Part shown: piece by piece, positions 1-64,000 of the stretch | How the letters are laid out: every line of letters begins with the position of its first letter | Position numbering within the stretch: position 1 is the stretch's first letter | Source of the DNA: an uncultured Gammaproteobacteria bacterium | GTDB lineage: Bacteria > Patescibacteriota > Patescibacteriia > UBA11705 | Reading direction: 5' to 3' | Assembly: GCA_964413735.1 (NCBI GenBank) | Contig: CAYPSS010000002.1 | Coordinates: 80,261-144,260, forward strand | DNA length: 64,000 nucleotides | The notes under the pieces: generated by a model | What the model saw: the letters and a program-made list of their open reading frames with translations, nothing else | Told to the model about the DNA's origin: nothing | The model's database searches: none | Position numbers and translations under genes: made by a program

Positions 1-157
1 ATTTTTTTCAAAATCGTAATCACAATGCTATCATCTTGATTCACCAAAGAATAAAGCAAATGCGCTACATCGAGTTGGGCGTGTTGATATTCAAAAGCCA
101 AGGCTTGCGCCTCTTGGATCGCTTGCTGTGATTTGGTCGTAAATTTATTCAAATCCA
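1..157 (-). CDS. Clp-family AAA+ chaperone, N-terminal fragment (Clp_N domain); gene continues beyond the window start
   Basis: The reverse complement translates as MDLNKFTTKSQQAIQEAQALAFEYQHAQLDVAHLLYSLVNQDDSIVITIL. This matches the double Clp_N repeat that opens ClpB/ClpC. A CIRCE operator and sigma70-like promoter lie immediately upstream. Confidence 0.6.
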
Positions 158-179
158 TATTTTTTATTTATTTAATAAT

Positions 180-206
180 TTAGCACTCTTGTTTAATGAC
201 TGCTAA
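180..206. promoter_or_regulatory. CIRCE-like inverted repeat (HrcA operator), overlapping the clp promoter
   Basis: TTAGCACTC-N9-GACTGCTAA versus the CIRCE consensus TTAGCACTC-N9-GAGTGCTAA: one mismatch, 9-nt spacer. It sits between a -10/-35 pair and the clp start codon. Confidence 0.6.
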
Positions 207-207
207 T

Positions 208-236
208 AATGTATCATTTTTATTTTGCGCTGTCAA
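208..236 (-). promoter_or_regulatory. Sigma70-like promoter for the clp gene (minus strand)
   Basis: On the minus strand, TTGACA (231-236) and TACATT (208-213) are separated by a 17-nt spacer. The CIRCE element follows immediately downstream. Confidence 0.45.
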
Positions 237-242
237 AATTTA

Positions 243-545
243 AAAATGCATAGGCCGTCCACAGGTGTGTGGCGGCCTATTGGTAAATCAGGCCAGTCGA
301 CGCGTATCTCGTTGGAGATAGCGCGACCGACAAGCTGAAGCCGGTGAATGACGCAAGGGAGCCTTGCGTCGAGCCGATTGCTCATTGGCATAGTGCTCCT
401 CGCTCGTGATGATCAGCCGAAAGTCCAGGCACAAATACCCACGTTGCGCATGATGGCACTGTCGGAACTTTGCACATGCCAAACAGGGGTTGGATTCCGG
501 GCGCATTTTTCACCTCCCCGCCAGAATTAAATTCCCCTTTATATC
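243..545 (-). ncRNA. GC-rich, hairpin-dense intergenic element; candidate structured ncRNA of unknown family, possibly on the minus strand
   Basis: About 55% GC against a roughly 33% background. Perfect hairpins include GACGCAAGG-GAGC-CCTTGCGTC and ATAGGCCG-N15-CGGCCTAT; the latter is followed by a U-run on the minus strand at about 243-285, giving an intrinsic-terminator shape. Only short mutually antisense ORFs are present (288..506 minus, 348..530 plus). Confidence 0.3.
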
Positions 546-649
546 AAGAAAATCAAATCAGAAAAAATTAAAAATTCCTCCGTGTTAAACCCCTTAATTT
601 CATTATACGGATAATTTTGCTATAATACAAACAAATTATCAGTTACTTT

Positions 650-1819
650 ATGTTTGATGCAAATAATAAAATTATTCTAGGAATTAAAATCAATGACCAA
701 TCGGCCATTGAAATTTTGGCGCAAATTGAAAAGTTTCGTAGCAATAATTCTTTTTCCTTGATCTTCACTCCCAATCCGGAAATTTGTCTACTGGCCAGCC
801 AAGATTCTATTTACCGCGATACGGTAAACAACGCCGACTTGCGAATTCCCGATGGCTTTGGTTTGAAAATCGGTGCTCGAATTTTAAATCAGAAACTAGA
901 ACATCGTTTGACCGGCGCTGATCTCACCGCTCAAATTTTAACCAAATATTCATCCAGCAAAATTTTTATAATCAATCGCGCTGATGGTTTGTCTTCACTT
1001 AATTTAATCAAGGAAAGTTTACAAAAAAAATTCCCACAATTACAAATAGCAGGAATCGAAGTCTTAAAAAATAATTTTGATTTAAAAATTATTGCCGAGC
1101 AAATTAATAACTATGAACCTGACCTGGTTTTTTGTACCCTTGGTGCACCAATTCAAGAAAAATTACTTTGTGATTTAAAATCGCAATATGAAATAAAGGC
1201 CCAGATCGGTTTAGCGGTGGGCGGATCATTTGATTTTTTTACGAGCAAACAAATTCGTGCCCCGAAAATTTTCCGCGCACTGGGATTAGAATGGCTTTTT
1301 CGTTTGATTAAACAACCGCGTCGAATCAACCGAATTTTTTCCGCGGTAATCAAATTTCCTTTAGCTTGTTTACACTGGAAAAACCGCATGAGAAATGAGT
1401 ATCGTCCCAATGTTATGGGAATTATTAAAAAAAATGATTTATATTTAATTCAAAACAATCCACGCTTTGGCGGTGAACATTGGCAATTTCCACAAGGCGG
1501 GATTGATCATGGAGAAAAGCCCGAGCAAGCGGTTATCCGCGAAGTGGCCGAAGAAGTGGGAATAAATGAAAATGATTTACGAATTATTAAAAAAATTCCC
1601 ATTGATTACAAATATACTTATCAAGATTGGCATAATTTATTAAACGGCTACAAAGGCCAAGAACAACAATTTTTTCTTTTGGAATACCTTGGCGATAAAA
1701 TGGAATTTCCTGGTAGTTATGAAGTTTCGCAAACAAAATGGGTTGCTAAAACGGAATTGGAGAAATATATTTTTCCCAAACGCTTGGAGTCATTGTACAA
1801 AATATTGCCATTTATTTAA
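650..1819 (+). CDS. Fusion protein: WecG/TagA/CpsF-family glycosyltransferase (N-terminal, about 250 aa) plus NUDIX hydrolase (C-terminal)
   Basis: N-terminal TagA-family motifs: FTPNPEI, ADLRIPDGFGLKIGARIL, RLTGADL, AVGGSFDFF, LGLEWLFRLIKQPRR. C-terminal canonical Nudix box: GGIDHGEKPEQAVIREVAEEVGI (G-x5-E-x7-REVxEEVGI). Confidence 0.75.
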   Translation: MFDANNKIILGIKINDQSAIEILAQIEKFRSNNSFSLIFTPNPEICLLASQDSIYRDTVNNADLRIPDGFGLKIGARILNQKLEHRLTGADLTAQILTKYSSSKIFIINRADGLSSLNLIKESLQKKFPQLQIAGIEVLKNNFDLKIIAEQINNYEPDLVFCTLGAPIQEKLLCDLKSQYEIKAQIGLAVGGSFDFFTSKQIRAPKIFRALGLEWLFRLIKQPRRINRIFSAVIKFPLACLHWKNRMRNEYRPNVMGIIKKNDLYLIQNNPRFGGEHWQFPQGGIDHGEKPEQAVIREVAEEVGINENDLRIIKKIPIDYKYTYQDWHNLLNGYKGQEQQFFLLEYLGDKMEFPGSYEVSQTKWVAKTELEKYIFPKRLESLYKILPFI

Positions 1820-1825
1820 TTAAAA

Positions 1826-1858
1826 TAAAAAATCTCTCGCATTGGAGAGTTTTTATTT
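1826..1858. terminator. Hairpin terminator between the convergent genes at 650..1819 and 1857..2456
   Basis: AAAAAATCTCTCGCATTGGAGAGTTTTTATTT: a CTCTC/GAGAG stem flanked by A and T runs, so it can act in both directions. Confidence 0.5.
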
Positions 1859-2456
1859 ACGCGTAAATCGCGTTAATGCGTTGCAAGACGCCATGTTGTT
1901 CCATGACCCAGAGCTTGTCCGACAAAGGGAAAATATTAGCCTCAGCCTTCAAGAAAGCCACACACCAGCGCACCATACCGCCGGCCTCAAAACGATAAAC
2001 GGTCTGATGACTATCCGTATCAGCCGGAAGTTTCACTTCATCAGGTTGGCAATTCTCGTCTTCAAAGAACATGATCTTGGAATCACAATCTTCAACCCGT
2101 CGCGCTGACAGGGGAATAAGGAAAAAGAAATTCTTGTGTTCCAATTTCACATGGATTCCATATACCGCTTTGGTGGCAAAAAGTTGCAATACCGGAAAGG
2201 GCGTGGTTTCCACCTGAAAATATTGCCTGGCAGGAACATCGTTTAATTGCTCCAACACTTTTTCAATTTGAAAATCTCGGAAACTGTCAGGGTGGCGCGG
2301 ATTTACAAGAACGGTTCTCTTACCATCAGCACTACGCATAACTCCGATTTCAAAGTCTTGCGTTTCAATGATTGCCATTTTCTGTGCCAAGAGTAACCGC
2401 CAAAAGTTTTTTCCCACTTCCAGAAACCGTCCGGATTGTAAAAACGTCATAGCCAT
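1857..2456 (-). CDS. Hypothetical protein in the compositionally atypical islet (about 45% GC)
   Basis: ORF 1857..2537. The start is placed at the internal Met (MAMTFLQSGRF...), which follows GGAGGTAATC-ATG. I recognise no motif. GC is clearly above the host background. Confidence 0.5.
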   Translation of the reverse strand: MAMTFLQSGRFLEVGKNFWRLLLAQKMAIIETQDFEIGVMRSADGKRTVLVNPRHPDSFRDFQIEKVLEQLNDVPARQYFQVETTPFPVLQLFATKAVYGIHVKLEHKNFFFLIPLSARRVEDCDSKIMFFEDENCQPDEVKLPADTDSHQTVYRFEAGGMVRWCVAFLKAEANIFPLSDKLWVMEQHGVLQRINAIYA

Positions 2457-2549
2457 GATTACCTCCATGTTCGCCGGTAGTGGGGGAATTATGGTAATCA
2501 TTATTATCAGCATACAATTTATTATTCCGTCCGTCAATCATAATTAGAG

Positions 2550-2619
2550 TTGTCACCCTGAGTAGCCTTTTTGTACATTGTCACCCTGAGTAACCTTTTT
2601 GTACATTGTCACCCTGAGC
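2550..2619. repeat. Tandem direct repeats, 28 bp x about 2.5 (TTGTCACCCTGAGTARCCTTTTTGTACA), followed by shorter reiterated GTCGAAGGGTG and GGGCTTC(G)ACAGCCT motifs up to about 2760
   Basis: Read directly from the sequence: copies at 2550-2577 and 2578-2605, and a partial copy at 2606-2619. There are no interspersed unique spacers, so this is not CRISPR-like. Confidence 0.85.
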
Positions 2620-2765
2620 TTGTCGAAGGGTGTCGAAGGGTGCTCGCCTCGTTTCGTGGGCGAAGCGGGTCGAAAAGGGTTGAAGTATGTATTGTTTAGT
2701 TGGGCTTCGACAGGCTCAGCCTGACAAATCGATGGGCTTCAGCCTAACACAACTACAATTTTTTT

Positions 2766-2800
2766 AAAGTGAAAAAGCAGCCCCGTTGAGACTGCTTTTC
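2766..2800 (-). terminator. Intrinsic terminator downstream of the high-GC gene
   Basis: Minus strand: AAAAGCAG-TCTCAACGGGG-CTGCTTTT followed by TCACTTT. Confidence 0.45.
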
Positions 2801-2886
2801 GTTGGAAATTTTTTGGAAGTGGATGAGGTTGTCATCACTGGGTGCTTGACGTTGCGTCAGCTTTCCCAGTGATCAGCGCACGACGT

Positions 2887-4002
2887 TCAGTCGCGCGCGC
2901 CCCACCCGTCGCGCCGGCGGTCCTTCTTGCCCCGGAAGCCACGGCGATCCCGACGGTCCTTCTTGTCCGTGACCACCAGGACCCCGTCTTCCATGGAGAA
3001 GACCCCCGCCAGCGCCGGATTCTTGAACCCGCGCTCGGAGTAGGAGGCCGCTTCGCGATCCTTGTCCAGCTTGCGCTGGACGTAGGTCCGCGTGCGCATC
3101 AGAGGCTTCACGATCATGTCCGTGAAGTCCCCCAGCTTCTCGGCCCTGTCCTCGAACCGCGGGTTGTCACGCTTCTTGAACGCGACCCAGTCGCGGTACT
3201 GGGGGAACATCAGTTCCGCCAGCACCACGGCGTGGACCCGCGGCATGATCAGGTAGACGGTCTCCCGCCTCTTGATCGTGACGACGCAGGGTTCTCCGCC
3301 CTTGGTCTTGATGAAGGGCTCATCGTTTCCCTTCACCGGTCCGTTGAGGCGCGCGCCGACCTGGGCCAGGAACTGCTCCATCGCGGTCTGGTAGACCGCG
3401 TAGGAGGACAGCTTCTCCAGCTGGTCCTGCCAGTCCTGACCACGCTGGAAGGCGTCCTTCGACGCCTCCTGCGCTTCCCGGATCTGGCCCCACACCGCCT
3501 GATGGGCGGCGTGGGCGGCCTCGAACTCGGGGGTGGCCATTTCGAACCACCCTGAGATGAGGTCAAGGCCCGCGTGAACCTTGTCGGCCAGCTGGCCGAC
3601 CGGTCCCGCCACCAGCTCGTCTTCCGACAAGCCGATCTCAGTCGCGGTCTCGACCAGCGGGGCAACCGCTCCGCGGATCTCCTCCGCCCACGCCACGCGG
3701 TTCAGGACGAACTCGGGGCTCAAGGTTTTGATGTCCTTGTTCCCCTTGGCCTTCACCCGAATTCCCCGCGCCATCGCGTGGGTCACGAACACCGCCCGCT
3801 CCTGGCCATCTTTCGTGACCAGGCCGTCGAAGTCCGTGACCAAGACCTCGGCATCGATGAGGGGGACGTCCTTGACGCCCTCGCCCTCTGCACACTGCAC
3901 CGTGATCAGTGAGAAGTTGTCCGGCTTGGCGCCGTACTTCTCGACGAACTGGGCCACGGTCATCGCCTTGCGCTCTTCGGGAACCTTCGTGATCTTCGCC
4001 AT
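2887..4002 (-). CDS. Hypothetical protein encoded by very high-GC DNA (about 65-68% GC), with an Arg-rich C-terminal tail; foreign or chimeric origin
   Basis: 371-aa ORF opening MAKITKVPEERKAMTVAQFVEKYGAK.... A GGAGG SD lies 7 nt upstream. Its high GC generates long spurious ORFs in every other frame (2842..3555, 3333..3665, 3581..4081 and others). The C terminus is RRDRRGFRGKKDRRRDGWGARD. No family recognised. Confidence 0.6.
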   Translation of the reverse strand: MAKITKVPEERKAMTVAQFVEKYGAKPDNFSLITVQCAEGEGVKDVPLIDAEVLVTDFDGLVTKDGQERAVFVTHAMARGIRVKAKGNKDIKTLSPEFVLNRVAWAEEIRGAVAPLVETATEIGLSEDELVAGPVGQLADKVHAGLDLISGWFEMATPEFEAAHAAHQAVWGQIREAQEASKDAFQRGQDWQDQLEKLSSYAVYQTAMEQFLAQVGARLNGPVKGNDEPFIKTKGGEPCVVTIKRRETVYLIMPRVHAVVLAELMFPQYRDWVAFKKRDNPRFEDRAEKLGDFTDMIVKPLMRTRTYVQRKLDKDREAASYSERGFKNPALAGVFSMEDGVLVVTDKKDRRDRRGFRGKKDRRRDGWGARD

Positions 4003-4338
4003 TTCAACACCTCCAAAAAACCTTTACAGACTAGCACTGCCCGTTAGACCACTTTTGGCCCAACTTTGGTTAGTGATATAAAATATATCTACAACCAAAG
4101 TTGGACCAATCGCGTTAAACTTTCCAAAAATATTTTAATGATCAATACGCCATTATAGCACACTATTATTATTTTGTCAATAGTCCCTGACAAATTTTAT
4201 TTAATTTGTTCTAATTTTAGACAAAATATTTTATTATTATTTCACAACAATAATCACTAACAATCATCACCAGATTGTAAATTTCTTTTAATCTGCTATA
4301 ATAATTGGCATAATAATAAACTGCTAATTTTTATAAAT

Positions 4339-5865
4339 ATGACCTCATTTACCGGGAAAATCCGCGTACGTATTGCCCCCAGCCCAACCGGCTTTATGCA
4401 TATTGGCAATTTACGAACTATTTTATATAACTACTTATTTGCGCGTCACCATGACGGTACTTTTGTCGTGCGGATAGAAGATACGGATCGCACCAGATTT
4501 GTTCCGGGTGCTATGGAAGATATGCTCCAAACCCTTACTTGGGCCGGATTGGATTATGACGAAGGTCCGTTTGTAGAAAATAACAAAATTATTGAAAAAG
4601 GAGAGTTTGGCCCCTATATTCAGTCAGAGCGGTTAGATATCTATCAAAAGCACATCAAAACCTTAATTGACAAAAATCGGGCTTATTATTGTTTTTGTGA
4701 CAAAGATCGCCTGGAAAAATTACGCGCTGAGCAAGTGGAACAAAAACTTCCACCTAAATATGACGGTCATTGTCAAGATTTAACCAAAGAAGAAATACAG
4801 GAAAAACTTAATAATAAACAACCTTTTGTCATTCGTTTCCGCATGCCGGAAAATAGGGAAGTGCTATTTGATGACGCGATTCGTGGCACGATCAAAGTTA
4901 ATAGCAATGACCTGGATGATTTTGTATTAATCAAATCTGATGGTTTTCCCACTTATCATTTTGCCGTAGTCGTTGACGATCATTTAATGAAAATTTCTCA
5001 TGTCTTGCGTGGTGAAGAGTGGATTGCCAGCACTCCAAAACATATTCTATTATATGAAGCGTTTGATTGGCATGCACCAATCTTTGCCCACTTACCGCAA
5101 ATTCTCAATAAAAACAAGAAAAAAATGAGCAAACGCGACGGCGATGTGTCGGTCAAGGACTTTATCAGCGCCGGCTATATAAAAGAAGCATTAATTAACT
5201 TTATTGCTTTACTGGGTTGGAACTCGGGAACTGAACAAGAAGTTTACTCAATTGATGAAATGATTAAGCAATTTTCCCTAGATAACATTCATAAATCAGG
5301 CGCAATTTTTGACATCGATAAGCTGGATTGGCTAAATGGTGTGTATATTCGCGACTTATCATCAGAACAATTTGCTCAATTATGCTTACCTGTCCTAATA
5401 GAGAACAATTTAATTGTTCAAAAGTCAGATAAACTTTATAACAAGGAAACCAAAGAGGAAATTACACTATCATGGCTCAGACAAGCTTGCGAACTGGAAA
5501 AGGATCGCATCAAGAAAATAACGGAAATTTCTCAGGCCTTGAAATTCATATTTATTACTCAACCGGAATACGAGGCCAAAATTTTACCTTGGAAAAAATC
5601 AGATGCCCCCTCCGCCAAGCAAATTCTCGGCCAATTACAGGAATTATTATCAACCATTGTGGAAAATGATTTTACGACTGAATACTTAAACAAAACTGTC
5701 AGTGGATTTATTGAAAAAAACAATTTAACCAATGGGGAAGTGATGTGGCCATGGCGTGTGGCACTTTCCGGCTCTGACAAATCACCCGGGCCATTTGAAA
5801 TTGCACCGGTTTTGGGCAAAGAAAAAACCTTGGCAAGAATTAAATACGCTATCAATTTACTTTAA
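4339..5865 (+). CDS. gltX: Glutamyl-tRNA synthetase
   Basis: Class I synthetase motifs: PSPTGFMHIGNLRT (HIGH-type) and KMSKRDGD (KMSKS). The overall GluRS architecture is present. Confidence 0.9.
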   Translation: MTSFTGKIRVRIAPSPTGFMHIGNLRTILYNYLFARHHDGTFVVRIEDTDRTRFVPGAMEDMLQTLTWAGLDYDEGPFVENNKIIEKGEFGPYIQSERLDIYQKHIKTLIDKNRAYYCFCDKDRLEKLRAEQVEQKLPPKYDGHCQDLTKEEIQEKLNNKQPFVIRFRMPENREVLFDDAIRGTIKVNSNDLDDFVLIKSDGFPTYHFAVVVDDHLMKISHVLRGEEWIASTPKHILLYEAFDWHAPIFAHLPQILNKNKKKMSKRDGDVSVKDFISAGYIKEALINFIALLGWNSGTEQEVYSIDEMIKQFSLDNIHKSGAIFDIDKLDWLNGVYIRDLSSEQFAQLCLPVLIENNLIVQKSDKLYNKETKEEITLSWLRQACELEKDRIKKITEISQALKFIFITQPEYEAKILPWKKSDAPSAKQILGQLQELLSTIVENDFTTEYLNKTVSGFIEKNNLTNGEVMWPWRVALSGSDKSPGPFEIAPVLGKEKTLARIKYAINLL

Positions 5866-5946
5866 ACCTTATATTTATTCACAAAAATCAGCTTAATCGC
5901 TGTTTTTTGTTTTTTCTTAAATTAAAATGTGTTATAATAAAAGTAT

Positions 5947-7167
5947 ATGAAAAACATAAACAAAATACTAAAAATTTTGCTGATTTTTATTCTTATCTAT
6001 GGCCTAAATTCTGCGGGTGATTTTTCTCGCGCGCAAGAAGGGGAGACCTATGATGAATTACAACAACAAATAGAATCAGCCAAACAGAAAATGGAAGAAT
6101 TACAGCGTCAACAAGCGGTTTATCAAAAGAACATCCGTCTCAAACAAGAAGAAGCCATGAGTTTGAAAAATGAAATTGATATTTTAGAAAACAAAATCGC
6201 GGTCGCCGAGCTTGAGTTGGATGCTACCAACCAAGAAATCAAAAAAAACGAATTGGAAATCAGACGCGCCGAACTTTCCATTATTAAACAAGAAGATGTT
6301 ATTGAAAAAAGAAAAAATGAACTGGGCGAAACACTCAGCCTGATTCATCGTAATAACAACACCTCAGCTCTGGAAATTTTTGTGTTAAACAATTCGATTT
6401 CCGATTTTTTCATTTTTGCCGAAAACACCAAAGTTTTGTCAGATACTTTGGCCGAATCACTAAAAGAGCTGAAAGACTTAAAACAAGAACTGCAAAATAA
6501 CAAAGTCGCTCTGGAAGAAAAAACCAGCCAATTAAGGGAATTGCGCGATAACTTGGAATTACAACAAGCTGAACTGGATAATCAAATCGATTATAAAGAC
6601 AATTTACTGGTAACCACCAAGCAATCAGAACAAAAATTTTATAATCTTTTTTATCAAGCCAAGCAAGAACAAGAAACCGCCAATGCTTTGATTTATGAAT
6701 TGGAAAAAAAGGCGCGAGCCGCCTTGGACAAGAAAAAGGACGGCCAACCGCAACTGACCGACAGTACGCTTATTTGGCCGGTACCCCAAAATAAAATCAC
6801 CACTGAATTTCATGATCCGGAATATCCATTTCGTTATTTGTTTGAACATCCGGCGATTGATATTCGCGCCGCTCAAGGAACAACACTTCGTGCCGCGGCT
6901 GATGGATATGTTTTGAAAGCTTGGGACGCCGGCATGGGCTACAGTTATATTGCTTTGATTCATGCTGATGGATTATCAACCGTTTACGGCCATGTAAGCA
7001 AAATTTATGTTCGTAATGATGAATATGTTTCCAAGGGGGAAGTCATTGGCCTGACCGGTGGCACACCACGCACACCGGGTGCCGGCAATTTAACCACCGG
7101 GCCACATTTACACTTTGAAGTTCGTCTTAACGGCATTCCGGTTGATCCTTTGCTCTATTTACCCTAA
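5947..7167 (+). CDS. M23-family metallopeptidase with an N-terminal signal/TM segment and a long coiled coil (EnvC-like murein hydrolase or activator)
   Basis: The C-terminal LytM/M23 domain carries HPAIDIRAAQGTTLRAAADGYV, GHVSKIYV and HLHFEVRLNGIPVDP. The N-terminal half is a heptad-rich coiled coil. Confidence 0.8.
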   Translation: MKNINKILKILLIFILIYGLNSAGDFSRAQEGETYDELQQQIESAKQKMEELQRQQAVYQKNIRLKQEEAMSLKNEIDILENKIAVAELELDATNQEIKKNELEIRRAELSIIKQEDVIEKRKNELGETLSLIHRNNNTSALEIFVLNNSISDFFIFAENTKVLSDTLAESLKELKDLKQELQNNKVALEEKTSQLRELRDNLELQQAELDNQIDYKDNLLVTTKQSEQKFYNLFYQAKQEQETANALIYELEKKARAALDKKKDGQPQLTDSTLIWPVPQNKITTEFHDPEYPFRYLFEHPAIDIRAAQGTTLRAAADGYVLKAWDAGMGYSYIALIHADGLSTVYGHVSKIYVRNDEYVSKGEVIGLTGGTPRTPGAGNLTTGPHLHFEVRLNGIPVDPLLYLP

Positions 7168-7187
7168 ACATTAAATCAACATTAAAT

Positions 7188-7218
7188 GCCCCAAATTTAC
7201 GTTCTGGGGCGTTTATTA
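7188..7218 (+). terminator. Intrinsic terminator after the M23 peptidase gene
   Basis: GCCCCAAATTTACGTTCTGGGGC followed by GTTTATTATT. Confidence 0.6.
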
Positions 7219-7231
7219 TTCATTAATCGAT

Positions 7232-7609
7232 ATGAATAAGGAAATTTCCTTTCCCGAATATATAACCAAAGTATTTGATTATACAGTCAAACATGTTTTT
7301 GGTTTGTCTGATTATGAATTTCGAATAATCAATCGTCGCACCGAAAACCAACGCATTTTAGGTTATATTAATTTTCGTAAAAAAATCATTGCTCTGGATA
7401 TTTATACCGCCAAAAAACGTGTGCCAAAAAAAATTAGTTCCTTATTACGAACCATTGCCCATGAAATTGCTCATATTCAGAAACCACCATATCGATCACG
7501 CTACAAAGGCCATTATATTATTCGCCAGCATTATCCGGCGTTTTATCGCCAAGTCAAGAAAAACCTTAAAATCATTCAAAAAGACCTTACTTTACGTATT
7601 TTCTTCTAA
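7232..7609 (+). CDS. Small putative zinc metallohydrolase (HExxH motif; SprT/DUF45-like)
   Basis: The only recognisable motif is TIAHEIAHIQ (HExxH) in a 125-aa basic protein. The family assignment is tentative. Confidence 0.35.
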   Translation: MNKEISFPEYITKVFDYTVKHVFGLSDYEFRIINRRTENQRILGYINFRKKIIALDIYTAKKRVPKKISSLLRTIAHEIAHIQKPPYRSRYKGHYIIRQHYPAFYRQVKKNLKIIQKDLTLRIFF

Positions 7610-8204
7610 AATTAGCCAAAAATTAACTAAAACAGCCTTAAATAAGCTGTTTTTCGGTATACAAAGCCAAAATAGGGTAAAAATATAATAAACTTTTCAA
7701 TAATGACTATAATTTAATAAATAATGAAAAGTATTAAGGAATAGAAATCAATTAAAATAAACATCAATGCTTTATATGAAATTAATCCTGCAGGAAAGCC
7801 TATTCTACCATAGGGAAGTCAGCGCTAAGCATAATTCAAGCGTCGCCAAATATATCTTTTACGACACGTAGTTATAGAGCACCAGAAACTCATTATTTCC
7901 CCTTATTTTAAGGATATTATGAATATCTAGATACCCTTGATATCAAATAACGCAATTTTGGGCCTTGTTTATTTCCCTAATTTAGGTTAAATATCAATAT
8001 AAACTCGAATTTTTTAAAAAATTAAATTTTCTACATTTTAAATCAATTTATCACAATGAATATTTTCTAATGTTAATTCCATACTCCCAACTCCCAACCA
8101 CTATTTCCTAATCCCTATTTCTAACCTTCTAATAACTTCTGTCACCCATTTTTCAACTATACCGATTTTTAAGTGTCGTAAAATATTGATAGAGCGGGGA
8201 AATA

Positions 8205-8239
8205 AAAAAGAGCCAAATAAATATTTACAAGCTCTTTTT
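8205..8239 (-). terminator. Intrinsic terminator for the FtsQ-like gene
   Basis: Minus strand: AAAAGAGC-TTGTAAATATTTATTTG-GCTCTTTTT. Confidence 0.55.
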
Positions 8240-8240
8240 A

Positions 8241-9068
8241 TTATTGGTAGTAAAGCTTTTCCCCAAAGCGCAAATCAAAGTATTTAATATGATTAAGTTG
8301 ATTTTTTACCTCTTCACTTCCGAGCAAAATAAACAAGCGATCAAGTTGATCTTGATAAGGTAATTCCAAGTTCAAGTAAATATCAAAGTTTTGGCCGGTT
8401 TCAATTTTTATTGAATCAGAACTTTCAAAATTATAATAAATCAAATCAATCGGTATTTTTGTGGTCAAATATTGCTTGACCTGAACTAAATAATTCAAAA
8501 CATCCTCTTTCAAAGCTTGATCCCCAATAATCAAGGAATGATTACGCAAATCCTTAATTTTTATCAGCTGTTCAATAATTGCTCCATCACAATACTCCAC
8601 CACCACTCCCCGATCATCCAAATGCATACATTGAGTATCATTAATTAAAATAATATCCGCTTTTTTTTCTTGAATTTCAATTTTCAAAGTATTGGGAAAA
8701 TCTTTATCAATTTTCATGCTTTCCAACAAATAACTATCCCCTATTCTTTGTCTAAATTTATTTTTGGAAAACAAAAGCAAATTGTTTCGCGAAAACAATA
8801 ATAGTTTCCTAGAATAACGATAATCATTTAAAATATTTTCAAACTTTTGTTGACTAATTTTGTTAATCCCTTTAATTTCCACTGTTTTGATTTGAAAATA
8901 GTCAGAAAACAGAAAAAAATATAACAAAAAAACACCAACGAAAAGCACCAATATTTTAAGAAGTTTTTGAGTTTTCTTTTTTTTAATCTCTTCATCACGA
9001 ATACGTCGCGGATCCTTGAATTGAGCGCGACTGAAATCTTTTTGATATTTGTGACTGATATCGGCCAT
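8241..9068 (-). CDS. Cell division protein FtsQ/DivIB-like (N-terminal TM plus POTRA domain)
   Basis: N-terminal TM helix (LLKILVLFVGVFLLYFFLF), followed by FQIKTVEIKGINKISQQKFENIL, which looks like a POTRA beta-alpha-beta region. Size fits FtsQ. Confidence 0.5.
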   Translation of the reverse strand: MADISHKYQKDFSRAQFKDPRRIRDEEIKKKKTQKLLKILVLFVGVFLLYFFLFSDYFQIKTVEIKGINKISQQKFENILNDYRYSRKLLLFSRNNLLLFSKNKFRQRIGDSYLLESMKIDKDFPNTLKIEIQEKKADIILINDTQCMHLDDRGVVVEYCDGAIIEQLIKIKDLRNHSLIIGDQALKEDVLNYLVQVKQYLTTKIPIDLIYYNFESSDSIKIETGQNFDIYLNLELPYQDQLDRLFILLGSEEVKNQLNHIKYFDLRFGEKLYYQ

Positions 9069-9170
9069 AAAATAGTAAGTTGTTTTAATATTTTATCATA
9101 TTTTTAAACAAAACAAAAACAGCGATTTTATCGCTGCGTTTTCACTTACCCACCAGAAAATCTTGGACTA

Positions 9171-9449
9171 TTAATGTTGGGAGCCAAGGACCAACCCTAA
9201 TTGAGTTGAATCTAGCAATGCACGACGTCCGCTTTCAGTTACACGATACTGTCGCTGTTGAGGCATATTAATGTCAGTTGGTTGAAGCTGCGATTCAACC
9301 AATTCAGCATCCTCAAGACGATTAAGGTAAACATAGATGGTTCCACGATTTAATTGACCTAATGACTTTTCAACCAATTCTAGACCAGTCCACCAACGAC
9401 ATTCAGAATTTAAAAGATTCAAAATGACTTCATCAGATAAAAGTAGCAT
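9171..9449 (-). CDS. PadR-family winged-helix transcriptional regulator
   Basis: ILNLLNSECRWWTGLELVEKSLGQLNRGTIYVYLNRLEDAELVES...YRVTESGRRAL matches the PadR pattern (HTH ... GTLYPxLxRLE ... Y.LTExG). The gene has its own terminator hairpin at 9105-9137. Confidence 0.6.
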   Translation of the reverse strand: MLLLSDEVILNLLNSECRWWTGLELVEKSLGQLNRGTIYVYLNRLEDAELVESQLQPTDINMPQQRQYRVTESGRRALLDSTQLGLVLGSQH

Positions 9450-9584
9450 GGGTCCTCCTGGGTGAGTTTACTTGAAGACCTTTGCTCAATCTTATCTAAA
9501 AAGAAAATCATCTTATATAATATATAATCAAATACTAAATATTTTGTCAATAAAAAAACAGCAATTTTATTGCTGTGAATTATT

Positions 9585-9878
9585 TCAATTTACCATTTCA
9601 CGGTCGCTTGCACCCAAAAGATCAGGCACCACCAAAAACACCACCTTGCCCCGACCGTTATTAGATTCCAAATCAGCGGTAAACTCCACCCCCTTGAAAT
9701 TTGAATTAATACAATGAAATTTACCTTGAGTCGTAACTACCCCACAAAAACACTGATCATCCAAAACAACCCGATCAAGCTTCTCTCTTAGCATTCGCAA
9801 AGCAGTTAAATGGAAAAGATCTTTTGCATATTGACTCAAAGGAAACGAAGAATACAAAATTGCCAAACTAATACTCAT
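9585..9878 (-). CDS. Hypothetical small protein (97 aa)
   Basis: An ORF with its own terminator hairpin at 9552-9576. No motif recognised. Confidence 0.4.
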   Translation of the reverse strand: MSISLAILYSSFPLSQYAKDLFHLTALRMLREKLDRVVLDDQCFCGVVTTQGKFHCINSNFKGVEFTADLESNNGRGKVVFLVVPDLLGASDREMVN

Positions 9879-9973
9879 TTCCTTCTCCTATTTGAAGGGA
9901 CTTAATAAATTATCACAATAAATCAATTTTGTCAAACCAAAAACAGCCTTATCAGCTGTTTTATTTTATCTAA

Positions 9974-11245
9974 CTATTGACGAACAATTTTCTCTTGATT
10001 ATCCATATAAGGTCGCAAAACTTCCGGGATTGTAATACTACCATCAGAATTTTGATTGTTTTCTAGCAGAGCAATTAGAATTCTTGGCGTGGCCACCATA
10101 GTATTGTTTAAGGTATAACAGAACTGAGTTTTACCATCCGTATCACGATAACGCAAATTCAAACGACGCGCCTGAAAATCATGCAAATTGGAACATGAAT
10201 GAGTCTCTCCGAACTTATCACGGCTCGGCATCCAACATTCAATATCATTCATATAATATTTACCCTGCCCCATATCACCGGTACAAACATTTAGCACGCG
10301 GTAAGGTAAATTTAACGACTGTAAAAAGCCTTCTGTATTTAACATTAATTCATTAAACATTTCATCAGCCAGAGCATCATCTGCCTGACAAATTATAAAC
10401 TGCTCTACTTTGTTAAACTGATGTACGCGATATAAGCCAGTCGTGTCCTTCCCATAAGCGCCCGCTTCACGACGATAACAAGTGGAAATTCCCGAGAACT
10501 TAATTGGTAGTTTATCAAAATCCAAAATTTCATCATAATAATAAGCGCCCAGTGCCACTTCCGATGTTCCCACCAAATATTTATTATCTTTTTCCAAATG
10601 ATAAATTTCCTCTTCTCCACCCGGGAAATATCCGGTTCCTTCTAGCGCAAAACGATTGACCAAAACCGGTACCGACATCAAAGTATAATTTTTTCTAGCA
10701 ATAAAATCCATGGCGTACTTTAATAATGCCCACTCCAAACGCGCACCATCTCCTTTTAATATGTATGATCGACTACCGGCAATTTTTGCCGCTCGCTCAT
10801 TATCAATAATATCCAGCTCAGTACCTAAGGTCAGATGATCTTTTGGCACAAAATCAAAATCCGGTAATTCTCCCCAAGTCTTAATTTGCACATTATCATT
10901 ATCATCTTTTCCTACCGGAGTTTTAAAACTGGGAATCATCGGCACCTTTAACATCAAACCCTTAAACTGATCTTGAATTTCCATTAGTTTACTTTCCGCT
11001 TTGTCTTGGATTTCCGATATTTTCTTCATTTCCGTTAACAATTCTTGTTTTTGCTGACCGGTAAGATTGGGCATTTTTTTGGACGCTTCGTTTTTTTCCA
11101 TGCGATAAGTTTCAATCTTTTGAATCAACTCTTTGCGTTTATCATCCAATTCCAATAAATTATCAAAATTCAAATCAATGTTTTTATTCTTGGCCGCCTC
11201 CATAACCGCCACCAGATTTTCTCGAATAAATTTTATATCGAGCAT
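9974..11245 (-). CDS. serS: Seryl-tRNA synthetase
   Basis: N-terminal coiled-coil tRNA-binding arm (MLDIKFIRENL...) followed by a class II core. The length (423 aa) and motifs are typical of SerRS. Confidence 0.9.
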   Translation of the reverse strand: MLDIKFIRENLVAVMEAAKNKNIDLNFDNLLELDDKRKELIQKIETYRMEKNEASKKMPNLTGQQKQELLTEMKKISEIQDKAESKLMEIQDQFKGLMLKVPMIPSFKTPVGKDDNDNVQIKTWGELPDFDFVPKDHLTLGTELDIIDNERAAKIAGSRSYILKGDGARLEWALLKYAMDFIARKNYTLMSVPVLVNRFALEGTGYFPGGEEEIYHLEKDNKYLVGTSEVALGAYYYDEILDFDKLPIKFSGISTCYRREAGAYGKDTTGLYRVHQFNKVEQFIICQADDALADEMFNELMLNTEGFLQSLNLPYRVLNVCTGDMGQGKYYMNDIECWMPSRDKFGETHSCSNLHDFQARRLNLRYRDTDGKTQFCYTLNNTMVATPRILIALLENNQNSDGSITIPEVLRPYMDNQEKIVRQ

Positions 11246-11258
11246 ATTTTTTTATTTA

Positions 11259-11633
11259 TTATAAATTTATAATTTTACCCTTATCCAAATCATATGCGCT
11301 TTTAACAGTGACAACGATCGCGTGTGAAACTTCATATTGCTTATTTTTTTTCACACACAAATCAAAATATTTACCGGTTTTATATATTTTCACCTTACCA
11401 AAAAGTCTAAAATATCCACCGATTAAACAAATATTTTTATTGGACTGCAAGTTTTTCATGGTTTTTTTCATTTGACAATCAGCCACTAATAATTGATTTT
11501 TTGATATAAAGCCAAGTGATATCACAATATTGGCATGTGGATTACCGATTGACGAACAAGTAGCTAAAACCAATTCTTTACCCTGTCCAAAACTTGATTT
11601 CCAATTCATATATTGATAGTTAAATATGAACAA
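11259..11633 (-). CDS. Putative pyridoxamine-5'-phosphate-oxidase-like (FMN-binding split-barrel) protein
   Basis: LATCSSIGNPHANIVISLGFISKNQLLVADC fits the PNPOx-like pattern in weakly conserved positions. The assignment is tentative. Confidence 0.3.
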   Translation of the reverse strand: MFIFNYQYMNWKSSFGQGKELVLATCSSIGNPHANIVISLGFISKNQLLVADCQMKKTMKNLQSNKNICLIGGYFRLFGKVKIYKTGKYFDLCVKKNKQYEVSHAIVVTVKSAYDLDKGKIINL

Positions 11634-11651
11634 TTTTATTATTCAATGTAA

Positions 11652-13154
11652 TTATTCATCTTTTGGTCGCATCAATGGGAAAAATACCACGTCACGCAAA
11701 TTTTCTTGATTGGTCAAAATCGCCAAAGTGCGTTCAATACCCATGCCCCAGCCGGAAATCGGAGGCATACCATATTTCATGGCCGTAATATATTCCGGAT
11801 CACCTTCCATAGTTTCGGCATCTCCACCTTCTTTCAAGGCTGATTGTTCTTTGAATCTTTGCTCTTGATCAAGAGGGTCCACCAACTCAGAGTAAGCTTT
11901 TAATAATTCCCAACCATTAACCACCAGTTGAAATTGATCAACGATTTCATTATTTTCATCATTACGACGCGCCAATGGTTGCAATTCAATCGGATAATAA
12001 TACAAAAATGTCGGTTCAATAATCTGTGGCCTGGATACTTTTTTGTATAAATTATCTACCAAAGTCGCATAACCCATTTCTTCCATGCCTTCTATTTCAT
12101 AACCTTTTTTCTTGATTAATGAAAACAACTCTTCTCTGTCCCGTACTTTGGTAATATCAATTCCAGTATCTTTTTTAATCAATTCAATATAATTTATTTT
12201 ATTAAACGGAGTTTTGAAACTGACTTTCTTCTCTCGTCCATCTCGATCCTTGATGACCAATTCCCGTGGTAAATTCAATTTATCGAAAATATAATCAAAC
12301 ATTTCTTCCGTAAACTTCATATTATCCTCATAATTCCAATAAGCACAATAGTGTTCCAAATGAGTATGTTCGGGTAAATGTGAGGGATCATGCCCCTCAT
12401 TACGAAAAGCCTTGCCCAGTTCAAAAATTTTGTCGTAACCGCCAACAATCAATTCTTTGAGTGGTAATTCATGAGATATACGCAAAGAAACATCAATATC
12501 AAGCGCATTGTTATGCGTTGTATAAGGCTGAGCATGAGCACCGGTGGCCTTATGAAGCAAAGTGGCGGTTTCCACCTCAAAAAATCCTTTGGACCAGTAA
12601 AATTCGCGCAAAGCTTTGATAAAATTGCTCCGCAATTGAAAGCGTTCCATGGTTTCTCGGTTGGCAATTAAATCCAAATATCGTTGACGATAAGCCACTT
12701 CCCGATCTTTTAGTCCATGCCATTTTTCCGGTAATGGAAGCAATGCCTTACCCAAAAATGTCCATTTATCCACTAATACGGAAATCTCGCCTTTTTGCGT
12801 AATGAAAATTTTCCCCTTCACACCTAAATGGTCTCCCAAATCAATATTTTTAATTAAAAGCTTATATTGCTCATCGCCAATTTCATCTTTTTTAAAAACT
12901 ACCTGGCAGCGACCGGAGTAATCTTGCAAATGGGCAAAAGTAATTTTCCCCATATCACGAAACATAATTAACCTCCCGGCAGTTTTAATCGCCGTTTCTT
13001 CCGATAAGGATGCACATTCAGCCAAACTTTGTTGTTTATCAAACTTTTCCGGATAAACGGCAACTCCAGATTGTTTTAATCTTTCGAGTTTTTGCAAACG
13101 CACTTGTTCATCATGATTATCAGTCATATAAATGTTTAAATTTAATAAATTCAC
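11652..13154 (-). CDS. lysS: Lysyl-tRNA synthetase, class II
   Basis: An N-terminal OB anticodon-binding domain followed by a class II catalytic core (FRNEG, GMGIERT...). Typical LysRS length of 500 aa. Confidence 0.9.
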   Translation of the reverse strand: MNLLNLNIYMTDNHDEQVRLQKLERLKQSGVAVYPEKFDKQQSLAECASLSEETAIKTAGRLIMFRDMGKITFAHLQDYSGRCQVVFKKDEIGDEQYKLLIKNIDLGDHLGVKGKIFITQKGEISVLVDKWTFLGKALLPLPEKWHGLKDREVAYRQRYLDLIANRETMERFQLRSNFIKALREFYWSKGFFEVETATLLHKATGAHAQPYTTHNNALDIDVSLRISHELPLKELIVGGYDKIFELGKAFRNEGHDPSHLPEHTHLEHYCAYWNYEDNMKFTEEMFDYIFDKLNLPRELVIKDRDGREKKVSFKTPFNKINYIELIKKDTGIDITKVRDREELFSLIKKKGYEIEGMEEMGYATLVDNLYKKVSRPQIIEPTFLYYYPIELQPLARRNDENNEIVDQFQLVVNGWELLKAYSELVDPLDQEQRFKEQSALKEGGDAETMEGDPEYITAMKYGMPPISGWGMGIERTLAILTNQENLRDVVFFPLMRPKDE

Positions 13155-13200
13155 CTGTCTTAATTCTATCGTATTTTTATTGAAAAATCAAAAAATTTAT

Positions 13201-13227
13201 AAACAAAAAACGGTACTAAAGACCGTT
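13201..13227 (-). terminator. Intrinsic terminator for greA
   Basis: AACGGT-ACTAAAG-ACCGTT hairpin with flanking T-run. Confidence 0.55.
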
Positions 13228-13239
13228 TTTAGAAAAAAT

Positions 13240-13701
13240 CTACTTAATTTCCAAAATTTTGTAAATAACCGTCCCTTTGGGAACATCAATTTCCACTGTT
13301 TCACCGGGTTTTTTACCCATAAAAGCCTGTCCCATGGGTGATTCATTGGAAATCCGCCCCACTAAAGGGTCAGCCTCATTGTACCCTACCATGGTAAATT
13401 CTTTTTGATTACCCGACTCATCCTCAGTTACAAAAATTGAACCCATCCCAATTTCATGTTTACTGGTGGTTTCTTCAGTCACAACCGCATTTTTCAGGAT
13501 AGTTTCTATTTCTCGGATACGACTAACCATAAAACCCTGCTGATCTTTGGCATCATGATATTCAGCATTCTCACTCAAATCCCCCATTTCTTTGGCTTTT
13601 TCGATTTTATCGATAATATCCGGCAATTTAACCTCCTTTAATTCTTTTAATTCATCTTTTAATTTTTCCAAACCTTCTTTGGTAATTAGCTTTTGTGTCA
13701 T
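13240..13701 (-). CDS. greA: Transcription elongation factor GreA
   Basis: MTQKLITKEGLEKLKDELKELKEV... is the GreA N-terminal coiled coil, and the C-terminal FKBP-like domain is present. The first M in the ORF track is a TTG codon; the ATG at 13701 is the likelier start. Confidence 0.85.
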   Translation of the reverse strand: MTQKLITKEGLEKLKDELKELKEVKLPDIIDKIEKAKEMGDLSENAEYHDAKDQQGFMVSRIREIETILKNAVVTEETTSKHEIGMGSIFVTEDESGNQKEFTMVGYNEADPLVGRISNESPMGQAFMGKKPGETVEIDVPKGTVIYKILEIK

Positions 13702-13793
13702 AAAAAAAATAAAGTCCGTAGACAAATTTTGATTATATTTAATTATATTAATATTATAACAAACAACAAATAAATGTCAATGGCATTTTTAGT

Positions 13794-14777
13794 TTAAATA
13801 ATTTCTTTCAAAGCCATAATTTGCTCTTCTGACAAACCCAATTTTCCCCGCAAAATATTATTCAAAACCTGTTCATTGTTTTTTTTGCTTTGGATCAAAT
13901 CCCAAGCATCAGCTACAACTGTGGTTTTATCACGCAAAACACTTCCCAATGTTTTCAATTCATTAGGAATTGGTTTTGCTTCTTTGGAAAAAACAGTCGG
14001 AGCTTGATAAACATACGCACCCTCAATCATGGTTATACCGGCATTATTATCACCGGCTCGCCGTCCCATAATAGCTTTGATTATCGCCGGCATAGCTTTT
14101 CTTAATTCATCAATATCCTCAACCCCACCCACACGACCAACTGCCTTACCAGCCAATAAATCAGCGCGATTAAAAGCAATCACCAAATCCATTTTCTCTT
14201 CAATTGATAAATCCAAAGGAATTTCTTCCACCTTGGCAACCAAATTATCATAAGCTTTCAATGATTTACCTTTAGGTTGTTTTTCATTTTTAAAGTTATT
14301 TACCAAAACTAAGGCAGAAGCATGCAAACCGGCCAACTGCGCGACAATTTCCACCTCATTTTCTTCAATTTCCAAATATTTAGGAGCAATTTCTCGGATA
14401 ATTCTAGCGCTCACCGCCTCGTGTCCCACATATTGTCTTTTTTCCGGATCTTTGGGATGTACTTGACGTCCAGCATCATCGGCCTTACCCAAGTCATGAA
14501 AACTGCCGGCCAATAAAATCAAATTTTTGATTCGTTCCGATAATCCCTGAACAACCGAATCTTGTTCCAAATTGCTAACCAACATTTTCGTATGTTCATC
14601 AAGTGTTAAATGATGAAAATCGCTTCGTTGATCAAAACCCTTCATTCTGGCCACTTCCGGAATTCTTTGTTCCAATTCCTCATAAGAAGCGGTTAAAGGT
14701 AATTTTTCGTTTTCCGGATTCGCGCCCAAATTTATTTGATTAGCCGGTTGATTTTGTAATGTATTCTCAATATTCAT
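13794..14777 (-). CDS. HD-domain phosphohydrolase
   Basis: HTKMLVSNL...LLAGSFHDLGK gives the H...HD metal-binding signature. Confidence 0.6.
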   Translation of the reverse strand: MNIENTLQNQPANQINLGANPENEKLPLTASYEELEQRIPEVARMKGFDQRSDFHHLTLDEHTKMLVSNLEQDSVVQGLSERIKNLILLAGSFHDLGKADDAGRQVHPKDPEKRQYVGHEAVSARIIREIAPKYLEIEENEVEIVAQLAGLHASALVLVNNFKNEKQPKGKSLKAYDNLVAKVEEIPLDLSIEEKMDLVIAFNRADLLAGKAVGRVGGVEDIDELRKAMPAIIKAIMGRRAGDNNAGITMIEGAYVYQAPTVFSKEAKPIPNELKTLGSVLRDKTTVVADAWDLIQSKKNNEQVLNNILRGKLGLSEEQIMALKEII

Positions 14778-14794
14778 ATTTATTCAAATCATGA

Positions 14795-16822
14795 TTACTT
14801 ATTTAATGCATTAGTTCTCATATATTGATAATACCACTGATAAAAATCATAAGCAATTCTTACCGGATCACGACTACCTTCCTCACCCTCTTCGATTAAA
14901 ATGGTCAACACAATTTCCGGATTATCATACGGAGCAAATGAGGTAAACCAAGCATGGGGATCTTTGTCTGTTCCCCATTGTGCGGTTCCGGTTTTCCCGG
15001 CAACGGCGATTGGCAAAGAATTTAAATAACGTGCACTCCCGGAAGTCACACCTTGTCTCATTCCCTGTCTGACAACATCAATATTGTATGAATCAATAAA
15101 ACCGCTATTCATTACTGTCGGTAAAATTTCTTTTTTTGCTCCGGAAACCGAATCAATTATTTCCTTGACCACATGTGGTTGATATAAATTACCTCGGTTA
15201 GCAAAAAAACTGGTATAATTAGCCACCTGTAATGGAGTAACCAATAAATCCCCTTGACCAATCGCCAGATGATAAGTATCCCCAATATACCAACGTTCAC
15301 CTTTTGTTTCTTGTTTCCAATTTTCATCCGGCACAAAACCTGATTTTTCACCGGGCAAATCAATTCCGGTTTTTTGTGACAAACCAAACATTTCCGCATA
15401 TTTTTTTATTTTATCTACTCCCAGACCGACAAAATCATTATAACCACCTCCAATTATATAGAAAAAAGTATTGACCGATTGCGCCAGTGCTTTTCGGACA
15501 TCGGTTATTCCATGACCACCCGCTTGCCAATCAGGGAAAAACCATTCAGCGATTCTGATTCCACCAACGCTGATAAATGAAGTGGTGGCAGAAATTATTT
15601 TTTCCTGTAAAGCGGCGGCGGTCATCACCGGCTTAATGGTTGATCCTGACGGATATTCACCACTAATAGCTCGAAAAAACAAAGGAAATGCTTGGTGATT
15701 ATACAAATCGTTAACTTGTTGTTCAGACAACGTTTGAGAAAAAATATTATTATTATAACTGGGTAAAGACACCAATGCTAACATTTCACCATTACGAGGA
15801 TCTTGAGCAATCGCCACTCCTTTTGTTTTATTTGATTTTTGCATGTATTGAATCAATAAACTTTCCAATTTTTCCTGCATTTTCCAATCAATAGTCAAGA
15901 TCAAATTATTTCCTGATTTAATCGGTTCTTGGGCAATAATTTTCTTTTCTTTTCCCAAAGAGTCAACCTCCACTTGTTTAATTCCATAAACACCTCGTAA
16001 TTCTGATTCATAATTTTTCTCCACTCCGGTCTTGCCGATTATATCATTATACAAGTATTGATTGCTTAAATTGTCAAACTCCGCTTCATTAATTTTTCCA
16101 ACATAGCCCAAAATATGAGATAAACTATTATTCAAATAATCAGGGTAACTCGAAACGGCCATTAAATAATTTCTTTTGTGACGAATCACGACGTTGACAC
16201 CAGAGAATTTTTCACTGAGTAATTGCAATTTTATCGCCACCTCATAATCCAGATCTTCCGACAAAATTTGTTCTTGGTAATAATCCTTTTGTTTATTGCT
16301 AATTTGCATTACTTTTTGAAAATTATTTTGCAATTTTTCATCTTCCGGAATCAAATTAATAATTTCTTGATAAAGCTTTTGTTTTTCATCTTGTTCCTTG
16401 GGAAAATCAACCGGAATAATTGATAAAGAAAAACTGGGGACATTTTTTACCAAAGGTACTCCATGACGATCATAAATCAAACCGCGAGGCGCCGGCTGAT
16501 GATATATTCTGATCCGATTATTTTCCGCGAGCGTCTGATATTTTGAGCCATTGATAATTTGCAAATAAAATGCCCGACCAAAAATAAAAAAGATTACCAA
16601 TAAAATTATTCCCAAAAATATATTAATTTTCCGAGGTGATAATAAAAGACCAACAAAATTATTATTCAAATCTTCTCGGCAAACCGCTTTTGAATCTATA
16701 AATGTTTCTTCGACCCATTGTTTATCCGATCGCTTAGGTAAATTCAAACGAATACCTTTTTTATTTAATAAAAAAAAGATATTTTCTTCATTGTTATTAT
16801 TATTTGTATTTTCATTATCCAT
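14795..16822 (-). CDS. mrdA: Penicillin-binding protein 2 (elongasome transpeptidase)
   Basis: SxxK (SGSTIKP), SxN and KTG (AGKTGTAQ) motifs, an N-terminal TM anchor, and a position directly after mreBCD. Confidence 0.85.
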   Translation of the reverse strand: MDNENTNNNNNEENIFFLLNKKGIRLNLPKRSDKQWVEETFIDSKAVCREDLNNNFVGLLLSPRKINIFLGIILLVIFFIFGRAFYLQIINGSKYQTLAENNRIRIYHQPAPRGLIYDRHGVPLVKNVPSFSLSIIPVDFPKEQDEKQKLYQEIINLIPEDEKLQNNFQKVMQISNKQKDYYQEQILSEDLDYEVAIKLQLLSEKFSGVNVVIRHKRNYLMAVSSYPDYLNNSLSHILGYVGKINEAEFDNLSNQYLYNDIIGKTGVEKNYESELRGVYGIKQVEVDSLGKEKKIIAQEPIKSGNNLILTIDWKMQEKLESLLIQYMQKSNKTKGVAIAQDPRNGEMLALVSLPSYNNNIFSQTLSEQQVNDLYNHQAFPLFFRAISGEYPSGSTIKPVMTAAALQEKIISATTSFISVGGIRIAEWFFPDWQAGGHGITDVRKALAQSVNTFFYIIGGGYNDFVGLGVDKIKKYAEMFGLSQKTGIDLPGEKSGFVPDENWKQETKGERWYIGDTYHLAIGQGDLLVTPLQVANYTSFFANRGNLYQPHVVKEIIDSVSGAKKEILPTVMNSGFIDSYNIDVVRQGMRQGVTSGSARYLNSLPIAVAGKTGTAQWGTDKDPHAWFTSFAPYDNPEIVLTILIEEGEEGSRDPVRIAYDFYQWYYQYMRTNALNK

Positions 16823-16825
16823 AAT

Positions 16826-17356
16826 TTATCGAGTCAAAACCGCTTTGAAACGATTACTGAAAAAATAAAAAATCAAGAACAAAATTATCGCAATTATGCC
16901 ATTAAATAAAATCATCCAACCACCGGAAATAAGCGTCTCATAATTGAACAAATGGTTAAAAACCACGTTTTTTTCCACCACCAAGAACCACCACCCCATA
17001 AAAAATGAATATATCATTTGCCTGGCTACCAAAGCAAAAAGTAAAAGCACCAAAATGGAATACAAAGATCGATTGGTAATAAAGCGATGATAAATTATTT
17101 CCGTTAATTTAACCGTCAAAAGCAAAGTCAAAATATTAATACCGAAAAAAAACGGAGTGGTAATATCCAGAATTAAACCGAAAAGCAAAGCATAAATCAT
17201 GGCAATCTTGAAATTATAAACCACGCCCCAAAATATCAAGCTCACGGTGATTATACTGATTAAGTTCCAAGGGGCGGGTAAATTTTTTATCAAAGCCAAA
17301 TCACTTAGGAAAATGACGCAAAAAATTGTAATCTTTTTAATAATTTCTAAAATCAT
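16826..17356 (-). CDS. mreD: Rod shape-determining protein MreD
   Basis: A small polytopic membrane protein immediately after mreC. Confidence 0.6.
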   Translation of the reverse strand: MILEIIKKITIFCVIFLSDLALIKNLPAPWNLISIITVSLIFWGVVYNFKIAMIYALLFGLILDITTPFFFGINILTLLLTVKLTEIIYHRFITNRSLYSILVLLLFALVARQMIYSFFMGWWFLVVEKNVVFNHLFNYETLISGGWMILFNGIIAIILFLIFYFFSNRFKAVLTR

Positions 17357-17358
17357 AA

Positions 17359-18159
17359 TTATTCCACCAAAACTCCCACCATAAATATTTTATCAAAATT
17401 TACCGGTAAATTAATAGTAGCGGTTTTAAAAATCGCCTCATCTGATTGCTCCACCGTTTCCACTGTCCCAAGAACCAATCCGTAAGGGATTTTACTTTCC
17501 AAACCGGAAGTGATAATAATATCACCTTCCACTATTTTTTCATGTTGAGGAATCATTTCCATTTTTGCGCCCAAACCGAATTCCCCTTTTACCAAACCAA
17601 CGGTTTTTTCCGAATTCAAAACCGTCACCGCCAACTGTGAAAACTGATCATTCACCAACCGAACTATAGCGAAAGTTTTTTCCGCTTTAAATATTTTTCC
17701 CACAATAACATTATCCACCAATACCGGCGCACCTTCTAAAATCCGATTATTTGTCCCACGATTGATAATCAAATTTTTCGAATGACCATCGTTGTTTAAT
17801 CCAATTACTTGAGCTAATTCAATATGATGATTGGTTTGTGCAATAAAATCCAATTGTTGACGCAAAAATGAATTTTCTTCCTCTAAAATTTTCAGAGCGC
17901 TTCGATCAATCAAATTATTCCTGGCTTGTGCTTCCAAACCATTAATTTCATCCAACATCTCATGATAATGATCCCAACGATTATGATATTCTCTAATTTT
18001 TATCGTTAGTTTATATACTTGTTCTTGAATTGGGCGAAAAATCACCACAATTAAATTTTCTACCGGCTTTAAAATTCCAATGTAATGAAAAACCACCAAT
18101 AAAAAAGTAATAAAAAAAATGATCAGTAGAAATTTTTTATTTTTTTGAGTTTGAAACAT
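17359..18159 (-). CDS. mreC: Rod shape-determining protein MreC
   Basis: N-terminal TM helix, coiled coil and C-terminal beta domain, located between mreB and mreD. Confidence 0.7.
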   Translation of the reverse strand: MFQTQKNKKFLLIIFFITFLLVVFHYIGILKPVENLIVVIFRPIQEQVYKLTIKIREYHNRWDHYHEMLDEINGLEAQARNNLIDRSALKILEEENSFLRQQLDFIAQTNHHIELAQVIGLNNDGHSKNLIINRGTNNRILEGAPVLVDNVIVGKIFKAEKTFAIVRLVNDQFSQLAVTVLNSEKTVGLVKGEFGLGAKMEMIPQHEKIVEGDIIITSGLESKIPYGLVLGTVETVEQSDEAIFKTATINLPVNFDKIFMVGVLVE

Positions 18160-18170
18160 AATAAATATTT

Positions 18171-19226
18171 CTATTTGACCATTTTATCTTCATTGGCCGA
18201 AGGTAATAAAATTTCCTGCAATAGATTATCATCGTCGAGTAAAGAGGTCAAACCGCGAATCGTACAAGTCGCCGGGTCATCGGCAATTCGCACCGGGATT
18301 TCCGTGGCTTTAGCAATTGCCTGATCAATTCCGCGCAAGGCCGCTCCACCACCAACCAAAACAATTCCCATTTCATAAATATCCGCCACCAATTCCGGCG
18401 GTGTGGTTTCCAAGGTAGCCTTGATATTATCAATAATCGTATTTATCGAACGTGATAAAGCTTCTCTGATTTGATAATCAGTGACAATGATTTGTCGTGG
18501 TAATCCGGTCAACAAGTCACGACCACGCATTTCCATTTTCAGATCTTCTCCCGTTTCATAAGCGGAACCGATTTTCTTTTTGATATTTTCCGCCACTCGA
18601 TCTCCAATCAACAAATTAAATTTCTCTCGAGAATACCGAACAATATCCTCATCCAAAGTTTTACCGGCCACAAAAAGCGACTTCCAATTTACCACACCGT
18701 TCAAAGACAAAACCGCAATTTCCGTTTTACCACCTCCCAAGTTGATAATCATTGAACCGGAAGCGTCTTGAATCGGTAAACGTGCACCAATCGCCGCCGC
18801 CATAATTTCTTCCACCAAATATACCTTACCGGCACCCGCCGCCAAAGTCGCATCTTCCACCGCCTTTTTTTCCACTTCCGTAACATCAAGCGGAATGCCA
18901 ATCACCACACTGGGCCTGGTAGTAAAATTGAAATTTTCCAAATATATTTTGTCAATAAAATGTTTCAAAAATTTTTCCGTCACTTCATAATCGGAAATAA
19001 TACCGTTAACAAGCGGATAAGCCAAAGAAATATAGCGTGGATTTTTACCAATCATTTTTTGCGCTTCATCACCAACAGCTAAAATCTGATCAAATTTATT
19101 ATTGATCGCCACAATTGATGGTTCCCGAATCACAATCCCCTTGTCTTGAATACTGACAATAGTGTTGGAGGTACCGAGATCAATCCCCACTTTTTTGGTT
19201 AAATTTTTGAAAAAATTCTTAAACAT
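18171..19226 (-). CDS. mreB: Actin-like rod shape-determining protein MreB
   Basis: GIDLGTSNT phosphate-1 motif and the actin/Hsp70 fold signatures. Typical MreB length of 351 aa. Confidence 0.9.
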   Translation of the reverse strand: MFKNFFKNLTKKVGIDLGTSNTIVSIQDKGIVIREPSIVAINNKFDQILAVGDEAQKMIGKNPRYISLAYPLVNGIISDYEVTEKFLKHFIDKIYLENFNFTTRPSVVIGIPLDVTEVEKKAVEDATLAAGAGKVYLVEEIMAAAIGARLPIQDASGSMIINLGGGKTEIAVLSLNGVVNWKSLFVAGKTLDEDIVRYSREKFNLLIGDRVAENIKKKIGSAYETGEDLKMEMRGRDLLTGLPRQIIVTDYQIREALSRSINTIIDNIKATLETTPPELVADIYEMGIVLVGGGAALRGIDQAIAKATEIPVRIADDPATCTIRGLTSLLDDDNLLQEILLPSANEDKMVK

Positions 19227-19228
19227 GA

Positions 19229-20533
19229 TTAAAATTCGTTTAATACTTCATCCAAGCTTTTATTTTGGTCATTTAATATCGCGATTGGTCGATTGATTTG
19301 ATTAATAATTTCCGTCAATGAAACAATTTTTGTTTCTGACTCATGACGATATTTAAATTCCACGCCATTTTGTTCAACGGTTTTATTACTAACCACCAAA
19401 CGAATAGGACAACCAATTAAATCACTATCAGAAAACTTTTCTCCGGCTCTAACATCTAAACGATCATCATATAAAACTTCAATATTATTTTCTTTTAATA
19501 ATTCATAAACCCTATCTGCCTGAACAGCATCTTCATTATTAGTAAACAAAGAAATTAAGTGCACACGAAAAGGCGCAATTTCTTCTGGCCAAATCATACC
19601 CTTATCATCATGATGCACCTCAACCACCGTCCCCATGACCCGACTAAGACCAATTCCATAACAACCCATAATAATAATTTTTTCTTTACCTTCCTCATCA
19701 GTTACAGTCAAATTAAGAGGTTTTGAATATGTTGTGTCCAAAGGAAAAATATTTCCCACTTCAATAGACTTGGCTGATTTTAACTTGGCGCCACACAAAG
19801 GACATTTATCACCAGCTTTAACTTTAGCAATTTCCTCATTTTGAGAAAATGAACATTCTGGACAATAAATAATTGTATCTTCACCTGTTTCACATAGAAC
19901 TTGAAATTCGTGAGTTAATTTTGTAGTAAAATCACCACCAGGCGCTTCGGTTATTCTGGCTTCCAAGCCGCAACGGTTATAAATTTTTGTATATGCTTGT
20001 TTTGAACGATTATAATAATTTTCAAAATCTTCTTCTGTTAAATGAAAACTATAAAGATCTTTCATAGAAAACTCACGTCCTCGCAACAAACCAGATTTAG
20101 CTCTCGGTTCATTCCGAAACTTATCTTGAATTTGATAAACAGCCAATGGTAAATCTTTATATGAGTTAACATATTTTGTTAAAATATCAGTTATCACTTC
20201 TTCATGAGTAGCCGCAATACCTATATCTGAATCACCACGACCCTTAAACTGAAACATTACTTCTGACAATTTTTCCCAACGACCAGTCTTGTCCCATAAT
20301 TCTTTTGGCTGCAAGGCAGGCATATAAACTTCCTGACCATCAATAGCATTTATTTCTTGGCGGATAATATTTTTTATTTTTTCCAAAACGCGAAAACCAA
20401 GCGGTAAATAACTGTAAACTCCAGCCATTAATTTATTAATAAAACCAGCTCTAATCAAAAGCTGGGCATTAATACTGGCCTCATCCTTAGGGGCTTGTTT
20501 TATTGTCTTGGTAAAAAGTTTTGATTGTCGCAT
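19229..20533 (-). CDS. proS: Prolyl-tRNA synthetase: short bacterial-like form without the INS editing domain, carrying a Cys4 zinc-ribbon insertion
   Basis: The N terminus MRQSKLFTKTIKQAPKDEASINAQLLIRAGF parallels bacterial ProRS. Class II motifs are present. The insertion reads CPECSFSQ...CPLCGAK. At 434 aa there is no room for the editing insertion. Confidence 0.8.
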   Translation of the reverse strand: MRQSKLFTKTIKQAPKDEASINAQLLIRAGFINKLMAGVYSYLPLGFRVLEKIKNIIRQEINAIDGQEVYMPALQPKELWDKTGRWEKLSEVMFQFKGRGDSDIGIAATHEEVITDILTKYVNSYKDLPLAVYQIQDKFRNEPRAKSGLLRGREFSMKDLYSFHLTEEDFENYYNRSKQAYTKIYNRCGLEARITEAPGGDFTTKLTHEFQVLCETGEDTIIYCPECSFSQNEEIAKVKAGDKCPLCGAKLKSAKSIEVGNIFPLDTTYSKPLNLTVTDEEGKEKIIIMGCYGIGLSRVMGTVVEVHHDDKGMIWPEEIAPFRVHLISLFTNNEDAVQADRVYELLKENNIEVLYDDRLDVRAGEKFSDSDLIGCPIRLVVSNKTVEQNGVEFKYRHESETKIVSLTEIINQINRPIAILNDQNKSLDEVLNEF

Positions 20534-20661
20534 AAATTAAAAACTTCTTGATTTAGATAATATTAATATTAACACAAAAATAAGATAATTTCAAATCCCA
20601 TTTTTTTACTAAAATATAATAAAAAACGGCGATTATTGCCTTAATTTTAATTTACTTTTTA

Positions 20662-21039
20662 TTACTTACGACGATATGACACGAAAAACAACTCTGTCAA
20701 AAAAGCCAAAATCACCAAAAAAATCGTATTCCACCAAAATAAAAACCGAAAACTTTGCATAATCAAAGCAATAATGATCATCATTGAAATAATCACCGCT
20801 TGTCTGGAAGATACATTCAACAATCGATGCCACAAATCGGTTTTTGAAAACGTAATGCGCAATAAAAATCCGAGCAACGAAAAAGTTCCAATCAAGGCAA
20901 ACAGCAAGCTAACATAAAAAAATAAAATCCCCGGTAACCCGGTATTGATCGGATTAATAAAAAACAATACGGACAGCCAAGCGCCCCAACACAAAAATGT
21001 GCATATGCCAATAACGATCAAATAAAATTTTAGTGACAT
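20662..21039 (-). CDS. Small integral membrane protein (4 predicted TM helices)
   Basis: Hydrophobic profile only. Confidence 0.4.
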   Translation of the reverse strand: MSLKFYLIVIGICTFLCWGAWLSVLFFINPINTGLPGILFFYVSLLFALIGTFSLLGFLLRITFSKTDLWHRLLNVSSRQAVIISMMIIIALIMQSFRFLFWWNTIFLVILAFLTELFFVSYRRK

Positions 21040-21062
21040 AGTTTAATCAATCTTCATTAACA

Positions 21063-21353
21063 TTATACCATGTATTGAATTTTAATAACAGTTTGCGGTC
21101 CGAATTTTTGATTCAAATCATTGATAAATTGTCGTTCATTCAAATGAATTTTATGCGCCATGGCCGAACTGCGACAAGCCACCGTTAAAATTTGATTTTT
21201 CAAATACTTAGCTTGGGCTTGATTACCAATCGCTTGGCCCCAATTACTTTTAATCAATTGATTAAAAAATTCCACAATCATGGCCGCTTGCACACTTTTC
21301 ATCATGGCGGAACGTCCCTTTTTATTACTGATCAAATCACCGATCTTATCCAT
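21063..21353 (-). CDS. DUF721/DciA-like small protein
   Basis: At 96 aa, MDKIGDLI...VACRSSAMAHKIHLNERQFINDLNQKFGPQTVIKIQY fits the DUF721 (DciA) pattern, including a final V-K-I-F-type strand. Confidence 0.4.
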   Translation of the reverse strand: MDKIGDLISNKKGRSAMMKSVQAAMIVEFFNQLIKSNWGQAIGNQAQAKYLKNQILTVACRSSAMAHKIHLNERQFINDLNQKFGPQTVIKIQYMV

Positions 21354-21362
21354 ATTAAGATG

Positions 21363-24332
21363 TTATATTTTACGAAACGGACAAATATCTCGAAATTCAC
21401 ATGTCGGACAAACAAATGGACCGGGAGTGGCGGTAAAATCGCCGTCCATAATCTTATTCATTCGATCCACCCATTTTGATTTCAAATTTTCAAGTTGTTT
21501 ATCCGTGCCCAAAAAACTAACCAATTTACCATTTGTTAAGTAATAATAAGTTAAGTTAATTGGTTTCAATTTCAATGATTTTTCTGTCGCCATTTGATAA
21601 AGCAACAATTGATCTTTATCATCAGACGACATTTTCTCATCTTTTGGTTTACCTGTTTTATAATCAATTATTTCCACACCACCTGACACATTATCAATTC
21701 GATCGATTCGACCGGTAATACGATAACCGTTCAATTCAAGCGAAAATGGCTGTTCCAAACATTTAACATCAGGATTTTGTTTTTGGAAATATTGGTAAAA
21801 AATTTTTAAAATTTTCTTTCCTTCTTCATAATACTTTTCTTTGATTTTCGGATCTTGATACCAATCATCACTCCAATTATTTTCATACATTTCATATAAT
21901 TGTGCCAATGAATTTTTGTTTTTTTTCTTAGAATCAGGTTGCAGTTCACCAAATAATTGAGCTTGTTCCAATTCTTTTTTTTCAAAAATAGACTCCACAA
22001 AATCTTTCAAAGTTTTATGGATCACATCACCAAAGGTAAAACTAGCCTTGCCAAAAGTTGGGATTTTCAGCACTCGCGCATAGTAAAACTGGCGTGGACA
22101 TCGAGCATACATATTAAGCGCGGAAAAACTAAATTTTTTCGGAATTGACAAAGTGATTTCTTCATTTGGTTGAACATTTTTAATTGCTTCGAAGTTCGCT
22201 TTTTTATTGTTATTCTTTTCTGCGGGAAAATACCCCATTTCAATTAAAAAGCGTGATATTTTTTTGGCTCGAGCTCCACCATAATCTGTGGCGGTAGTAA
22301 AAAACAAACCTTGTTTGGCGCGTGTCATCGCCACATAAAACAACCGTCGTTCTTCCTCTAGATGAAAATCTTCCTCAGTGGATAAATCTTCTCGCAACAA
22401 TGCCTCTGGAATAGTGATTGGATCATACCTTTCATCCGTAGGAAATTTACGATCCACCAAATTAACCATAAAAACATATTTGAATTCCAAGCCCTTGGAA
22501 CCGTGAACCGTCATCAATCGGACCATATCCGGTCCTTCATCTAATTCAAAACGTAAAGATCCGGTTTCACCGGCCTCCAATTCCATTTTCATCAAATTCA
22601 TGAATTCCGACAAACGCGCCATGGGATTGGCATTTTCAAAGCGCACGATTTTTTCCATTAACTGATTTAAATAACTAATTTGTGTCATCGTCTCTTTTTC
22701 AGCCAGTTGTGTTATATATTTCATATATCCGGACGAATACATAAAAGCAGTTAAAATTTCGCTAACTTTGTGATTTTTCACCATCAAGGAATCACTTTCA
22801 ATTTGCGCCAAAATTTTTCGTACTTGCACAATAGTTTCATCTTTTAATCCGGTAATGGAATTGATTTTTTGCATAGCCTCAAACAAGGATACTGTTTTCT
22901 TGCCAGCATAATGAACGATTCTTACAATATCAAAATGATCAATTTTCCAACATGGGAAATTCAAAACTTTGTACACCGCCGAACTTTCATGATAATCATC
23001 AAGTAGTTTGAAATAATTAAACACGTTCATAACCACTTCCTTGCTGTACAACCCACGCAAGGCCAAAAATTGATACGGAATTTCCGCGCGTTGCAAGGCT
23101 TGGGCAAACGGCTGGGCACTGTCATTGGCACGCACCAAAATCGCAAAATCGCTCCACTCCAAATGCAAATCATTTTGTTTTAATTGTAAAATTTTATTAA
23201 TCACTCCATTCACTTCATTTTCCGCCGTGTCAAATTGCAGATGTTCAACCGTTCCGGAGTAATTTGTTTGAGAAATTAATTTTTTATCGATTCTCAAAGT
23301 TGCTTCCAAACGATGAGGATTATTTTGCTTTATAAATTCATAGGCCTTGTCCAAAATCACCTGCGCGGAACGATAATTATTAATCAGAACAATTTCCTTG
23401 GAATCAGGAAAATCAAATTTGAATTGCATAATGTTTTCAATTGATGACCCGCGAAAACGATAAATACTTTGATCATCATCCCCCACCACCGTCAAATTAT
23501 TGGTTGGCAGAGATAACATTTTCACCAAAACATTTTGAACATAATTAGTATCTTGATATTCATCGACCAAAACATATTTGAATTTCTTTTGATAATATTT
23601 CAAAATTTGCGGTCGTTTTTCAAACAAATAAATCACATAATTGATCAAGTCGGCAAAATCAAGTGCGCTATTTTCCAAGAGTATTTGCTGATAAACTTCA
23701 AACGCTTTGGCCACCTCGCTTATTCGATTAATTTCCGTATTAATCAATTCTTGTTTTTCACTTTCATTAATGTCTGAATCAAAATCCATTTGCTTTATTA
23801 AATCATTTTTCTTTTTCGGATCATTCTTTAATTGTTTTGCATAACTTAAATAATCTGCCGGTTTGATTCCCTCATCTTTACAACGAGAAAAATGCTTTAA
23901 AAGCGCATGAATAAATTTGGTGGGGTTGCCCAGCGGCTGATAATAATCAAGAGCAAAACGATCCAAATTTTGACGAACCAAAAGCCAAGTTTCCGTTTCA
24001 TTTAACAGTTTATAATCCGGACTTAAACCAATATCCAGACAATGACGTTGCAATATTTTGTCACAAAATGAATGGAAAGTCATTATCCACAAGTCAACAT
24101 ATCCGTATGGCAATAATCGATCGACTCGTTCTTCCATTTCTTGGGCCGCTTTTTCCGTAAAAGTCAGAGCTAAAACCTCATCAGTCTTGGCTTTGTTTTC
24201 CATAATCAACCAAGCGATTCTCTCGGTAATCACTTTAGTTTTGCCGGTTCCGGCTCCGGCCACAATCAAAAGCGGGCCATCACCATGAGTAATCGCCTGC
24301 TTTTGCTCTTTGTTGCAATCCGAGATCGGCAT
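21363..24332 (-). CDS. UvrD/PcrA-family helicase fused to a C-terminal PD-(D/E)XK nuclease domain with a Cas4/AddB-like Cys cluster
   Basis: N-terminal Walker A LLIVAGAGTGKTKV and UvrD motifs. C-terminal YARCPRQFYY ... FVCPTCEFRDICPF matches the Cx(n)CxxCx5C Fe-S nuclease signature. Total length 989 aa. Confidence 0.75.
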   Translation of the reverse strand: MPISDCNKEQKQAITHGDGPLLIVAGAGTGKTKVITERIAWLIMENKAKTDEVLALTFTEKAAQEMEERVDRLLPYGYVDLWIMTFHSFCDKILQRHCLDIGLSPDYKLLNETETWLLVRQNLDRFALDYYQPLGNPTKFIHALLKHFSRCKDEGIKPADYLSYAKQLKNDPKKKNDLIKQMDFDSDINESEKQELINTEINRISEVAKAFEVYQQILLENSALDFADLINYVIYLFEKRPQILKYYQKKFKYVLVDEYQDTNYVQNVLVKMLSLPTNNLTVVGDDDQSIYRFRGSSIENIMQFKFDFPDSKEIVLINNYRSAQVILDKAYEFIKQNNPHRLEATLRIDKKLISQTNYSGTVEHLQFDTAENEVNGVINKILQLKQNDLHLEWSDFAILVRANDSAQPFAQALQRAEIPYQFLALRGLYSKEVVMNVFNYFKLLDDYHESSAVYKVLNFPCWKIDHFDIVRIVHYAGKKTVSLFEAMQKINSITGLKDETIVQVRKILAQIESDSLMVKNHKVSEILTAFMYSSGYMKYITQLAEKETMTQISYLNQLMEKIVRFENANPMARLSEFMNLMKMELEAGETGSLRFELDEGPDMVRLMTVHGSKGLEFKYVFMVNLVDRKFPTDERYDPITIPEALLREDLSTEEDFHLEEERRLFYVAMTRAKQGLFFTTATDYGGARAKKISRFLIEMGYFPAEKNNNKKANFEAIKNVQPNEEITLSIPKKFSFSALNMYARCPRQFYYARVLKIPTFGKASFTFGDVIHKTLKDFVESIFEKKELEQAQLFGELQPDSKKKNKNSLAQLYEMYENNWSDDWYQDPKIKEKYYEEGKKILKIFYQYFQKQNPDVKCLEQPFSLELNGYRITGRIDRIDNVSGGVEIIDYKTGKPKDEKMSSDDKDQLLLYQMATEKSLKLKPINLTYYYLTNGKLVSFLGTDKQLENLKSKWVDRMNKIMDGDFTATPGPFVCPTCEFRDICPFRKI

Positions 24333-24335
24333 AAT

Positions 24336-24482
24336 TATTTTAATAACTTTTCCAGTTGTTCATCAATTCTTCTTATTTTTTTTGCCAAATCAACACTCTC
24401 AATATGATCTGCAGCTCTTCTTTTTTTCTCTAAAACAACTTTCTCTTGCTCTGTTTTTAATCGTGATTCAAAAATTTTCATA
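24336..24482 (-). CDS. Possible small coiled-coil ORF (48 aa) between the hypothetical gene and the helicase
   Basis: MKIFESRLKTEQEKVVLEKKRRAADHIESVDLAKKIRRIDEQLEKLLK. It is tightly packed: its stop abuts the helicase start. Below the ORF-track size cutoff. Confidence 0.25.
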
Positions 24483-24490
24483 TTTAAATT

Positions 24491-25249
24491 TTACATTAAT
24501 TTACTTTTCACTACCGCCACCGCTCTTTCAAACTCCTCTCGATTAGCGCATTTGACAAATTGACGACTACCGAAAACCGGTCCACTCTTGGCGCGTCCTT
24601 GATCATCTTTTTCATCTGACCATGAAAAATTCTCTAAACCAAGAGAGTCTTCAAAAGTTCCAATAAAATAAATCCCATAATTTTCCGCATATTGCGTTCT
24701 AAATGGGAAACCGGCAATATAAGCACCTTGCATACATCCATCTTGAGTACCAAAAGGCACGCCATCTTTAACTTCAAATGAATGGGTCATTTTTTCAAAT
24801 TCCAATAAGGCCTGTTTTAATCTTTCCTCGTTATTTGTAATCAGTTTTTTAAAATCATTAATCTGTTGCATAAAGCGTTGGGCATCAATTTCTCCTTCAT
24901 CACAAATTGAACAAGCAGAGAGCCACCATATAGTTTCCGAATCAGGATCAGCCTGAGAAATTTCCCGGCGAATTTGCATCACCGCCTCTTTGCTGTAATT
25001 GGCATGCAACTTAGCGGACAACTCTTGTTTGTCACGTGGAATTAAATCAAGAGAACAAGCAATCCCCGCATCAAAACCCGGAGCTTTATCAATTAAATTT
25101 TTCGGAATTCTTTCAACCAATGATTCAGGAGAAATGTAAACCGGCCACTGACCAAGAGTGGCGACACGAGTAGCATTTTTGGCTACAACTTCCTTTATTT
25201 CCTCAATTGAGGTGTTTTTTTCTTGTTTATTAAAATCTTCGAATGACAT
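24491..25249 (-). CDS. Hypothetical protein (252 aa)
   Basis: ORF only. No motif recognised. Confidence 0.45.
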   Translation of the reverse strand: MSFEDFNKQEKNTSIEEIKEVVAKNATRVATLGQWPVYISPESLVERIPKNLIDKAPGFDAGIACSLDLIPRDKQELSAKLHANYSKEAVMQIRREISQADPDSETIWWLSACSICDEGEIDAQRFMQQINDFKKLITNNEERLKQALLEFEKMTHSFEVKDGVPFGTQDGCMQGAYIAGFPFRTQYAENYGIYFIGTFEDSLGLENFSWSDEKDDQGRAKSGPVFGSRQFVKCANREEFERAVAVVKSKLM

Positions 25250-25271
25250 ATGATAAATTTTACTTTATTCT

Positions 25272-25345
25272 TGGAGCGGGGCACGGGAATCGGACCCGCG
25301 ATTTATGCTTGGGAAGCACACGTATTACCACTATACTAGCCCCGC
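25272..25345 (-). tRNA. tRNA-Gly (anticodon CCC)
   Basis: Minus strand: GCGGGGC-TA-GTAT-AGTGGTA-ATAC-G-TGTGC-TTCCCAA-GCATA-AATC-GCGGG-TCCGATT-CCCGT-GCCCCGC-T-CCA. The acceptor stem is 7 bp, U8 is present, the D-loop carries GG, the discriminator is U, and CCA is encoded. The T-loop reads UCCGAUU, with C at position 55. Confidence 0.8.
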
Positions 25346-25411
25346 TCAATACCTTTTATTTTACCTGATTTTTATAAAAAAAACAAAGTGCTTATTTAAG
25401 CACTTTTCAAT

Positions 25412-25822
25412 TCAATCTACCGGCATCACATGCGGTTGATTTAAGGCATCAGGACGGATCAAATACAACATCACCTTTAACTTGGGGAATTTTCCTAAGA
25501 TTTTGCATCGGGCTTGAATCAGGTCATCATGATAAACTCGAACTTCATGCGCTCGATTTTCAAACGCCTGACTACCACCATAAGCGCCACAATCCATATG
25601 CGCAAATATATGTACTTCTTTTACTCCATGCAAATTAACGGCCAATTCAACATGATGCATAGCCAAAGATGAAGTTTCATCATCAACAAAATTCTTCTGC
25701 GTTCCGGCAATTGCCAGCAAATCATAGTTATGATTTAATCCTTGAGCATTCAGAAATTGACGAAGACAAGTTTGAAAACGAAAATCCATACATGCTACGA
25801 CCAATGCCGAACAACGATGCAT
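25412..25822 (-). CDS. Mini beta-carbonic-anhydrase-like protein, paralog 1
   Basis: CMDFR at the N terminus and HMDCGAYGG about 64 aa later reproduce the beta-CA Zn-ligand and catalytic-dyad pattern (CxDxR ... HxxCG) of Cab-type enzymes. It is only 136 aa. It is paralogous to 27989..28399. Confidence 0.5.
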   Translation of the reverse strand: MHRCSALVVACMDFRFQTCLRQFLNAQGLNHNYDLLAIAGTQKNFVDDETSSLAMHHVELAVNLHGVKEVHIFAHMDCGAYGGSQAFENRAHEVRVYHDDLIQARCKILGKFPKLKVMLYLIRPDALNQPHVMPVD

Positions 25823-25882
25823 TTCCCCTCCCCGAAAAAATCAAAGTGTCAACAGTTTATCATTGCCAATATATTTTGTCAA

Positions 25883-27886
25883 TCAATCTTTTTTGGCTTT
25901 ATTGACAGGCAAATCAAACCAAAATTCACTTCCCTGACCAATCTGTGATACGAAATCAAGCTGCCCTCCATGTAACTTTATAAAGTATTTGACAATAAAC
26001 AATCCCAATCCTGAGGCATCCGGCATCATCAACGAAGCATTTGATGCGCGGAAAAATCTAGTCCCAATATATTTTTGCTCATCAGGCGGGATTCCAATTC
26101 CCGTATCTTTGATTTTAAATACTATTTTATTGTTTTCCAATTTCAATTCCGTGATAATTTGACCTTTTTCCGGAGTGTAAATCAACGCATTGTGCAACAG
26201 TTTTTCAAAACACAATCGAATTTTGTCTTCATCAACCGATAACAACATCGGCAATTTAACGGGAGACTTTATGTCATCTAATTTAATTTTTTTATTTTCA
26301 ATTAAATCCTGTTGATTGACTTTCACCTCTTGCCAAATTTTTTCAAGTGAAACTTCCCCGGTTCTTAAATTGACCAATCGCCCTTGTTCAATATCCAAAG
26401 CTGTTAACAAATCACCGATTCGATTAATTACCTCCACATTAGCCACCAACGCATTTTGCAATGTCCCTTTTGAATTTACTTGTGATAATTTTTCCGGCTT
26501 ATCAAGTAAAGATTCCAAACTCCAGCGGATAGCATTCAGCGGTGTTCGTAATTGGTGCGAAACCACTTCAATAAATTTGGTTTTCAGAGCATCTAATTCT
26601 TTTTGTTGACGCTCCATTTTTTTTTGCTCGGAAATATTACGAATCACACAAACCACCACCGGACCGGTACTGTAATTAACAATGTTTCCCGCCAAACTGA
26701 TATCAATCAAACCATTGGCTTTACATTGCATTGTCAATTCTTGAGCAGACAGTTTTTCTTTCCTGGTGATTTTTGACATAATTTCCAGAAATTTCTTACG
26801 CTGATCAGATACAATAAAATCAATAAATGGCTGATTCATTAAACTTTTTTTCGTTCGACCACACAAATTCAACATTGCTTTATTAGCAAATTTCACTTTC
26901 AAATCTTTTAAGATCAACACGCCATCCTGCGCTTCATCCACCACCGCTTTATATTTTTCTTCACCGTTTCTAATTTGTTTAACTCGCTCGGCCACTTGTT
27001 TTTTCAATATTTGATTATAACCACGAATCAATATAATAACAATAGAAAATAATATCAAAATAATACCGAGAGTGATTAGTAAATATTTTAACCACAAAGG
27101 TATAATTTCAATTTTTTCCAAATCTTTACCAAAATATGATTGAATTAAACCATAATATATACTACTGCGATTATTTTTCAATTGCTTCAAATGTTTATCC
27201 AATCCTTCTAATATTGGAAATTTAGTTGATTTTGATTGAGCAAATTTCAATTCTGAAGGATTAAACATAATATTGGTGCGATCCACCTTGTACAAATCCT
27301 CATTGGCCAAACCGAAATACCAACTTACCACTCCAACATCAGCTTGCTCATCGTTTAATAATTGAAATACTTGATCATATTGATTAACTCTAATAATTTC
27401 CGCCGTTAGTCCGAAAGAAGCTAACATGTTTTCCAGTCCGAGTGGCGCGGAATAATGAATACTGGCATCCAAAATAGCGATCTTTTTATCTTGTAAATCA
27501 GAAAAAGATTCCAGCGTCAGACCTTGACGAGTATACATAACCCCCCAACTGATTAAAACCGTTTCTTGATTAAAATCATACTTTTCTTGTCGCTCTTCGG
27601 AAAAAGCCACATCAACCATCAGATCAATATCACCGTTTTCCAATTTTTTCAAATTATTATCCCAAGTATCATAAACAAATTCAATATTCCATTTTTCTTG
27701 CTTGGCAATGTAAGAAATTAAATCCGCCCAAAAGCCCTTGATCTCAAAATTTTGATCCCGATAAATCTTCGGGAAATTATCATAAACCCCCACCCTGATA
27801 ATCGATTGATTATTTTCTTGCGCCATTGTTTTTCCAATACCCAGAAACATGACACCGATTATCAACAAAATAAAAAATTTTTTCAT
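25883..27886 (-). CDS. Sensor histidine kinase with a periplasmic solute-binding (SBP_bac_3-like) domain, TM, PAS, HisKA and HATPase_c
   Basis: Signal peptide, then a periplasmic domain (RVGVYDNFPKIYRDQ...), TM (LITLGIILILFSIVIILI), H-box VVSHQLRTPLNAIRWSL, and the N/G-box region IKDTGIGIP...SGLGLFIV. No response regulator gene is adjacent. Confidence 0.8.
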   Translation of the reverse strand: MKKFFILLIIGVMFLGIGKTMAQENNQSIIRVGVYDNFPKIYRDQNFEIKGFWADLISYIAKQEKWNIEFVYDTWDNNLKKLENGDIDLMVDVAFSEERQEKYDFNQETVLISWGVMYTRQGLTLESFSDLQDKKIAILDASIHYSAPLGLENMLASFGLTAEIIRVNQYDQVFQLLNDEQADVGVVSWYFGLANEDLYKVDRTNIMFNPSELKFAQSKSTKFPILEGLDKHLKQLKNNRSSIYYGLIQSYFGKDLEKIEIIPLWLKYLLITLGIILILFSIVIILIRGYNQILKKQVAERVKQIRNGEEKYKAVVDEAQDGVLILKDLKVKFANKAMLNLCGRTKKSLMNQPFIDFIVSDQRKKFLEIMSKITRKEKLSAQELTMQCKANGLIDISLAGNIVNYSTGPVVVCVIRNISEQKKMERQQKELDALKTKFIEVVSHQLRTPLNAIRWSLESLLDKPEKLSQVNSKGTLQNALVANVEVINRIGDLLTALDIEQGRLVNLRTGEVSLEKIWQEVKVNQQDLIENKKIKLDDIKSPVKLPMLLSVDEDKIRLCFEKLLHNALIYTPEKGQIITELKLENNKIVFKIKDTGIGIPPDEQKYIGTRFFRASNASLMMPDASGLGLFIVKYFIKLHGGQLDFVSQIGQGSEFWFDLPVNKAKKD

Positions 27887-27988
27887 ATATTTTATTTACC
27901 TTTTTATTATACACCCTGATTAAAAAACAAGCACGAACATATTTTCTCCAAATAAAAAATCGACTTTGATGCCGATTTTTTTTATTAT

Positions 27989-28399
27989 CTATGATTGTTT
28001 TTCAAATTCAATTTTTTCTTCATTAATCAACGCAATGTAACGATGCACTGTTAATTTAGGGAAACTACTCAAAATTTTCGCCGCCGCTGATTGTAAATCA
28101 CTTTGATATTTATTTTTTTCTTCTTCACCACCGCCCAAGATTTGATTACCACCATAAGCGCCACAATCCCAATGAGCGATTAAATACACCTCCGACATAC
28201 CATGAAGTTTTTGTGACAATTCCACTTGTTTGAGAGCGGTTGCTTGAGTTTCTTCATCTAAAAAGGTTTTTTGTGTTCCGGCGATGGAAAAAAGATCATA
28301 ATTATTTTCCAATCCCTGCTCCAATAAAAAATTCCTTACTGCGGTTTGAAAACGAAAATCCATACAACAAACCACCAAAGCCTGACAATTATGTGACAT
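27989..28399 (-). CDS. Mini beta-carbonic-anhydrase-like protein, paralog 2
   Basis: CMDFRFQ ... HWDCGAYGG. About 50% identical to 25412..25822 along the whole length. Confidence 0.5.
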   Translation of the reverse strand: MSHNCQALVVCCMDFRFQTAVRNFLLEQGLENNYDLFSIAGTQKTFLDEETQATALKQVELSQKLHGMSEVYLIAHWDCGAYGGNQILGGGEEEKNKYQSDLQSAAAKILSSFPKLTVHRYIALINEEKIEFEKQS

Positions 28400-28411
28400 A
28401 TTTTATAAAAA

Positions 28412-28864
28412 TTATTTTTGATGTTCTTCGCGCGACAATCCTTTTTGACCCAAACGCATTCGATGTTTACCAGCGACCCGAATACGCGCCAATTCCTTTT
28501 CAATCGCCGCTGATAAACCGGCAAACTCTTTGGCATCATAACGTTTGGTTTTCAAAGCTTCCTCCGCTCGTTGACGCGCCGCTTCCGCTTTGGCCAAATC
28601 CAATTCTTCCGCTCGTTCCGCCGTATCTGCCAAAACCACCACCTTATCAGCCAGAACTTCAATAAAACCGCCCGAAACCGCCAATAAGGTTTCCTCATTG
28701 TTTTTTTTCACTTTTATTTCTCCGGGTTGCAAAACCGCAATCAAAGGAATATGGTTGGGCAAAACAGTGATTTCTCCTTGCATAGTTGGCAAAGTGATTT
28801 GATCCACTTCATCCTTGTAAACCACGCGTTCCGGGGTAGCGATTTTGAAATTTATTTTCACCAT
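28412..28864 (-). CDS. atpC: F-type ATP synthase epsilon subunit
   Basis: N-terminal beta-sandwich MVKINFKIATPERVVYKDEVDQITLPT... followed by a C-terminal helical hairpin. Last gene of the atp operon. Confidence 0.85.
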   Translation of the reverse strand: MVKINFKIATPERVVYKDEVDQITLPTMQGEITVLPNHIPLIAVLQPGEIKVKKNNEETLLAVSGGFIEVLADKVVVLADTAERAEELDLAKAEAARQRAEEALKTKRYDAKEFAGLSAAIEKELARIRVAGKHRMRLGQKGLSREEHQK

Positions 28865-28870
28865 ATTGAA

Positions 28871-30265
<1,395 letters not shown>

Positions 30266-30273
30266 TTATTAAT

Positions 30274-31227
30274 TTATTTATTTTCCAAAGCCGCTTTACC
30301 GGAACTGATTTCCGCAATTTCCTGAGTAATGGACGCTTGACGCGCTTGATTATATACCAGCGTTAATCCATCAATCATATCTTTGGCGGCGTCACTAGCA
30401 TTACGCATACTGAGCATTCGTCCACTGTGTTCTGAGGCATCGGATTCCAACACCGCTTGATAAATTTGAACTTCAATTAAACGCGGTAACATGTTTTCCA
30501 AAACAATTGCCGGACTAGGTTCAAAAATATATTCAAAATTATAATTTTGTTTTTTCAAATATCGTTCTTTCTTTTCATTGATAAACTCCTTAGTGATTTC
30601 AATCCCCTTACTGGCGCCAACCGCTCCCAAATATTCATCGGGCGTCGGATCAACCGGTAACAATTGTTTTACTCTGGCCACTTGCTTAATCGGTGAAATA
30701 AAATCCGTATAAGCAATCATTACTTTATCATAATTTCCCTTAGCATATTCACTAACCACCATATGAGATAAAGAAGAAATTTCCGCCGCTGACATAGTCA
30801 CATCTTGTTTAATAAAATCCGCCATCACCTTTTGACCGCCGGCCATAATAATGTCACGGCCCTTGGATCCCAGGGTAATAATATCGGTTTGTGTCACTTG
30901 TTTTTCATGTTTTTTTATGGAACTAAGCGCTTTAGCCACCACATTTTGATTAAATGAACCGCATAAGCCACGATTAGAGCTGATAACAATCAAAGCTACC
31001 TTTTTAACGGTTCTTTTTTGCAACAAAGCATGCGCCGACTTATCCGTTTTTTCCGCCAAATGCAAAATCGTGGTCCACGCCAAATTAGCATAATCGCGCG
31101 TGGCTAGTACATTATTAACCGCCCGACGCATTTTGGCCGCTGATACCATTTCCATGGCTTTGGTAATTTTTCTGGTATTACCAACCGAACGAATTCGGCG
31201 TTTTAATTCTCTGGTTCCTTGAGACAT
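30274..31227 (-). CDS. atpG: F-type ATP synthase gamma subunit
   Basis: Position between atpA and atpD. Conserved N- and C-terminal helices (MSQGTRELKRRIRSV... and ...EIAEISSG). Confidence 0.85.
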   Translation of the reverse strand: MSQGTRELKRRIRSVGNTRKITKAMEMVSAAKMRRAVNNVLATRDYANLAWTTILHLAEKTDKSAHALLQKRTVKKVALIVISSNRGLCGSFNQNVVAKALSSIKKHEKQVTQTDIITLGSKGRDIIMAGGQKVMADFIKQDVTMSAAEISSLSHMVVSEYAKGNYDKVMIAYTDFISPIKQVARVKQLLPVDPTPDEYLGAVGASKGIEITKEFINEKKERYLKKQNYNFEYIFEPSPAIVLENMLPRLIEVQIYQAVLESDASEHSGRMLSMRNASDAAKDMIDGLTLVYNQARQASITQEIAEISSGKAALENK

Positions 31228-31232
31228 AATGA

Positions 31233-32783
31233 TTAAATCTTGGTTTCTTGTTTTGTTTCAATGAATTCTTCGCTTAAACCTTTAAATTCCACAATTACAT
31301 TTTTTAACATTTCCGTAATTTCATCGGTCAATTCTTTTTCTTTGTTTATTTTATCCAAAACATCCTTGCCATTGGTAGCAAAATATTTATGAAACGCTTT
31401 TTCGAATTCACCCACCTTAGCAACATCCACATCATCCAAATAACCGTTGATCACGGCAAACAAAATCGCCACTTGATTAGCCACCGGTACCGGTTCATAA
31501 ATCCCTTGTTTCAAAATTTCAGTAATACGAGCACCGCGTCTTAACTGTTGTTGGGTAGTTTCATCCAAATCCGAACCAAACTGAGCAAAAGCCGCCAATT
31601 CTCGATATTGGGCCAACTCCAAACGCAATTTTCCGGCTACTTTTTTCATCGCTTTAATCTGGGCGGCTGATCCCACACGTGAAACAGATAACCCCACATT
31701 AACCGCCGGACGAACACCTTGATAAAATAAATCGTTTTCCAAGTAAATTTGACCGTCAGTAATGGAAATAACATTAGTTGGAATATAAGCGGAAACATCG
31801 CCGGCTTGCGTTTCAATGATCGGTAATGCCGTTAATGAACCACCACCGTTATCCTCATTTAATTTACAAGCTCTTTCGAGTAAACGGGAATGAACATAGA
31901 AAATATCTCCCGGGTAAGCTTCACGACCCGGTGGTCGGCGCAAAAGCAAAGAAATTTCTCGATAAGCGACCGCATGTTTACTCAAATCATCATAAATCAC
32001 CAAAACATCTTTACCTTGATCCAAAAAATATTCGCCCATTGCACAACCGGCATAAGGCGCAATATAACTCAAAGCCGCCGGATCTGACGCACCAGCCAGC
32101 ACAATCGTGGTATATTCCATAGCCCCCATATCTTCCAATTTGGAAACAATTTTCGCGATTTTAGATTCTTTTTGTCCAATGGCTACATAAATACAAATCA
32201 TGTTCTGCCCTTTTTGATTAATGATCGTATCAATGGCAATAGCTGTTTTACCGGTTTGACGATCTCCGATAATCAACTCGCGTTGACCTCGTCCGATCGG
32301 AATCATGGAATCAATAGCTTTAATACCGGTTTGCACCGCTTGATGCACTGACTTTCTGGTAATAACACCGGGGGCGATTTTTTCCACCGGATAAAAATTC
32401 TTAGTTTTGATTTCTCCTTTACCATCCACCGGTTCACCGAGCGGATTTAAAACCCGTCCAATAATATTTTCACCCACCGGTACTTGTAAAATTTTTCCCG
32501 TTGATTTCACCACATCACCTTCTTTGATCTTACGGTAATCTCCGAAAAGCATGGCGCCGACACTATCTTCTTCCAAATTCAAAACCACACCAACCACCCC
32601 GCTACCAAAATCTAACATTTCCGAAGCTTTGGCTTCACTTAATCCGGACACCTTGGCAATACCGTCACCCACTTCCAAAACCCGACCGATATTTTCGACG
32701 GAAACCTGCTCGGTAAATCCTTCGATTTGACTTCGCAATGATTCAATAATGGAATTATTATTACTATTTTTTTCTTTTACCAT
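31233..32783 (-). CDS. atpA: F-type ATP synthase alpha subunit
   Basis: P-loop [18 protein letters not shown]. Length 516 aa. Confidence 0.95.
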
Positions 32784-32806
32784 ACTAAATTGAATTTATC
32801 TTATTA

Positions 32807-33346
32807 TTATATGATTGAATTTATTTTCTTTTTCAAATTACGAATTTTACCCCGAATACTACCATCAAAAACCTGATCACCAACCGTCACCACCATGCCT
32901 CCGATAATATCCTTGTTAATTAAATTTTTCATTAATATTTTCACTTCCAACTTCGCCGTCATTAAATCAATCAATTTCTTTTCTTGCTCAGCTGATAAAG
33001 GAATAACGGTTTCCACGAAAATTTCCTTGATATCTTCTTGGTGTAAATAATTTTTTTGCGCTAACGTAATAATTTGAGTCAAATACTCCAGTTTTTTTTC
33101 TTTTACCAAAAGTAAAATAAAATTAATGGTTCGAGCACTGACAAAATCCTGAAAAACCAACCCCAAAGCTTTTTTCTTCAAATCCAAAGAAACATGGGAA
33201 TCAAGTAAATATTTTTTTAAATCCGGATTGTCGTTGATTTTTTCTGAAACATTGTGCAAGTCAGCCAAAAGTTGATCGAAAATTCCTTGTTCGCGACCGA
33301 TTTTGGTTAACGCCAAAGCATAATGTTTCAAATTAACGATTTTCAT
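32807..33346 (-). CDS. atpH: F-type ATP synthase delta (OSCP) subunit
   Basis: Position and size (179 aa). Helical N-terminal domain. Confidence 0.7.
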   Translation of the reverse strand: MKIVNLKHYALALTKIGREQGIFDQLLADLHNVSEKINDNPDLKKYLLDSHVSLDLKKKALGLVFQDFVSARTINFILLLVKEKKLEYLTQIITLAQKNYLHQEDIKEIFVETVIPLSAEQEKKLIDLMTAKLEVKILMKNLINKDIIGGMVVTVGDQVFDGSIRGKIRNLKKKINSII

Positions 33347-33348
33347 AA

Positions 33349-33852
33349 TTATGATTTTTTCAATTCTTCAATCACATCATCAATTAATTGACGATGTTTT
33401 TTCTCATCAATCGTTTGGTTGGCAATTTTCCCGGAAGCCAAAAGCACCAAATCAGCCAATTCACCCTTAACTTCATGCATCATTTTTTGACGTTCATTGT
33501 GAATTTCCACCTTTGCTTCCGTAACGATTTTCTCAGTTTCTTTTTTAGTTTTCTCGATTTTTTGCCGACGAATTTCTTCCACTTCTTTTTCCGCTTCCAA
33601 AATTATTCGCTGTCCTTCTTTACGGCCTTTTTTAATTTCTTTTTGCTTTTCCACTTCCGCTTTTTTCAAATTTTCTTCAATAATTTCCGCGTTTTTCAGC
33701 CCTTCATCAATTCTTTGCGAACGGTCATGCATTAATTTCATTAATGGACGAATCCCATAATAATACAAAACCGCCAGCACAATTAAAAAGTTAACTCCCT
33801 GAGCAATCAATAATTTCCAATCTATGTAAAATGTTTCAATCAATTTTTCCAT
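33349..33852 (-). CDS. atpF: F-type ATP synthase subunit b
   Basis: A single N-terminal TM helix followed by a long charged helix (EKQKEIKKGRKEGQR...). Position in the operon. Confidence 0.75.
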   Translation of the reverse strand: MEKLIETFYIDWKLLIAQGVNFLIVLAVLYYYGIRPLMKLMHDRSQRIDEGLKNAEIIEENLKKAEVEKQKEIKKGRKEGQRIILEAEKEVEEIRRQKIEKTKKETEKIVTEAKVEIHNERQKMMHEVKGELADLVLLASGKIANQTIDEKKHRQLIDDVIEELKKS

Positions 33853-33911
33853 ATAAATTTATAATAATTTAATCTGGCTCTCTGAATTGTTTCAGAGAGC
33901 GAATCAAACTA

Positions 33912-34130
<219 letters not shown>

Positions 34131-34269
34131 TTATCACGAATGATTTTTATCATCCATGAACAATTATTTGTCAATGACAATCGACTGTTAAAATTTGGTT
34201 TATTTAAAGTCGGTTTGACAATTAATTAATTAGCGAAAACAAACTTAGAAATTTACTTTCGTCAAACAA

Positions 34270-35124
34270 TTAATGTTCCTCTTCCGTCGCGGCAATGGTG
34301 TAATAAACCAAAGTTAAAATAGCAAAAATGAGTGCCTGTACCACCCCGACAATCACTTCCAAGAATATGAAAGGTATCGGTAAACCAAAAGCAAAAATCA
34401 CCGCAATCGATGACAACAAAACTTCCCCGGCAAAAATATTACCGAATAAACGAAAAGACAATGAAGCCACTTTGGCGATTTCTCCCACAATTTCAATCAA
34501 ACCAACAAAAAACTTGATTGGATTAACAATCACAATACTGAAATCCTTGCGAATTTTTCGTGGAATATCCAAAAATGATTTTACATTGAAAAATTTATTG
34601 GCATGACGCAAAAACCCAACGGTCACCATTCCGAAAATGTTGGCCCCCACCACACTAATCAGGGCTAATGCTAAAGTCGTATTTAAATCCGCTGTCCCAC
34701 CACGAAAAAACGGAATGAATTTACCATGTTCAATAAATCCAATTGACCCGATTCCCGGCAAAAGTCCCATCCAGTTGTTCAATAAAACAAAAATAAAAAA
34801 AGTGAACACTATAGGGAACACTTTTTCCGATTTTTTGCGATCTTGAGTAACTGAGTCGCACATTTTCAAAGCGCCTTCAATCACCATTTCAAAAACATTT
34901 TGAATCCCGCGCGGAATTAAACGCAATTTAGCTCTCAAAGTTAATGAAAAAGCAATAACAATTATGACCACGAGCCAAGTATTCAAAACCGAGTTGGTAA
35001 TATTAAATTCACCCACATGCAAAACCGGTTCTGCCGCCAAAGATATTTCATGACTGACATGTTCGGTTTCCGCATGTACCTGATTATTATTCCCATCATG
35101 ATTTTCATTATATGTTTGTGCCAT
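34270..35124 (-). CDS. atpB: F-type ATP synthase subunit a
   Basis: Polytopic membrane protein with the conserved Arg-containing helix (...SLSFRLFGNIFAGEVLL...). Confidence 0.85.
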   Translation of the reverse strand: MAQTYNENHDGNNNQVHAETEHVSHEISLAAEPVLHVGEFNITNSVLNTWLVVIIVIAFSLTLRAKLRLIPRGIQNVFEMVIEGALKMCDSVTQDRKKSEKVFPIVFTFFIFVLLNNWMGLLPGIGSIGFIEHGKFIPFFRGGTADLNTTLALALISVVGANIFGMVTVGFLRHANKFFNVKSFLDIPRKIRKDFSIVIVNPIKFFVGLIEIVGEIAKVASLSFRLFGNIFAGEVLLSSIAVIFAFGLPIPFIFLEVIVGVVQALIFAILTLVYYTIAATEEEH

Positions 35125-35126
35125 AA

Positions 35127-35405
35127 TTATTTTTGTTTTTCCGTTTCCCCATCTTTTTGCTCTTGTTTGGTAATTTCATCGATTGATATTCGTGATTGTT
35201 TGACTATTCCAATATTAGTAATCACAAAAGCGCAAAAAACAGTAATTAAAAACAACCACGGTGAAGTATCAAAACGCTTATCCAGCCATCTACCGACAAA
35301 TACCGCCAAAATAATCGGCCCCACAATCCACGCTGACATTTGCGCAAACAATTTCAGGGCCGGAGCCCACCAACTATACTTTTGGTTGTCATTTTTCCGG
35401 ATCAT
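35127..35405 (-). CDS. AtpZ/AtpI-like small membrane protein preceding atpB
   Basis: AtpZ-like motif W..G..LGL.LDK.F.T.PW. in MSAWIVGPIILAVFVGRWLDKRFDTSPWLFL. First gene of the operon. Confidence 0.6.
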   Translation of the reverse strand: MIRKNDNQKYSWWAPALKLFAQMSAWIVGPIILAVFVGRWLDKRFDTSPWLFLITVFCAFVITNIGIVKQSRISIDEITKQEQKDGETEKQK

Positions 35406-35499
35406 TTTTGCTTAATTTAAGTAAAAAGAAAATATAACTCCGCCTCTATTCTATAATATATATAAAATCATGTCAATATTTTTTTTGTTAATAAATCCA

Positions 35500-36342
35500 T
35501 CAAACCGCCAAATTAAATAAAACTTTTGCATTGGTTGTGGTTAAATCAGCGGCTTGCTGATAACCAATTTGCCGAATTTCTGCGATTTTTTTCACTACAA
35601 ATTCCACATTAGAAGGTTCATTTCTCTGGCCACGATAAGGCTCAGGTGTTAAATACGGACAATCGGTTTCCGCCAAAATTCTTTCCGCCGGCATTTGCGT
35701 TAAAACGGATAAAGATTTACCGGTTTTATCAAAAGTGATAATCCCATTAAATCCTAAATAAAAACCCAACTCCAAAAACGGTTTGGCCATTTGATAATCA
35801 CCACCAAAGGAATGCAACACGCCTCGATTTTTCGGCAAATCTTTTTTCAATTCACTTAACAAATCATGATAAGCATCAAGCGGACTTTCTTTGGTACCAC
35901 GACAATGCAATATTAACGGCAAATTATTTTCATTGGCAATTCTAATATGTTGGTGCAAAACCTCCATTTGTTTTTGTTTAACCGCCCAAATATCGGAATC
36001 CGCCTCAATATGATAATAATCAAGTCCACACTCACCAATTGCCACGACTTGTTCTTTTTGCGCTAACAAAGAATATGCGGCGGGATCAAAATCTTCAGCG
36101 CGAGAGCGGAAACGACTTCCCTCTTCCACAATTTCTCTGGATTCCAATTGAATGGGGTGCAAACCAACGGCCGCAAAAGTTTTTAAATTCGCCTGTGCCA
36201 AATCCACCGCTCGCTGACTGGTGGATATTTGCGAGCCAACATTGATCATCACAATGTTTTTTTCTTGCGCTCGTTTAATTACTTCCTGATAATCCTGTAA
36301 GAAATCCTTAAAATTAACATGAGCATGAGTATCAATCAACAT
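35500..36342 (-). CDS. tatD: TatD-family metal-dependent hydrolase/DNase
   Basis: MLIDTHAHVNF... HxH start, conserved His/Glu/Asp pattern. Length 280 aa. Confidence 0.8.
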   Translation of the reverse strand: MLIDTHAHVNFKDFLQDYQEVIKRAQEKNIVMINVGSQISTSQRAVDLAQANLKTFAAVGLHPIQLESREIVEEGSRFRSRAEDFDPAAYSLLAQKEQVVAIGECGLDYYHIEADSDIWAVKQKQMEVLHQHIRIANENNLPLILHCRGTKESPLDAYHDLLSELKKDLPKNRGVLHSFGGDYQMAKPFLELGFYLGFNGIITFDKTGKSLSVLTQMPAERILAETDCPYLTPEPYRGQRNEPSNVEFVVKKIAEIRQIGYQQAADLTTTNAKVLFNLAV

Positions 36343-36343
36343 A

Positions 36344-36841
36344 TTATAAAAAACTTTTAATTTTATTAATGGTTTCCGGCATTAACGGCACAAAAATATA
36401 TGAAATTTTAATTAATACCAATGTAACTATTGATTCACGCATTGAACCAAGCAACCAAGCATTAAACGGGTACTTGCTTAAAAATAAAACTAAAATTGAC
36501 AAAATCAGAATCCCGCCACTCATCCCCAAAATCGCGCCGAGCAATCGATCAAATGTTTGCAAAAACGGTACAATGGAAATCAATTTGAATAATTTACCAA
36601 AAATCCAAAACATCAATCCAACCAACTTTAACACCAAAGAAAAAATTATTAAAAAAGCCAAAAAACTTGATAAATTTGTATCGCCTAATCTTTCACCTAA
36701 AATCAAATAAAAACGCCCGGCTAAAACCGTGGCAATAACAATTCCAAACAACGCTCCAAGTGCCTGCAAAAAACCCTTTCTCAAACCCCAAAAAGTAAAG
36801 AAAATAATCAGCCCCAGTAAAATATAATCGAGCAAATTCAT
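36344..36841 (-). CDS. CvpA-family membrane protein
   Basis: MNLLDYILLGLIIFFTFWGLRKGFLQALGALFGIVIATVLAG is the typical CvpA N terminus. Four predicted TM helices. Confidence 0.6.
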   Translation of the reverse strand: MNLLDYILLGLIIFFTFWGLRKGFLQALGALFGIVIATVLAGRFYLILGERLGDTNLSSFLAFLIIFSLVLKLVGLMFWIFGKLFKLISIVPFLQTFDRLLGAILGMSGGILILSILVLFLSKYPFNAWLLGSMRESIVTLVLIKISYIFVPLMPETINKIKSFL

Positions 36842-36868
36842 ATTTGTTTTTTATTTTATATTACAAAT

Positions 36869-38368
36869 TTATTTTCTTTGAAACAAAGCTTCCCCTTTAT
36901 TCAATAATTGTCCTTTTTCAATTGGAGTACTTAAAACTTTATTTAAATCAATTTTGTTTAACGAAACTTTGAGATTGAACTTATCCCAAATCTTCTCGGC
37001 GGTTTCCGGTAAAAACGGCACCAAGGAAAAGGAAAGTTGTCGAATTATTTCCAATAAGTTGTAAATCACTATTGGTAATTTTTTATCATTATTTTTCGCC
37101 AATTCCCAAGGCTTTTGCGCATCAATATAACCATCACACCATTTAATCAAGTTTTGAATTAAAGTTAAATTTTCAAAAATTTTAATTTCCTGAAAGTTCT
37201 GCCGATAAATAACCCAAAAATTATTCAAATCAAATTCCGCATTATATTTGGCATCCGGCGCTAAATTATTAAAATATTTTTCATTCATTCCCAATACCCG
37301 ACTCACTAAATTACCAATGCCATTAGCTAAATCCGCATTATACTTGGTAAGCAAATCTTGTTTTTTGATATCACCATCATGACCAAACGGAAATTGTGAA
37401 ATAATCAAATAGCGGGCACCATCCACTCCATATTCAGTCACCAAATCATTGGGGTCAATCACATTGCCAAGACTTTTGCTCATTTTCTCACCATCAATCG
37501 TGAAAAATCCATGTACAAACAACTGTTCCGGCAACGGTAAATTAAGCGCCAAAAGCATGGCCGGCCAAATTGTGGCATGCACACGCAAAATATCTTTACT
37601 CATGAGCTGAATGTTTACCGGCCAAAAATCATTCGGCGATTTTTCCCCGTCCCAACTCAAAACACTCAAATAATTCAAGAAAGCATCGCTCCAAACATAA
37701 GCGGTATGTTCCTTATCCCAAGGCAAAGGAATGCCCCATTTAACATTTTTTCGAGAAAAAGAAATATCATTCAAACCTTCTTGTTTATAAAACTGCACAA
37801 TTTCGTTTTTTCTTTCAAGCGGACAAATTTTCATCTTATCAGCTGCAATCAGCGATAATAATTGATCTTGATATTTACTCATTTTGAACATGTATGATTC
37901 TTCACTGATTTTTTCCGGTGCTTTTTTATGATCCGGGCACAAACCATCCACCAAATCTTTTTCATTTTTGAACTGTTCGCAACCGCGACAATACAAACCC
38001 TCATATTTTCCCAAATAAATATCGCCCTGATCATATAGTTTTTGCAAAGCATTTTGCACTGCTATTATATGATAATCATCAGTAGTGCGCACAAAAGCAT
38101 CATGAGAAATATTAAGATTTTCCCAAGTTGTTTGAAATTTTCCCGCCACTTCATCAACAAAAATTTGCGGTTCTTGACCGGTTTCATTGGCCTTTTCCTC
38201 AATTTTCGCCCCATGTTCATCGGTCCCGGTGCTAAAAAATGTTTTATCACCAATCAAACGATGATAACGCGCCAAAACATCGGCCGCGATTGTCGTATAA
38301 GCATGTCCCAGATGCGGAACAGAATTTACATAATAAATCGGGGTGGTAATATAAAATTTATTTTTCAT
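36869..38368 (-). CDS. metG: Methionyl-tRNA synthetase
   Basis: TTPIYYVNSVPHLGHAYTTIAADVLARY (HIGH-type), KMSKSLGN, and the Cys knuckles of the CP domain (CRGCEQF...CPDH). Confidence 0.9.
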   Translation of the reverse strand: MKNKFYITTPIYYVNSVPHLGHAYTTIAADVLARYHRLIGDKTFFSTGTDEHGAKIEEKANETGQEPQIFVDEVAGKFQTTWENLNISHDAFVRTTDDYHIIAVQNALQKLYDQGDIYLGKYEGLYCRGCEQFKNEKDLVDGLCPDHKKAPEKISEESYMFKMSKYQDQLLSLIAADKMKICPLERKNEIVQFYKQEGLNDISFSRKNVKWGIPLPWDKEHTAYVWSDAFLNYLSVLSWDGEKSPNDFWPVNIQLMSKDILRVHATIWPAMLLALNLPLPEQLFVHGFFTIDGEKMSKSLGNVIDPNDLVTEYGVDGARYLIISQFPFGHDGDIKKQDLLTKYNADLANGIGNLVSRVLGMNEKYFNNLAPDAKYNAEFDLNNFWVIYRQNFQEIKIFENLTLIQNLIKWCDGYIDAQKPWELAKNNDKKLPIVIYNLLEIIRQLSFSLVPFLPETAEKIWDKFNLKVSLNKIDLNKVLSTPIEKGQLLNKGEALFQRK

Positions 38369-38383
38369 ATTTCAAACAAGACT

Positions 38384-38851
38384 TTATTTCAAATTATTTT
38401 TTAATCTGTATTTTTCAAATCCTTTTCTAATCATCCGTTTCGCTTGAGGCCAGAGAAATTCATAATTATCCAATTCATATTCTTCAATCCATTTATAATT
38501 TTGATGTTCATCGCTTATTTTTATTTCTTGTCCCGGTGCCTCAATCAAATGAGCAATGGCACAAACCGGCATTTTTCTTTTTTGAGTGTACCAAATATCA
38601 TAATCTACCAAATCAATAACAGTAATACTTTCCAAACCGGTTTCCTCGAAAATTTCTCGCTTAAAAGCTAATAAATAATCTTCGTTTTTCTCAATTCTTC
38701 CACCTGGGATATCCCAAAAACCAGGATAATCTTTAAGTTCTAAAATTAAACATTTATCCCTATAAATAAAAATGCCAGCTAAAGTAACCCAGTATCGTTC
38801 CATGTTTTTTTCTTTTTCATTGGCAATTTTCAAGTATTCTTGATCATTCAT
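38384..38851 (-). CDS. NUDIX hydrolase
   Basis: GGRIEKNEDYLLAFKREIFEETGL is a Nudix box. Length 155 aa. Confidence 0.75.
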   Translation of the reverse strand: MNDQEYLKIANEKEKNMERYWVTLAGIFIYRDKCLILELKDYPGFWDIPGGRIEKNEDYLLAFKREIFEETGLESITVIDLVDYDIWYTQKRKMPVCAIAHLIEAPGQEIKISDEHQNYKWIEEYELDNYEFLWPQAKRMIRKGFEKYRLKNNLK

Positions 38852-38853
38852 AT

Positions 38854-39525
38854 TTATTTTCCGGAAATAATAATTACAAACTCACCTTTGGACATTTTTT
38901 TCACTTCCTCCAAAACCTCAGTGGCCGTGCCACGATAAATGGTTTCAAATTGTTTGGTTAATTCACGCGCCACGACAATTTGGCGATTTTTAATAACCGA
39001 AATTAATTCTTCCAAAGTTCGTAATATTCGATGTGTTGATTCATAGAAACCAACCGTAATTTTTGAATCTTCAATTTGTTGATAAAATTTTGTTCTTCCT
39101 TTATGCGGAATAAATCCTAAAAATAAAAATTTGTCCGTAGGAAAACCACTAACACTAAGCGCGGTAATAATGGCTGATGGCCCAGGAATGGGAATCACTT
39201 CAAAACCGTTTTTAATCACAGCTTCAACCAAAACCCCACCCGGATCAGAAATCCCCGGAGTTCCGGCATCTGAAACATAAGCCACATCTTCACCTTTTTC
39301 CAAATAATCAAAAACACGCTTAAAAACTTTTTCTCCACTATGTTGATGCAAAGCATATGCTGGTTTTTCAATTTGAAACTGTCCGGCTAATTTAGAAAAT
39401 TGTCGAGTATCTTCACAAAAAATTACGCTTACCTGTTTCAAAGTTTCTATGGCTCTCAAAGTCATATCCCCCAAATTACCTATGGGAGTAGCCACTATAT
39501 ATAATTTTCCTTTTTCATTTAACAT
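38854..39525 (-). CDS. rsmI: 16S rRNA (cytidine1402-2'-O)-methyltransferase RsmI
   Basis: LYIVATPIGNLGDMTLRAIETLKQVSVIFCEDTR is the RsmI/tetrapyrrole-methylase-fold N terminus. Length 223 aa. Confidence 0.8.
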   Translation of the reverse strand: MLNEKGKLYIVATPIGNLGDMTLRAIETLKQVSVIFCEDTRQFSKLAGQFQIEKPAYALHQHSGEKVFKRVFDYLEKGEDVAYVSDAGTPGISDPGGVLVEAVIKNGFEVIPIPGPSAIITALSVSGFPTDKFLFLGFIPHKGRTKFYQQIEDSKITVGFYESTHRILRTLEELISVIKNRQIVVARELTKQFETIYRGTATEVLEEVKKMSKGEFVIIISGK

Positions 39526-39621
39526 ATGAACATATTATAATTGTTTTTTTGAAATTTAGCAATAAAACATCATAATATCCAGCTTATTTTAGATAAAAAT
39601 TTACACAAAAAAACATTAACA

Positions 39622-39650
39622 TTGACAAATACAGCTAAGTATGTTATAAT
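39622..39650 (+). promoter_or_regulatory. Consensus sigma70 promoter driving the ncRNA below
   Basis: TTGACA (39622-39627), a 17-nt spacer, then TATAAT (39645-39650): perfect hexamers at optimal spacing. Confidence 0.7.
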
Positions 39651-39656
39651 TATAAG

Positions 39657-39908
39657 TATCGTTAAGTTCTTTTTCACTCCCTGTTTTGCCATGCTAGGGT
39701 GGCCCGGAGGTCGCTGGGGAGTGACGGCAAGTGTTGAGTTCAATGGTTTGGGAGAATGTTTCGCCAAACTACTAATGGCCTTTCAACCGCCATTGAACTC
39801 CACTTGTCGAAAAAGCATTGTTGCCGGAAGCCCTCGTGCTTTCGGATAGTATTAGTAACCGGGCTCGGACTAAAGCGTTGCTACGCCAAAGTCCGAGCCC
39901 CTTTTTTT
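39657..39908 (+). ncRNA. Structured ncRNA of about 250 nt with its own promoter and intrinsic terminator; family unassigned
   Basis: A GC-rich island (about 50% GC) in AT-rich DNA. Nested hairpins: CACTCCC...GGGGAGTG; an 18-bp stem CAAGTGTTGAGTTCAATGG / CCATTGAACTCCACTTG that encloses two smaller hairpins; and the terminator GGGCTCGGACT-N18-AGTCCGAGCCC followed by TTTTTTT. Only short antisense ORFs are present. It lies between the divergent genes rsmI and the methyltransferase. Confidence 0.65.
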
Positions 39909-39946
39909 ATTTAATGATATAATTAAATTGTAAATTTAAAACAACA

Positions 39947-40789
39947 ATGAAATCCACCAGGAACAAAACAATTACAGTTTCTCAAAAAGAAATTAAAAAC
40001 TTTAATGAGTTTTTTTATTTAAACAATAACTTCAAACCAAACACCATTTATTTTGGCAATGCTCTGCAAGAGATAAAAAAATTACCAAATAGCTTTATTG
40101 ATTTGATCATTACCGATCCTCCATACAACAATGAAAAAGACTTTGGCAAAGGAAAAGTGAAAATTTCAAGAGAAAGTTTCAAAGTTTGGTGTGATTCTTG
40201 GATTAAAGAATGCGCCAGAATATTAAAACCAAACGGATCAATTTATCTTTGCATTGATTGGTCAAATTCAGGAATGATTCAAGAATTGTTAAACAAATAT
40301 TTCATTGTTCGCAATCGTATTACTTGGAAACGCGACAAAGGGCGAGGTTCTAAAAAAAATTGGAAAAATAACATGGAAGATATTTGGTTTGCCACCAAAT
40401 CAGATTCTTATACTTTTAATATTGAAGCGGTTAAAGAAAAAAAACTGGTTATTGCTCCTTATGTTGATAAAAAAGGAAACCCAAAAGACTGGCACGAAGA
40501 AAATAATCAGAAATTTCGCCTTACCCACCCATCAAACATTTGGACTGATTTAACTGTCCCCTTTTGGAGCATGCCCGAGAACACCGAGCATCCGACCCAA
40601 AAACCGGAAAAATTAATTTCCAGAATTATCATGGCTTCATCAAATAAAAATGACCTTATATTTGATCCCTTCATGGGATCAGGAACAATGGCCGTAGTAG
40701 CAAAAAAATTAAACCGCCAATACTTAGGATTTGAAATAGAAAAACGGTTTTATGTTTTGCTAAATAAAAGATTAAAAAAATCCGATTAA
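39947..40789 (+). CDS. Beta-class DNA amino-methyltransferase (N6-adenine or N4-cytosine)
   Basis: Motif IV LIITDPPYNN precedes motif I FDPFMGSGTMAVVA, which is the beta-class order. Length 280 aa. No recognisable restriction endonuclease is adjacent. Confidence 0.8.
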   Translation: MKSTRNKTITVSQKEIKNFNEFFYLNNNFKPNTIYFGNALQEIKKLPNSFIDLIITDPPYNNEKDFGKGKVKISRESFKVWCDSWIKECARILKPNGSIYLCIDWSNSGMIQELLNKYFIVRNRITWKRDKGRGSKKNWKNNMEDIWFATKSDSYTFNIEAVKEKKLVIAPYVDKKGNPKDWHEENNQKFRLTHPSNIWTDLTVPFWSMPENTEHPTQKPEKLISRIIMASSNKNDLIFDPFMGSGTMAVVAKKLNRQYLGFEIEKRFYVLLNKRLKKSD

Positions 40790-40804
40790 TTAATCGGATA
40801 ATTG

Positions 40805-41221
40805 TTAGTCAAAAATTTTTTTTGGCAAAATGCTGGTAATTGCCTTAACTTTTTCAACCAATTCCAGAAAAGCCACAAACAATTCCACTGTCCGGCGCGG
40901 ATTCAGAATTGCAAATTCAAATTCATTAAAATCAATATGAGAAAAAATCACATCAAGCCTTTTCAATGAATCAGACACCAAAACACAATCAACGAAATAA
41001 GCATCCTCACGCATTGATGAATTAATACACCCTATTTTCTTGGGATGTCTGAGAAAACAACTCGGCTCAGTTTTAATGCCAAAATAAATAACATTTTTTT
41101 CAAAACCCCATCTTGATCCAACAGATGACAACCCCTTATCACGACAAACAACAATTGTTCCTTCCGGTAAATGCCATAATTCTTCCAGCCGTGTAATTTT
41201 TTGTAAACGATCAAAGTTCAT
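40805..41221 (-). CDS. Hypothetical protein, tandem paralog A (start placed at the internal Met with a GGAGG SD)
   Basis: MNFDRLQKITRLEELWHLPEGTIVVCRDKG... is paralogous to 41313..41747 (FEELYSLPIGTVVVFKAKHD...). AAGGAGG lies 6 nt upstream of the ATG at 41221. Confidence 0.5.
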   Translation of the reverse strand: MNFDRLQKITRLEELWHLPEGTIVVCRDKGLSSVGSRWGFEKNVIYFGIKTEPSCFLRHPKKIGCINSSMREDAYFVDCVLVSDSLKRLDVIFSHIDFNEFEFAILNPRRTVELFVAFLELVEKVKAITSILPKKIFD

Positions 41222-41312
41222 TCTTTCCTCCTTCAAAAAGCAAAACCATATTAATATGGTTTTTTGTTTTTGTCAAAATAAAAACGCCTGACTTTTAGTC
41301 AGACGCAAATCA

Positions 41313-41747
41313 TCAGAACAAAAACCGCTGAGGAAATTTAACCAAGTTTCTCACTTGCCTTGCTATTTCAAATGTCTCCAACATAAAAGTAACATACTTC
41401 TCCGGGCTAAGCCGCTCAATAGTAAAATTATTAAAAGACGATTTTTCAATTCTATAATTAACCGTTTTTCCAGTTAAGCTCAAAAAAATACCAGAAACGA
41501 TTCGCAAACAACTAGTTTCATCAATAATTCCAGGCCTATCCGGATTATTAACGGCAACCATAAAACCTCCTTTATTAAAATCTAAAAGAACACTTCCATC
41601 ATTGGGCGCCATGATTGCCACATACTTTTCTTGTCCAAATCGCTTGAAAACTGGTGAATCATGCTTAGCCTTAAAAACAACCACTGTTCCAATCGGCAAA
41701 GAATACAACTCTTCGAAACTCTTAATCTCAAGGTTCTCATCAGCCAT
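41313..41747 (-). CDS. Hypothetical protein, tandem paralog B
   Basis: Shares the N-terminal EEL(W/Y)xLPxGT(I/V)VV motif and overall length (144 vs 139 aa) with paralog A. Has its own terminator hairpin at 41270-41310. Confidence 0.5.
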   Translation of the reverse strand: MADENLEIKSFEELYSLPIGTVVVFKAKHDSPVFKRFGQEKYVAIMAPNDGSVLLDFNKGGFMVAVNNPDRPGIIDETSCLRIVSGIFLSLTGKTVNYRIEKSSFNNFTIERLSPEKYVTFMLETFEIARQVRNLVKFPQRFLF

Positions 41748-41787
41748 TTTCCACTCCGCTGAAAAAGCAACCTTAATTTAACACAAA

Positions 41788-41816
41788 TAAAAAAACTGTC
41801 AACCTGACAGCTTTTT
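41788..41816. terminator. Bidirectional hairpin terminator
   Basis: AAAAAA-CTGTCAACCTGACAG-CTTTTT. Confidence 0.55.
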
Positions 41817-41826
41817 AAATTGAAAT

Positions 41827-42621
41827 TTATTTAATCACTGTTTTTTCCCATTTTTCACCATTCCAAATCACACAATTTTTCAAATCCGCAAAAATTCCCG
41901 GACATGCGCCATCGCCTTGACCGGTCAAACCACCACCAGCCGCACATCGATACTCACCATCAGCGTTATAAATATAATCAGAATAACAATCCGCACAACC
42001 CGGTTGACTGCCCAAGGATAAATAGATCACTTGATCTAAAAATTGGCAACGAAATTCAGGAATCTTTGATTGTTTTTGTTCACGCATTTGATACAACCAA
42101 TATGGGACATAATCCGGTGGTAATTCAATAATATTTTCCGTTTGCTCAACAATTTCCAAATCTTCTTGTTGTATTTGAGAGGAAGTTTTTTCCGGATCAT
42201 TACGATGGCTTAAATCCGCCCACATATTCTTTGCTTGGGTTAACGCGTCTTTCAAGGCATTGATTTTCCCCACCACTTCTTGAGCTTCGTTCAAAGTATC
42301 ATTAGTGGAAGACAAAAAATCATCAGCATTGTTTTTCAAATCTTCTCCTTGATTTGACAAATTAGTAATATTTTCTTGTTGTTTGGTAATTTCCGCAATC
42401 AGCGGCCCCTTGATATTGATATAAAGAAAATAAATCAAATATAATGCCCCCGCCACAATCAATATTGTTAATAATGCGCAACCGGCCGAATGTTTTTGTT
42501 TCGGTTCCATGTTCACATTCTTATCAGATAACGAAAAATCATCAAATCGAGATTGGTTAGACTTTTTGTTTGATTCATCTTGATAATAATTTTCCATTTG
42601 TTCACGATTGGAATGCTTCAT
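41827..42621 (-). CDS. Membrane-anchored protein with a coiled coil and a Cys-rich C-terminal domain
   Basis: TM helix GCALLTILIVAGALYLIYFLY; a helical middle region; and a C terminus carrying 9 Cys (GCADCYSDYIYNADGEYRCAAGGG...GACPGIFADLKNC). Confidence 0.45.
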   Translation of the reverse strand: MKHSNREQMENYYQDESNKKSNQSRFDDFSLSDKNVNMEPKQKHSAGCALLTILIVAGALYLIYFLYINIKGPLIAEITKQQENITNLSNQGEDLKNNADDFLSSTNDTLNEAQEVVGKINALKDALTQAKNMWADLSHRNDPEKTSSQIQQEDLEIVEQTENIIELPPDYVPYWLYQMREQKQSKIPEFRCQFLDQVIYLSLGSQPGCADCYSDYIYNADGEYRCAAGGGLTGQGDGACPGIFADLKNCVIWNGEKWEKTVIK

Positions 42622-42622
42622 A

Positions 42623-43198
42623 CTATTTATGGCGCAAACTGATTTCGTACATTATTTGCTCAATCTTATTTTGATTTTTCTTCGCCTGATCAAATTTGGT
42701 GCGCAAAACACCACTTAAATTTTGTGACAATAAAAAATGAATTACCGACGCCACTTCTTCGGCAATTTGTTCCACTGATTCAAATTTTTGTTTAGTGGAA
42801 AGCAAAACCGCGCGACGTAACAACTCGCCAGTAAAATCCGATAATCCCCCCAAATATTCTTCTGGTAATACTTTCACCTCTTTTATTTCACCAACCCTTT
42901 TCCCATCCACATAAGCATAAAACAATTTAGCTTCCGCGTATTCTTCTCGAGCGGCCGACCATGCACCTTCTTTCATTAAGCTTTGTTTTTTAGCAAAATC
43001 TTTTTGTAAACGCAAAAGTATATTTTCACTTTCGACGATTTTTTCTTTGGCTTCCTTTAAATTATCACGATGCATAGCAAAAATCGCTTGTTTAGCCAAA
43101 TGCAAAGCGGAATTAGAATGATTAATAATAATACGACGTGATTTATCATTATCACCTTGCGCTAAAGCGATCTTACCCCAAAAGTTTTTATCCAACAT
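42623..43198 (-). CDS. Translin/TRAX-family protein (putative nucleic-acid-binding protein or RNase)
   Basis: An all-helical 191-aa protein. EEYLGGLSDFTGELLRRAVLL matches the translin/TRAX signature (DYLLGvADLTGELMR). Confidence 0.45.
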   Translation of the reverse strand: MLDKNFWGKIALAQGDNDKSRRIIINHSNSALHLAKQAIFAMHRDNLKEAKEKIVESENILLRLQKDFAKKQSLMKEGAWSAAREEYAEAKLFYAYVDGKRVGEIKEVKVLPEEYLGGLSDFTGELLRRAVLLSTKQKFESVEQIAEEVASVIHFLLSQNLSGVLRTKFDQAKKNQNKIEQIMYEISLRHK

Positions 43199-43201
43199 AA
43201 T

Positions 43202-44206
43202 TTATTTCAAATATTTATTACGATTAATTATATGCTCTTCGTGATTCCGACTGAAAATAATTTCATTCGTTGGAGTGGTTAAGAAAAAATAATATGATGT
43301 ATCCGCCGGATAAACAGTGGCTTTGATTGCCTCAATGCTGGGATTGCAGATCGGACCGGGTGGCAAACCGCTATTTTGATAAGTATTATATGGGTTATCA
43401 ATTTTCGTATCATCCAGACTGGGCCGAGTTGTTCCTTTTTGCGTAATATAATTTACTGTAGCATCTGACTGCAATGGATATTTATCATCCAAACGCGACC
43501 AAAAAATATCCGCGACCACTCGACGATTTTCATAGCCGAACATTTCTTTTTCCACAATACTGGACAATGTCACAATCTCATGAATAGATTTTCCTTGTCT
43601 TTTGATTTCTTCTCGTAAATCCAGCGTTAACTTTTTATCAAAGTTATCTAACATTTTTCGCACCACCTCATCAATTGTGGAATCATCATAAACATAATAA
43701 GTATCCGGATATAAATAACCTTCCAAAGATGCTCCGCTGGGCAAATCCCGCAAAAAATCATAATCAAATCTGGCATACTGCAAATATTCCAAAAAATCTT
43801 CAGAAGAAAACAAACCCTTTTCCTCCAAATAATCAGCCACATCCACCAACCTCCAACCCTCGATAATGGTAATTGGTACCGAAGTTCGCTTTCTTTGATT
43901 TTCCGTTAATTCCCGCACTAACTCTTTGATACTCATTTGTGTATTTAAATTATATTCTCCGGCTTGAAAACGATTATCCACTTTTTGTAAGCGAACATAA
44001 AAAGTAAACCATTTCACATTATCAGACAAAAAACCTTGGTCTTGTAAATTATGAGCAATTGTTGTCACCGATTCTCCGACATTAATCGTAAATTTCTTAC
44101 TACCAAAAGGATTTTCTCCGGCTTTTTCAAATTTAAACTGCAAAATTACCCAACTAACAAAAAAAACTACGATTAACAATAATAAATATTTGATTATTTT
44201 TTTCAT
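43202..44206 (-). CDS. mltG: Endolytic murein transglycosylase MltG (YceG-like)
   Basis: N-terminal TM helix. LSSIVEKEMFGYENRRVVADIFWSRLDDKYPLQSDATVNY matches the YceG catalytic region (ASIVEKE...QSDPTV.Y). The start is placed at the internal Met to avoid a 79-nt overlap with manC. Confidence 0.75.
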   Translation of the reverse strand: MKKIIKYLLLLIVVFFVSWVILQFKFEKAGENPFGSKKFTINVGESVTTIAHNLQDQGFLSDNVKWFTFYVRLQKVDNRFQAGEYNLNTQMSIKELVRELTENQRKRTSVPITIIEGWRLVDVADYLEEKGLFSSEDFLEYLQYARFDYDFLRDLPSGASLEGYLYPDTYYVYDDSTIDEVVRKMLDNFDKKLTLDLREEIKRQGKSIHEIVTLSSIVEKEMFGYENRRVVADIFWSRLDDKYPLQSDATVNYITQKGTTRPSLDDTKIDNPYNTYQNSGLPPGPICNPSIEAIKATVYPADTSYYFFLTTPTNEIIFSRNHEEHIINRNKYLK

Positions 44207-45282
44207 AAATATTTTTCCTTCCCTTGATCTTTTAACATGGCCACGATTTTTTTCACTTCTTGAGCGCGTTTTTTCGGACAAATTAACAATACATCATCGG
44301 TTTGCACCACCACCATATTCTTCAAACCAACCGTACAAACCAATTTATCGGAATAATTATAAATCAGATTACCCGAAGAATCTTCCACGACACAATCCCC
44401 TCTTAAAATATTCTCTCGTTCTTGGCTTAGAACATCTTTCACCGCTCGCCAATGGCCGATATCCGCCCAACCAAAATCAGACGGGACCACCAACATGTCT
44501 TGATTTTTTTCCATAATACCATAATCAATGGAGATCGGTTCCATTTGCGGGAAAAATTCATTGATAATTTCATCGGAAAAATTGTTTTTAATTTTTTGTA
44601 ACAAAACATAATGCTCCGGTAAAAATTCTTGAAACTTTTTCAACAAAGTGGCGGTATGCCAAACAAACAACGCCGGATTCCATAAATACCCCCATTTACT
44701 CAAATATTGCTTAGCCATTTTTAAATCAGGCTTTTCAATAAATTTTTCAACCTCAAAAATCTCATACGGTTTTTCATTTGACCCCAAAATTTCCGCAAAA
44801 CTCTTTTTTAATTTTATATACCCATAACCAACTTCCGGATACGTGGGATGAATCCCCACCATTGCACATTTCCCCGGATGAGTTTCAATTAATTTGTTTA
44901 ATACCGCCAATGTATTGAAATATTCACTTTCGTCGAGCACATAAGCATCTGAATTAATAGTGACAAAATTTACCGCTTGATCATAAATTTTTTCCAGATA
45001 AATCGCCGCATATCCAATCGCCGGTGCCGTGTCTCTCTTGATCGGTTCTAAAATTAATCGAGTATCATCAATTAACGGCAACTGATCAACAATATATTTT
45101 TTTTGCGAGATATTGGCAGAAACAAAAATATCATCTTGAGAATAAGATTTTAATAACCGTTCATAAGTGGTTTGCAATAAACTCTTTTCACCGATAAACG
45201 GTTGTACTTGTTTGGGAGAGTTTTTCCGTGACACCGGCCACAATCTGGTTCCGCTGCCTCCGGCCATAATCACAAATTTCAT
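44203..45282 (-). CDS. manC: Mannose-1-phosphate guanylyltransferase (nucleotidyltransferase domain only)
   Basis: MKFVIMAGGSGTRLWPVSRKNSPKQ is the G-rich NTP-transferase loop typical of GDP-mannose pyrophosphorylases. Length 359 aa. Confidence 0.7.
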   Translation of the reverse strand: MKFVIMAGGSGTRLWPVSRKNSPKQVQPFIGEKSLLQTTYERLLKSYSQDDIFVSANISQKKYIVDQLPLIDDTRLILEPIKRDTAPAIGYAAIYLEKIYDQAVNFVTINSDAYVLDESEYFNTLAVLNKLIETHPGKCAMVGIHPTYPEVGYGYIKLKKSFAEILGSNEKPYEIFEVEKFIEKPDLKMAKQYLSKWGYLWNPALFVWHTATLLKKFQEFLPEHYVLLQKIKNNFSDEIINEFFPQMEPISIDYGIMEKNQDMLVVPSDFGWADIGHWRAVKDVLSQERENILRGDCVVEDSSGNLIYNYSDKLVCTVGLKNMVVVQTDDVLLICPKKRAQEVKKIVAMLKDQGKEKYL

Positions 45283-45286
45283 ATAA

Positions 45287-46102
45287 TCAGGGTCGATAAT
45301 ATAACATTAACAAAATTAAAGCACCAAAAGCAAGTCGATAAATCGCAAAAATCATCAAAGATCTTTTTTCCAAGAATTTCAAAAAATATTTTATTACCAA
45401 ATATCCGATAATAAAAGCCACTAAAACCGCAAAAAACATTATATATTTTTCTTCAAAACTGATCATTGACCAATCCAATTTGCCCAACTGGCTGATGGTT
45501 GCGCCCAAAACCGCCGGGATACTTAATAAAAAAGAAAAACGCGCTGCTTCAGCTCTCTTTAATTTTAACCACATTCCTGCTATAATGGTAGCACCGGATC
45601 GCGAAACACCTGGTACAAAAGCCAAAACTTGCGCTAAACCAATAATCAAGGCTTCGGGGATTGATAAAGATTCATAATGGCGGTTACGCTTACTCCAACG
45701 CTCCACTCCCCACAAAAAAAATCCACCGACAATCAATGTCATAGCCACGATTAATAAATGCCGAGTATATAATTCAATCAAATCAGCGGCAAAATATCCA
45801 ACAACTACAGCCGGCAATGTGGCCAGAACAATATTAAAAACGGTTTTCTGATCATCATGAGCCAAATTAAAACCGGAAAACATGGAAATAAATGATTTAA
45901 AATATCGTACCAAATCATGCCGAAAAAACATTATCAAGGCTATCAGTGTTCCAAAATGCAAAGCAATATCAAAAGTAAAATCATTTACAATTTTAAAATC
46001 CAATATTTCATGCAAAAATAACAAATGAGCGGAACTGGAAATCGGCCAAAATTCCGTGGCGGCCTGAACCGCGGCCAAAATCAACGCATAAAAAATAATC
46101 AT
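45287..46102 (-). CDS. uppP: Undecaprenyl-diphosphate phosphatase
   Basis: FWPISSSAHLLFL, ...GVSRSGATIIAGM. Eight predicted TM helices. Length 271 aa. Confidence 0.85.
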   Translation of the reverse strand: MIIFYALILAAVQAATEFWPISSSAHLLFLHEILDFKIVNDFTFDIALHFGTLIALIMFFRHDLVRYFKSFISMFSGFNLAHDDQKTVFNIVLATLPAVVVGYFAADLIELYTRHLLIVAMTLIVGGFFLWGVERWSKRNRHYESLSIPEALIIGLAQVLAFVPGVSRSGATIIAGMWLKLKRAEAARFSFLLSIPAVLGATISQLGKLDWSMISFEEKYIMFFAVLVAFIIGYLVIKYFLKFLEKRSLMIFAIYRLAFGALILLMLYYRP

Positions 46103-46116
46103 AATATCAAAACTTT

Positions 46117-46545
46117 ATGTATCATTTAATCATCATGCCAATCATGGCAGCGATTATTTCGCAAGCCATTAAATTATCAATTGATGCTTATAAAAAACAA
46201 TTTTCCTGGTCTGACCTGAACAGTTATGGCGGAATGCCCAGCTCTCATGCCGCTATGGTATCATCATTGGCCGGAGCCATCGGTTATTTGATTGGCTGGC
46301 AAACACCGGAATTCGCCATTGCTTTGGTTTTTGCCATTATCACTATTCGTGATGCCGCCGGATTTCGCTTCCAACTGGGAATTCATGCAAAAATCATCAA
46401 TCGTTATGTCTCTGAATTACCGGTGGAAAAAAATTACGCTTATCCTCATTTACGCGAACGATTGGGACACAAACCCATGGAATTATTAGCCGGCATTACT
46501 GTTGGCTTGGCAGTCACCGCATTATACATTATTTTCGTAGCTTAA
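46117..46545 (+). CDS. Divergent PAP2-family (DUF212/YuiD-like) membrane protein
   Basis: GGMPSSHAAM is the hallmark motif of the divergent PAP2/DUF212 family. Confidence 0.6.
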   Translation: MYHLIIMPIMAAIISQAIKLSIDAYKKQFSWSDLNSYGGMPSSHAAMVSSLAGAIGYLIGWQTPEFAIALVFAIITIRDAAGFRFQLGIHAKIINRYVSELPVEKNYAYPHLRERLGHKPMELLAGITVGLAVTALYIIFVA

Positions 46546-46554
46546 ACAATCAAA

Positions 46555-47424
46555 TCAATCTTGACAATTGGGACAGTAGCTTGTTCCTCGGCCACCAATC
46601 TTGGTTTTCAAAATGGTGGCTTTTTTACATTTCAAACATTTTTTTCCTACTCGACCATAAACTTTCAAAAATTTCACATACCCGCCTTTTTTACCCTCAC
46701 CATCTACATAATTACGAACCGAAGTTCCTCGATGCAACACCGCTTTATTTAAAATGTTTTTCAATGCTTGATAAAGATTTTTTCGTTGTTCCAAAGTCAA
46801 ATCTTTAATTTTCTTTGTGCCTAAAATATTAGCCGCAAAACAACTTTCATCCGCATAAATATTGCCAATACCGGCAATCAAATTTTGCATTAGTAAAAAT
46901 TTCTTAATTTCCAAACTTTTTTTCTTTTCCAATAAATTATTAAATATTTTAAAAGTGAAACCTTTGGCAATCGGCTCAATCCCATATCGTTCTTTTTCCA
47001 AATTGGCGGTTTGGTCATCAACCAATTTCAAAAAACCAAACTTACGCAAATCATTAAAATACAAAATTCCGTTTTCGCCAAAATCAAAAATTACACGATT
47101 GAAACGATCAGGATTTTCTCGTGTTTGATCAACCGGATGCCCCCCCGCTACAATATCTCCCATTGGTGGCACAAACACAAATTGTCCGGTCATTTTTAAA
47201 TGAGCCAACAATTTTAGATTTTCTCCAAAGTCTAAAATAAGTAATTTCCCCACTCGATCAACCGACTTTAGACTTTTATTTTCCAAAAATTTAATGAATT
47301 TCCCTCTACTGGGAAATATTTTTTTGACAAAATCTTTTTTTATAATAATTTTTCGTACGTGCTTCCCCACTACATATTTATGTAAATCGCGACGTACGGT
47401 TTCCACTTCCGGTAATTCAGGCAT
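46555..47424 (-). CDS. mutM: Formamidopyrimidine-DNA glycosylase
   Basis: The N-terminal MPELPEVETVRR carries catalytic Pro2/Glu3. The C-terminal zinc finger is CLKC...CPNCQ. Confidence 0.9.
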   Translation of the reverse strand: MPELPEVETVRRDLHKYVVGKHVRKIIIKKDFVKKIFPSRGKFIKFLENKSLKSVDRVGKLLILDFGENLKLLAHLKMTGQFVFVPPMGDIVAGGHPVDQTRENPDRFNRVIFDFGENGILYFNDLRKFGFLKLVDDQTANLEKERYGIEPIAKGFTFKIFNNLLEKKKSLEIKKFLLMQNLIAGIGNIYADESCFAANILGTKKIKDLTLEQRKNLYQALKNILNKAVLHRGTSVRNYVDGEGKKGGYVKFLKVYGRVGKKCLKCKKATILKTKIGGRGTSYCPNCQD

Positions 47425-47429
47425 AATTA

Positions 47430-49007
47430 TTAAAATAACGGCTGACCCGTCATATAACGGGGTGGCTCAATTTCCATTAATTTTAAAATCGTGGTCGGCA
47501 CATCACTTAGCAAACCAACTGGACGCAATAAACTCAAATCATTACCAATCAACTGTGATTCAGGGTTACTTTTCCCTTGGAAATCACGCCCGATGATAAT
47601 ACAAGGAACGGGATTCGTAGAATGATCTTTACTAATTTCTCCAGTTTGCAAATTACGTAATTCCTCACAATTACCATGGTCAGCGGTAATTATACAATTC
47701 CCTCCTTTTGACAACACCAAATCAATAATTTGTCCTATACAATAATCAACGGTTTCAATGGCTTTGATTGTGGCTTTCACATCTCCGGTATGCCCAACCA
47801 TATCCGGATTGGCAAAATTCACCAAGAAAAAGTCATGTTTTTCTTGCATAATGGTTTTGGTTAATTTAGCCGTCACTTCCAAAGCCGACATTTCTGGTTT
47901 ATCAGCATAACTGGCCACTCGCGGTGAAGGAATAACATCACGATCCTCATTTTTGAACGGATTTTCCTGACCGCCATTAAAAAAGAAAGTGACATGTGCA
48001 TATTTTTCCGTTTCCGAAATATGATATTGATTCAAACCAGCTTCACTGATAACTTTGGCCAAACATAAATCAATAGTTTCTTTTTCCATCACAATATCAA
48101 CCGGCATGCCTTTTTCATATTCCGTCATAGTCACAAATTTGAGATTTTGAAACGTTTGACGCGTAAATTTTTCAAACGGCTCGGTTACAAATGCATTGGT
48201 TAATTGACGCGCACGATCTGAACGATAATTAATAAAAATCACCGCATCATTGGATTCCACTTTAGCCACCGGATTACCCGCTTGCCCAATCACTACCGGT
48301 ACAAATTCTTCATCGTAAACTTTTTTTTCATATGATTGCTCAATAGCGACTAACGGATCATCAAAATAATTTTCCGCCTCACCCAAAGCAATTGCCTTAA
48401 AAGCTTTTTCCGTTCTTTCCCAATGATTATCACGATCCATGGCATAAAATCTTCCGGACAAAGTGGCGATTTTCCCGACTTTTATTTCTTTAGTTTTCTT
48501 GATCAATTCCGCAATAAATTCTTTGCCACCATTATATAAAGTATCTCGCCCATCCAAAAAACAATGCAAATAAACTTCATCAACCTTTTGTTTTTTGGCC
48601 ATTTCCAAAATCGCATAAGCATGTCTGATTGAGGAGTGGACTTTACCCTCACTCATTAAACCGAAAATATGCATTTTGGACTTATGCTTTTTCACATGGT
48701 CGAAAGCACCAATCAATTTTTCGTTTTCAAAAAATCGACCTTCGTTAATATAACGATCAATTCGCGGTAAATTCTGAAACAAAATTTTCCCGATTCCCAA
48801 ATTCATATGTCCCACTTCCGAATTCCCGATTTCCCCCCAAGACAAGCCCACTGATTCACCTGAAGCCAATAATGTAAATGACGGGTAATGCGTCAAATAA
48901 TTATCAAAGTTTTTTTTGTTTGCCAAAGATACACCATTACTGTCGCAAGCCGGTGCCACACCCAAACCATCTAAAACAATTAATACTGTTGGTTTTTTTA
49001 CTGCCAT
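47430..49007 (-). CDS. gpmI: 2,3-bisphosphoglycerate-independent phosphoglycerate mutase, copy 1
   Basis: VLIVLDGLGVAP, NSEVGHMNLGIG, and the C-terminal ADHGN motif. Length 525 aa. Confidence 0.85.
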   Translation of the reverse strand: MAVKKPTVLIVLDGLGVAPACDSNGVSLANKKNFDNYLTHYPSFTLLASGESVGLSWGEIGNSEVGHMNLGIGKILFQNLPRIDRYINEGRFFENEKLIGAFDHVKKHKSKMHIFGLMSEGKVHSSIRHAYAILEMAKKQKVDEVYLHCFLDGRDTLYNGGKEFIAELIKKTKEIKVGKIATLSGRFYAMDRDNHWERTEKAFKAIALGEAENYFDDPLVAIEQSYEKKVYDEEFVPVVIGQAGNPVAKVESNDAVIFINYRSDRARQLTNAFVTEPFEKFTRQTFQNLKFVTMTEYEKGMPVDIVMEKETIDLCLAKVISEAGLNQYHISETEKYAHVTFFFNGGQENPFKNEDRDVIPSPRVASYADKPEMSALEVTAKLTKTIMQEKHDFFLVNFANPDMVGHTGDVKATIKAIETVDYCIGQIIDLVLSKGGNCIITADHGNCEELRNLQTGEISKDHSTNPVPCIIIGRDFQGKSNPESQLIGNDLSLLRPVGLLSDVPTTILKLMEIEPPRYMTGQPLF

Positions 49008-49014
49008 ATAATTA

Positions 49015-50610
49015 CTATTTTTTTATTAAGCTTTTTCCCACCACATGGTTTGATTTATTCGGCAATTTAAGAAAATCATAAATTGTCGGAGCAATATCTC
49101 CCAAATTACCGTTTTTTCTTAATTTAATCTTTTTGTTTTTGTTATCGATCAAAATAAACGGCACCGGATTTTGGGTATGTTCAGTAAAAATTTCTCCGGT
49201 TTCCAGATCAATCATTTTTTCCGCATTACCATGATCAGCCGTCACAAACAAAACACCATTATTTTTCAAAACTGATCGACTTATTTCCCCCAAACATTTA
49301 TCAACATGTTCTACTGCTTTAATTGTCGCTTTCAGATCCCCAGTATGCCCCACCATATCCGGATTGGCAAAATTGGCAACAATAAAATCCGCTTTTTTCT
49401 GTTCAATATTTTTACAAATATATTGTGAAATTTTATAAGCGGACATTTCCGGTTTATCTTTGTAATTTTTGATTTTCGGCGACATGATACGAACACGTTT
49501 TTCATTATAAACCGGATCCGGATAACCACCATTTAAGAAATATGTAACATGAGCATATTTTTCCGATTCCGCAATATATAGCTGACGATATGAATTCATC
49601 ATAAACGGCATAGTAGCAACCTCATCAACACCCGGATAAGCGGTAATTAAGTTTTCCGATAAATCTGGCCCAAAATCAGTTAAAGCACAGAACAAAACAT
49701 CTTTAAGAATCTTGGATCTCTTAAAAGCGGTGGGATTTTTTTTATTAAAATCTTTTTGCGAAAAGCATTTTGCCAATTGTCGAGCTCGATCAGATCGTAA
49801 ATTGAAAAAAATAATCGCATCATGATCCTTAATTCTGGAATCATCAATTTCTTCCGCTATTCCATTAATTATACACGGCTCAATGTATTCATCAGTCAAA
49901 CCACGATTATAAGCTTCTTCAATCGCTAATTTATAATTTTGATAAATCTTGATATTTTTAGTGGAAATTAAACATTCATACGCCAAACGAGTTCGATCCC
50001 AATTTTTAGCTCGATCCATGGCAAAAAATCTACCCATTAAACTCGCGACTTTAATCTTAGTAGCACCGCTTGAACCATTATTTCCATTATTTATTTTTTT
50101 CATTAAATCAACCACAATGCGCATCGCAGAATGTTGCGGGGAATCACGACCATCGGTAAACAAATGTAAATATACTTCCGATATTTTATTTAAACGAGCC
50201 AGCCTTACTAAAGCCAATAAATGATTAAGAGAACTATGAGGACTTTCACCATCAGAAATCAAACCCATTAAATGCAAACGAGATTTTTTGGCCAATAAAT
50301 GATTTACAACATGTTTAAAAGCCATGTTATTAAAAAAAGATTTATCATCAATTGCTCGGTTAATAATCACACTATCTTGGAAAACAATGTGTCCGGCTCC
50401 AATATTCATATGTCCGGCTTCCGAATTTCCCGGCTGATTTTCCGACAAACCCACCTGGCCATTACTGGCATCCAACAATGTATGCGGAAAATTTTTCCAC
50501 AGTCGATCAAAATTGGGGGTCTTGGCCAAAGCCACCGCATTACCCTGACTTGGCGGAGCAACTCCCCAACCATCCAGAATCAATAATACTGCCGGTTGAT
50601 ATTTTTTCAT
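49015..50610 (-). CDS. gpmI: 2,3-bisphosphoglycerate-independent phosphoglycerate mutase, copy 2 (divergent tandem paralog)
   Basis: VLLILDGWGVAP, NSEAGHMNIGAG, ADHGN. About 40% identical to copy 1. Confidence 0.85.
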   Translation of the reverse strand: MKKYQPAVLLILDGWGVAPPSQGNAVALAKTPNFDRLWKNFPHTLLDASNGQVGLSENQPGNSEAGHMNIGAGHIVFQDSVIINRAIDDKSFFNNMAFKHVVNHLLAKKSRLHLMGLISDGESPHSSLNHLLALVRLARLNKISEVYLHLFTDGRDSPQHSAMRIVVDLMKKINNGNNGSSGATKIKVASLMGRFFAMDRAKNWDRTRLAYECLISTKNIKIYQNYKLAIEEAYNRGLTDEYIEPCIINGIAEEIDDSRIKDHDAIIFFNLRSDRARQLAKCFSQKDFNKKNPTAFKRSKILKDVLFCALTDFGPDLSENLITAYPGVDEVATMPFMMNSYRQLYIAESEKYAHVTYFLNGGYPDPVYNEKRVRIMSPKIKNYKDKPEMSAYKISQYICKNIEQKKADFIVANFANPDMVGHTGDLKATIKAVEHVDKCLGEISRSVLKNNGVLFVTADHGNAEKMIDLETGEIFTEHTQNPVPFILIDNKNKKIKLRKNGNLGDIAPTIYDFLKLPNKSNHVVGKSLIKK

Positions 50611-50611
50611 A

Positions 50612-51877
50612 TTAACAATTTTTTAATTCCAACTCAATCTCCATCAGGCGATTATATTTCGCGACTCGATCAGAGCGAGATAATGATCCAGTTTTAATAA
50701 AATCAGCATTAACCGCCACTGCTAAATCAGCAATAAAAGTATCACAAGTTTCACCAGAACGATGCGAAACACTTACTTTATAACCATTATTTTTCGCTAA
50801 ATAAATACTAGCAATTGTTTCCGTCAAAGTCCCGATTTGATTCACTTTTATCAAAATACCATTAGCCACACCATTTTCAATCCCATGGTGCAATCGATCA
50901 ACATTAGTCACAAACAAATCATCACCAATAATCGTCACTTTATCACCTAAAAATCCAGTAATTTTTGCCCAACCACCCCAATCATCTTCCGCCAAAGGAT
51001 CCTCAATGGAAATAATTGGATATTTAACGAGCCACTTATCTAAAATTTTAATCACTTGATCACCTGTAATTAAAGCTTTCATTTTTTTGTCCTCAAGTGA
51101 ATATTGTTTTTTCTTTTTGTCATAATACTCACTTAAAGCTAAATCCATAGCCAAAAAAGCGTCTTTCCCTGGACGATAGCCAGCGCGTTTAATTGCTTCA
51201 ATTATAAATTTCAATGCCTCTTCATTACTCTTTAAATTCGGCGCAAAGCCTCCTTCATCACCAACCAGTGTTTGATAACCCGCATCTTTTAACAAAACCT
51301 TTAAATGATGGAAAACTTCAGCTCCAATTCTAATTCGATTGGCCATATTACCAGCCACCGGCACAACCATCATTTCTTGAATGGTTAAAGAATTATCAGC
51401 GTGCTTACCACCATTAATAATGTTCATAGTTGGAATCGGCATTTGCCACTTTTTTTCTTCCAAACAATAAATATAGCGTAAATATTTATAAAGTGGCATC
51501 TTTAAACTCATTGCTCCGGCGCGTGCGACGGCCAAAGAAACTGATAAAATCGCATTCGCACCTAGTTTTGATTTATTTTCTGTCCCGTCAAGATCAAGCA
51601 ATAAGCGATCAATTTCTAATTGCTTAACCGCTTTCATCCCAATCAATCGTGGAGCGATTTTTTTATTAACATTATTAACCGCTTTCAAAACACCTTTACC
51701 TAAATATCTTTTTTTATCATTATCACGCAATTCAACCGCTTCATGTTCACCGGTTGAAGCTCCACTGGGAACGGCCGCTTTCGCCATAATTCCATTTTTC
51801 AATTCAATAGTAGTTTCAATTGTCGGATTACCACGTGAATCCAATATTTCTCGGGCAAAAACTTTTTTTATTGTCAT
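50612..51877 (-). CDS. eno: Enolase
   Basis: [24 protein letters not shown]... is the enolase signature. Length 421 aa. Confidence 0.95.
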
Positions 51878-51889
51878 ATTTTTAAAAAA

Positions 51890-53071
51890 TTATTTTTGTA
51901 AAACGAAAATTCCCGGTAATTCCTTACCTTCTAAAAATTCGAGCATTGCGCCTCCGCCAGTCGATATAAAACTGATTTTTTTTGCTACACTAGCCATGTT
52001 GACACTGGCAATGGTTTCTCCACCACCCACAACAGAAACCGCTTTATTGTTTTTTGTAATCATAGATAAGGTTTTCGCCAACATGACCGATGATTTTTCA
52101 AACGGTTTTTCATCAATCAAACCAAAAGGGCCACCCCAAACTAAAGTTTTGGCTTTTTTAATTTCTTGAGCAATATTTCTAATGGTTTCCATCCCCACAT
52201 CCAAAATTTGTTCATCGGCTTCGCAAATCATTTTTCCCCACTCAAGCTTTTGATATCTTTTTTTAGTATGATCATTTTTTTTCACCACCACAAAATCTTG
52301 CGGTACAATTACCCTATTTTGTGACAACTTTTTCGCTTGATTCAAATATTGTTCATCGAAAACTGAGCTCCCAATATTATAACCTCGCGCTTTTAAAATA
52401 GTATTAGCCACACCACCGCCAACAAAAATTTTATTATATTTTTTCAAAAACTGACTAATTACTCCGAATTTTGAGTCCAATTTTACTCCACCAATAAAAG
52501 CAAAAGCCGGTTTTTTCGGATTTCGGGCTTTAGAAAGAAAATTTATTTCATTAAGTAAATTCAAGCCCGCATAACCTGGAATAAAATTAACTATTCCAGT
52601 TAAAGAAGCGCCTTGACGATGACAAACCGCAAAAGCATCATTAACATATACATCAGCCATTGAAGCTAAATATTTGGCAAATTGAAGATCGTTTTTTTCT
52701 TCTCCGGCATTAAAACGCAAATTTTCCAACACGACTACCGATGAACGACTTTTTTTCACTTGACTGATTAATTTTTCATCAAACTTTTTCGAAACAAAAG
52801 AAATTGAAACGCCCTTCATTTTCTTTTTTAATAATGCCACTACCGGTTTAAGAGTGAATTTTTCATCCCACTGTCCTTCCGGCCGACCCAAATGCGTTCC
52901 AATTATAACTTTGCACTTATTTTTCAATAAAAATTTTATCGTAGGCAATGTTCGATCAATTCGATAATCTTCGAAAATTTTATTACCTTTGATCGCCACA
53001 TTAAAGTCTGCGCGTAAAAAAACCGTTTTATTTTTTAAATTTTTTACTTGTTTGATTGATTTTATTTTCAT
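51890..53071 (-). CDS. pgk: Phosphoglycerate kinase
   Basis: The N-terminal domain has VFLRADFNV and the C-terminal domain has GGGA(M/N). Length 393 aa. Confidence 0.9.
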   Translation of the reverse strand: MKIKSIKQVKNLKNKTVFLRADFNVAIKGNKIFEDYRIDRTLPTIKFLLKNKCKVIIGTHLGRPEGQWDEKFTLKPVVALLKKKMKGVSISFVSKKFDEKLISQVKKSRSSVVVLENLRFNAGEEKNDLQFAKYLASMADVYVNDAFAVCHRQGASLTGIVNFIPGYAGLNLLNEINFLSKARNPKKPAFAFIGGVKLDSKFGVISQFLKKYNKIFVGGGVANTILKARGYNIGSSVFDEQYLNQAKKLSQNRVIVPQDFVVVKKNDHTKKRYQKLEWGKMICEADEQILDVGMETIRNIAQEIKKAKTLVWGGPFGLIDEKPFEKSSVMLAKTLSMITKNNKAVSVVGGGETIASVNMASVAKKISFISTGGGAMLEFLEGKELPGIFVLQK

Positions 53072-53089
53072 ATTTCCGAGTTTAAATCA

Positions 53090-53410
53090 TCCCAACTGGG
53101 ATTAAAACTGTTTATTAAATTAATTTTCCACCGTCTTTTCATTTTTACTTCCCACAAACTATCCAAGCACGGCGGGGTCTGGGGCGGAGTTCTTCGCCAC
53201 GATATATCCTTCTAACATGAACAGCACTCGCGAATAACGGAGCCCCAGGACTCCTGCCTACCGGCAGGCAGGTTTGTTACTTTTGGTCACAAAAGTAAAC
53301 ATAATAAAAGAATAAATTAATTGTTTTTTCTCTAAGGCTTAACTTGGGAATCCACGAAAACAAGCACCAATCTACCTGGACTGTTGGGCTAAACCCGACA
53401 GATACAATAA
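53090..53410 (-). ncRNA. GC-rich structured element between the hypA-like gene and pgk; candidate ncRNA (possibly a reduced RNase P-like RNA) or a structured pgk leader
   Basis: About 55% GC in an AT-rich context. Minus-strand reading contains GGCAGGAGUCCUGGGGCUCC (compare RNase P CR-I GGCAGGAAAGUCCGGGCUCC). About 90 nt further 3' it contains CCCCAGACCCCGCCGUGCUUGG, which can pair with the CR-I-like strand as a P4-like helix and resembles CR-V ACAGAACCCGGCUUA. Perfect hairpins include CCTGCC-TACC-GGCAGG and GTTACTTTTG-TGACC-AAAAGTAAC. No ORF. Confidence 0.3.
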
Positions 53411-53665
53411 TTATTCTCCTTCAATAGAAACTAATTTCCAATCCCCTCCAGCAACTTTTTCAATATTAATGTCCGCACCATTGATAATTGAATCCCGACT
53501 AAGCATTATTATGTTAAATTTCAAATTTTCTGCATCAATCGCCGCCCCATGTTCAATCACGGTTCCCAGTTCAATATTGATTTTGGTTACTTTTTTTAAT
53601 TTATTGTTTTCAGCTGATTCTAGAGCTAATTTATGAATCCGATCAGCCACATGTAAATCATGCAT
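53411..53665 (-). CDS. HypA-like [NiFe]-hydrogenase nickel-insertion protein lacking the zinc-finger segment
   Basis: MHDLHVADRIHKLALESAENNKLKKVTKINIELGTV...ENLKFNII parallels the HypA N-domain (MHE...KV..V.L.IG.LS.V..E.L.F.F). The C terminus VAGGDWKLVSIEGE parallels the HypA end (VADDGLQIRRIEIDQE). The intervening CxxC...CxxC region is absent, leaving 84 aa. Confidence 0.5.
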   Translation of the reverse strand: MHDLHVADRIHKLALESAENNKLKKVTKINIELGTVIEHGAAIDAENLKFNIIMLSRDSIINGADINIEKVAGGDWKLVSIEGE

Positions 53666-53808
53666 ATTATTATGATTTTATGAAAATATTATAGCACAAT
53701 TTATCCAATTTTATCAAAAAAATTCAAATTTATTACCATTTGACAAAATTTAATTTATATTACAAGATAAAACCAGGTTCTTTAACAATCAAACCCTAAG
53801 GAGGGAAG

Positions 53809-55680
53809 ATGATGAAAAATGCAATATCATTACTAATTGGTTTGCTCATTGCCATTAATTGTAATGAAAGCCATCCAAACAATTATTCCACTTCGAATTA
53901 TCCAACTCAATCAAAATCAGAAATTTATACTGAAAAATTAGCGGAGATTCATAGACTACAAAAAGCATTGAAAAGGAAAAAAAATCTATCTCAGTCAAAA
54001 ATTTCACAATTTCAAGAACAAATAGCTTCGGCTCGCATAGAAATTACTCAACAAATTGATCTTAATTCTAACAATAGTTACGAAAAAGCCATTAGCAATC
54101 AAATTGTCAATAACAACTTACAAGTAATTCAACGTGCTGATGCCTATATAGAAGTTTTCGAAGAAACACTTAGAAAAATCAAAGCTTCAGAAATTGAAAT
54201 CGTTCGTATAGAGAAATTTACAACAGTGGACTTAATTGCTCTTGAAGGAATTGAGAATAACAATGAATTTGATGACTTATTGAGAAAAATTAATCGCATG
54301 ATAAATGATATTCAACCAAATGCCGAAGAACTGGTCACCCCGAAAAATATAACCCCCAAAAAATCACTAAATGAAATCTGGAATAAATATTTCCATCATA
54401 CAACTCAATCAAAAACCTCGACAAAATACTCAAAAGTTCAACCTCCCGAACCAAAGATTGATTTAATCAAACAAAGACAAGTCTTATCAAATACCGATAT
54501 TTCTTCTCAATCGATTTACCCTAGTTATATCATATCGACAGGAATAATTAATTCCCCAAAGCAACTTAAATGGAATAAAAATAGTACTCATATTGCAGCG
54601 CTTTATGAAGATGGCATTTTAGTTTGGGCACCATTTAAAGAAAAAAATATCTTTATTCCGGCCGAAATGAAAACATTTGAAACTGGTAAAAATCAAAAAA
54701 TAAAGTTTTCAAAATTCAGATTAATTAATTGGAGTACGACAAACAATGATAATTTAATTGTTTTCAATAATCATGATGTGAATTTTAATATTTGGGATAT
54801 TTATTCTGGGAACAAATCAAACTCAATTCCAATAGAAGACTGCCGAATACCTGCAATAAAATTTTGGGATCAAAAATGGATTATACTACAATGCCAAGGC
54901 AATGCTAACAAAGGACTAATCTTAAAAGCTGATTCATTTCAAAAAGTTTTTAACATAAAAGGTGAAAAAGATTGGGAAAAGGCTACTTTTTTTTATGATG
55001 AGTCAAACAGACTGTTATTTAGTTATTATCACCAAAATACTATAGCAACAATAAACCCATGGATAAAAAGTGATGCCAACAATACAATCCGACTTTGTCG
55101 CAAACAAAATGAACCATTTTCAAATTCAACTGAATGGAAAAAGGACCAAGAAACAATTCAACCTTGTCCTGAACAACCCCATTTTGAATTTTCTATCACT
55201 AAAATCGATTGGATGGAATCAGGGAATTATTTGATTGCAAAAACAAATTTTGGAAAAATTTTAGTTTGGGACAATATACGAAATAGAATAATTGCTACTT
55301 ACACTGACTTTCTGAATAATTCACCACCAATCAAGTGGTCATCTATTAATAAATTGATAGCCATAATAGACTATTCCACTGTCAGATTCTTATCTTTGGA
55401 ATCAGGAAAAATAGATATTAAAATTAAAGAACCTGGAATCGTTAATTTTATTTGGCATCCGACAAAAGAGTTCTGGTATTTTGTTCAAACATGTAATGAT
55501 AATAAATGCCAATTAAAAGCAAAAAATTTGGTTCAAAACAAAGAAATAGTATTTTTGACTAACTCAAAGTCATCCACACAACAAGTTAGTACAATCACTA
55601 TTAGTAATAATCAACAACACTTAGTCGGGACATCTAATACAGGAGATATATTCGTATGGGATATTTCTATTTTACAATAA
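53809..55680 (+). CDS. Secreted or lipid-anchored protein: N-terminal coiled coil plus C-terminal WD40-like beta-propeller
   Basis: AAGGAGGG SD. Signal peptide MMKNAISLLIGLLIAINC. Recurrent WD-type blade endings (IWDIYSG, VWDNIRN, VWDISIL). Confidence 0.55.
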   Translation: MMKNAISLLIGLLIAINCNESHPNNYSTSNYPTQSKSEIYTEKLAEIHRLQKALKRKKNLSQSKISQFQEQIASARIEITQQIDLNSNNSYEKAISNQIVNNNLQVIQRADAYIEVFEETLRKIKASEIEIVRIEKFTTVDLIALEGIENNNEFDDLLRKINRMINDIQPNAEELVTPKNITPKKSLNEIWNKYFHHTTQSKTSTKYSKVQPPEPKIDLIKQRQVLSNTDISSQSIYPSYIISTGIINSPKQLKWNKNSTHIAALYEDGILVWAPFKEKNIFIPAEMKTFETGKNQKIKFSKFRLINWSTTNNDNLIVFNNHDVNFNIWDIYSGNKSNSIPIEDCRIPAIKFWDQKWIILQCQGNANKGLILKADSFQKVFNIKGEKDWEKATFFYDESNRLLFSYYHQNTIATINPWIKSDANNTIRLCRKQNEPFSNSTEWKKDQETIQPCPEQPHFEFSITKIDWMESGNYLIAKTNFGKILVWDNIRNRIIATYTDFLNNSPPIKWSSINKLIAIIDYSTVRFLSLESGKIDIKIKEPGIVNFIWHPTKEFWYFVQTCNDNKCQLKAKNLVQNKEIVFLTNSKSSTQQVSTITISNNQQHLVGTSNTGDIFVWDISILQ

Positions 55681-55809
55681 ATTCAACCGACAAAATTTGT
55701 CGGTTTTTTTATTGACATTACCAACAATTTATGCAAAAGTTATAGTGATCTTGACTGGTAAAAGGTTGACTGGGTAGCACTTTAACAATCAAACCCAAAG
55801 GAGGAAACA

Positions 55810-56631
55810 ATGAATAGAAACAAACAAATTTTTTGGGGAGTGTTTTTTGCTGGTTTGGCAGTAATTCTATTGATTGGTTTAATGAAATTCAGTAATATCC
55901 TCGCCTTCCTGATGATCCTGCCGTGGCTAGCCAACCAATTGGTAGAAAAAACCGGAATGAATATTTGGCTCGCCCGAGCCATTGCCACTATCCCCACAAT
56001 TTTGCTTCTTGTTGGTTTAAGCATGTCAATGTCATATTTCCCTGCTTTCCAGAAGGAATTCCCCTTCTTACGCTTTCAGAAAATCAAACGAATTTGGGGC
56101 TATGCTCTTTTAACCACTCTATTCATCGGTTATTCAATCACCATGTTTGCGATGGATGATGCCCAACTCTTTGATCCAAAAACCGGCCATGCTAAGAAAT
56201 GCCTTGCCTTAGGAACCACTGACTACGAAGAAATTAATTGCGATTGGGATTTTCATCCGGTAACTGGAAACCCAGTCATCAAAGATCGAGCCCAAGTTAA
56301 AGCGATTTTCACGGCCAAACAAACCTCTCCTCATGATCCCGGTCCCAGCAAAAAAATCATCAATAATGGCCAATTGCGTTTCTTTGACAGTGCCGGTAAC
56401 CCTCTAGTCTGGTACTATGAATATGAAGATGGCCGGATTGAACTTTTTGATCAACCGGGAAAACATCCTCAATGGAATACAGATTTAATCGCCATTAATC
56501 CCGCCATCGTAAAAAAGTTACTGAATTATCGTGATTCACCACAACCGGGAAATAAAATTATTTTCAACCAAACCAACAATGCCAATCCATTAATCGAATT
56601 ACGTGATTACTTACTCAAATTACATCAGTAA
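55810..56631 (+). CDS. Membrane protein (3 N-terminal TM helices) with a C-terminal soluble domain
   Basis: AAAGGAGG SD. Hydrophobic N terminus. No motif recognised. Confidence 0.5.
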   Translation: MNRNKQIFWGVFFAGLAVILLIGLMKFSNILAFLMILPWLANQLVEKTGMNIWLARAIATIPTILLLVGLSMSMSYFPAFQKEFPFLRFQKIKRIWGYALLTTLFIGYSITMFAMDDAQLFDPKTGHAKKCLALGTTDYEEINCDWDFHPVTGNPVIKDRAQVKAIFTAKQTSPHDPGPSKKIINNGQLRFFDSAGNPLVWYYEYEDGRIELFDQPGKHPQWNTDLIAINPAIVKKLLNYRDSPQPGNKIIFNQTNNANPLIELRDYLLKLHQ

Positions 56632-56632
56632 A

Positions 56633-56662
56633 ACAAAACAGCACCAAGTGCTGTTTTTTCAA
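56633..56662. terminator. Bidirectional hairpin terminator between the convergent genes
   Basis: AAAACAGCAC-CAAG-TGCTGTTTTTT. Confidence 0.55.
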
Positions 56663-56677
56663 TATATTTTTTATAAA

Positions 56678-57973
56678 TTAATGCGTAGCACAACTGATAC
56701 ACGGATCATACGCCCGAATCAAAGTTTTAATCATTAATTTTTGTTTTTCATCTGACAAATTTTTTATTTGGGGTAATAATTTAACCAAATCAAACTCAAT
56801 ATTTGCCAAAAACATGGCTGTCGGCGTAATAATATTCGCATTAACCACTACTCCGTCACGATTTAATTCATAATAATGATACAAAGTTCCTCGTGGCGCT
56901 TCTATCGCCCCCACTCCTTTTCCAGGATTAGGCTTGAACTTAGTAAATAATTTCGGTTGCTTAATTTTCAAATATTTCGCCATTAGCTTTTGCGCTTCTT
57001 CAAAAGAATGAACCAATTCAACCACTTGTGCCAAGTTATTATAAAAAGAATTATAACATGGTAATTTTACCTTCAAACTATCCCAAATACCTTTTGCAAC
57101 CGGATTAAGCTGAAGATAACTATTGTTAATTCGTGCCAAAGCGCCGACCATATAAGTTCGCCCACGATGTTTCACTCGTTTAACCGCTTCACCAACCTCA
57201 TATTGTTCTTCAAAATCATAAAAATAATTATGAATCGGAATACGTTCCTTCAAATCACTGGAATACAAATTTCCGGAATAAAAAGCATATTCTCTTTTAT
57301 TTACCAAGGAAATATAATCCGTAGGATTCTCAAAGTCCGGCATGGTTGAATGTTTTTTAACGAAAGCCACTAAACGCAAAGCTTTGGGAATAATCTGTTC
57401 CAATTCATCGTACATTTTTTGTAATTCTTTTTTATCTGGTTCTACTTTGAATCCACCGACCACACTATTAATCGGATGCGTGGTCCGACCACCCACCAAA
57501 TCACCCAATCTGATTGACCAATCATGAACTTCTAGAGCTAAAGCCACTTCTTTGGGATATTTTTTTACTAAATCAAAATTATTGCTCACTCCGATAAAAT
57601 CAGGAAATGACAAAAATACCACATGCAACGCGTGACTATGAATAATTTGCGCTAAATTCAAAATTTTTCGGAGAATAATCGCGTCATCGGTTGGTACCAC
57701 ATTAAGCGCGTGTTCCAAAGCCTTGATTGCGCCTAAATTATGAACAATCGGACACACCCCACAAATTCGTGACGTGATAATTGGCACGTCATAATAACTG
57801 CGATTCAAAACAATCCCCTCCATTAATCGTGCCCCTTCCAAAGTCATCACTCGCGCACTGGCAATATCACCATTTTGCAAAGTACCTTCAAAACCCAAAT
57901 GGCCTTCAGTTTTCCCAATATGATCAATTTTAATGGTTTTCATAAGTAAATTATGGCAAATAAATAAATCCAA
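56678..57973 (-). CDS. hydA: [NiFe]-hydrogenase large (alpha) subunit, group 3-type, ending at the C-terminal His with no extension
   Basis: N-terminal Ni-Fe ligand motif RICGVCPIVH. C-terminal DPCISCATH is followed directly by the stop codon (TAA at 56678-56680). Confidence 0.85.
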   Translation of the reverse strand: MDLFICHNLLMKTIKIDHIGKTEGHLGFEGTLQNGDIASARVMTLEGARLMEGIVLNRSYYDVPIITSRICGVCPIVHNLGAIKALEHALNVVPTDDAIILRKILNLAQIIHSHALHVVFLSFPDFIGVSNNFDLVKKYPKEVALALEVHDWSIRLGDLVGGRTTHPINSVVGGFKVEPDKKELQKMYDELEQIIPKALRLVAFVKKHSTMPDFENPTDYISLVNKREYAFYSGNLYSSDLKERIPIHNYFYDFEEQYEVGEAVKRVKHRGRTYMVGALARINNSYLQLNPVAKGIWDSLKVKLPCYNSFYNNLAQVVELVHSFEEAQKLMAKYLKIKQPKLFTKFKPNPGKGVGAIEAPRGTLYHYYELNRDGVVVNANIITPTAMFLANIEFDLVKLLPQIKNLSDEKQKLMIKTLIRAYDPCISCATH

Positions 57974-59078
57974 GATCTAAATTTAATTGCTCAATTTTTT
58001 CACTAACTAATTTTTTTAATTCAGATTCCCGACACGGATAATTGGAAACTACTGTTTGCGATTGAACATCAACCGTCAATCTATCATTTACACAAGCCAG
58101 CGAATTACCAAATGAATTAATTTTATAAATTGCTTCCGCTGGCAAAGTCGAAACAATTATTTGATTCAAAATATTATTCGATAAATCATACACATATAAT
58201 GGACTGGGTCCCAATAACAAATTACCATTGTCATAAAAAATACTCTTGATATTTTTCGGCATTAAATTTCTAGGAATAATGACTTGAGTGGCTCCGGTCT
58301 CGTAATTAACAGCATAAATTTCTTCATACACATTATATTGATAATCAGGCGTTGGTTTGTGAACCCCAATGTAAACTTCTGTTGTTCCCAAAGCAATAAC
58401 CGATTCTCCATCACCCATCAACGACTCAACTTGAATAATTCTATTCACTTCATTTTCATTATTCATCCAATGCAAAATTTCTGATGCATATCCGGCATCT
58501 CCCATATAATTATGCAATACATAGCCATTATCAACCTTAGTGATATTACCGGCCGCTTGATCAGTAAGAAAAATCGGTTTTTTATTATCAACCTTCAAAT
58601 CAATATAATACATTAAATTAGGATTCATATATTCCGCCACACCGAAAAATAATTTATCACCAATAACCTTCATAAATGAAATCCCCAAATTTGCCGTCGA
58701 GTTCTTAGTGTATTTACTATCAATATCAGCTAAACTGAAAATGGTTTGTTTTTGCTTACTTTCAATATCATACGAATAAATTTCCGCATTATTACCATAA
58801 GCATCTGCCAAATATAAATTGTTTTCATGTTTAATAATATGTCCGTAATCATTATTAAAAGTATGCACGATGACTAATTCACCATGTCGGTTGTCATATA
58901 ATGTTTTGTGTTGCAAAGTAAAACTATTAAGAGTCGCTTCCTGATAAATTTGACTGTTTTTCTCTTGACCATTCAGTAACCAGGCGGAAAATAAACCAAC
59001 AAACAGTGAACAAAAAATCGCGCAAACCACCACTATAATGAAATACCGACTTTGTAAAAAAATGGAAATTTTTTTCAT
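57951..59078 (-). CDS. Membrane-anchored hypothetical protein (375 aa) inserted between the hydrogenase delta and alpha genes
   Basis: N-terminal TM helix (FIIVVVCAIFCSLFVGLFSAWLL) and a large beta-rich extracytoplasmic domain. Overlaps hydA by 23 nt, so it is translationally coupled. Confidence 0.5.
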   Translation of the reverse strand: MKKISIFLQSRYFIIVVVCAIFCSLFVGLFSAWLLNGQEKNSQIYQEATLNSFTLQHKTLYDNRHGELVIVHTFNNDYGHIIKHENNLYLADAYGNNAEIYSYDIESKQKQTIFSLADIDSKYTKNSTANLGISFMKVIGDKLFFGVAEYMNPNLMYYIDLKVDNKKPIFLTDQAAGNITKVDNGYVLHNYMGDAGYASEILHWMNNENEVNRIIQVESLMGDGESVIALGTTEVYIGVHKPTPDYQYNVYEEIYAVNYETGATQVIIPRNLMPKNIKSIFYDNGNLLLGPSPLYVYDLSNNILNQIIVSTLPAEAIYKINSFGNSLACVNDRLTVDVQSQTVVSNYPCRESELKKLVSEKIEQLNLDLGFIYLP

Positions 59079-59083
59079 ATTAT

Positions 59084-59836
59084 TTATTTATTGATAAATT
59101 CTTTAATGGCAAACATCTCCAACACCTTATTAATTTGTTTTTCATTCCAACCATTATTATTAACCGCATTTTTCCAATTAACAATTGCCGGTTTTTTTAA
59201 TAATCCACGACAACCCCAACAAGCTTGTTTACTCTTGAGACAAATTGCATTGCATCCACCTTGAATAATCGGTCCCAAACAAATTTCACCTTTTTGCAAC
59301 AAACACTCATAACCATTAGTCATACATTCAAAACAAACCGGATTTTGTTTTATTTTCGGGACTTTCCCTACCACCAAGGAATAAATAAAACGGAGAATTT
59401 CCTCCTTAATAATCGGACAGGTCGGTAAATTAAGATCAACTTTCACATATTCCGTCAAAGGTTTAATTGGCGGATTATCAAGCTTTTTATCACCGGAATA
59501 AATATGCTCCATGATTTTTTGTGAATCTTGATAATTTTTCAAATGATAAATACCGCCCAAATGAGCACAAGAGCCACAAGCCACCAAATATTTGGTATTA
59601 CTCCTGATTTTTTTTAGATTAATAATATTTTCTTTTGTTACCGGACTACCCTCCACAAAAACCACATCTAATTTTTGCTCACTAAAAAAATAATCATCTT
59701 CAAAAAGACGAAATTCCACAATATCGATTTTATCTTTTAATTCAACAAATCTTTCTCGCAAACCTAAAAGCTCCACATAGCAACCCTCACAACTGGTCAA
59801 TGAGACAAAGGCGAATTTAAGCTTTTTTTGCACCAT
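59084..59836 (-). CDS. hydD: [NiFe]-hydrogenase small (delta) subunit
   Basis: Proximal-cluster Cys pattern SLTSCEGCYVELL, ...ACGSCAHLGG..., plus further Cys clusters (CFECMTNGYEC, CLGP...GGCNAIC, CWGC). Confidence 0.8.
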   Translation of the reverse strand: MVQKKLKFAFVSLTSCEGCYVELLGLRERFVELKDKIDIVEFRLFEDDYFFSEQKLDVVFVEGSPVTKENIINLKKIRSNTKYLVACGSCAHLGGIYHLKNYQDSQKIMEHIYSGDKKLDNPPIKPLTEYVKVDLNLPTCPIIKEEILRFIYSLVVGKVPKIKQNPVCFECMTNGYECLLQKGEICLGPIIQGGCNAICLKSKQACWGCRGLLKKPAIVNWKNAVNNNGWNEKQINKVLEMFAIKEFINK

Positions 59837-60290
59837 AATTTATTAAGATATCAATTAATTGCTCCGCTTTTTGAGTGGAAATAAAATATTTTTTTTGATC
59901 ATTTTTATCAATAAACTGAATTCCTACGCCTCCCTGAGCCACAAAACCCATAACTTTATCACGACTAAACCGTAAACCATAACCGCCAAACTTCAAAAAA
60001 GAAACCTTCTGAAATTCCAACTTCTCAATATTCTTAATCCAAATTCTTTTTTTGAATAAACCGAAATTTACCAATATCTTTTGTTCATCAACTACAATCT
60101 TCAGATAGCTAAAATTAACAATCGTAAAAATTAAAATCAAACAAATTAATCCCAGCAACCAAAATGGCGGATTTTCTTCGGGTATTGACGACGGAAAAAT
60201 TAAAAGATAAATCATAAAAACCAATACAACCAGACTGATCAAAACAAAAATAAACGGGATATAAACTTTTTCTTCAAAAATATAATTCAT
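59817..60290 (-). CDS. Bacterial PH-domain (bPH_2/YdbT-like) membrane protein inserted between the hydrogenase gamma and delta genes
   Basis: Two TM helices are followed by an 80-aa soluble domain, the architecture of DUF304/bPH_2. Overlaps neighbours on both sides. Confidence 0.4.
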   Translation of the reverse strand: MNYIFEEKVYIPFIFVLISLVVLVFMIYLLIFPSSIPEENPPFWLLGLICLILIFTIVNFSYLKIVVDEQKILVNFGLFKKRIWIKNIEKLEFQKVSFLKFGGYGLRFSRDKVMGFVAQGGVGIQFIDKNDQKKYFISTQKAEQLIDILINYGAKKA

Positions 60291-61102
60291 ATATCAATAT
60301 GTTCTTTACCAAATTTCTTTAATTGTTCATGTGTGAAAACCGGGCCATCCGTGCAAGTATAAACCGGACCGCAAACACAATGCTGACACTGACCGGTACC
60401 GCAATACATTCGTCGTTCCAAAGAAAAATATATTTTATCTGACGAAATGCCACGTTCATTCAAAACCTTGGCCACAAATTTATACATTGGTTCAGGTCCG
60501 CAACAAAACACCATCGCATTAGGCAATAATTTCACCTTAACCAATAAATCGGTTATATATCCCTGAGAGTTTGCTAATACCTGATGGTTACCTTGTTCTA
60601 ATACCAAATATGTTTCACTTTTTTTCTGCCACTTAGGCCAATTGTTTCCAAAAACCATAGTTTCTTGGCTTTTACAACCCATGAATATTTGCATTTTAAC
60701 ATCTGCTCGATCAATATTTTGCTCAATTACTGATTTCAATGGAATAAAGCCACACCCTCCACCAACAATAATCACATTACCATTTACTTCCGGAAAACCA
60801 TTACCAAAAGGACCTCTAATATAAAGGCTATCACCTTTTTTCAAAGAATTAATTTTTTCTGACAATTCTCCGGCCGTTCGCACACAAATTTCAAAGTAAT
60901 CTTGACTTTTCCCGGCGGCTGAAGACAAAGTAAAGGGAGCATCACCATAACCCGGCAAACCAACCATCAAAAACTGACCGGCAATAAAATGAAAATCTTT
61001 TTGAATTTTAGTATCAAATTTCAAACGAAAACAATTTATCAAATCATTTTCTTTTTTCACGCTTATGATTATCGCCTTTTGAGGCAAAAAACTGTTTTTC
61101 AT
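60287..61102 (-). CDS. hydG: Hydrogenase gamma subunit (FAD/NAD(P)-binding oxidoreductase with a C-terminal 2Fe-2S, PyrK-like)
   Basis: FNR-like fold motifs (FHFIAGQFLMV, RGPFGNGF, IIVGGGCGFIPLKSV). C-terminal Cys cluster CGTGQCQHCVC. Confidence 0.75.
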   Translation of the reverse strand: MKNSFLPQKAIIISVKKENDLINCFRLKFDTKIQKDFHFIAGQFLMVGLPGYGDAPFTLSSAAGKSQDYFEICVRTAGELSEKINSLKKGDSLYIRGPFGNGFPEVNGNVIIVGGGCGFIPLKSVIEQNIDRADVKMQIFMGCKSQETMVFGNNWPKWQKKSETYLVLEQGNHQVLANSQGYITDLLVKVKLLPNAMVFCCGPEPMYKFVAKVLNERGISSDKIYFSLERRMYCGTGQCQHCVCGPVYTCTDGPVFTHEQLKKFGKEHIDI

Positions 61103-61167
61103 AACGGATCATGTGTCATATTACATTTAACATGTTTCATATTCGGTCAAGCATCGTTAAACTATAT

Positions 61168-61524
61168 TTAATAAATACCATAAGACAATTCTTTGATGCA
61201 GGATTTAGTTGAATAATGGATATATTCTTTTGTAGAATATTTTCCTCCTCGCAAAAAACAAACAAATCTATTTGTAATTTTACAAAAAGATGCCTCAACT
61301 CCAATCCCCACTAACTTATTTTCAATTTCTCCTCCGACCAGAAAACAAGCCGGTTGGAAATTAAACCTATTATTATATAAAATTTTTGGATCAGGCGTTG
61401 GGTCAATCGAAATAAAATCACCCGTTTGTAAATCAATAAAACATGGAGAAAGTATTACTAAGGATAAATAAGATATAAACAACACAAAAAGAGCAATTAT
61501 TACGATCTTCTTATTTCTTTTCAT
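61168..61524 (-). CDS. Small membrane-anchored hypothetical protein inserted between the hydrogenase beta and gamma genes
   Basis: Signal/TM segment KIVIIALFVLFISYLSLVIL, then a 90-aa Cys-containing domain. Confidence 0.4.
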   Translation of the reverse strand: MKRNKKIVIIALFVLFISYLSLVILSPCFIDLQTGDFISIDPTPDPKILYNNRFNFQPACFLVGGEIENKLVGIGVEASFCKITNRFVCFLRGGKYSTKEYIHYSTKSCIKELSYGIY

Positions 61525-62500
61525 ATTTTTTAATTAAATCTTGCAAATTCTTAGCAATATTTATTCCAACCGGACAAACTTTAAAACAACGCATACAACT
61601 GACACACCCGGGGAAATTAAATTCCTCGGGAATTCGAACAAATTTATGATAATACCAAAAATAAATTTTCTTTTTTATCGTATCAAGCGGTTCATGACCA
61701 CCGGCCATTTCGGAAAAATCATTATAAAAGCATGAAGACCATTGCCTTTGACGAACAATCTTATCTTTTTGCGGAATATCAATTGTATCAAAACAAAAAC
61801 AAGTAGGACAAGCCATAGTACAACGACCGCAAGCAATGCATTTGGCATTCAATTCATCCCAAATTTCTTTGGAAAAACTATCTTTTACCCGTTGATAAAA
61901 ATCTCTTAACCTTAACGGTTGGCCCTTTTCCGGCACATAACCCACAAATTCAATATGCTCATAATCCAAAATATTATTATCTTCCAAAATATTTTGGCCC
62001 TTTTCCGACCCGGAGAAAACATTAAACTTACCGTTTTTTTGTCGTTCTATGAAAATATCAAAACTCCGATGTTCCAAAATATCTTCTTCAAATTTCTCAT
62101 GCCAAATTTTATATTTACGAAAATCATTCTCAATCCCATTACTGTAACCCACAACCAATAAATTACGACGGCGACGCAAATAGTATGAATCTTTGGCAAA
62201 AACTTGCTCAAACAAACTAAATGCTTCCAAATCCATAATATTCATACCCCAAGCTGTTATCAACTGATTTCCTTGAATAATTTCTTTTGCTTTACCCTGA
62301 TTATCAAATTCAACCAAATTTTCACGAACAGGTAAAAATAAATTTTTAAATGTATTTTCCGGCACCACACCGGACCAATCGATTTTCTGCAAATTATCCA
62401 CCGCAGAAACTAAAAGCCGGCCATTGTTTTTAACCGGTGCATAAATAATTGATTTCTCAAACAAATTATCTAATAGATTTTTTAATTCTACTTGTTTCAT
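61511..62500 (-). CDS. hydB: Hydrogenase beta subunit (4Fe-4S ferredoxin-type)
   Basis: Two Fe-S Cys motifs: CIACGRCTMACPTCFCFDT and CVSCMRCFKVCPVG. Confidence 0.75.
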   Translation of the reverse strand: MKQVELKNLLDNLFEKSIIYAPVKNNGRLLVSAVDNLQKIDWSGVVPENTFKNLFLPVRENLVEFDNQGKAKEIIQGNQLITAWGMNIMDLEAFSLFEQVFAKDSYYLRRRRNLLVVGYSNGIENDFRKYKIWHEKFEEDILEHRSFDIFIERQKNGKFNVFSGSEKGQNILEDNNILDYEHIEFVGYVPEKGQPLRLRDFYQRVKDSFSKEIWDELNAKCIACGRCTMACPTCFCFDTIDIPQKDKIVRQRQWSSCFYNDFSEMAGGHEPLDTIKKKIYFWYYHKFVRIPEEFNFPGCVSCMRCFKVCPVGINIAKNLQDLIKKYEKK

Positions 62501-62571
62501 ACCTTCCCATTATACAAAATTTCTCCTGTTGTGTAAACAAAAAACAAGCTGTTCCCAGCCTGTTTTTGTAT

Positions 62572-62685
62572 TTAAGCTTTTTTTCTCATTTTTCTAGCTC
62601 GCTTCAAAATGGTCTTTGACTTGCGATCCTTTTTTACCGGATTAAGAAACTTACTTTTGCGATCAGTTGGTCGAACTTTTTTCAT
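62572..62685 (-). CDS. Possible 37-aa highly basic small ORF
   Basis: MKKVRPTDRKSKFLNPVKKDRKSKTILKRARKMRKKA, followed by a hairpin plus U-run. SD is weak. Below the ORF-track cutoff. Confidence 0.2.
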   Translation of the reverse strand: MKKVRPTDRKSKFLNPVKKDRKSKTILKRARKMRKKA

Positions 62686-62831
62686 ATTGGAATATTAAAA
62701 ATTATAAACAAATAATATCATCAAAAGTAATAATAGTCAAGCCTTGGTTTCATTTACATAATAAAGAAAAAAATAATCTTATTCAACAACCTATATAATT
62801 ATACAACTATTTAAAAATACCGCAACGAAAA

Positions 62832-62859
62832 TAAACAAAAACCCGAGCATTTTCGGGTT
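62832..62859 (-). terminator. Intrinsic terminator for the Cys-rich gene at 62871..63353
   Basis: AACCCGAGC-ATTT-TCGGGTT plus T-run. Nearly identical to the terminator at 63400-63426. Confidence 0.6.
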
Positions 62860-62870
62860 ATACACAAAAT

Positions 62871-63353
62871 TCAATCAATCATTGGTTTTCCGAATTGCGA
62901 CTGGCATTCAACCGAATAAGGCACCCAAAAACTTAATTTCATTTCTTGTCGATTCTCACTTCTTTTTTTGAATATTCTTTTTATTTTATGAAGATTAGCA
63001 TCCACCAAGCATTTTCGACAATTTGGATCAAGATTGACAATATCAATTTCAATTCGAACATCAGTCGCTAAACACTCCGATTTTTCACTACACCATCCAC
63101 CGCTGCAACTTCTAGCCGTAAAATAAACAGCACAATATTCTTCAGCTCTTGCTTTAGCTATAGCTTCCATACAAATATATACTTTTTTCGAGAAAGTTTT
63201 TATTTCACCTGGCACACAATAATCAGATGAATCATTGGTAATTTTTTGTTTTTTTTCTGAAGGAACAATGACCGTGGCACACGATACAAAAGCCACTAAA
63301 CAACAAAGGAAAAAAGCTACACGAGACATTCGCACCCTCCGATGAGAGTCCAA
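62871..63353 (-). CDS. Secreted or lipoprotein Cys-rich small protein, tandem paralog 1
   Basis: Signal peptide with lipobox-like FVSC. 12 Cys. The C-terminal motif REMKLSFWVP is shared with the paralog. Confidence 0.5.
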   Translation of the reverse strand: MDSHRRVRMSRVAFFLCCLVAFVSCATVIVPSEKKQKITNDSSDYCVPGEIKTFSKKVYICMEAIAKARAEEYCAVYFTARSCSGGWCSEKSECLATDVRIEIDIVNLDPNCRKCLVDANLHKIKRIFKKRSENRQEMKLSFWVPYSVECQSQFGKPMID

Positions 63354-63399
63354 GTTAATTGTATTCTTTTATATCAAAAACAACAATTACTTTTCCACA

Positions 63400-63426
63400 A
63401 GCAAAAACCCGAGCATTGTCGGGTTA
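63400..63426 (-). terminator. Intrinsic terminator for the Cys-rich gene at 63442..63900
   Basis: AACCCGAGC-ATTG-TCGGGTT plus T-run. Confidence 0.6.
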
Positions 63427-63441
63427 TAATAAATTTATTTT

Positions 63442-63900
63442 TCACTTGTTCACCTTTTCCAATCCCCAATACTGATCCTGACACTGTTTTTTAATCAATG
63501 GCACCCAAAAACTCATTTTCATTTCACGACCCAAATAATGCATTTTGTTTAGCATTAAAAATAACAACATTTGGTCTTGCTGATCCAAACAATCAGGGCA
63601 AGGAGGTTCCCAAGAAACAATTATCGGACGCTGACGTGTCAACTTCAAAGCACAAGTAAAAATCGGAAAACATTGATCACCCAAACAACTTTGTTTCACT
63701 GATAAAATCTCACAATACTCTTCATTAATCATTTTTCCCAAAACAACCATGCAAAAACACTCGTGATCATTGATTTTCTTTGTTTCTCCTAATTCACACA
63801 ACAAATCAAGATGCTCCGGCTGTGATGTTTTCTTGTCCAAAACATCGGTAGACGCACAACCGAAAATGATTACCCCAAAAACTATAATAATCCGAGTCAT
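63442..63900 (-). CDS. Secreted or lipoprotein Cys-rich small protein, tandem paralog 2
   Basis: Signal peptide with IIFGC. Cys-rich. The C terminus has REMKMSFWVPL. Confidence 0.5.
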   Translation of the reverse strand: MTRIIIVFGVIIFGCASTDVLDKKTSQPEHLDLLCELGETKKINDHECFCMVVLGKMINEEYCEILSVKQSCLGDQCFPIFTCALKLTRQRPIIVSWEPPCPDCLDQQDQMLLFLMLNKMHYLGREMKMSFWVPLIKKQCQDQYWGLEKVNK

Positions 63901-64000
63901 TTTTCCCTCCCCGGATTACAAGGCTAAGATAATAATATTATATCTTAATCAATAATTATCGTAAAATCCTTATTTTTTTATTCGTATTCGTAAACTGTTC

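Follow-up and report, generated by a model that had tools for sequence, protein, structure and literature searches.

Three adjacent genes on the minus strand of the 64-kb window (the whole stretch of DNA that was analysed) encode proteins of 136, 667 and 136 aa. The first-pass annotation had described them as an orphan histidine kinase bracketed by two paralogous proteins resembling very small beta-carbonic anhydrases (beta-CAs), and all three reading frames were confirmed. We refer to the two small proteins as CA_up and CA_dn. An F1Fo ATP synthase operon precedes them, and a tRNA gene, a hypothetical gene and a helicase-nuclease gene follow. The features, listed in the direction of transcription, are:

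28412-35405, minus strand: F1Fo ATP synthase operon (Pfam families of the near-identical contig L001, with positions transferred to the window), with the nine genes below
35127-35405, minus strand: atpI
34270-35124, minus strand: atpB
33912-34124, minus strand: atpE
33349-33852, minus strand: atpF
32807-33346, minus strand: atpH
31233-32783, minus strand: atpA
30274-31227, minus strand: atpG
28871-30253, minus strand: atpD
28412-28864, minus strand: atpC
27989-28399, minus strand: CA_up, 136-aa Pro_CA_2 (mini beta-CA-like) protein (PF20393, 57.9 bits)
27954-27981, minus strand: hairpin with A-tract and U-tract directly after the CA_up stop, candidate terminator of the atp + CA_up unit
25883-27886, minus strand: orphan sensor histidine kinase, 667 aa, with signal/TM, SBP_bac_3, TM, PAS, HisKA and HATPase_c (Pfam)
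25854-25882, minus strand: promoter-like TTGACA-17-TAAACT with upstream TG, in the 60-nt gap before CA_dn (consensus scan, 10/12 matches)
25412-25822, minus strand: CA_dn, 136-aa Pro_CA_2 paralogue, diverged local duplicate of CA_up (PF20393, 51.5 bits)
25385-25406, minus strand: intrinsic-terminator-like hairpin and T-run directly after CA_dn (consensus scan)
25272-25345, minus strand: tRNA-Gly(CCC), lineage-specific cargo (ARAGORN and Rfam)
24491-25249, minus strand: 252-aa hypothetical protein, lineage-specific cargo (no Pfam/NCBIfam match)
21363-24332, minus strand: UvrD/PDDEXK (AddA-like) helicase-nuclease, conserved far boundary of the slot (Pfam on L001)

Small proteins with a beta-CA-like zinc site

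Both CA_up and CA_dn contain the motifs CMDFR and H(W/M)DCGAYGG and thereby match the Cys-His-Cys zinc-ligand pattern CxDxR...HxxC. Among 23 close homologues the residues C12, D14, R16, H76 and C79 (CA_up numbering is used throughout) are invariant or nearly so, and in an alignment of 110 diverse PF20393 members the first four are invariant and C79 nearly so. The Asp/Arg dyad beside the first Cys, D14 and R16, is invariant in both alignments, and CxDxR and HxxC occur together in 142 of the 149 top cluster representatives. The columns conserved across the family, taken from the 110-sequence alignment, comprise C12, D14, R16, D35, G41, H66, H76, D78, C79, G80, A81, Y82 and E94; D35, G41 and H66 are further invariants, and each of the two window proteins carries every residue of the set. 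The Cys-to-His spacing is 64 residues in the window proteins and typically 62–68 across PF20393.

The first-pass annotation was aware of no described equivalent of the arrangement, but the protein family is on record: both proteins score above the 30-bit gathering cutoff of an existing Pfam family, PF20393 Pro_CA_2 ("putative carbonic anhydrase"), which spans about 2,000 sequence clusters. It is an uncharacterised family, and a literature search on PF20393/Pro_CA_2 returned nothing relevant. Compared with the family, the window proteins are typical in size and motifs and show no difference at the protein level. No signal peptide was found on either of them, and some PF20393 members elsewhere have signal or lipoprotein N-termini.

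The proposed likeness to beta-CAs was borne out by the Pfam assignment, by fold matches of an AlphaFold model and by matches of the family profile to small beta-CAs. The AF2 model of CA_up has a pLDDT of 90.4 and a pTM of 0.86, and its top Foldseek matches in the PDB are almost all beta-CAs (E down to 1e-4, TMq about 0.6). In matches of the PF20393 profile to 3LAS, Rv1284 and Cab the motifs CxDxR and HxxC line up, falling on CMDSR and HTDCG in 3LAS. The smallest solved beta-CAs are Cab of Methanothermobacter (1G5C, 170 aa), M. tuberculosis Rv1284 (1YLK, 172 aa) and a putative CA of S. mutans (3LAS, 166 aa). With these the window proteins share the zinc-ligand and Asp/Arg-dyad motifs and the alpha/beta core fold. 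They differ in being about 30 aa shorter, as the first-pass annotation had said and as the 164–172 aa of the nearest solved small beta-CAs agree with, in a longer Cys-to-His spacing, in the extra invariants D35, G41 and H66, and in their scores of 19.0 and 12.9 bits with the canonical Pro_CA model PF00484, below its cutoff of 25.7. They also appear to be armless: the N-terminal helical arm, which clasps the partner in beta-CAs, is absent from the model, whose first structural element, ahead of any helix, is strand beta-1 at residue 7. Together, the model and the motifs indicate that CA_up and CA_dn are minimal beta-CA-fold proteins, predicted to be cytoplasmic and zinc-site-bearing, without the N-terminal arm.

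Four relatives (P0052, P0085, P0070 and P0095) are two-domain fusions with zinc motifs only in the C-terminal domain, and can be likened to CsoSCA and other single-chain tandem beta-CAs. CsoSCA consists of one live and one degenerate domain, whereas the window has two separate genes, both intact. The model of P0085 (pTM 0.78, pLDDT 77) has CsoSCA as its best global match, at a TMq of 0.43–0.48, which is moderate (TM below 0.5). By E-value KaiC ranked first for the two-domain model; given a TM of about 0.2 and an rmsd of 22–25 Å, these matches were put down to a locally repeated Rossmann-like fold and dismissed. The two-domain relatives suggest that the dimer may be the functional unit.

The paralogy of CA_up and CA_dn was confirmed, and their identity, previously put at about 50%, is 56% over 120 residues. 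Pairwise scores among 292 family sequences give CA_up as the best non-self match of CA_dn (55.8%), followed by CA_up orthologues, and we therefore set CA_dn as a duplicate of CA_up. A neighbour-joining tree meant to place CA_dn among the "second copies" of other genomes gave it a long separate branch and was not decisive. Tandem or split pairs of CA-like genes occur in 16 of 80 loci. The strain copies of CA_dn differ by 5–10 nucleotides, 1–4 of them non-synonymous; the CA_dn line of contig L006 was left out of this comparison as a mis-anchored match. A ribosome-binding site, GGGGAGGGG, is readable in the gap before CA_dn, and the hairpin that follows the gene has a 9-bp stem and then GTTTTTTTT. 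CA_dn is a faster-evolving local duplicate with promoter-like and terminator-like signals of its own, which, like the other such calls in the window, are consensus matches only.

Linkage of the CA-like gene to ATP synthase genes

The start codon of CA_up lies 12 nt past the atpC stop. The candidate terminator directly after CA_up has an 11-bp stem (-11 kcal/mol, z = -2.77 against shuffles, RNA fold); the consensus terminator scan, which needs at least 3 G-C pairs, did not call it. CA_up has zero nucleotide differences over six strain-level contigs, and atpC has 2–6 synonymous changes. Identity to CA-like genes that follow atpC elsewhere is 74% at locus L007, 73% at L103 and 66% at L023, and CA_up is the orthologue of the post-atpC copy in related genomes. 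The c subunit has AEAIAIY at its carboxylate site and lacks the Gln/Ser/Thr found in Na+-binding sites, and we take it to be of the H+ type. Effectively, CA_up is an extra last gene of an H+-type F1Fo operon.

We compared related loci, all of which appear to be CPR relatives, with Candidatus Falkowbacteria as the nearest named one. The CA-like gene is downstream of atpC in 6/6 genome loci. Among 80 metagenome loci, atp genes are present at 39, and where at least 3 kb of upstream sequence is available the count is 24 of 37 (65%); by our estimate, a gene placed at random in a ~1-Mb genome would do so in roughly 2% of cases. Adjacency to atp genes was also found at P0174, P0019 and L103. The gap from atpC to the CA-like gene is often just 2–60 nt, and these short gaps imply co-transcription. 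Five positions relative to the atp operon were observed: after atpC, between atpA and atpG (L047), upstream of atpI-atpB (L066), divergent from atpB (L062, L067), and as an in-frame fusion to AtpI followed by atpB (P0073/L022). The association of atp and CA-like genes is widespread in Patescibacteria/CPR. A literature search on carbonic anhydrase with the atp operon or with Patescibacteria/CPR gave nothing relevant; we found no report linking PF20393 to ATP synthase operons and, in the searchable literature, no bacterial F1Fo operon with a CA gene. Nearest in kind are the accessory genes AtpI/AtpZ, which are likewise small, non-core and placed at one edge of an atp operon. The CA-like protein is soluble with an enzyme-like zinc site, whereas AtpI forms a membrane hairpin; in one lineage the two are joined as a fusion.

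The linkage could also be explained without any functional tie, if the family were a housekeeping CA making bicarbonate for carboxylating enzymes and its position were gene order inherited in streamlined CPR genomes. Since the helicase-nuclease gene is kept downstream of the atp and CA-like genes in many of the same loci, synteny is conserved in general, and inheritance could account for much of the "after atpC" signal. The same explanation draws on the 13 of 37 well-sampled loci that have no atp gene nearby, where the contexts are diverse (Band_7, Na_Ca_ex, permease, sortase, FGE-sulfatase) and share no common theme, so that PF20393 is not exclusively tied to ATP synthase. It also draws on L022, where the CA-like gene lies divergently beside carA, the gene of a bicarbonate-using enzyme. 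Passive inheritance is, however, hard to reconcile with five different positions, including the insertion between atpA and atpG and the AtpI fusion. The CA-like gene moreover remains with the atp genes even at loci where the helicase does not, and the implied co-transcription with atpC likewise argues against mere neighbourhood. We therefore consider a purely housekeeping role unlikely.

Proposed role beside the proton pump

Our preferred explanation, which we regard as probable, is that CA_up is an operon-encoded cytoplasmic CO2/HCO3- enzyme for the Patescibacteria H+-ATPase, that CA_dn is its diverged local duplicate, and that the kinase is incidental. Catalysis and substrate are what we infer here, PF20393 being an uncharacterised family. 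On the cytoplasmic side, the CA-like protein would convert CO2 to HCO3- + H+ and back, and in this way serve the proton-translocating ATPase, which probably works as an ATP hydrolase in fermentative CPR bacteria. The CA-like protein might supply or buffer protons for the pump. Alternatively, it might make bicarbonate, a known activating anion of F-ATPase hydrolysis: (bi)carbonate activates hydrolysis by the F-ATPase and inhibits synthesis (PMC9583940; PMC3603449). As beta-CAs are obligate dimers, the duplicated copies may pair as homo- or heterodimers.

The pairing would follow the same logic as CA "transport metabolons" and as CA II in acid-secreting animal cells, which supplies protons to the V-ATPase or the H+/K+-ATPase: a CA stands beside a proton-pumping ATPase and makes the turnover of protons and bicarbonate faster. 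The animal systems differ in that they are eukaryotic, use alpha-CAs and are not linked through an operon. More tentatively, the PF20393 mini beta-CAs as a whole could be dedicated, operon-encoded partners of the Patescibacteria F1Fo complex, sometimes tethered to the membrane through AtpI, whose locally made H+ and HCO3- both feed and activate an ATP-driven proton pump. If so, the CA/proton-pump pairing of acid-secreting animal cells would have a bacterial counterpart, and the partnership would hint at which way CPR ATP synthases run. CPR bacteria mostly lack respiratory chains, and the role and direction of their F1Fo ATP synthases are under question. A CA-like gene that travels with the atp operon, once inside it and once fused to AtpI, would be a concrete handle on this question, and the atp linkage would give PF20393 its first functional context.

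A different possibility is that the zinc site serves another reaction, such as hydrolysis of COS/CS2 or of an unknown substrate, or that the protein has no catalytic role and helps to assemble or regulate the ATP synthase. The sub-cutoff Pro_CA scores and the missing arm are compatible with this, and the family profile also touches the CS2 hydrolase 3TEN (E = 0.06) and the COS hydrolase 3VQJ (E = 0.63). D35 and H66, two of the three extra invariants that set the family apart, stand opposite non-identical residues in 3LAS, the one printed alignment to a solved beta-CA. The AtpI fusion also deserves weight here, AtpI being a c-ring assembly factor. Against these points, the family as a whole conserves all five of the catalytic motif residues known from beta-CAs, and its closest matches in both sequence and fold are to bona fide CAs, so that we judge a function other than that of a CA to be improbable.

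The sensor kinase and the variable slot

The domain architecture proposed for the kinase was recovered with Pfam: SBP_bac_3 at residues 30–253, PAS at 310–420, HisKA at 435–492 (33.5 bits) and HATPase_c at 552–662 (74.3 bits), with the H-box SHQLRTPL readable in the translation. Its orphan state was also upheld, as no receiver domain occurs in the whole window: across all 391 ORFs of 50 aa or more, a receiver-domain HMM and phmmer searches with CheY, PhoB, Spo0F, OmpR and NarL reached no E better than 0.39. The protein resembles BvgS/EvgS-like sensor kinases, whose input is an extracytoplasmic SBP_bac_3 domain, in leading from a periplasmic SBP fold through TM and PAS to a HisKA/HATPase core. 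It differs from them in having a single SBP domain, in lacking receiver and Hpt domains, and in that neither it nor its orthologues have an adjacent response regulator. These orthologues, from other CPR bacteria, are 45–57% identical and have the same architecture.

The first-pass annotation had suggested that the three genes form a CO2/bicarbonate-linked sensory module in which the CA-like proteins, catalytic or not, are accessory to the kinase; they could, for example, set the local HCO3- sensed by its periplasmic or PAS domain. The three genes are indeed physically adjacent, the lack of a nearby response regulator leaves room for unconventional partners, and one relative, L103, keeps the order atpC, CA-like gene, kinase even though its kinase is just 57% identical. 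Elsewhere the gene neighbourhoods gave the module no support. About 90 related loci are without the kinase, among them 6/6 genome loci, L007 and the surroundings of P0003 (68% identity to CA_up); the 80 metagenome loci gave a single kinase-like match, L077, which is unrelated and convergent. Conversely, no CA-like gene and no response-regulator gene stands next to three orthologues of the kinase from other CPR genomes. L023 has the same bracket of two CA-like copies, but it encloses a pair of membrane-protein genes and not a kinase. In the window itself, the CA-like proteins have no signal peptide although the sensor domain is extracytoplasmic, and sequence signals lie between the genes (a hairpin after CA_up, a promoter-like site before CA_dn and a terminator-like site after it). 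As the triad is not conserved as a unit, with L103 as the only partial exception, the sensory module is largely refuted and we regard it as very improbable.

Returning to our preferred explanation, the kinase looks like a lineage-specific insertion and not a dedicated partner of the CA-like proteins, and its "sandwich" position most likely arose as a side effect when genes were duplicated and inserted within a variable slot of the genome. In the sub-clade of L103 a functional tie is conceivable, as the gene order persists there at 57% kinase identity, and beside the atp + CA-like unit the kinase might additionally have been recruited as a regulator in the sub-clade of the window. The remaining contents of the slot are similarly restricted. 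The 252-aa reading frame gave no tblastn match in any related locus. We also considered tRNA-Gly as a conserved integration marker of the slot, which was ruled out because 0/15 related loci have a tRNA. The kinase, the tRNA-Gly gene and the 252-aa reading frame are lineage-specific cargo between the atp + CA-like unit and the helicase.

Layout of the locus

Two 136-aa carbonic-anhydrase-like (CA-like) paralogues, CA_up and CA_dn, flank a sensor histidine kinase downstream of an ATP synthase operon. The first-pass annotation had described this bracketing together with the motifs and domains involved, and the observation was borne out in every particular. In the order of transcription, the features are:

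28871-30253 and 28412-28864, - strand: atpD and atpC, 3′ end of the F1Fo ATP synthase operon
27989-28399, - strand: CA_up, 136-aa ORF
25883-27886, - strand: sensor kinase, 667-aa ORF
25412-25822, - strand: CA_dn, second 136-aa ORF
25272-25345, - strand: tRNA-Gly(CCC)
between tRNA-Gly(CCC) and the helicase gene, - strand: 252-aa ORF without a family match
last in transcription order, - strand: UvrD/PDDEXK helicase, 989 aa

CA_up starts 12 nt past the atpC stop codon. The 136-aa proteins share 56% identity and both contain CMDFR and H(W/M)DCGAYGG, while SBP_bac_3, PAS, HisKA and HATPase_c were found in the 667-aa protein at the positions first assigned to them. The reported lack of a nearby response regulator holds for the whole 64-kb window: none was detected among its 391 ORFs with a receiver-domain HMM and phmmer searches using five classical regulators (best E = 0.39). 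An A-tract/U-tract hairpin lies 3′ of CA_up (-11 kcal/mol, z = -2.8), and CA_dn has a promoter-like site (TTGACA-17-TAAACT) and a strong ribosome-binding site on its 5′ side and a clean terminator-like hairpin on its 3′ side. These sequence signals suggest that CA_up, the kinase and CA_dn are three transcription units.

From 8000 to 64000, almost every large ORF is on the - strand, and GC skew stays strongly negative throughout, at about -0.2 to -0.3. This fits a window that lies on a single replichore, with genes oriented in the direction of replication. Separately, a 1.2-kb island of ~65% GC (2700-3900, with flanks 2550-4002) stands out from the ~35% GC of the genome. It holds a 371-aa ORF of ordinary-looking composition (2887-4002, - strand) that has no Pfam match and is adjoined by a 28-nt tandem repeat of 2.5 copies (2550-2618); a weak, sub-threshold match to Rfam RF02901 lies at 2600-2803 (32 bits vs 97). 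The island may be a horizontally acquired gene.

Family and fold of the small proteins

The suspected beta-CA-likeness of the 136-aa proteins was confirmed by several approaches. Both match Pfam PF20393 (Pro_CA_2, "putative carbonic anhydrase") with 51.5 and 57.9 bits against a gathering score of 30, and their scores with the canonical beta-CA model PF00484 (19.0 and 12.9 bits) are both under its gathering score of 25.7. NCBIfam has no model for either protein. The AlphaFold2 model of CA_up, built with 23 homologues, is of high confidence (pLDDT 90.4, pTM 0.86) and matched almost exclusively beta-CAs in a Foldseek search of the PDB (E down to 1e-4; query-normalised TM ~0.6). The model opens with the first core strand, so it is the N-terminal arm of ordinary beta-CAs that accounts for the ~30 "missing" residues. 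A profile built from 110 diverse members of the family matched three small beta-CAs of solved structure, 3LAS (E = 1.7e-4), Rv1284 (3.3e-4) and Cab (2.2e-3), with CxDxR and HxxC aligned to theirs, and matched CS2 and COS hydrolases weakly.

When 1.84 billion cluster representatives were searched exhaustively with a profile, 2,035 members were retrieved at E <= 1e-3, mostly of 130-145 aa, and both motifs are present in 142 of the 149 top representatives. C12, D14, R16, D35, G41, H66 and H76 (CA_up numbering) are invariant in the 110-member set, and D78, C79, G80, A81, Y82 and E94 nearly so; all are kept in CA_up and CA_dn. Two of the invariant residues, D35 and H66, face non-identical residues in the one printed profile alignment to a solved beta-CA (3LAS); they may serve in a proton shuttle, a second site or an interface. 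We found no literature on PF20393. CA_up and CA_dn are thus beta-CA-like members of an already named, uncharacterised family.

The domain also occurs in other settings. The setting is very different in the 905-aa protein P0051, where two N-terminal Pro_CA_2 domains precede BspA-type leucine-rich repeats and the C-terminus carries a Hint domain. A 172-aa Pro_CA_2 protein (P0179; contig L018, 162-680) shares its contig with matches to ELO fatty-acid elongase, zf-nanos, DUF5856 and SNF2 helicase, a context more like that of a eukaryote or giant virus than of a bacterium.

Origin of the kinase sandwich

The first-pass annotation had suggested that the triad is a CO2/bicarbonate-linked sensory module, or that the CA-like proteins are non-catalytic accessories of a signalling system. 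The neighbourhood evidence does not support this, as the unit is not conserved. Six related loci from genomes, most of them of Candidatus Falkowbacteria, all have a CA-like gene downstream of atpC and no kinase; in L010, one of the six, two CA-like genes directly adjoin each other in tandem. The 80 metagenome loci, with CA-like genes 32-66% identical to CA_up, gave a single kinase-like match, to a convergent and unrelated gene. Neither the tRNA nor the 252-aa ORF was found in relatives. Locus L023, whose CA_up counterpart is 66% identical, has a pair of paralogous membrane-protein genes between its two CA-like genes, so the bracket recurs with different cargo. The partial exception is L103: the gene next to its CA-like gene (73% identity with CA_up) is a true kinase orthologue (57%), after which the contig ends. 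Since the kinase is absent at L007 (74%) and P0003 (68%), it appears to have entered the slot in a small sub-clade and stayed.

Three full-length kinase orthologues of the same architecture (47-48% identical) occur in other CPR genomes, none with a CA-like gene or a response regulator beside it, so orphan status is usual in this kinase family. The kinase gene comes immediately after one for a P-type (E1-E2) cation ATPase in two of these three genomes (L015 2129-7019; L016 2429-6992), and in the window and L103 it is placed after the F-type ATPase and CA-like unit. This could hint at an association of the kinase family with ion pumps, or be coincidence.

Among 292 family sequences the best non-self match of CA_dn is CA_up (55.8%), followed by CA_up orthologues; CA_up groups with the post-atpC genes of L007 and L023. 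Across strain-level contigs CA_up has zero substitutions and the adjacent atpC 2-6 synonymous ones, and CA_dn has 5-10, of which 1-4 are non-synonymous. The sequences therefore point to CA_dn as a faster-evolving local duplicate. Two copies are present in 16 of 80 metagenome loci, and the pairs in L053 and L098 are evidently recent duplications. Some relatives are single-chain two-domain fusions that keep the zinc motifs in the C-terminal domain only. The predicted model of one (pLDDT 77, pTM 0.78) gave its best global superposition with CsoSCA (TM 0.43-0.48), the carboxysomal beta-CA, which similarly has one live and one degenerate domain. The fusions and this match are suggestive, not conclusive, of a dimer as the functional unit, and paralogue pairs could form heterodimers.

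Overall, the sandwich is best explained as a duplicated, atp-operon-linked mini beta-CA gene with an orphan kinase inserted in a variable slot.

Linkage to the ATP synthase operon

Of greater interest, PF20393 proteins are recurrently coupled, in several arrangements, to the ATP synthase operon in Patescibacteria, a link we did not find reported in the open-access papers covered by our searches. Genes of the atp operon are present in 39 of 80 metagenome loci and in 24 of the 37 (65%) that extend at least 3 kb upstream, within 300 nt in 13 of these 37; we estimate the chance expectation at roughly 2% in a ~1 Mb genome. The CA-like gene often lies 2-60 nt from atpC, and single look-ups added P0174 (8-nt gap), P0019 and L103. 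Not every locus shows the linkage: 13 well-sampled ones have neighbours of other, heterogeneous kinds.

As the helicase gene is often conserved downstream too, part of the "after atpC" signal is inherited synteny, and the functional argument is carried by the alternative arrangements and a fusion to AtpI. The linkage outlasts rearrangement. The CA-like gene lies between atpA and atpG in L047 and divergent from atpB in L062 and L067, and L066 has a pair of copies upstream of atpI-atpB, in the same orientation. In P0073 (contig L022) the domain is fused in frame to the AtpI membrane hairpin, with atpB (47% identical to that of the window) directly after. This fusion gene (L022 45-1115) is divergent from carA, encoding the small subunit of carbamoyl-phosphate synthase, an enzyme that uses bicarbonate. 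In one relative a peptidyl-prolyl isomerase gene sits between atpD and atpC (L020 4626-5363), another sign that atp operons tolerate inserted accessory genes.

CA_up and CA_dn have no signal peptide and should therefore be cytoplasmic. The ion site of the c subunit is AEAIAIY, without Gln/Ser/Thr ligands, which suggests proton coupling. CPR bacteria live mostly by fermentation, and their F1Fo is often taken to run as an ATP hydrolase that builds up a membrane potential. A carbonic anhydrase co-expressed with such a pump could speed the delivery and the buffering of protons at the cytoplasmic half-channel. The nearest functional parallel is carbonic anhydrase II, which feeds V-ATPase or H+/K+-ATPase in animal cells. 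The CA-like enzyme could also raise local bicarbonate. [quoted passage not shown] Less probable readings are a general supplier of bicarbonate tied to atp by position alone, a zinc hydrolase of another kind that acts on COS or CS2, and a non-catalytic factor in assembly or regulation.

Some CA-like copies carry export signals. A separate deep clade (L057 5204-6417; also L059, L070, L073 and L086) consists of tandem pairs of 190-200 aa whose N-termini are of signal-peptide or lipoprotein type. No atp genes are near the L057 pair, which adjoins two SPFH/Band_7 genes and an FGE-sulfatase-like gene. These pairs are probably exported versions of the CA-like domain.

Follow-up and report, generated by a model that had tools for sequence, protein, structure and literature searches.

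The window, by which we mean the whole 64-kb stretch of DNA analysed here, has a GC content of 36% and carries, within the 421 nt that separate rsmI from a conserved DNA methyltransferase gene, a compact, GC-rich unit with transcription signals of its own. Protein searches find the nearest relatives of the RsmI protein in Candidatus Falkowbacteria, Magasanikbacteria and Kuenenbacteria, all of them CPR/Patescibacteria, and by this protein evidence the host is a Falkowbacteria-like member of the Candidate Phyla Radiation. An identical RsmI is present in one NCBI contig (214,716 nt); the next relative is 75% identical, and those that follow are 60-66% identical. The methyltransferase is 66-77% identical across CPR and 52-57% identical in other phyla. 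An exact look-up of these two proteins of the window found no record.

The surrounding genes recognised with Pfam are housekeeping genes (NUDIX, metG, cvpA, tatD and ATP synthase genes), and the order of the neighbours (Ham1, methyltransferase, rsmI, metG, cvpA, tatD and atp genes) shows conserved synteny. No restriction partner was recognised adjoining the methyltransferase gene. Two small unannotated ORFs lie nearby (40805-41236 and 41313-41747), neither with a Pfam or PHROG match. Reading the locus as a replication origin or dif-type DNA site was dropped, since neither a skew nor a strand switch was found there. The features of the gap and its flanking genes are as follows.

38854-39525, minus strand: rsmI (16S rRNA C1402 2'-O-methyltransferase; Pfam TP_methylase), divergent from the RNA
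39622-39627, plus strand: -35 hexamer TTGACA, part of a promoter that matches at 12 of 12 positions
39642-39650, plus strand: extended -10 element TGtTATAAT (TG at 39642-39643, TATAAT at 39645-39650), invariant in eight strain contigs
39657-39908, plus strand: predicted primary transcript of about 250 nt, placed by promoter and terminator geometry
39657-39673, plus strand: predicted 5' single-stranded U-rich tail UAUCGUUAAGUUCUUUU, unpaired probability mostly >0.5
39674-39724, plus strand: predicted hairpin H1 (51 nt), with an outer 9-bp stem UCACUCCCU / GGGGAGUGA
39725-39809, plus strand: predicted hairpin H2 (85 nt), with 9 + 12 near-perfect basal base pairs, an internal loop and an apical GCCA-N9-UGGC
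39815-39844, plus strand: predicted hairpins H3 (GCR-UUGU-UGC) and H4 (7-bp stem, loop CCUCGU)
39849-39860, plus strand: predicted single-stranded A/U-rich linker AGUAUUAGUAAC preceding the terminator, unpaired probability mostly >0.5
39861-39908, plus strand: intrinsic terminator, with an 11-bp G+C-rich stem, an inner 4-bp stem, C, then U7
39915-39923, plus strand: extended -10 element TGaTATAAT, a putative methyltransferase promoter, which repeats the ATGnTATAATTA motif of the RNA promoter
39947-40789, plus strand: conserved N6_N4 (CcrM-like) DNA methyltransferase gene (Pfam)

A predicted independent transcription unit

The promoter of the RNA is a complete match (12/12) to TTGACA-17-TATAAT with a 17-nt spacer and, in addition, a TG extension. 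Exact TTGACA-N17-TATAAT sequences occur twice in the window, where shuffled sequences lead one to expect 0.03, in agreement with an earlier reading made from the sequence alone (hereafter the sequence-only reading) that had singled out this sigma70 promoter as perfect and rare. The other occurrence drives a GC-rich orphan ORF (2887-4002) that has only three homologues. Judged by its promoter, the RNA would be highly expressed and is probably abundant.

At the opposite end, the arms GGGCUCGGACU / AGUCCGAGCCC (39861-39900, with 39861-39871 pairing with 39890-39900) form an 11-bp stem of -27.5 kcal/mol that is followed by T7 at 39902-39908, which bears out the strong intrinsic terminator described previously. 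A simple terminator scan had missed this element only because its 'loop' is 18 nt, above the 8 nt allowed. The minus strand lacks a U-run after the hairpin; the unit is thus read on the plus strand, a direction on which promoter and terminator agree. The RNA carries the full anatomy of an independent transcription unit. We infer that it is transcribed from a start at 39656-39658, 6-8 nt past the -10 element, to a 3' end within the U-tract.

The unit had been described as lying between divergent genes. This is true of the gap, but the RNA points the same way as the methyltransferase gene and its end lies 39 nt upstream of the ATG of that gene, an arrangement for which a role as a leader needed testing (see below).

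Composition and predicted fold

GC content is 0.41-0.53 across 39600-39900 versus 0.23-0.35 in the flanks, so that the island of about 250 nt, at about 50% GC, stands within a 36% GC genome. The plus strand of 39657-39908 (252 nt) has a minimum free energy (MFE) of -102.2 kcal/mol (z = -5.88), and 200 dinucleotide shuffles gave no value as low. The fold of the opposite strand is weaker (-89.2, z = -4.57). These values agree with the GC-rich RNA of multiple hairpins that had been proposed.

Both the MFE and the centroid structures are strings of independent hairpins, and the ends of the RNA share at most 4 bp. The interior of H1 has two near-isoenergetic folds, formed by GGUGGCC/GGUCGCU or by GCCAY/GUGGC. 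Two similar GCCA-N8/9-UGGC hairpins are present, at 39688-39703 and 39763-39779. No internal direct repeats were found in the RNA, and a TIGR-like tandem guide array or type III antitoxin repeats are ruled out for this reason.

Absence of known RNA families

A search of the whole window with Rfam 15 at gathering scores returned only a tRNA. When the threshold was relaxed to E<=10 over 39500-40000, four noise matches of 14-20 bits were returned (snoRNA, MicC, plastid), caused by the terminator or by the AT-rich flanks. Comparison with Rfam, by which the sequence-only reading had proposed to tell a known RNA from a novel one, thus assigns no family.

The same reading had failed to recognise tmRNA, SRP RNA, RNase P RNA or 6S RNA here, and covariance models, ARAGORN and the predicted fold all agree with it. 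For tmRNA, ARAGORN finds only a tRNA-Gly at 25272-25345, and there is no Rfam match. Neither RNase P RNA (P4/CR-I to CR-V core) nor SRP RNA gives a covariance-model match at the gathering score or at E<=10. The sole GGAA (39830-39833) has no helix to close it and no GGAAGCAG after it; the context of SRP helix 8 is absent. 6S RNA (RF00013) has no cmscan match at the gathering score over the window or at E<=10 over 39500-40000, and the predicted fold is not the 6S rod, as it is without the long closing stem, the central bubble and the apical stem.

Variation among strains and coding capacity

The RNA recurs, in an unchanged position, in eight Logan contigs from strains of this species, which are 96-98.8% identical to the window over 2-7 kb. 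DNA sequencing runs in which the species is present include SRR36368337-49, SRR19732722 and SRR29243433. In the strain alignment (A1/A2) there are about nine variable sites in the 250-nt RNA and one in the promoter spacer, with no variable site in the remaining 170 nt of AT-rich flank. The promoter and terminator elements are invariant in the eight contigs, except that one contig has a single wobble change in its terminator.

Three of the three substitutions at MFE-paired positions keep the pair: G-C becomes G.U in H2 (39801), A-U and G.U alternate in H3 (A/G at 39817), and C-G and U.G alternate in the terminator. A U/C variant at 39692 in H1 likewise retains pairing (U.G or C-G) in the second of the two interior folds, and the other strains have a 1-nt insertion that gives H2 one more U-A pair. 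One U/C variant lies in the linker before the terminator; the remaining changes also fall in loops or linkers, and none breaks the fold. All strain variants have an MFE between -99 and -102 kcal/mol.

Among these very close sequences, 3 of the 77 predicted pairs vary on one side yet stay paired, one is gained by the indel and none shows a compensatory change. All of the approximately nine changes are transitions, so a pattern that preserves structure to this degree has a chance probability of about 1/8 and argues only weakly for the fold. The RNA differs by 2.4-2.8% between strains, compared with 0.2-2.4% for neighbouring genes, NUDIX excepted (6.4-6.6%). As the RNA diverges as fast as or faster than every neighbour but NUDIX, the constraint on its primary sequence appears weak. 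The conservation and covariation that the sequence-only reading had proposed to test in relatives are therefore borne out poorly: the RNA is conserved within one species only, with no compensatory change.

That reading had also denied the RNA any coding capacity. ORFs do overlap it, one of 75 aa that begins at a TTG within the -35 element and another of 52 aa on the plus strand, but none is maintained between strains. In frame 39652, an ATG (39691) and a GUG (39720) are possible start codons. This ATG (39691-39693), the only one, is ACG in all eight other strain contigs, and a 1-nt indel at column 129 of alignment A2 shifts the frame of the longest ORF, the C-terminal halves of which would then be unrelated. 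Both the loss of the start and the frameshift occur between strains that are 98.7% identical genome-wide. No Shine-Dalgarno sequence at normal spacing was found for the ORFs of the locus, and chance alone is expected to leave frames open where the sequence is GC-rich. Because the start codon is lost and the frame is shifted between strains, the RNA is non-coding.

Searches beyond the species

Homologues were sought in 9 and then in 88 rsmI loci, and overall in about 90 rsmI/methyltransferase loci of related CPR genomes. Searches with nhmmer and blastn found no match to the RNA in the 88 rsmI loci, which come from about 80 related genomes. From the strain alignment a covariance model (R1) was derived; it was searched with default filters in 84 sources and with filters off in the eight closest loci, and both sets returned only terminator-like matches. 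A resemblance that had been noted by eye to the third unit of one related locus, L001 (a 5' hairpin CUCCC...GGGAG-GAC-AAG), was dropped because the model score is not significant.

In phage genomes BLAST matched the promoter alone, viral contigs gave no match to the RNA in exact scans, and a scan of JGI metagenomes with 20-mers gave one chance match, in a contig of 63% GC. No second copy or donor was found in the window, the related loci, the phages, the viral contigs or the metagenome scan. In the protein searches, only one contig of 869 nt (75%) falls in the range of 75-100% RsmI identity among the sampled organisms, and the homologue test is limited by this gap in sampling as well as by fast evolution. 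The RNA had been proposed to be lineage-specific or a novel structured RNA. Within the genomes searched, this orphan small RNA gene occurs in a single species-level lineage, so the first description holds; the second, a novel class, is not supported, as the nearest genera yield no homologue.

Unrelated units in the same gap of sister genera

The divergent pair of rsmI and methyltransferase genes is kept in the nearest genera (L001, L004, L011 and L099), in which RsmI is 60-66% and the methyltransferase 66-77% identical to the proteins of the window, and the content of the gap is different in each. In L011 (Falkowbacteria RIFOXYC2_FULL_36_12) a perfect promoter heads a unit of approximately 480 nt (z = -5.7) with a terminator and is followed by an ORF for a membrane protein of 170 aa; a second perfect promoter, a 200-nt unit (z = -5.2) and a terminator then precede the methyltransferase ATG. 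L004 has a unit of approximately 460 nt with a perfect promoter and one of 300 nt with a weaker TTGATA...TATAAT element. Three or four promoter-headed units and small ORFs occupy the gap in L001, and in L099 a near-consensus promoter drives GC-rich orphan ORFs.

None of the gap units of these relatives matches Rfam, another such unit or the RNA of the window, and when eight candidate units (from the window, L001, L004 and L011) were compared all against all, each matched only itself. Outside the species of the window, perfect TTGACA-17-TATAAT sequences number eight in about 100 loci, and five of the eight lie in the gap between rsmI and the methyltransferase gene. These five head ORF-free units with terminator-like hairpin ends, four of which were folded and gave z values between -1.8 and -5.7. 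That most of the perfect promoters head such units suggests that the lineage uses consensus promoters for genes of this kind.

The differing gap units, together with the other perfect promoter of the window and its orphan ORF, indicate that the locus behaves as a variable hotspot, the cargo of which, RNA as well as protein, is strongly promoted and of distinct composition.

Proposed function and alternatives

We consider it likely that the RNA is the product of a real, transcribed non-coding RNA gene. The full statement, that a free-standing gene here specifies a non-coding small RNA (sRNA) of about 250 nt that acts in trans, we would put at a probability of roughly 0.55. According to this proposal, the TG-extended perfect sigma-70 promoter would start transcription near 39657, the RNA would fold into the U-rich 5' tail, H1, H2, H3, H4 and the A/U-rich linker, and transcription would stop constitutively at the very stable intrinsic terminator, while the methyltransferase gene would have a separate promoter, of the extended -10 kind. 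By analogy with Hfq-independent sRNAs of low-GC bacteria, the stable, abundant RNA would then act in trans by pairing with mRNAs. Its candidate pairing segments are those predicted to be exposed, namely the 5' tail, the internal loop of H1, the loops of H2 and H4 (including CCUCGU) and the linker before the terminator.

One candidate target was the neighbouring gene. An 8-nt complementarity exists between the RNA (CAUUGUUG) and the mRNA at the methyltransferase start codon (CAACAAUG), at chance level by our estimate (p about 0.1), and the translation start region of the methyltransferase ranks 35th of 66 in duplex energy with the RNA. Pairing with this start codon was dropped on these two grounds.

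Two other explanations are the main rivals of a trans-acting sRNA, and both seem doubtful to us. By the first, the RNA is an abundant protein-binding or protein-sequestering RNA, a functional analogue of 6S, Ms1, CsrB or Y RNA, that titrates RNA polymerase, a ribosomal factor or an RNA-binding protein and does not pair with mRNAs. Two features favour this idea, a consensus promoter that is constitutive and a body that is helical nearly throughout. Such a promoter implies high steady-state levels, as for 6S, tmRNA and 4.5S RNA, and perfect constitutive promoters are commoner for housekeeping or protein-binding RNAs than for base-pairing sRNAs that are expressed conditionally. The RNA leaves little sequence free, and its two GCCA-N8/9-UGGC hairpins could be paired protein sites. 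Moreover, RNAs of the 6S type are known to retain their structure while their sequence diverges. However, even the covariance model R1, which carries structure, finds nothing in relatives, and a housekeeping partner would predict conservation past one species. Also, there is no 6S match even at E<=10, and the RNA has no long closing stem or central bubble, its ends sharing only 4 bp.

By the second, which we rate about as doubtful, the RNA is expressed but functionally neutral cargo, a drifting GC-rich insert in a variable hotspot, for example the remnant of a horizontally acquired cassette that has a strong promoter and terminator by happenstance. Fast divergence and the variable locus favour this explanation: the RNA evolves about as fast as its surroundings, the gap of four related loci (L001, L004, L011 and L099) is occupied by unrelated units or GC-rich orphan ORFs, and the other perfect promoter of the window drives an orphan ORF with few homologues. 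A 9-bp inverted repeat, AAATTTACA / TGTAAATTT, also flanks the cassette at 39597-39605 and 39929-39937, although such a repeat is near chance in AT-rich DNA (p about 0.1, an estimate). Against neutrality, the fold is far above the expectation from composition (z = -5.9), the helices are kept in all strain variants with no change that breaks a pair, the promoter and terminator are invariant in the eight contigs bar the one wobble change, and the searches described above, which included phages and viral contigs, revealed no second copy or donor.

The variability of the gap also permits a more specific idea, that in Falkowbacteria-like CPR bacteria it is a dedicated hotspot of mutually unrelated structured RNAs and GC-rich orphan ORFs, with fast turnover and very high expression. 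This idea, drawn from the sequences of four lineages, is speculative, and we hold it to be improbable. If it were true, the RNA of the window would be a member of a new kind of accessory RNA gene and not an ordinary riboregulator, with a role, for example, in host or phage interaction in these episymbionts. The recurrence of non-homologous units at one locus in sister genera is the more intriguing aspect of the findings.

The remaining explanations are less likely than the two main rivals. Because the RNA has the orientation of the methyltransferase gene and its terminator stands so close to the ATG, it might be a cis-acting 5' leader, a riboswitch or attenuator that controls read-through into that gene; L011 and L004 likewise have a structured unit and a terminator directly 5' of their methyltransferase genes. 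We judge this to be unlikely. The terminator has no competing fold: blocking its 3' arm costs 19 kcal/mol, after which the 5' arm pairs only weakly, and folding with the 3' arm excluded yields no defined alternative helix that could serve as an antiterminator. Between the terminator and the ATG, ATGATATAATTA at 39914-39925 is a second copy of the extended -10 motif of the RNA promoter (ATGTTATAATTA), its ATGnTATAATTA motif lying 24 nt upstream of the ATG, and for this reason the methyltransferase gene probably has a promoter of its own. Rfam holds no cis-regulatory or aptamer match (gathering score over the window; E<=10 over 39500-40000). The upstream units of the relatives are unrelated in sequence, and ORFs or AT-rich DNA stand there instead in L001, L099, L100 and L101.

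A part in a conflict system, as an antitoxin RNA, an anti-phage RNA or a host-interaction RNA, would explain abundance together with fast turnover, and is compatible with the strong expression signals, the restriction to one species, the unrelated units in sister genera and the two small unmatched ORFs nearby. We regard it as very unlikely, since no toxin-like ORF overlaps the RNA or adjoins it in the expected geometry, repeats like those of type III antitoxins are absent, no defence gene was recognised and the neighbours are housekeeping genes in conserved synteny. Finally, that the locus encodes a small protein is scarcely credible. An open frame of 45-75 codons does span most of the unit, and in L048 and L099 this gap contains small GC-rich ORFs behind consensus-like promoters. 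However, the only ATG of the frame is replaced by ACG in every other strain, a 1-nt indel shifts the frame, a normally spaced Shine-Dalgarno sequence is lacking and such frames arise by chance in GC-rich sequence.

A trans-acting sRNA is the reading that we prefer. The practical value of the gene is limited for now, as it is restricted to one species and no partner or target is predicted for it. Literature searches on ncRNA, 6S, sRNA and structured RNA in CPR/Patescibacteria returned nothing relevant, and reduced CPR genomes have few recognisable regulators. With no relevant paper retrieved and so few regulators, the RNA gene, with its clear limits and consensus expression signals, is an easy first target for metatranscriptomic validation. 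The combination of a perfect TTGACA-17-TATAAT, a GC island and a strong terminator also provides a template with which more such genes might be found.

Comparison with known RNAs

Terminator-containing 5' leaders resemble the RNA in that a structured RNA and an intrinsic terminator lie directly upstream of a gene in the same orientation. They differ in that here there is no antiterminator and no family match, the gene has a putative promoter element of its own, and the RNA is not conserved upstream of orthologous methyltransferase genes.

The housekeeping RNAs SRP RNA (4.5S/scRNA), RNase P RNA and tmRNA likewise appear as GC-rich islands in AT-rich genomes and have strong expression signals. 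In contrast to these, the RNA gives no covariance-model or ARAGORN match, and their motifs are absent from it (the GGAA-capped helix 8 with GGAAGCAG, P4/CR-I and the tRNA-like end, respectively). 6S RNA (RF00013) and Ms1 are similar in length (about 200-300 nt), in being G+C-rich relative to the genome and in fast sequence evolution, and the RNA, like them, is predicted to be abundant from a sigma-70 promoter. The differences are the absence of a covariance-model match at E<=10 and a fold that is not a rod, with ends that pair by only 4 bp.

The kind of gene found here is that of an ordinary orphan bacterial sRNA, for which Rfam has no family. As is generally expected of independent small RNA genes, it has its own promoter and intrinsic terminator, overlaps no coding gene and maintains no reading frame. 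Although the RNA has no sequence or covariance-model similarity to any of the riboregulators of the RsaE/RoxS and RNAIII types, although no conserved C-rich seed motif was recognised in it, and although its constitutive consensus promoter is atypical for sRNAs that are induced conditionally, it shares with these Hfq-independent sRNAs of low-GC bacteria a gene that stands alone between a sigma-70 promoter and an intrinsic terminator, several stable hairpins, short exposed C- or U-rich loops and linkers, the lack of a maintained ORF and a narrow range.

Promoter-headed units beside the methyltransferase gene in related genomes

In the nearest genera, the intergenic gap between the divergent rsmI and N6_N4 DNA methyltransferase genes, or the region upstream of the latter, carries ORF-free units headed by promoters that are mostly consensus or near-consensus.

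Promoter-headed ORF-free units at four related CPR loci
L011 (Falkowbacteria RIFOXYC2_FULL_36_12), 2520-3925, minus strand: units in the rsmI-methyltransferase gap
L004, 2885-3750, minus strand: units in the same gap
L001, 2590-3850, minus strand: units in the same gap
L101, 311-591, plus strand: unit about 1.7 kb upstream of the methyltransferase gene

Each locus has one to four such units of 90-490 nt with a terminator-like hairpin at the end, and the subset that was folded gave z-scores of -1.8 to -5.7. Searches of these units against Rfam, one another and the window RNA, the predicted structured RNA between rsmI and the methyltransferase gene, returned zero matches.

In unit 1 of L004 (3716-3250, minus strand), GGAGGU-N5-7-GUG occurs three times, and its last two occurrences run on into UACACNUCCGGUUUU. 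Each Shine-Dalgarno sequence is followed by a mini-ORF (MHWP*, MRYTSGFP* and MYTSGFD*), and unit 2 of L011 carries GGAGG-N6-AUG with the encoded peptide MRRGW*. Judged from sequence, these elements may encode leader peptides or else form hairpins that sequester the Shine-Dalgarno sequence.

The promoter, window RNA and terminator are enclosed as a whole by a perfect 9-bp inverted repeat, AAATTTACA / TGTAAATTT (39597-39605 and 39929-39937), which is part of a 20-nt pair with 75% complementarity. Such an arrangement is compatible with an inserted cassette, and by our own estimate a 9-bp repeat comes close to what chance alone would give in AT-rich DNA.

Other features of the window

2887-4002, minus strand: 371-aa ORF, with promoter at 4180-4152 and 5′ UTR at about 4110-4055
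53160-53300, minus strand: ORF-free GC-rich stretch (GC up to 60%) flanked by 84-aa and 393-aa genes

The only perfect TTGACA-17-TATAAT in the window besides that of the window RNA drives the 371-aa ORF, whose 5′ UTR contains a long inverted repeat. GC content of this ORF is about 65-70% as judged by eye, versus 36% for the genome, and peaks at 72% within 2561-4061 (120-nt window). Pfam and PHROG yielded zero matches, and only three homologues (52-70% identity) were found, in Logan contigs, among 5.8 billion proteins searched. Directly downstream, 2550-2642 holds tandem repeats of a 28-nt unit (2.5 copies, 97% match) and a 10-nt unit (2.2 copies).

The stretch at 53160-53300 contains the hairpins CCUGCCUGCCGGUAGGCAGG and CUGGGGC...GCCCCAG, has zero Rfam matches, and could be a further unclassified structured RNA or a leader.

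The NUDIX gene (38384-38851) stands out as a local hotspot of divergence or recombination, differing by 6.4-6.6% between strains within the species, compared with 0.2-2.4% for neighbouring genes.

The DNA methyltransferase

Among CPR lineages the methyltransferase (39947-40789) is 66-77% identical; for Alphaproteobacteria, Chloroflexia and other groups the identity is 52-57%. No restriction partner was recognised adjoining the gene, and for a gene of this kind it is unusually conserved. Synteny with rsmI and Ham1 is preserved as well, and the comparison suggests that in these CPR bacteria the enzyme may be a housekeeping methylase resembling CcrM.

Follow-up and report, generated by a model that had tools for sequence, protein, structure and literature searches.

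The window, i.e., the whole stretch of 64,000 nucleotides that was analysed, carries on its reverse strand a short gene of a HypA-like protein, MHDLHVADRIHKLALESAENNKLKKVTKINIELGTVIEHGAAIDAENLKFNIIMLSRDSIINGADINIEKVAGGDWKLVSIEGE, and, further upstream of it on the same strand, the genes of a [NiFe]-hydrogenase (Table 1). Judged by its sequence, the short protein is a homologue of the nickel chaperone HypA, though not an equivalog of the full-length protein, and it should be placed in a separate subfamily, which consists of the Ni-binding domain alone, rather than among ordinary HypA proteins.

Table 1. Features of the short hypA locus (positions are those of the window)
Feature	Positions	Strand	Remarks
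Short hypA	53411..53665	-	ATG-start ORF, 84 aa; HypA homologue, Ni-binding domain alone, 0 Cys
Codons of turn VAGGDW (residues 71-76)	53438..53455	-	Joins beta2 and beta3; from alignment and DSSP
Codons Glu38-His39-Gly40	53546..53554	-	In a loop longer by 4 residues than that of canonical HypA; putative additional Ni ligands
Codons Met1-His2-Asp3-Leu4-His5	53651..53665	-	N-terminal Ni-binding motif and family-specific His5
Predicted sigma-70-like promoter	53688..53717	-	TTGATA-18-TATAAT with TG extended -10; ends 23 nt upstream of the hypA ATG
Two inserted opposite-strand genes	53809..56631	+	Between hypA and the large-subunit gene; Pfam
WD40 beta-propeller protein	53809..55680	+	First inserted gene; Pfam
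Membrane protein of unknown function	55810..56631	+	Second inserted gene; 273 aa
Group 3b [NiFe]-hydrogenase large subunit (alpha)	56678..57943	-	421 aa from ATG at 57943
Hydrogenase small subunit (delta)	59084..59836	-	PF01058 Oxidored_q6, E 9.5e-22
Hydrogenase gamma subunit (FAD/NAD-binding, Fe-S)	60287..61102	-	PF00175, PF10418, PF00970
Hydrogenase beta subunit (4Fe-4S dicluster)	61511..62500	-	PF17179 Fer4_22, E 3e-28

The hydrogenase cluster (56678-62500) belongs to group 3b by its gene order beta-gamma-delta-alpha, by the L1 and L2 cysteine motifs and by its nearest relatives, the sulfhydrogenases and HyhL. The open reading frame of the large subunit can be extended to a TTG at 57973, and a protein of 421 aa is called in the closely related contig (L088). 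The large subunit contains the motif RICGVCPIVH and ends in DPCISCATH with no C-terminal extension; its best matches in the PDB are the alpha subunit of sulfhydrogenase I and HyhL (5YXY_A), with E of about 1e-64 and an alignment that runs to the final histidine.

The original prediction, made from the sequence of the window, placed hypA about 3 kb from a [NiFe] hydrogenase operon. The distance is correct, as the large-subunit gene ends 3012 nt from the start of hypA; however, the separation is a secondary state, because in the relatives hypA lies directly behind the large-subunit gene. In the window two genes of the opposite strand (2.8 kb) were inserted secondarily between hypA and the operon. 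They are missing from the Pfam-annotated gene tables of six relatives and are present in the closely related contig. A promoter-like element stands before hypA (11 of 12 consensus positions, a pattern match only), and such a predicted promoter fits a gene that would need its own promoter once separated from the operon. No tRNA or known RNA was found in the gap of 339 nt between hypA and pgk.

Genes of HypB, HypC, HypD, HypE, HypF and HycI were searched for in the window with Pfam (ORFs of at least 90 aa) and with phmmer and motif scans (ORFs of at least 40 aa), and none was found. Their absence, as claimed earlier, thus holds for the window, but it does not hold as a general rule: relatives carry HypC, the DUF6390 protein, HypF, HypD/E or HydE/HydG near the cluster. 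The assumption that hyp genes lie just beyond the edge of the window was rejected for the continuation of the related contig, where the sequence beyond the cluster contains only a heavy-metal P-type ATPase, an HMA/DsbD protein, an IMS-family polymerase and LexA.

The short protein matches the Pfam profile PF01155 (HypA) with 35.1 bits against the gathering score of 28.9 (E 1.4e-8). The match covers only residues 1-72 and profile positions 1-68 of 112. Against the NCBIfam profile TIGR00100 (hypA) the score is 40.9 bits, below the equivalog cutoff of 88.1. A profile built from the family finds HypA of Thermococcus kodakarensis (3A43) with E 4.4e-11 over residues 1-69. According to the alignment with canonical HypA proteins, the missing segment corresponds approximately to residues 66-101 of E. 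coli HypA, both CxxC motifs included, and the C-terminal strand is retained (WKLVSIEGE aligned with LQIRRIEIDQE of E. coli). The alignment contained the E. coli sequence from NC_000913 and the HypA sequences of T. kodakarensis and H. pylori.

The AlphaFold2 model obtained from 56 family members has a pLDDT of 86.9. It contains, by DSSP, a helix at residues 2-20, a strand at 26-33, a helix at 45-55 and two further strands at 65-70 and 77-83; the six-residue turn between the latter takes the place of the CxxC...CxxC zinc domain of canonical HypA. When the model was compared with the PDB by Foldseek, each of the 14 best matches was a HypA structure; the TM-scores on the query range from 0.65 to 0.78 or, if one NMR model is set aside, from 0.70 to 0.78.

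The hallmarks of HypA are thus distributed as follows. The N-terminal Met-His-Glu motif is present at the start of the chain as the variant MHD, with Asp in place of Glu; the model contains the alpha/beta Ni-binding domain, predicted to be completed by the C-terminal strand; the CxxC-Xn-CxxC zinc site is absent; and the gene is associated with a [NiFe] hydrogenase. Hence the structural statements of the original prediction all stand, namely the MH(D/E) start, the HypA N-domain (supported by PF01155, the profile match to 3A43, the model and Foldseek), the retained C-terminal strand, and the clean loss of the zinc segment leaving 84 aa without cysteine. Its link to a [NiFe] hydrogenase stands as well. 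The idea of a bare deletion needs correction: the segment is gone, but the family has also gained a loop of four residues with Glu38-His39, as well as His5.

The protein of the window is one of many. A search of 5.8 billion proteins yielded 82 clusters, nearly all of 84-86 aa; an exhaustive search of 1.84 billion representatives gave 60 matches, nearly all of 79-91 aa; and a scan of the GTDB species representatives detected the gene in 78 genomes. Pooling of sequences from NCBI, JGI, ENA and Logan assemblies resulted in 191 unique full-length members of about 84-86 aa. Every carrier genome with an informative name belongs to Patescibacteria (Falkow-, Buchanan-, Kuenen-, Komeili- and Uhrbacteria and the “Parcubacteria group”). 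Many records from co-assemblies are labelled “uncultured Gammaproteobacteria” or “Saccharibacteria”; they show the same Patescibacteria-type synteny and chromosomes of 0.9-1.1 Mb, and we regard these labels as probably unreliable. The assignment to the HypA family is not new in itself, since some database entries are already named HypA; IMG names family members “Zn finger protein HypA/HybF”, which is an annotation error for a family that lacks zinc fingers.

Across the 191 members, Met1 and His2 are invariant (100% each), and Asp3 (99%, with Glu in 1%), His5 (88%) and Ala7 (98%) are conserved near them. The same holds further along the chain for Gly34 (100%), Glu38 (92%), His39 (98%), Gly40 (84%), Asn47 (98%) and Asn51 (95%). 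Any CxxC occurs in just one of the 191. Pairwise dN/dS among the closer pairs of genes is 0.007-0.15 (median 0.08), i.e., the gene is under strong purifying selection, and the Patescibacteria clade of zinc-less HypA is old and diversified.

The linkage of the gene to the hydrogenase is strict. In 83 of 87 sequences (86 loci and the window), or in 74 of 78 GTDB loci, hypA is preceded on the same strand by the group 3b large-subunit gene, and the gap between the two genes is at most 100 nt in 39 of 82 loci and at most 20 nt in 25 of 82. Three of the four exceptions (L013, L066 and L083) are uninformative about linkage, because the contig ends there at about 900 nt or less from hypA, too close to accommodate a large-subunit gene upstream. 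The fourth (L085) is a degenerate orphan hypA that has lost the C-terminal strand and has no hydrogenase nearby. Behind hypA, the relatives show the same gene order as the window, pgk-eno-iPGM-iPGM-fpg-bacA. Among the accessory genes of this hydrogenase, the short hypA alone is universal.

The N-terminus of HypA is known to bind Ni through the terminal amine and His2, and in H. pylori HypA the side chains of Glu3 and of Asp40, the latter from the beta1-alpha2 loop, were proposed to complete the site (PMC7055735). HypA of T. kodakarensis has a nanomolar Ni site only in the complex with HypB, where His98 joins Met1 and His2 (PMC7055735). In the short HypA, Asp replaces Glu at position 3, and His5 sits on the first helix. 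Most family members have, relative to HypA of E. coli, T. kodakarensis and H. pylori, an insertion of four residues in the beta1-alpha2 loop, and in the alignment Glu38-His39 immediately precede the position of H. pylori Asp40. Distant members have other loops at this site, which are also rich in histidine and acidic residues. The loop (residues 31-40) is the part of the model with the lowest confidence (mean pLDDT 72). Considering that His39 and Glu38 lie in the loop of the H. pylori ligand, we propose that the extra ligands would be permanent within the Ni domain; as judged from the conservation and the alignment, the chances that His39 itself is a Ni ligand appear about even.

Among known systems, the best match in both sequence and structure is HypA of T. 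kodakarensis (3A43 and 3A44; the complex with HypB 5AUN; the complexes with HyhL 5YXY and 5YY0), with TM-scores on the query of 0.70-0.75 and an rmsd of about 1.4 A. The two proteins share the Met-His start. The client of the archaeal protein, HyhL, is a group 3b large subunit, the nearest solved relative of the large subunit of the window, and was crystallised together with HypA. There are also differences. The archaeal HypA has 139 aa and a CxxC...CxxC zinc domain, and its His98 becomes the fourth Ni ligand only when HypB of the ATPase type is bound (PMC7055735); the protein of the window lacks such a domain, starts with MHD where the archaeal one has MHE, and contains His5 and the four-residue insertion with Glu-His-Gly. 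Immature HyhL has a short C-terminal extension (a chain of 428 versus 424 residues), whereas the CPR large subunits have none. HypA of H. pylori (6G81, 2KDX) has the same fold of the Ni domain, with a TM-score of 0.78 to 6G81, where the zinc domain is spanned as a gap, and its proposed ligand Asp40 shares the loop with Glu38-His39 of the short HypA. In contrast to the short HypA, the H. pylori protein and HypA/HybF of E. coli have 113-117 aa, a Zn(Cys)4 site of structural or regulatory role, the GTPase HypB encoded beside hypA, and no His loop insertion.

A conceptually similar case is CooT, a very small single-domain Ni chaperone of carbon monoxide dehydrogenase with a site based on Cys2. Like the short HypA, it is a tiny Ni accessory protein that uses position 2 of the chain; it differs in having an unrelated fold and another client, and no match to it in sequence or fold was seen here.

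The partner large subunits look competent for Ni binding, as far as their motifs tell: all 73 distinct ones carry RxCGxCxxxH and end exactly at CxxCxxH. Since no C-terminal peptide is left to cleave, they need no protease, and no HycI-like gene was seen in the neighbourhoods of short hypA. HypB was also absent from all 87 neighbourhoods (about 10 kb on either side of hypA). In these searches E. coli HypB and two lineage-proximal HypBs were used as queries, and nothing was obtained at E<=10 in the 86 loci and the window; nor did the same set contain an ORF with the deviant Walker A P-loop of a MinD/Mrp-type HypB. In a protein search for HypB of Patescibacteria that started from a lineage-proximal HypB, the named entries among the best 120 of 8000 matches were from Gammaproteobacteria. 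Two loci (L080 and L086) have hypC, hypD, hypE and a short hypF, reduced to the Kae1-like domains, beside the hydrogenase, and still no HypB. HypC occurs with the DUF6390 protein in 37 loci, and HypF in 7. As the other hyp genes are scattered in this way (HypF in 7 loci, HypD/E in 2), HypB could lie elsewhere in the genome.

We also considered whether the zinc ribbon is encoded as a separate small ORF and rejected this: CxxC...CxxC occurs in 7 of the 87 neighbourhoods, and the occurrences are Fe-S motifs of the small subunit, antisense or short segments.

A separate observation concerns HypC. In eight Patescibacteria loci and in that of a canonical relative (L092), but not in the window, HypC is fused within the [NiFe] cluster to HydE, a radical-SAM maturase of the [FeFe] type. 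The fusion scores 284.8 bits with the NCBIfam HydE equivalog profile (cutoff 254.6). HydG follows in most of the fusion loci, and in one of them (L059) all three form a single HypC-HydE-HydG polypeptide, with 630.8 bits for HydG against a cutoff of 312. The literature searched, to which this statement is limited, yielded no paper on such fusions. If upheld, they could outweigh the short HypA in importance.

Zinc-less HypA proteins also occur sporadically outside the family. Three clusters (P0131, P0157 and P0158), all that were found, from short contigs, have the same deletion boundaries as the Patescibacteria family, a length of about 80 aa and the same type of tail (ILESIEGE); unlike that family, they have the canonical MHE and the canonical loop without the His insertion. 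Their identity to full-length HypAs with CxxC is 48-56%, and they look like recent, isolated events. In P0131 and P0157, whose contigs are the two with readable context, a true HypB gene starts 1-4 nt downstream. These HypBs are closest, among the matches listed, to proteins labelled as Gammaproteobacteria. The loss of the zinc finger is therefore compatible with HypB.

A comparison of the three types of loci is instructive. The full-length relative with CxxC (P0159, locus L092) has the zinc domain, no His loop, and, beside its 3b hydrogenase, both HypB and HycI; its large subunit bears a C-terminal extension of 10 residues. The second group (P0131, P0157) has neither the zinc domain nor the His loop, and has HypB. 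The Patescibacteria family (86 loci and the window) lacks the zinc domain and has the His loop, with HypB in 0 of 87 neighbourhoods, an extension in 0 of 73 large subunits and no HycI seen. The correlation among these features is suggestive, being based on few comparison loci (two contigs for the zinc-less proteins without the loop) and on neighbourhoods only.

We believe that the short HypA probably serves the neighbouring group 3b [NiFe]-hydrogenase as its nickel metallochaperone, and we assign to this reading a probability of about 0.65. Ni(II) would be held at the N-terminus by the amine of Met1 and by the amide and imidazole of His2, as in every HypA studied. The coordination would be completed by the family-specific Asp3 and His5 and above all by His39 with Glu38 in the loop insertion. 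Once loaded, the protein would dock on the immature large subunit in its N-terminal region, similarly to the archaeal HypA on HyhL, where the two Ni sites lie opposite one another and HyhL's N-terminal tail is in contact with HypA (PMC12134894, PMC7055735), and Ni would be handed over to the CxxC pairs of the large subunit. No protease step would follow, because these large subunits are synthesised with no C-terminal extension. What we infer in this scheme is that the protein binds Ni, which residues act as additional ligands, and how it docks. The description of the protein in the original prediction as a minimal Ni-delivery protein is a reasonable reading of this kind.

The built-in His39 may replace His98 of the T. 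kodakarensis protein, which serves only with HypB bound. That the short HypA works independently of HypB is a tentative extension, which we consider less likely than the opposite. It is tempting to go further and to view the protein as a self-sufficient Ni insertase acting without HypB, where His39 (with Glu38 and His5) would form a permanent high-affinity site, whereas canonical HypA attains such a site only transiently with HypB. It would then be part of a rewired, minimal Patescibacteria pathway that dispenses with the zinc domain, HypB, the extension and the protease alike; in some lineages HydE/HydG, fused or adjacent to HypC, would supply the Fe(CO)(CN) ligands instead of HypD/E/F. This larger picture is speculative, and we think it rather unlikely in its entirety.

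Other explanations differ in how much of this they would change. The protein might act as a Ni chaperone in the ordinary HypA-HypB cycle, with HypB encoded elsewhere, the zinc domain dispensable for docking, and the His loop used for, e.g., specificity to the large subunit. The zinc-less proteins directly followed by a true HypB and the scattering of hyp genes in the carrier genomes both speak for this. It is at odds with the lack of HypB of either type in 87 neighbourhoods, even the two that carry hypCDEF clusters, when in the relatives examined (E. coli included) hypA and hypB are adjacent or overlapping, and with a nearly invariant His39 placed where a fourth ligand would be needed; we consider the ordinary cycle somewhat unlikely. 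A greater departure would be an assembly or holding factor that donates no metal: it would bind the N-terminal tail of the large subunit and keep the active site open, replacing the gating by the extension, and Ni would arrive by another route. Such a role would agree with the absence of the extension from all partner large subunits and with the contact of the HyhL tail with HypA, and high Ni can bypass HypA/HypB in laboratory strains (PMC12134894). The conservation of Met1-His2 (100%) and His39 (98%) is what one expects of a metal site and would be superfluous for pure docking, which makes a mere holding factor improbable. Other hydrogenases without the C-terminal extension are known to mature with ordinary Hyp proteins.

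Two more explanations would remove the connection with Ni delivery to the hydrogenase altogether. The protein could handle metal for another client, such as the downstream Mn/Co-dependent phosphoglycerate mutases, and its proximity to the hydrogenase would then be merely conserved gene order; indeed, 64 of 87 sequences have pgk behind hypA, and two iPGM paralogues, which belong to the metalloenzyme superfamily, are conserved further downstream. The large subunit is the more tightly linked neighbour (in 83 of 84 sequences that allow a judgement), though, and in loci without pgk, such as L001, L012, L027 and L039, hypA stays with it, whereas the sole copy without a hydrogenase, that of L085, is degenerate. 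HypA, to which the protein is homologous, is a Ni chaperone with hydrogenase and urease as its specific clients, and we see very little chance for another client. An in-frame deletion artefact of the assembly had been raised as an alternative at the outset, and one may add a functionless remnant of hypA. The clearly degenerate L085 copy and the score below the NCBIfam equivalog cutoff might be quoted in favour. Both are rejected, since sequences of the same length recur in 191 unique copies from independent assemblies and in 78 species genomes, with dN/dS of 0.007-0.15; the length is fixed at 84-86 aa, and the predicted structure is confident and compact. The probability left for an artefact or a remnant is negligible.

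The preferred reading, a nickel metallochaperone of the hydrogenase, has to be seen against the common description of HypA. Reviews and primary papers describe the CxxC zinc site as stabilising the protein; a 2025 review presents HypA as having a nickel-binding and a zinc-binding domain (PMC12134894), a 2026 JBC paper calls this site essential for HypA to interact with its partners, and mutation of the Zn(Cys)4 cysteines in H. pylori HypA impairs the maturation of hydrogenase and urease, with loss of hydrogenase activity (PMC7055735). As the canonical zinc site matters in these ways, the function of the short protein may have changed along with the loss of that domain. No mention of a HypA without the zinc domain or of hyp genes in CPR was found in the literature searched, which is not a proof of absence.

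What is described here is a large, old and strongly selected HypA family that dispenses with the zinc domain and has acquired instead a conserved loop with histidine next to the predicted Ni site. Such a family provides a natural test of how far Ni affinity and delivery depend on the zinc domain and on HypB, and the 84-residue protein is a candidate accessory protein for the heterologous production of protease-free group 3b hydrogenases. The finding also bears on the question whether the hydrogenases invoked in the fermentation of Patescibacteria really mature in cells with such very small genomes.

Many species-representative MAG records that carry the Patescibacteria-type hypA locus are titled "uncultured Gammaproteobacteria" or "Saccharibacteria" (for example, those of the related loci L010, L011, L017, L028 and L068; chromosomes of 0.9-1.1 Mb are included). 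Such titles probably give the taxonomy wrongly or serve as mere placeholders. The HypA proteins that have no zinc domain are called "Zn finger protein HypA/HybF" in IMG.

Several other genes of the window and its relatives were noted (see the table for coordinates). One gene of this bacterial genome specifies a member of the Translin family (PF01997, E 6.7e-17), which is known mainly from eukaryotes and archaea. Major vault protein domains (PF17795 Vault_3 and PF11978 MVP_shoulder) match the end of a 908-aa gene on a Patescibacteria-type contig. Two paralogous genes for cofactor-independent phosphoglycerate mutase (iPGM) stand in tandem and are kept as a pair in relatives. The gene of a sensor histidine kinase with a periplasmic solute-binding domain lies between two paralogues that each encode a 136-aa "putative carbonic anhydrase" (Pro_CA_2).

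Concerning the surroundings of hypA, the gene of a CNNM/CBS/CorC-type divalent-metal transporter separates it from the large-subunit gene in two separate loci. The sole hypA copy with no hydrogenase nearby is found in L085, among genes for a TypA-like GTPase, ArgRS and alanine racemase; unrelated sequence takes the place of its C-terminal strand, and the gene appears to be an orphan in decay.

Interleaved among the hydrogenase subunit genes of the window are three ORFs that have hydrophobic N-termini and match nothing in Pfam. The closely related contig L088 also has the two longer ones, and in L002 the same slot holds an ORF of 156 aa. Just upstream of the cluster lie the genes of two Cys-rich paralogues, each of about 150-160 aa; in L088 a heavy-metal P-type ATPase with an HMA domain and a protein combining HMA and DsbD_2 domains are encoded ahead of their counterparts.

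Coordinates of the features discussed (L numbers denote related loci from other genomes or contigs)
Feature	Location	Strand
Translin-family protein	window 42623-43198	-
iPGM paralogues	window 47430-49007; 49015-50610	-
Pro_CA_2 paralogues	window 25412-25822; 27989-28399	-
End of 908-aa gene, vault domains	L002:1-753; L003:1-753	
CNNM/CBS/CorC-type transporter	L007:6137-7357; L080:8748-10001	
hypA, no hydrogenase nearby	L085:5446-5736	
ORF, 375 aa	window 57951-59078	-
ORF, 157 aa	window 59817-60290	-
ORF, 118 aa	window 61168-61524	-
Cys-rich paralogues	window 62871-63353; 63442-63900	-
Corresponding region of the related contig	L088:4078-7553	
Short HypF	L080:1436-2563; L086:6323-7528	
DUF6390 (examples)	L004:3527-4267; L006:4158-4916; L008:3794-4561	
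HypC-HydE fusion locus, two listed ORFs	L026:4550-5821; 5835-7205	
HypC-HydE fusion locus, two listed ORFs	L048:3569-4852; 4857-6227	
HypC-HydE fusion locus, two listed ORFs	L049:4654-5913; 5918-7285	
HypC-HydE fusion locus, two listed ORFs	L064:5284-6546; 6551-7792	
HypC-HydE fusion loci, one listed ORF	L062:4538-5821; L022:12-1163; L033:6-1534; L092:9124-10407	
HypC-HydE-HydG, single polypeptide	L059:1051-3696	

Maturation genes take several forms in these loci. A short HypF of 375-401 aa, encoded next to hypC, hypD and hypE in two loci (L080 and L086), consists wholly of the Kae1-like C-terminal domains, the acylphosphatase, zinc-finger and YrdC parts being absent; the full 729-aa protein is found in L001, L056 and L068. 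In 37 loci HypC is followed by a DUF6390 protein (PF19927) of about 250 aa, whose gene lies between those of the gamma and small subunits; it has no match in NCBIfam, and its C-terminus weakly resembles HypC (E 3e-4). This protein may act in maturation as a factor not yet characterised.

Some of the group 3b [NiFe]-hydrogenase clusters contain a fusion of HypC with HydE, the radical-SAM maturase of [FeFe]-hydrogenases; in the literature searched we found no report of HypC-HydE/HydG fusions within [NiFe] clusters. The fusion scores 284.8 bits against TIGR03956 of NCBIfam (cutoff 254.6). HydG comes after the fusion in most of these loci, and in L059 all three are joined in one polypeptide (630.8 bits for HydG, cutoff 312); no HypD, HypE or HypF is encoded within 10 kb in the fusion loci. 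HypC-HydE(-HydG) may be another way of supplying a [NiFe] site with its Fe(CO)(CN) ligands.

Follow-up and report, generated by a model that had tools for sequence, protein, structure and literature searches.

A group 3b-type [NiFe]-hydrogenase operon of the Patescibacteria with occupied gene junctions and a large subunit without a C-terminal extension

Gene content and transcription of the locus

The window, which is the whole 64-kb stretch of a metagenome-assembled contig that was analysed, carries seven genes on the minus strand in which the four catalytic genes of a [NiFe]-hydrogenase alternate with three additional ones, referred to here as ins1, ins2 and ins3. The coordinates that an earlier sequence-only reading had proposed for these seven open reading frames were confirmed from the sequence, and the Pfam and NCBIfam identities bore out the beta-gamma-delta-alpha order (hydB, hydG, hydD, hydA). 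The features of the locus are, in the direction of transcription:

62509..62537, minus strand: putative promoter, TTTACA-17 nt-TATAAT, a consensus match at 11 of 12 positions and the top-scoring site of the region
61511..62500, minus strand: hydB, beta subunit, 329 aa; Fer4_22 (E=3e-28), sulfhyd_HydB (2e-30), ShyB (2e-28), AsrA (2e-27)
61104..61554, minus strand: strain-variable cassette, 451 nt, from blastn against the sister-strain contigs L019 and L020
61168..61524, minus strand: ins1, 118 aa; one TM segment (residues 7-25), then a small Cys-containing ectodomain
60287..61102, minus strand: hydG, gamma subunit, 271 aa; Pfam NAD_binding_1, FAD_binding_6 and DHODB_Fe-S_bind
59817..60290, minus strand: ins2, 157 aa; N-terminal strand, two TM helices (13-31, 43-59), PH-fold domain (62-151)
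59084..59836, minus strand: hydD, delta (small) subunit, 250 aa; Oxidored_q6 (E=1e-21), ShyD (4e-45), HydD (8e-44)
57951..59078, minus strand: ins3, 375 aa; one TM segment (13-31), predicted beta-rich extracytoplasmic domain of ~340 aa
56678..57943, minus strand: hydA, alpha (large) subunit, 421 aa; sulfhyd_HydA and ShyA (E ~1e-71), Pfam NiFeSe_Hases
56635..56657, minus strand: terminator-like hairpin, a 10-bp stem followed by a T-run; consensus match, top terminator-like site of the region
53411..53665, minus strand: mini-HypA, 84 aa; Pfam HypA (E=1e-8, profile positions 1-68 of 112)

For hydA, TTG 57973 had been taken as the start; the true one is almost certainly the ATG at 57943, since the closest homologs nearly all start with MKTIKI... 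or a near variant. It had also been claimed that the genes overlap or abut at each junction. Read from the sequence, overlaps are found at hydB/ins1 (14 nt), hydG/ins2 (4 nt, ATGA) and ins2/hydD (20 nt), but ins1 and hydG are separated by 65 nt; the gaps at hydD/ins3 and ins3/hydA are 5 and 7 nt. The putative promoter precedes the hydB ATG by 9 nt, with a Shine-Dalgarno-like GGGAAGG in between, and the hairpin lies 21 nt past the hydA stop and is shared with a convergent 273-aa gene. Because all seven genes lie between the top-scoring promoter-like and terminator-like sites and the terminator-like matches inside the operon are weaker (stems of 5-8 bp), the genes appear to form one transcription unit of ~5.9 kb that would run from 62537 to 56635. 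The operon is neighboured by hypA-pgk-eno-ipgm-ipgm, which would suit a hydrogenase that discharges reductant from glycolysis in the form of H2.

Enzyme class and lineage

The top NCBIfam matches of all four subunits are sulfhydrogenase I/II equivalogs, and the best PDB match of HydA is the P. furiosus sulfhydrogenase I/T. kodakarensis HyhL pair (223 bits, E=5e-65), while the other groups reach 155 (3c), 112 (3d), at most 128 (3a) and at most 155 bits (group 1). The assignment to group 3b that was made from the sequence was thus upheld, and the same margin of 223 to at most 155 bits speaks against a membrane-bound group; as judged by these matches, the nearest relatives of the four catalytic genes are the group 3b (sulfhydrogenase-type) [NiFe]-hydrogenases. 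HydB is AsrA-like and has two 4Fe-4S motifs, CIACGRCTMACPTC and CVSCMRCFKVCPV, and its identity across the related loci is 46-69%. HydG, which matches the cytochrome-c3 hydrogenase gamma, AsrB and ShyC families (E=1e-47 to 1e-51), is the diaphorase subunit, which binds FAD and NAD(P) and has a 2Fe-2S motif. The operon shares the four subunits and their order with P. furiosus sulfhydrogenase I (HydBGDA) and T. kodakarensis Hyh (PDB 9E15, 9NEZ, 5YXY), as well as the AsrA/AsrB-like diaphorase half, the L1 (RxCGxCxxxH) and L2 (DPCxxCxxH) motifs and a HydA that aligns over its full length. The archaeal 3b operons, however, are contiguous, whereas three extra cistrons are present here. Moreover, all of the Hyd subunits score far under the NCBIfam equivalog cut-offs (e.g., 242 vs. 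880 bits), which is why the operon would represent a distant subclade relative to the archaeal 3b enzymes.

The named sources among the best 120 HydA homologs are all Patescibacteria/Parcubacteria except for one, Bipolaricaulota. This fits the CPR-specific 'hyd1'-type clade known from the literature. In the available text of Jaffe et al. (2020, BMC Biol, PMC7304191), CPR-specific 3b clades are described, and the position of the gamma and beta genes relative to the small subunit is given there as 'in some cases not immediately upstream'; the full-length HydD of ~250 aa agrees with the hyd1 type of that paper. As far as that text and the available text of Valentin-Alvarado et al. (2024, PMC10811913) on the Berkelbacteria/Moranbacteria 3b enzymes extend, the likeness includes the Patescibacterial host, the co-location of beta, gamma and a ~250-aa small subunit and a 'variable genomic context' in which beta and gamma do not always stand next to the small subunit.

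The end of the large subunit and its maturation

Both HydA motifs, RICGVCPIVH and DPCISCATH, are present, and the protein ends with the latter, which is directly followed by TAA (56678-56680), with no extension. The terminal His of DPCxxCxxH is the residue behind which the maturation endopeptidase normally cuts; the Ni ligands of [NiFe]-hydrogenases are four Cys, and the description of this His as the Ni ligand was incorrect. That HydA lacks a C-terminal extension was itself confirmed, since the same His is the end of the protein in 119 of the 119 top homologs (45-100% identity), and the HydA of L009, L012, L014, L016, L017 and L018 also stops there. Tails are kept by the outgroups L003 (37% identity, 7 residues) and L004 (29%, ~26 residues), and the alignment with the archaeal enzymes extends up to His424 of a 428-aa precursor, the four residues that follow in both archaeal precursors (P. 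furiosus, T. kodakarensis) being absent from HydA. Judged from these alignments, stopping at the DPCxxCxxH His is ancestral to the whole Patescibacterial clade.

With a metagenome-assembled source, a chimeric contig could create the interleaving and a false stop could truncate HydA. The segment hydG-ins2-hydD-ins3-hydA is, however, found at ~99% identity in two independent Logan assemblies of the same species from different SRA runs, both of which encode an identical HydA protein with the same stop, and the terminus is common to the 119 homologs; the missing extension is thus not the read error that had been considered earlier. An assembly or sequencing artefact, to which we assign a negligible probability, was rejected because independent assemblies reproduce the locus.

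Hartmann (2020, PMC7294309) listed groups 2b, 2d, 4c, 4e and 4g as naturally extension-less; 3b is not among them. HoxC/HupV (2b/2d), CooH (4c), Ech (4e) and the 4g enzymes have, like HydA here, the His/Arg of DPCxxCxx[HR] as their last residue, which would leave no room for an endopeptidase step, and such enzymes still receive the canonical cofactor via the Hyp machinery (PMC7294309). The known extension-less enzymes are sensory or membrane-bound and energy-converting, whereas the present one belongs to a cytoplasmic NAD(P)-linked 3b clade; the trait in this clade would be an addition to the published group list (PMC7294309).

The neighbouring HypA is also reduced. It starts with MHD, has no Cys and no Zn-finger domain, and matches TIGR00100 at E=2e-10, which is under the cut-off. 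A profile of nine orthologs aligned with residues 1-64 only of T. kodakarensis HypA (E=5e-6), and zero or one Cys was found in all seven orthologs that were counted and none in two further aligned ones. Its synteny with the operon is kept in every relative. It thus resembles HypA (T. kodakarensis, PDB 3A43, 5YXY) in its N-terminal Ni-binding domain, its M-H-acidic start and its place adjoining the hydrogenase, but differs from the 139-aa T. kodakarensis protein in its length of 84 aa and in lacking the Zn-finger domain with its Cys. Searches for hypBCDEF and the endopeptidase found none in the 64-kb window (Pfam with likely genes of at least 100 aa; motifs and tblastn with every ORF from 40 aa upwards). 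The extension-less HydA points to a maturation that is endopeptidase-independent and, together with the mini-HypA, may be streamlined as in the 2b/2d regulatory and 4c/4e enzymes.

The same observations, i.e., the Hyp genes not found in the window, a HypA without its Zn domain and subunits far below the equivalog cut-offs, could instead be read as a decaying hydrogenase, in which the interruptions and the absent extension are traces of lost function in a reduced genome. This is very improbable: the Fe-S motifs and all four Cys that ligate the Ni-Fe site have been preserved, the four hyd genes are intact in every locus, and hydA differs from the two sister strains by three and two synonymous and zero non-synonymous substitutions. 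Moreover, the uniformity of the extension-less state over 45-100% identity argues for selection rather than decay, hypC adjoins the operon in several relatives, and extension-less enzymes of other groups are active (PMC7294309).

Occupants of the gene junctions

Hydropathy confirmed the hydrophobic segments that had been claimed for the extra genes: one N-terminal TM segment in ins1 and in ins3 and two in ins2. In the relatives, the same junctions hold GIY-YIG, IVP/bAvd, NUDIX, EamA, HypC or SemiSWEET+Ldh_2 genes or are empty, and conservation of the inserts in the related loci holds for ins2 and not for ins1 and ins3. The junctions may therefore be described as insertion slots of very unequal turnover.

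The N-terminal segment of ins1 is a TM anchor or signal segment, and its K/R distribution (four before and none after the TM) predicts an N-in/C-out topology. No Pfam, NCBIfam or PHROGs family was matched; ins1 is present on the source contig only, with no homolog in any other related locus examined. Its open frame of 121 codons is longer than chance would explain, as 4 of 5000 shuffles of the 451-nt cassette reached that length. The cassette comprises ins1 together with ~44 nt from the hydB end and the 65-nt spacer, and has its right-hand boundary exactly 1 nt ahead of the hydG ATG. In blastn against L019 and L020, both flanks are ~99% identical and the cassette itself is unaligned; the slot of these strains measures 515 nt and encodes a 132-aa 23S_rRNA_IVP/bAvd protein in place of ins1. 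On these alignments, ins1 is a swappable cassette and strain-specific cargo. As for ins3, no homolog was found beyond its own species-level cluster, as it matched only itself among 5.8 billion clusters, and no family in Pfam, NCBIfam or PHROGs. Four intact variants share 97-100% identity; with a pN/pS of ~0.23 against L019, ins3 is under purifying selection, and no other segment of the operon diverges as much. The TM anchor claimed for it held, while its beta-rich character was seen solely in a low-confidence model (pLDDT 41). With three K/R before and one after the TM, N-in/C-out is again predicted, and by topology and searches ins3 is a species-restricted, fast-evolving, surface-exposed orphan.

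It had been suggested that the three membrane proteins jointly indicate tethering or a new coupling of the enzyme, i.e., that all are co-translated subunits by which the 3b hydrogenase is anchored at the membrane or linked to a new partner. In line with this, they have N-terminal hydrophobic segments and lie in the same direction, with short gaps or overlaps, inside what appears to be a single transcription unit. The proposal nevertheless fails for ins1 and ins3 and has only a very slight chance of being correct: the swap of ins1 for IVP/bAvd in strains with identical HydA largely refutes it, neither gene has a homolog in the other Patescibacterial loci examined, and the corresponding slots carry unrelated soluble NUDIX, GIY-YIG or Ldh_2 proteins or nothing. 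By the positive-inside rule, the bulk of both proteins is predicted to lie outside the cell, so contact with a cytoplasmic enzyme would be limited to one helix. The hydB-hydG and hydD-hydA slots would rather hold fast-turnover cargo that uses the transcription of the operon and does not serve as hydrogenase subunits.

The hydG-hydD slot differs in that ins2 is retained across most of the clade. The claim of a two-TM, bPH-like protein was borne out by hydropathy and by a structure model (pLDDT 95.7) with two TM helices, a seven-strand sandwich and a C-terminal helix. This model places the N-terminal strand and the PH domain together on the N-terminal side of the TM hairpin. The C-terminal domain has 18 K/R and the loop none, and the PH domain is predicted to be cytoplasmic by the positive-inside rule. 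Of 12 independent Patescibacterial loci, with HydA identities of 48-100%, 10 have a family member as the gene immediately before hydD, frequently with start/stop overlaps. The 4-nt (hydG) and 20-nt (hydD) overlaps are the same in the window and L005, and zero substitutions separate ins2 of the sister strains. Kept at its exact position across most of the clade, ins2 may be a functional accessory of the enzyme and is a plausible candidate for its membrane partner; its most likely role would be docking or organising the otherwise soluble HydBGDA at the membrane.

Alternatively, ins2 is a passenger as well, an old and fixed bPH-like protein of membrane stress or housekeeping, and the enzyme is an ordinary soluble 3b hydrogenase. 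The family is large (875 representatives, including long multi-repeat, multi-domain proteins) and is probably also present outside hydrogenase operons; ins2 is missing in L014 (Kerfeldbacteria) and L018 (Buchananbacteria), whose slots hold EamA and other genes; its identity to L005 is ~41% compared with 61-76% for the catalytic subunits, i.e., it evolves faster; and every slot tolerates unrelated passengers. We nevertheless regard this explanation as unlikely, though a serious one, since the position is kept in the 10 loci while neighbouring slots change even at 99% nucleotide identity, the coupling-type overlaps with hydG and hydD are conserved, and a tandem duplication of ins2 is kept in place in L008. 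A CPR hyd1-type 3b operon with ins2 as an accessory, ins1 and ins3 as cargo, a HydA that is extension-less throughout the clade and a mini-HypA is the reading that we favour, with a probability of roughly 0.72. Beyond what the available text of PMC7304191 and PMC10811913 describes, it includes a 2TM-PH gene that is conserved, a cassette that is swapped between strains, the absent extension and the Zn-less HypA.

A search of the available literature library found no paper that connects bPH proteins with hydrogenases. The closest known system for ins2 is that of the bPH domain membrane proteins (Pfam bPH_2/bPH_4/bPH_5, YdbS/YdbT-like; structure 3B77), which it matches at 17.7 bits, under the gathering score of 22.9, and from which it differs in being embedded in a hydrogenase operon.

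The hydrogenase operon and its class

Seven co-directional minus-strand ORFs fill positions 56678-62500 of the window exactly as the sequence-only reading had described them, with the catalytic subunit genes in the order beta-gamma-delta-alpha (hydB, hydG, hydD, hydA) and one extra gene at each junction: ins1 (118 aa) in the B-G slot, ins2 (157 aa) in the G-D slot and ins3 (375 aa) in the D-A slot.

Catalytic subunit genes, assigned with Pfam and NCBIfam
61511-62500, minus strand: hydB, Fer4_22 domain, HydB/ShyB/AsrA-like
60287-61102, minus strand: hydG, FAD/NAD-binding domain and 2Fe-2S motif, ShyC/AsrB-like
59084-59836, minus strand: hydD, Oxidored_q6 domain, ShyD/HydD-like, 250 aa
56678-57943, minus strand: hydA, NiFeSe_Hases domain, HydA/ShyA-like, E about 1e-71

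Junctions read from the DNA
hydB/ins1: 14-nt overlap
ins1/hydG: 65-nt gap
hydG/ins2: 4-nt overlap (ATGA)
ins2/hydD: 20-nt overlap
hydD/ins3: 5-nt gap
ins3/hydA: 7-nt gap, counted from ATG 57943

The hydA start at TTG 57973 that was chosen by the ORF finder is probably wrong, since nearly all of the closest HydA homologs start with MKTIKI... or a near variant at the position of ATG 57943. The top promoter-like site by consensus matching (TTTACA-17-TATAAT) lies immediately upstream of hydB and the top terminator-like hairpin immediately past hydA, and because these best-scoring sites flank the seven genes, the latter look like a single transcription unit.

In the Patescibacteria (CPR), H2 is predicted to be handled mainly by group 3b hydrogenases, which appear in most metabolic reconstructions of these bacteria. 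The gene set for a heterotetramer is complete, comprising alpha, delta, an AsrA-like beta subunit (Fe-S) and an AsrB-like gamma subunit (FAD/NAD(P), 2Fe-2S), and the HydA translation carries both Ni-Fe-binding motifs, SRICGVCPIVH (RxCGxC) and DPCISCATH (DPCxxCxxH). The metal-binding motifs of HydBGDA are all intact and its genes are under purifying selection. Against the PDB, HydA scored 223 bits with group 3b, 155 with 3c, 112 with 3d, at most 128 with 3a and at most 92 with group 1, the closest solved structures being P. furiosus sulfhydrogenase I and T. kodakarensis HyhL (223 bits). The NCBIfam ranking also favours 3b, with every score far under the equivalog cut-offs, which indicates that the enzyme is only distantly related to the archaeal ones; by both measures the enzyme is predicted to be closer to 3b than to the other groups. 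The 120 best matches to HydA (45-100% identity) came from metagenomes, and the sources named for them were Parcubacteria, Patescibacteria, Kuenenbacteria, Falkowbacteria, Kerfeldbacteria, Buchananbacteria and Komeilibacteria, with one labelled Bipolaricaulota. A scan of the genome contigs with HydA returned four loci only.

CPR-specific group 3b clades were defined earlier by Jaffe et al. 2020 (PMC7304191), where the 'hyd1' clade combines beta and gamma with a small subunit of ~250 aa (~164 aa in hyd2), and where beta/gamma are sometimes not directly upstream of the small subunit. Complexes of such a CPR type were modelled by Valentin-Alvarado et al. 2024 (PMC10811913). The operon matches hyd1 in its CPR origin, in having beta and gamma within the same operon and in a HydD of 250 aa; judged by the PDB scores and the published clades, the enzyme is of a known kind, a putative CPR 3b 'hyd1' hydrogenase. 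The sequence-only reading had proposed that three membrane inserts tether a group 3b hydrogenase or couple it in a new way; its description of the locus was borne out and its interpretation was right in part, but a new coupling arrangement was not reached. The enzyme falls into a known CPR clade.

Conserved and exchangeable genes at the subunit junctions

The operon was compared with 11 other independent Patescibacterial loci and with two sister-strain contigs (L019 and L020). The B-G and D-A junctions turn over fast, while the gene between gamma and delta, which encodes two TM segments and a PH-like domain, is conserved. Conservation, which had been suggested as a check on all three inserts, was thus found for ins2 and not for ins1 or ins3. 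A profile search located an ins2-family member directly upstream of hydD in 10 of the 12 independent loci (HydA identity 48-100%), i.e., the window and the related-locus contigs L005/6, L008, L001, L010, L016, L017, L009, L012/13 and P0123, with two tandem copies in L008. It was missing from L014 (Kerfeldbacteria) and L018 (Buchananbacteria), in which the G-D slot instead holds EamA, a DUF6390-like protein and other genes. In the outgroup L003 (37% identical), the B-G-D-A operon is uninterrupted. The overlaps of ins2 with hydG (4 nt) and hydD (20 nt) are the same in the window and L005, and the gene is identical between the sister strains.

An AlphaFold2 model of ins2 that was based on a 72-sequence alignment (pLDDT 95.7) has a short strand at the N-terminus, then TM helices at residues 13-31 and 43-59, and then a seven-strand sandwich capped by a C-terminal helix, which is the predicted architecture of a PH fold. 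Lysine and arginine are absent from the inter-helix loop and number 18 in the C-terminal domain, a distribution that places the PH domain on the cytoplasmic side, the same side as the hydrogenase. Neither Pfam nor NCBIfam offered a curated family for the inserts, the sole signal being a match of ins2 to bPH_4 that fell below the Pfam gathering threshold (17.7 bits, cut-off 22.9); among the 72 family members, weak Pfam matches were to bPH_4 in 12, bPH_5 in six and DUF3093 in eight. Going by its modelled fold, ins2 is bPH-like and stands outside any curated family. The family comprises 875 representatives at E<=1e-3; a word-indexed homology search found three relatives only, and a locus search with one ins2 alignment (A1) returned a single locus, L009. 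We lean slightly towards ins2 being a functional accessory with some functional link to the hydrogenase; that it specifically tethers the enzyme to the membrane is a tentative proposal. It provides one concrete candidate accessory protein for the CPR hydrogenase.

The sister-strain contigs, which are independent assemblies, match the window at ~99% identity for more than 8 kb on either side and encode an identical HydA. In both, window positions 61554-61104 (451 nt: the 3' end of hydB, ins1 and the spacer) are replaced by 515 nt coding for a 132-aa 23S_rRNA_IVP/bAvd protein, and the right-hand breakpoint lies exactly one base ahead of the hydG ATG. No ins1 homolog was present in any other locus compared; elsewhere, the occupants of the B-G junction, if any, are an IVP/bAvd gene, a fragment of EamA or a short ORF on the opposite strand. 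The open frame of ins1 (121 codons) was matched by four of 5000 shuffles, so the ORF is probably real. The gene is a swappable cassette, and its exchange at ~99% DNA identity cleanly illustrates how very small genomes try out new surface proteins and selfish genes, which they park inside expressed operons.

A word-indexed homology search among 5.8 billion protein clusters matched ins3 only to itself; four intact variants of 97-100% identity exist. Between the window and L019, the gene differs by 12 synonymous and 11 non-synonymous codon changes (pN/pS about 0.23), and it is by far the most divergent segment of the operon, with 27 differences versus 0-4 in the hyd genes. As far as such homology searching indicates, ins3 is a species-restricted orphan. 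The D-A slot of relatives is either empty or occupied by an orphan of 95, 115 or 330 aa, an IVP protein, NUDIX or SemiSWEET+Ldh_2. The single-sequence model of ins3 (pLDDT 41) was too poor for a fold search; a motif, [hydrophobic]-Y-x-[YV]-[DN], recurs at residues 100, 254 and 294 and hints at beta-propeller-like blades, which we did not count as evidence.

Both ins1 and ins3 have a K/R-rich N-terminus that is followed by a single TM segment and then by acidic or neutral sequence. This pattern predicts an N-in/C-out orientation, hence a largely extracytoplasmic protein, which is a poor fit to a subunit of a cytoplasmic enzyme. That they are nevertheless hydrogenase subunits was rejected, as both are absent from all of the other loci and ins1 is replaced in the sister strains. 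Nothing meaningful was found in Pfam (E<=1) or PHROGs for ins1, ins3, the slot proteins of relatives or a 273-aa TM protein encoded past hydA. A search for att-like direct or inverted repeats flanking the ins1 and ins3 cassettes gave only AT-rich low-complexity matches, such as a repeat (D7) at the two start codons, and these matches were judged to be chance; neither gene has a paralog within the window, and their composition is not foreign-looking (GC 0.29-0.32 versus 0.33-0.37 for the hyd genes).

Other genes also recur at these junctions. The IVP/bAvd four-helix-bundle genes occur in slots that vary by lineage (B-G, G-D, D-A or after hydA), at L001:7577-7966, L008:9390-9770, L010:8332-8685 and L019:4418-4816 and on the P0004 and P0123 contigs, and their behaviour within the operon is that of mobile passengers. 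L008 also has one GIY-YIG gene, in its G-D slot. In more distant Patescibacterial loci, a conserved gene pair occupies the G-D slot, one gene encoding an EamA-type 10-TM transporter and the other a protein of ~255-275 aa, sometimes with hypC (L012:4103-5778, L014:2177-3896 and L018:2056-3703, the second protein being DUF6390 in L018). This pair makes a second membrane-protein association that recurs at the G-D junction.

The HydA C-terminus and the maturation genes

HydA ends in ...DPCISCATH with a TAA directly after the His codon. The sequence-only reading regarded this His as a Ni ligand, which has to be corrected: the maturation endopeptidase normally cuts after the terminal His, and that His is the cut point rather than a ligand of Ni. 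The stop itself held up when checked. Of the 120 best homologs, 119 stop at the corresponding His with no residue after it and the remaining one ends in ...DLCISCAVH, likewise tailless; HydA also lacks a tail in L009, L012, L014, L016, L017, L018 and the sister strains. These homologs and the independent assemblies exclude that the stop codon is a sequencing error, and the independent sister-strain assemblies exclude a chimeric assembly. Tails are present in the outgroups: L003 has IIRLDAP, and L004, an Anaerolineaceae locus, has ~26 residues. The archaeal archetypes from P. furiosus and T. kodakarensis differ in being 428-aa precursors with the His at 424, and as their tail has only four extra residues, the loss was short but uniform across the clade. 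The naturally extension-less groups that were listed by Hartmann et al. 2020 (PMC7294309) are 2b, 2d, 4c, 4e and 4g, and do not include 3b. HydA ends at the His/Arg of DPCxxCxx[HR], as extension-less enzymes do. The searched literature contained no mention of this trait for CPR enzymes.

A HypA-like protein of 84 aa (mini-HypA) is encoded beside the hydrogenase across the clade.

Mini-HypA genes
Window 53411-53665, minus strand: mini-HypA, 84 aa, HypA-like
Orthologs in related-locus contigs:
L001:9738-9992
L002:6654-6908
L008:9967-10221
L010:8754-9014
L012:8257-8511
L014:8264-8521
L016:8265-8525
L018:9143-9397

The orthologs measure 84-86 aa, with an MHD start that is invariant in nine of them and an invariant E38-H39. 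Mini-HypA scored above the Pfam HypA cut-off (35.1 bits, cut-off 28.9) and below that of TIGR00100 (40.9, cut-off 88.1). It shares the N-terminal Met-His-acidic Ni motif and the alpha/beta Ni domain with canonical HypA, but lacks the Zn-binding domain with its two CxxC motifs. Cysteines number zero or one in the seven orthologs counted (a single Cys in one) and are absent from two more that were aligned. When nine orthologs were combined into a profile, its match to T. kodakarensis HypA (139 aa) was confined to the Ni domain at residues 1-64, which indicates that the Zn-finger domain is missing clade-wide. In some relatives, hypC lies within or beside the operon. Within the 64-kb window, neither hypB/C/D/E/F nor a HycI/HybD-type endopeptidase was found by Pfam, applied to those ORFs of 100 aa or more that were judged likely genes, or by motif and tblastn searches of all ORFs of 40 aa or more. 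Literature searches on CPR 3b maturation, extension-less 3b enzymes, bPH proteins with hydrogenases and CPR HypA returned nothing specific.

Proposed reading and genomic setting

The hydrogenase and hypA are followed by genes of lower glycolysis.

47430-53071, minus strand: pgk, eno and two tandem iPGM paralogs (525 and 531 aa)

The order hyd-hypA-pgk-eno-ipgm-ipgm was found in nearly every Patescibacterial locus examined, sometimes with extra genes interposed, and this synteny ties the hydrogenase to lower glycolysis. HydBGDA may re-oxidise NAD(P)H arising from the neighbouring genes of lower glycolysis and yield H2, as the literature proposes for CPR. The most likely role of the ins2 product would be to keep or arrange the complex at the membrane by means of its cytoplasmic PH domain, and ins1 and ins3 would be passengers, i.e., exported or surface proteins that exploit the transcription of the operon. 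By analogy with the regulatory and Ech-type enzymes, HydA may mature without proteolysis, in a minimal pathway that would dispense with both the C-terminal extension and the endopeptidase and use a HypA cut down to its Ni domain. We give a probability of roughly 0.3 to the joint reading, in which ins2 ('HydX') would be a dedicated membrane-docking partner in most Patescibacteria and would be combined with clade-wide minimal [NiFe] maturation. If true, maturation of an NAD(P)-linked hydrogenase would be achieved by a naturally minimal system. With an extension-less HydA and a HypA that lacks the Zn domain, a cytoplasmic NAD(P)-linked enzyme would join the few [NiFe] hydrogenases that mature without a protease, and the CPR enzyme could suit heterologous expression and tests of what the C-terminal extension and the Zn domain of HypA are needed for. 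In the searched literature, the conserved PH-domain membrane gene, the strain-level cassette swapping at operon junctions and the extension-less HydA together with mini-HypA are undescribed. Sorting the conserved from the passenger genes of the operon also guards against over-interpreting CPR hydrogenase loci.

Several further features were observed around the operon. A convergent pair lies between hydA and hypA:

55810-56631, plus strand: 273-aa protein with two N-terminal TM segments, no family
53809-55680, plus strand: 623-aa WD40-like beta-propeller protein

The pair, with paralog expansions, also follows hydA in L005-7 (76% HydA identity; L005:9314-13617) and L002 (54%; L002:2150-6499), and in the other loci hypA comes directly after hydA. 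Just upstream of the operon are two paralogs of ~31% identity, each with a signal/TM segment, a Cys-rich body and a common ...MSFWVP... motif, and without a family:

62871-63353, minus strand: first Cys-rich paralog
63442-63900, minus strand: second Cys-rich paralog

In L019, a 613-nt insertion with a Y1_Tnp (IS200/IS605-type) transposase (L019:1863-2475) lies between them, at window position ~63403. The remainder of the window is the housekeeping content of a small genome, such as aminoacyl-tRNA synthetases, MreBCD/PBP2 and the F1Fo ATP synthase, and includes the following genes:

25412-25822 and 27989-28399, minus strand: 136-aa Pro_CA_2 paralogs, putative carbonic anhydrases
25883-27886, minus strand, flanked by these paralogs: 667-aa sensor histidine kinase with SBP_bac_3 periplasmic and PAS domains
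42623-43198, minus strand: 191-aa protein with a Translin family match (PF01997, E=7e-17)

The Translin family is mostly eukaryotic and archaeal, and its occurrence in a bacterial genome is unusual.
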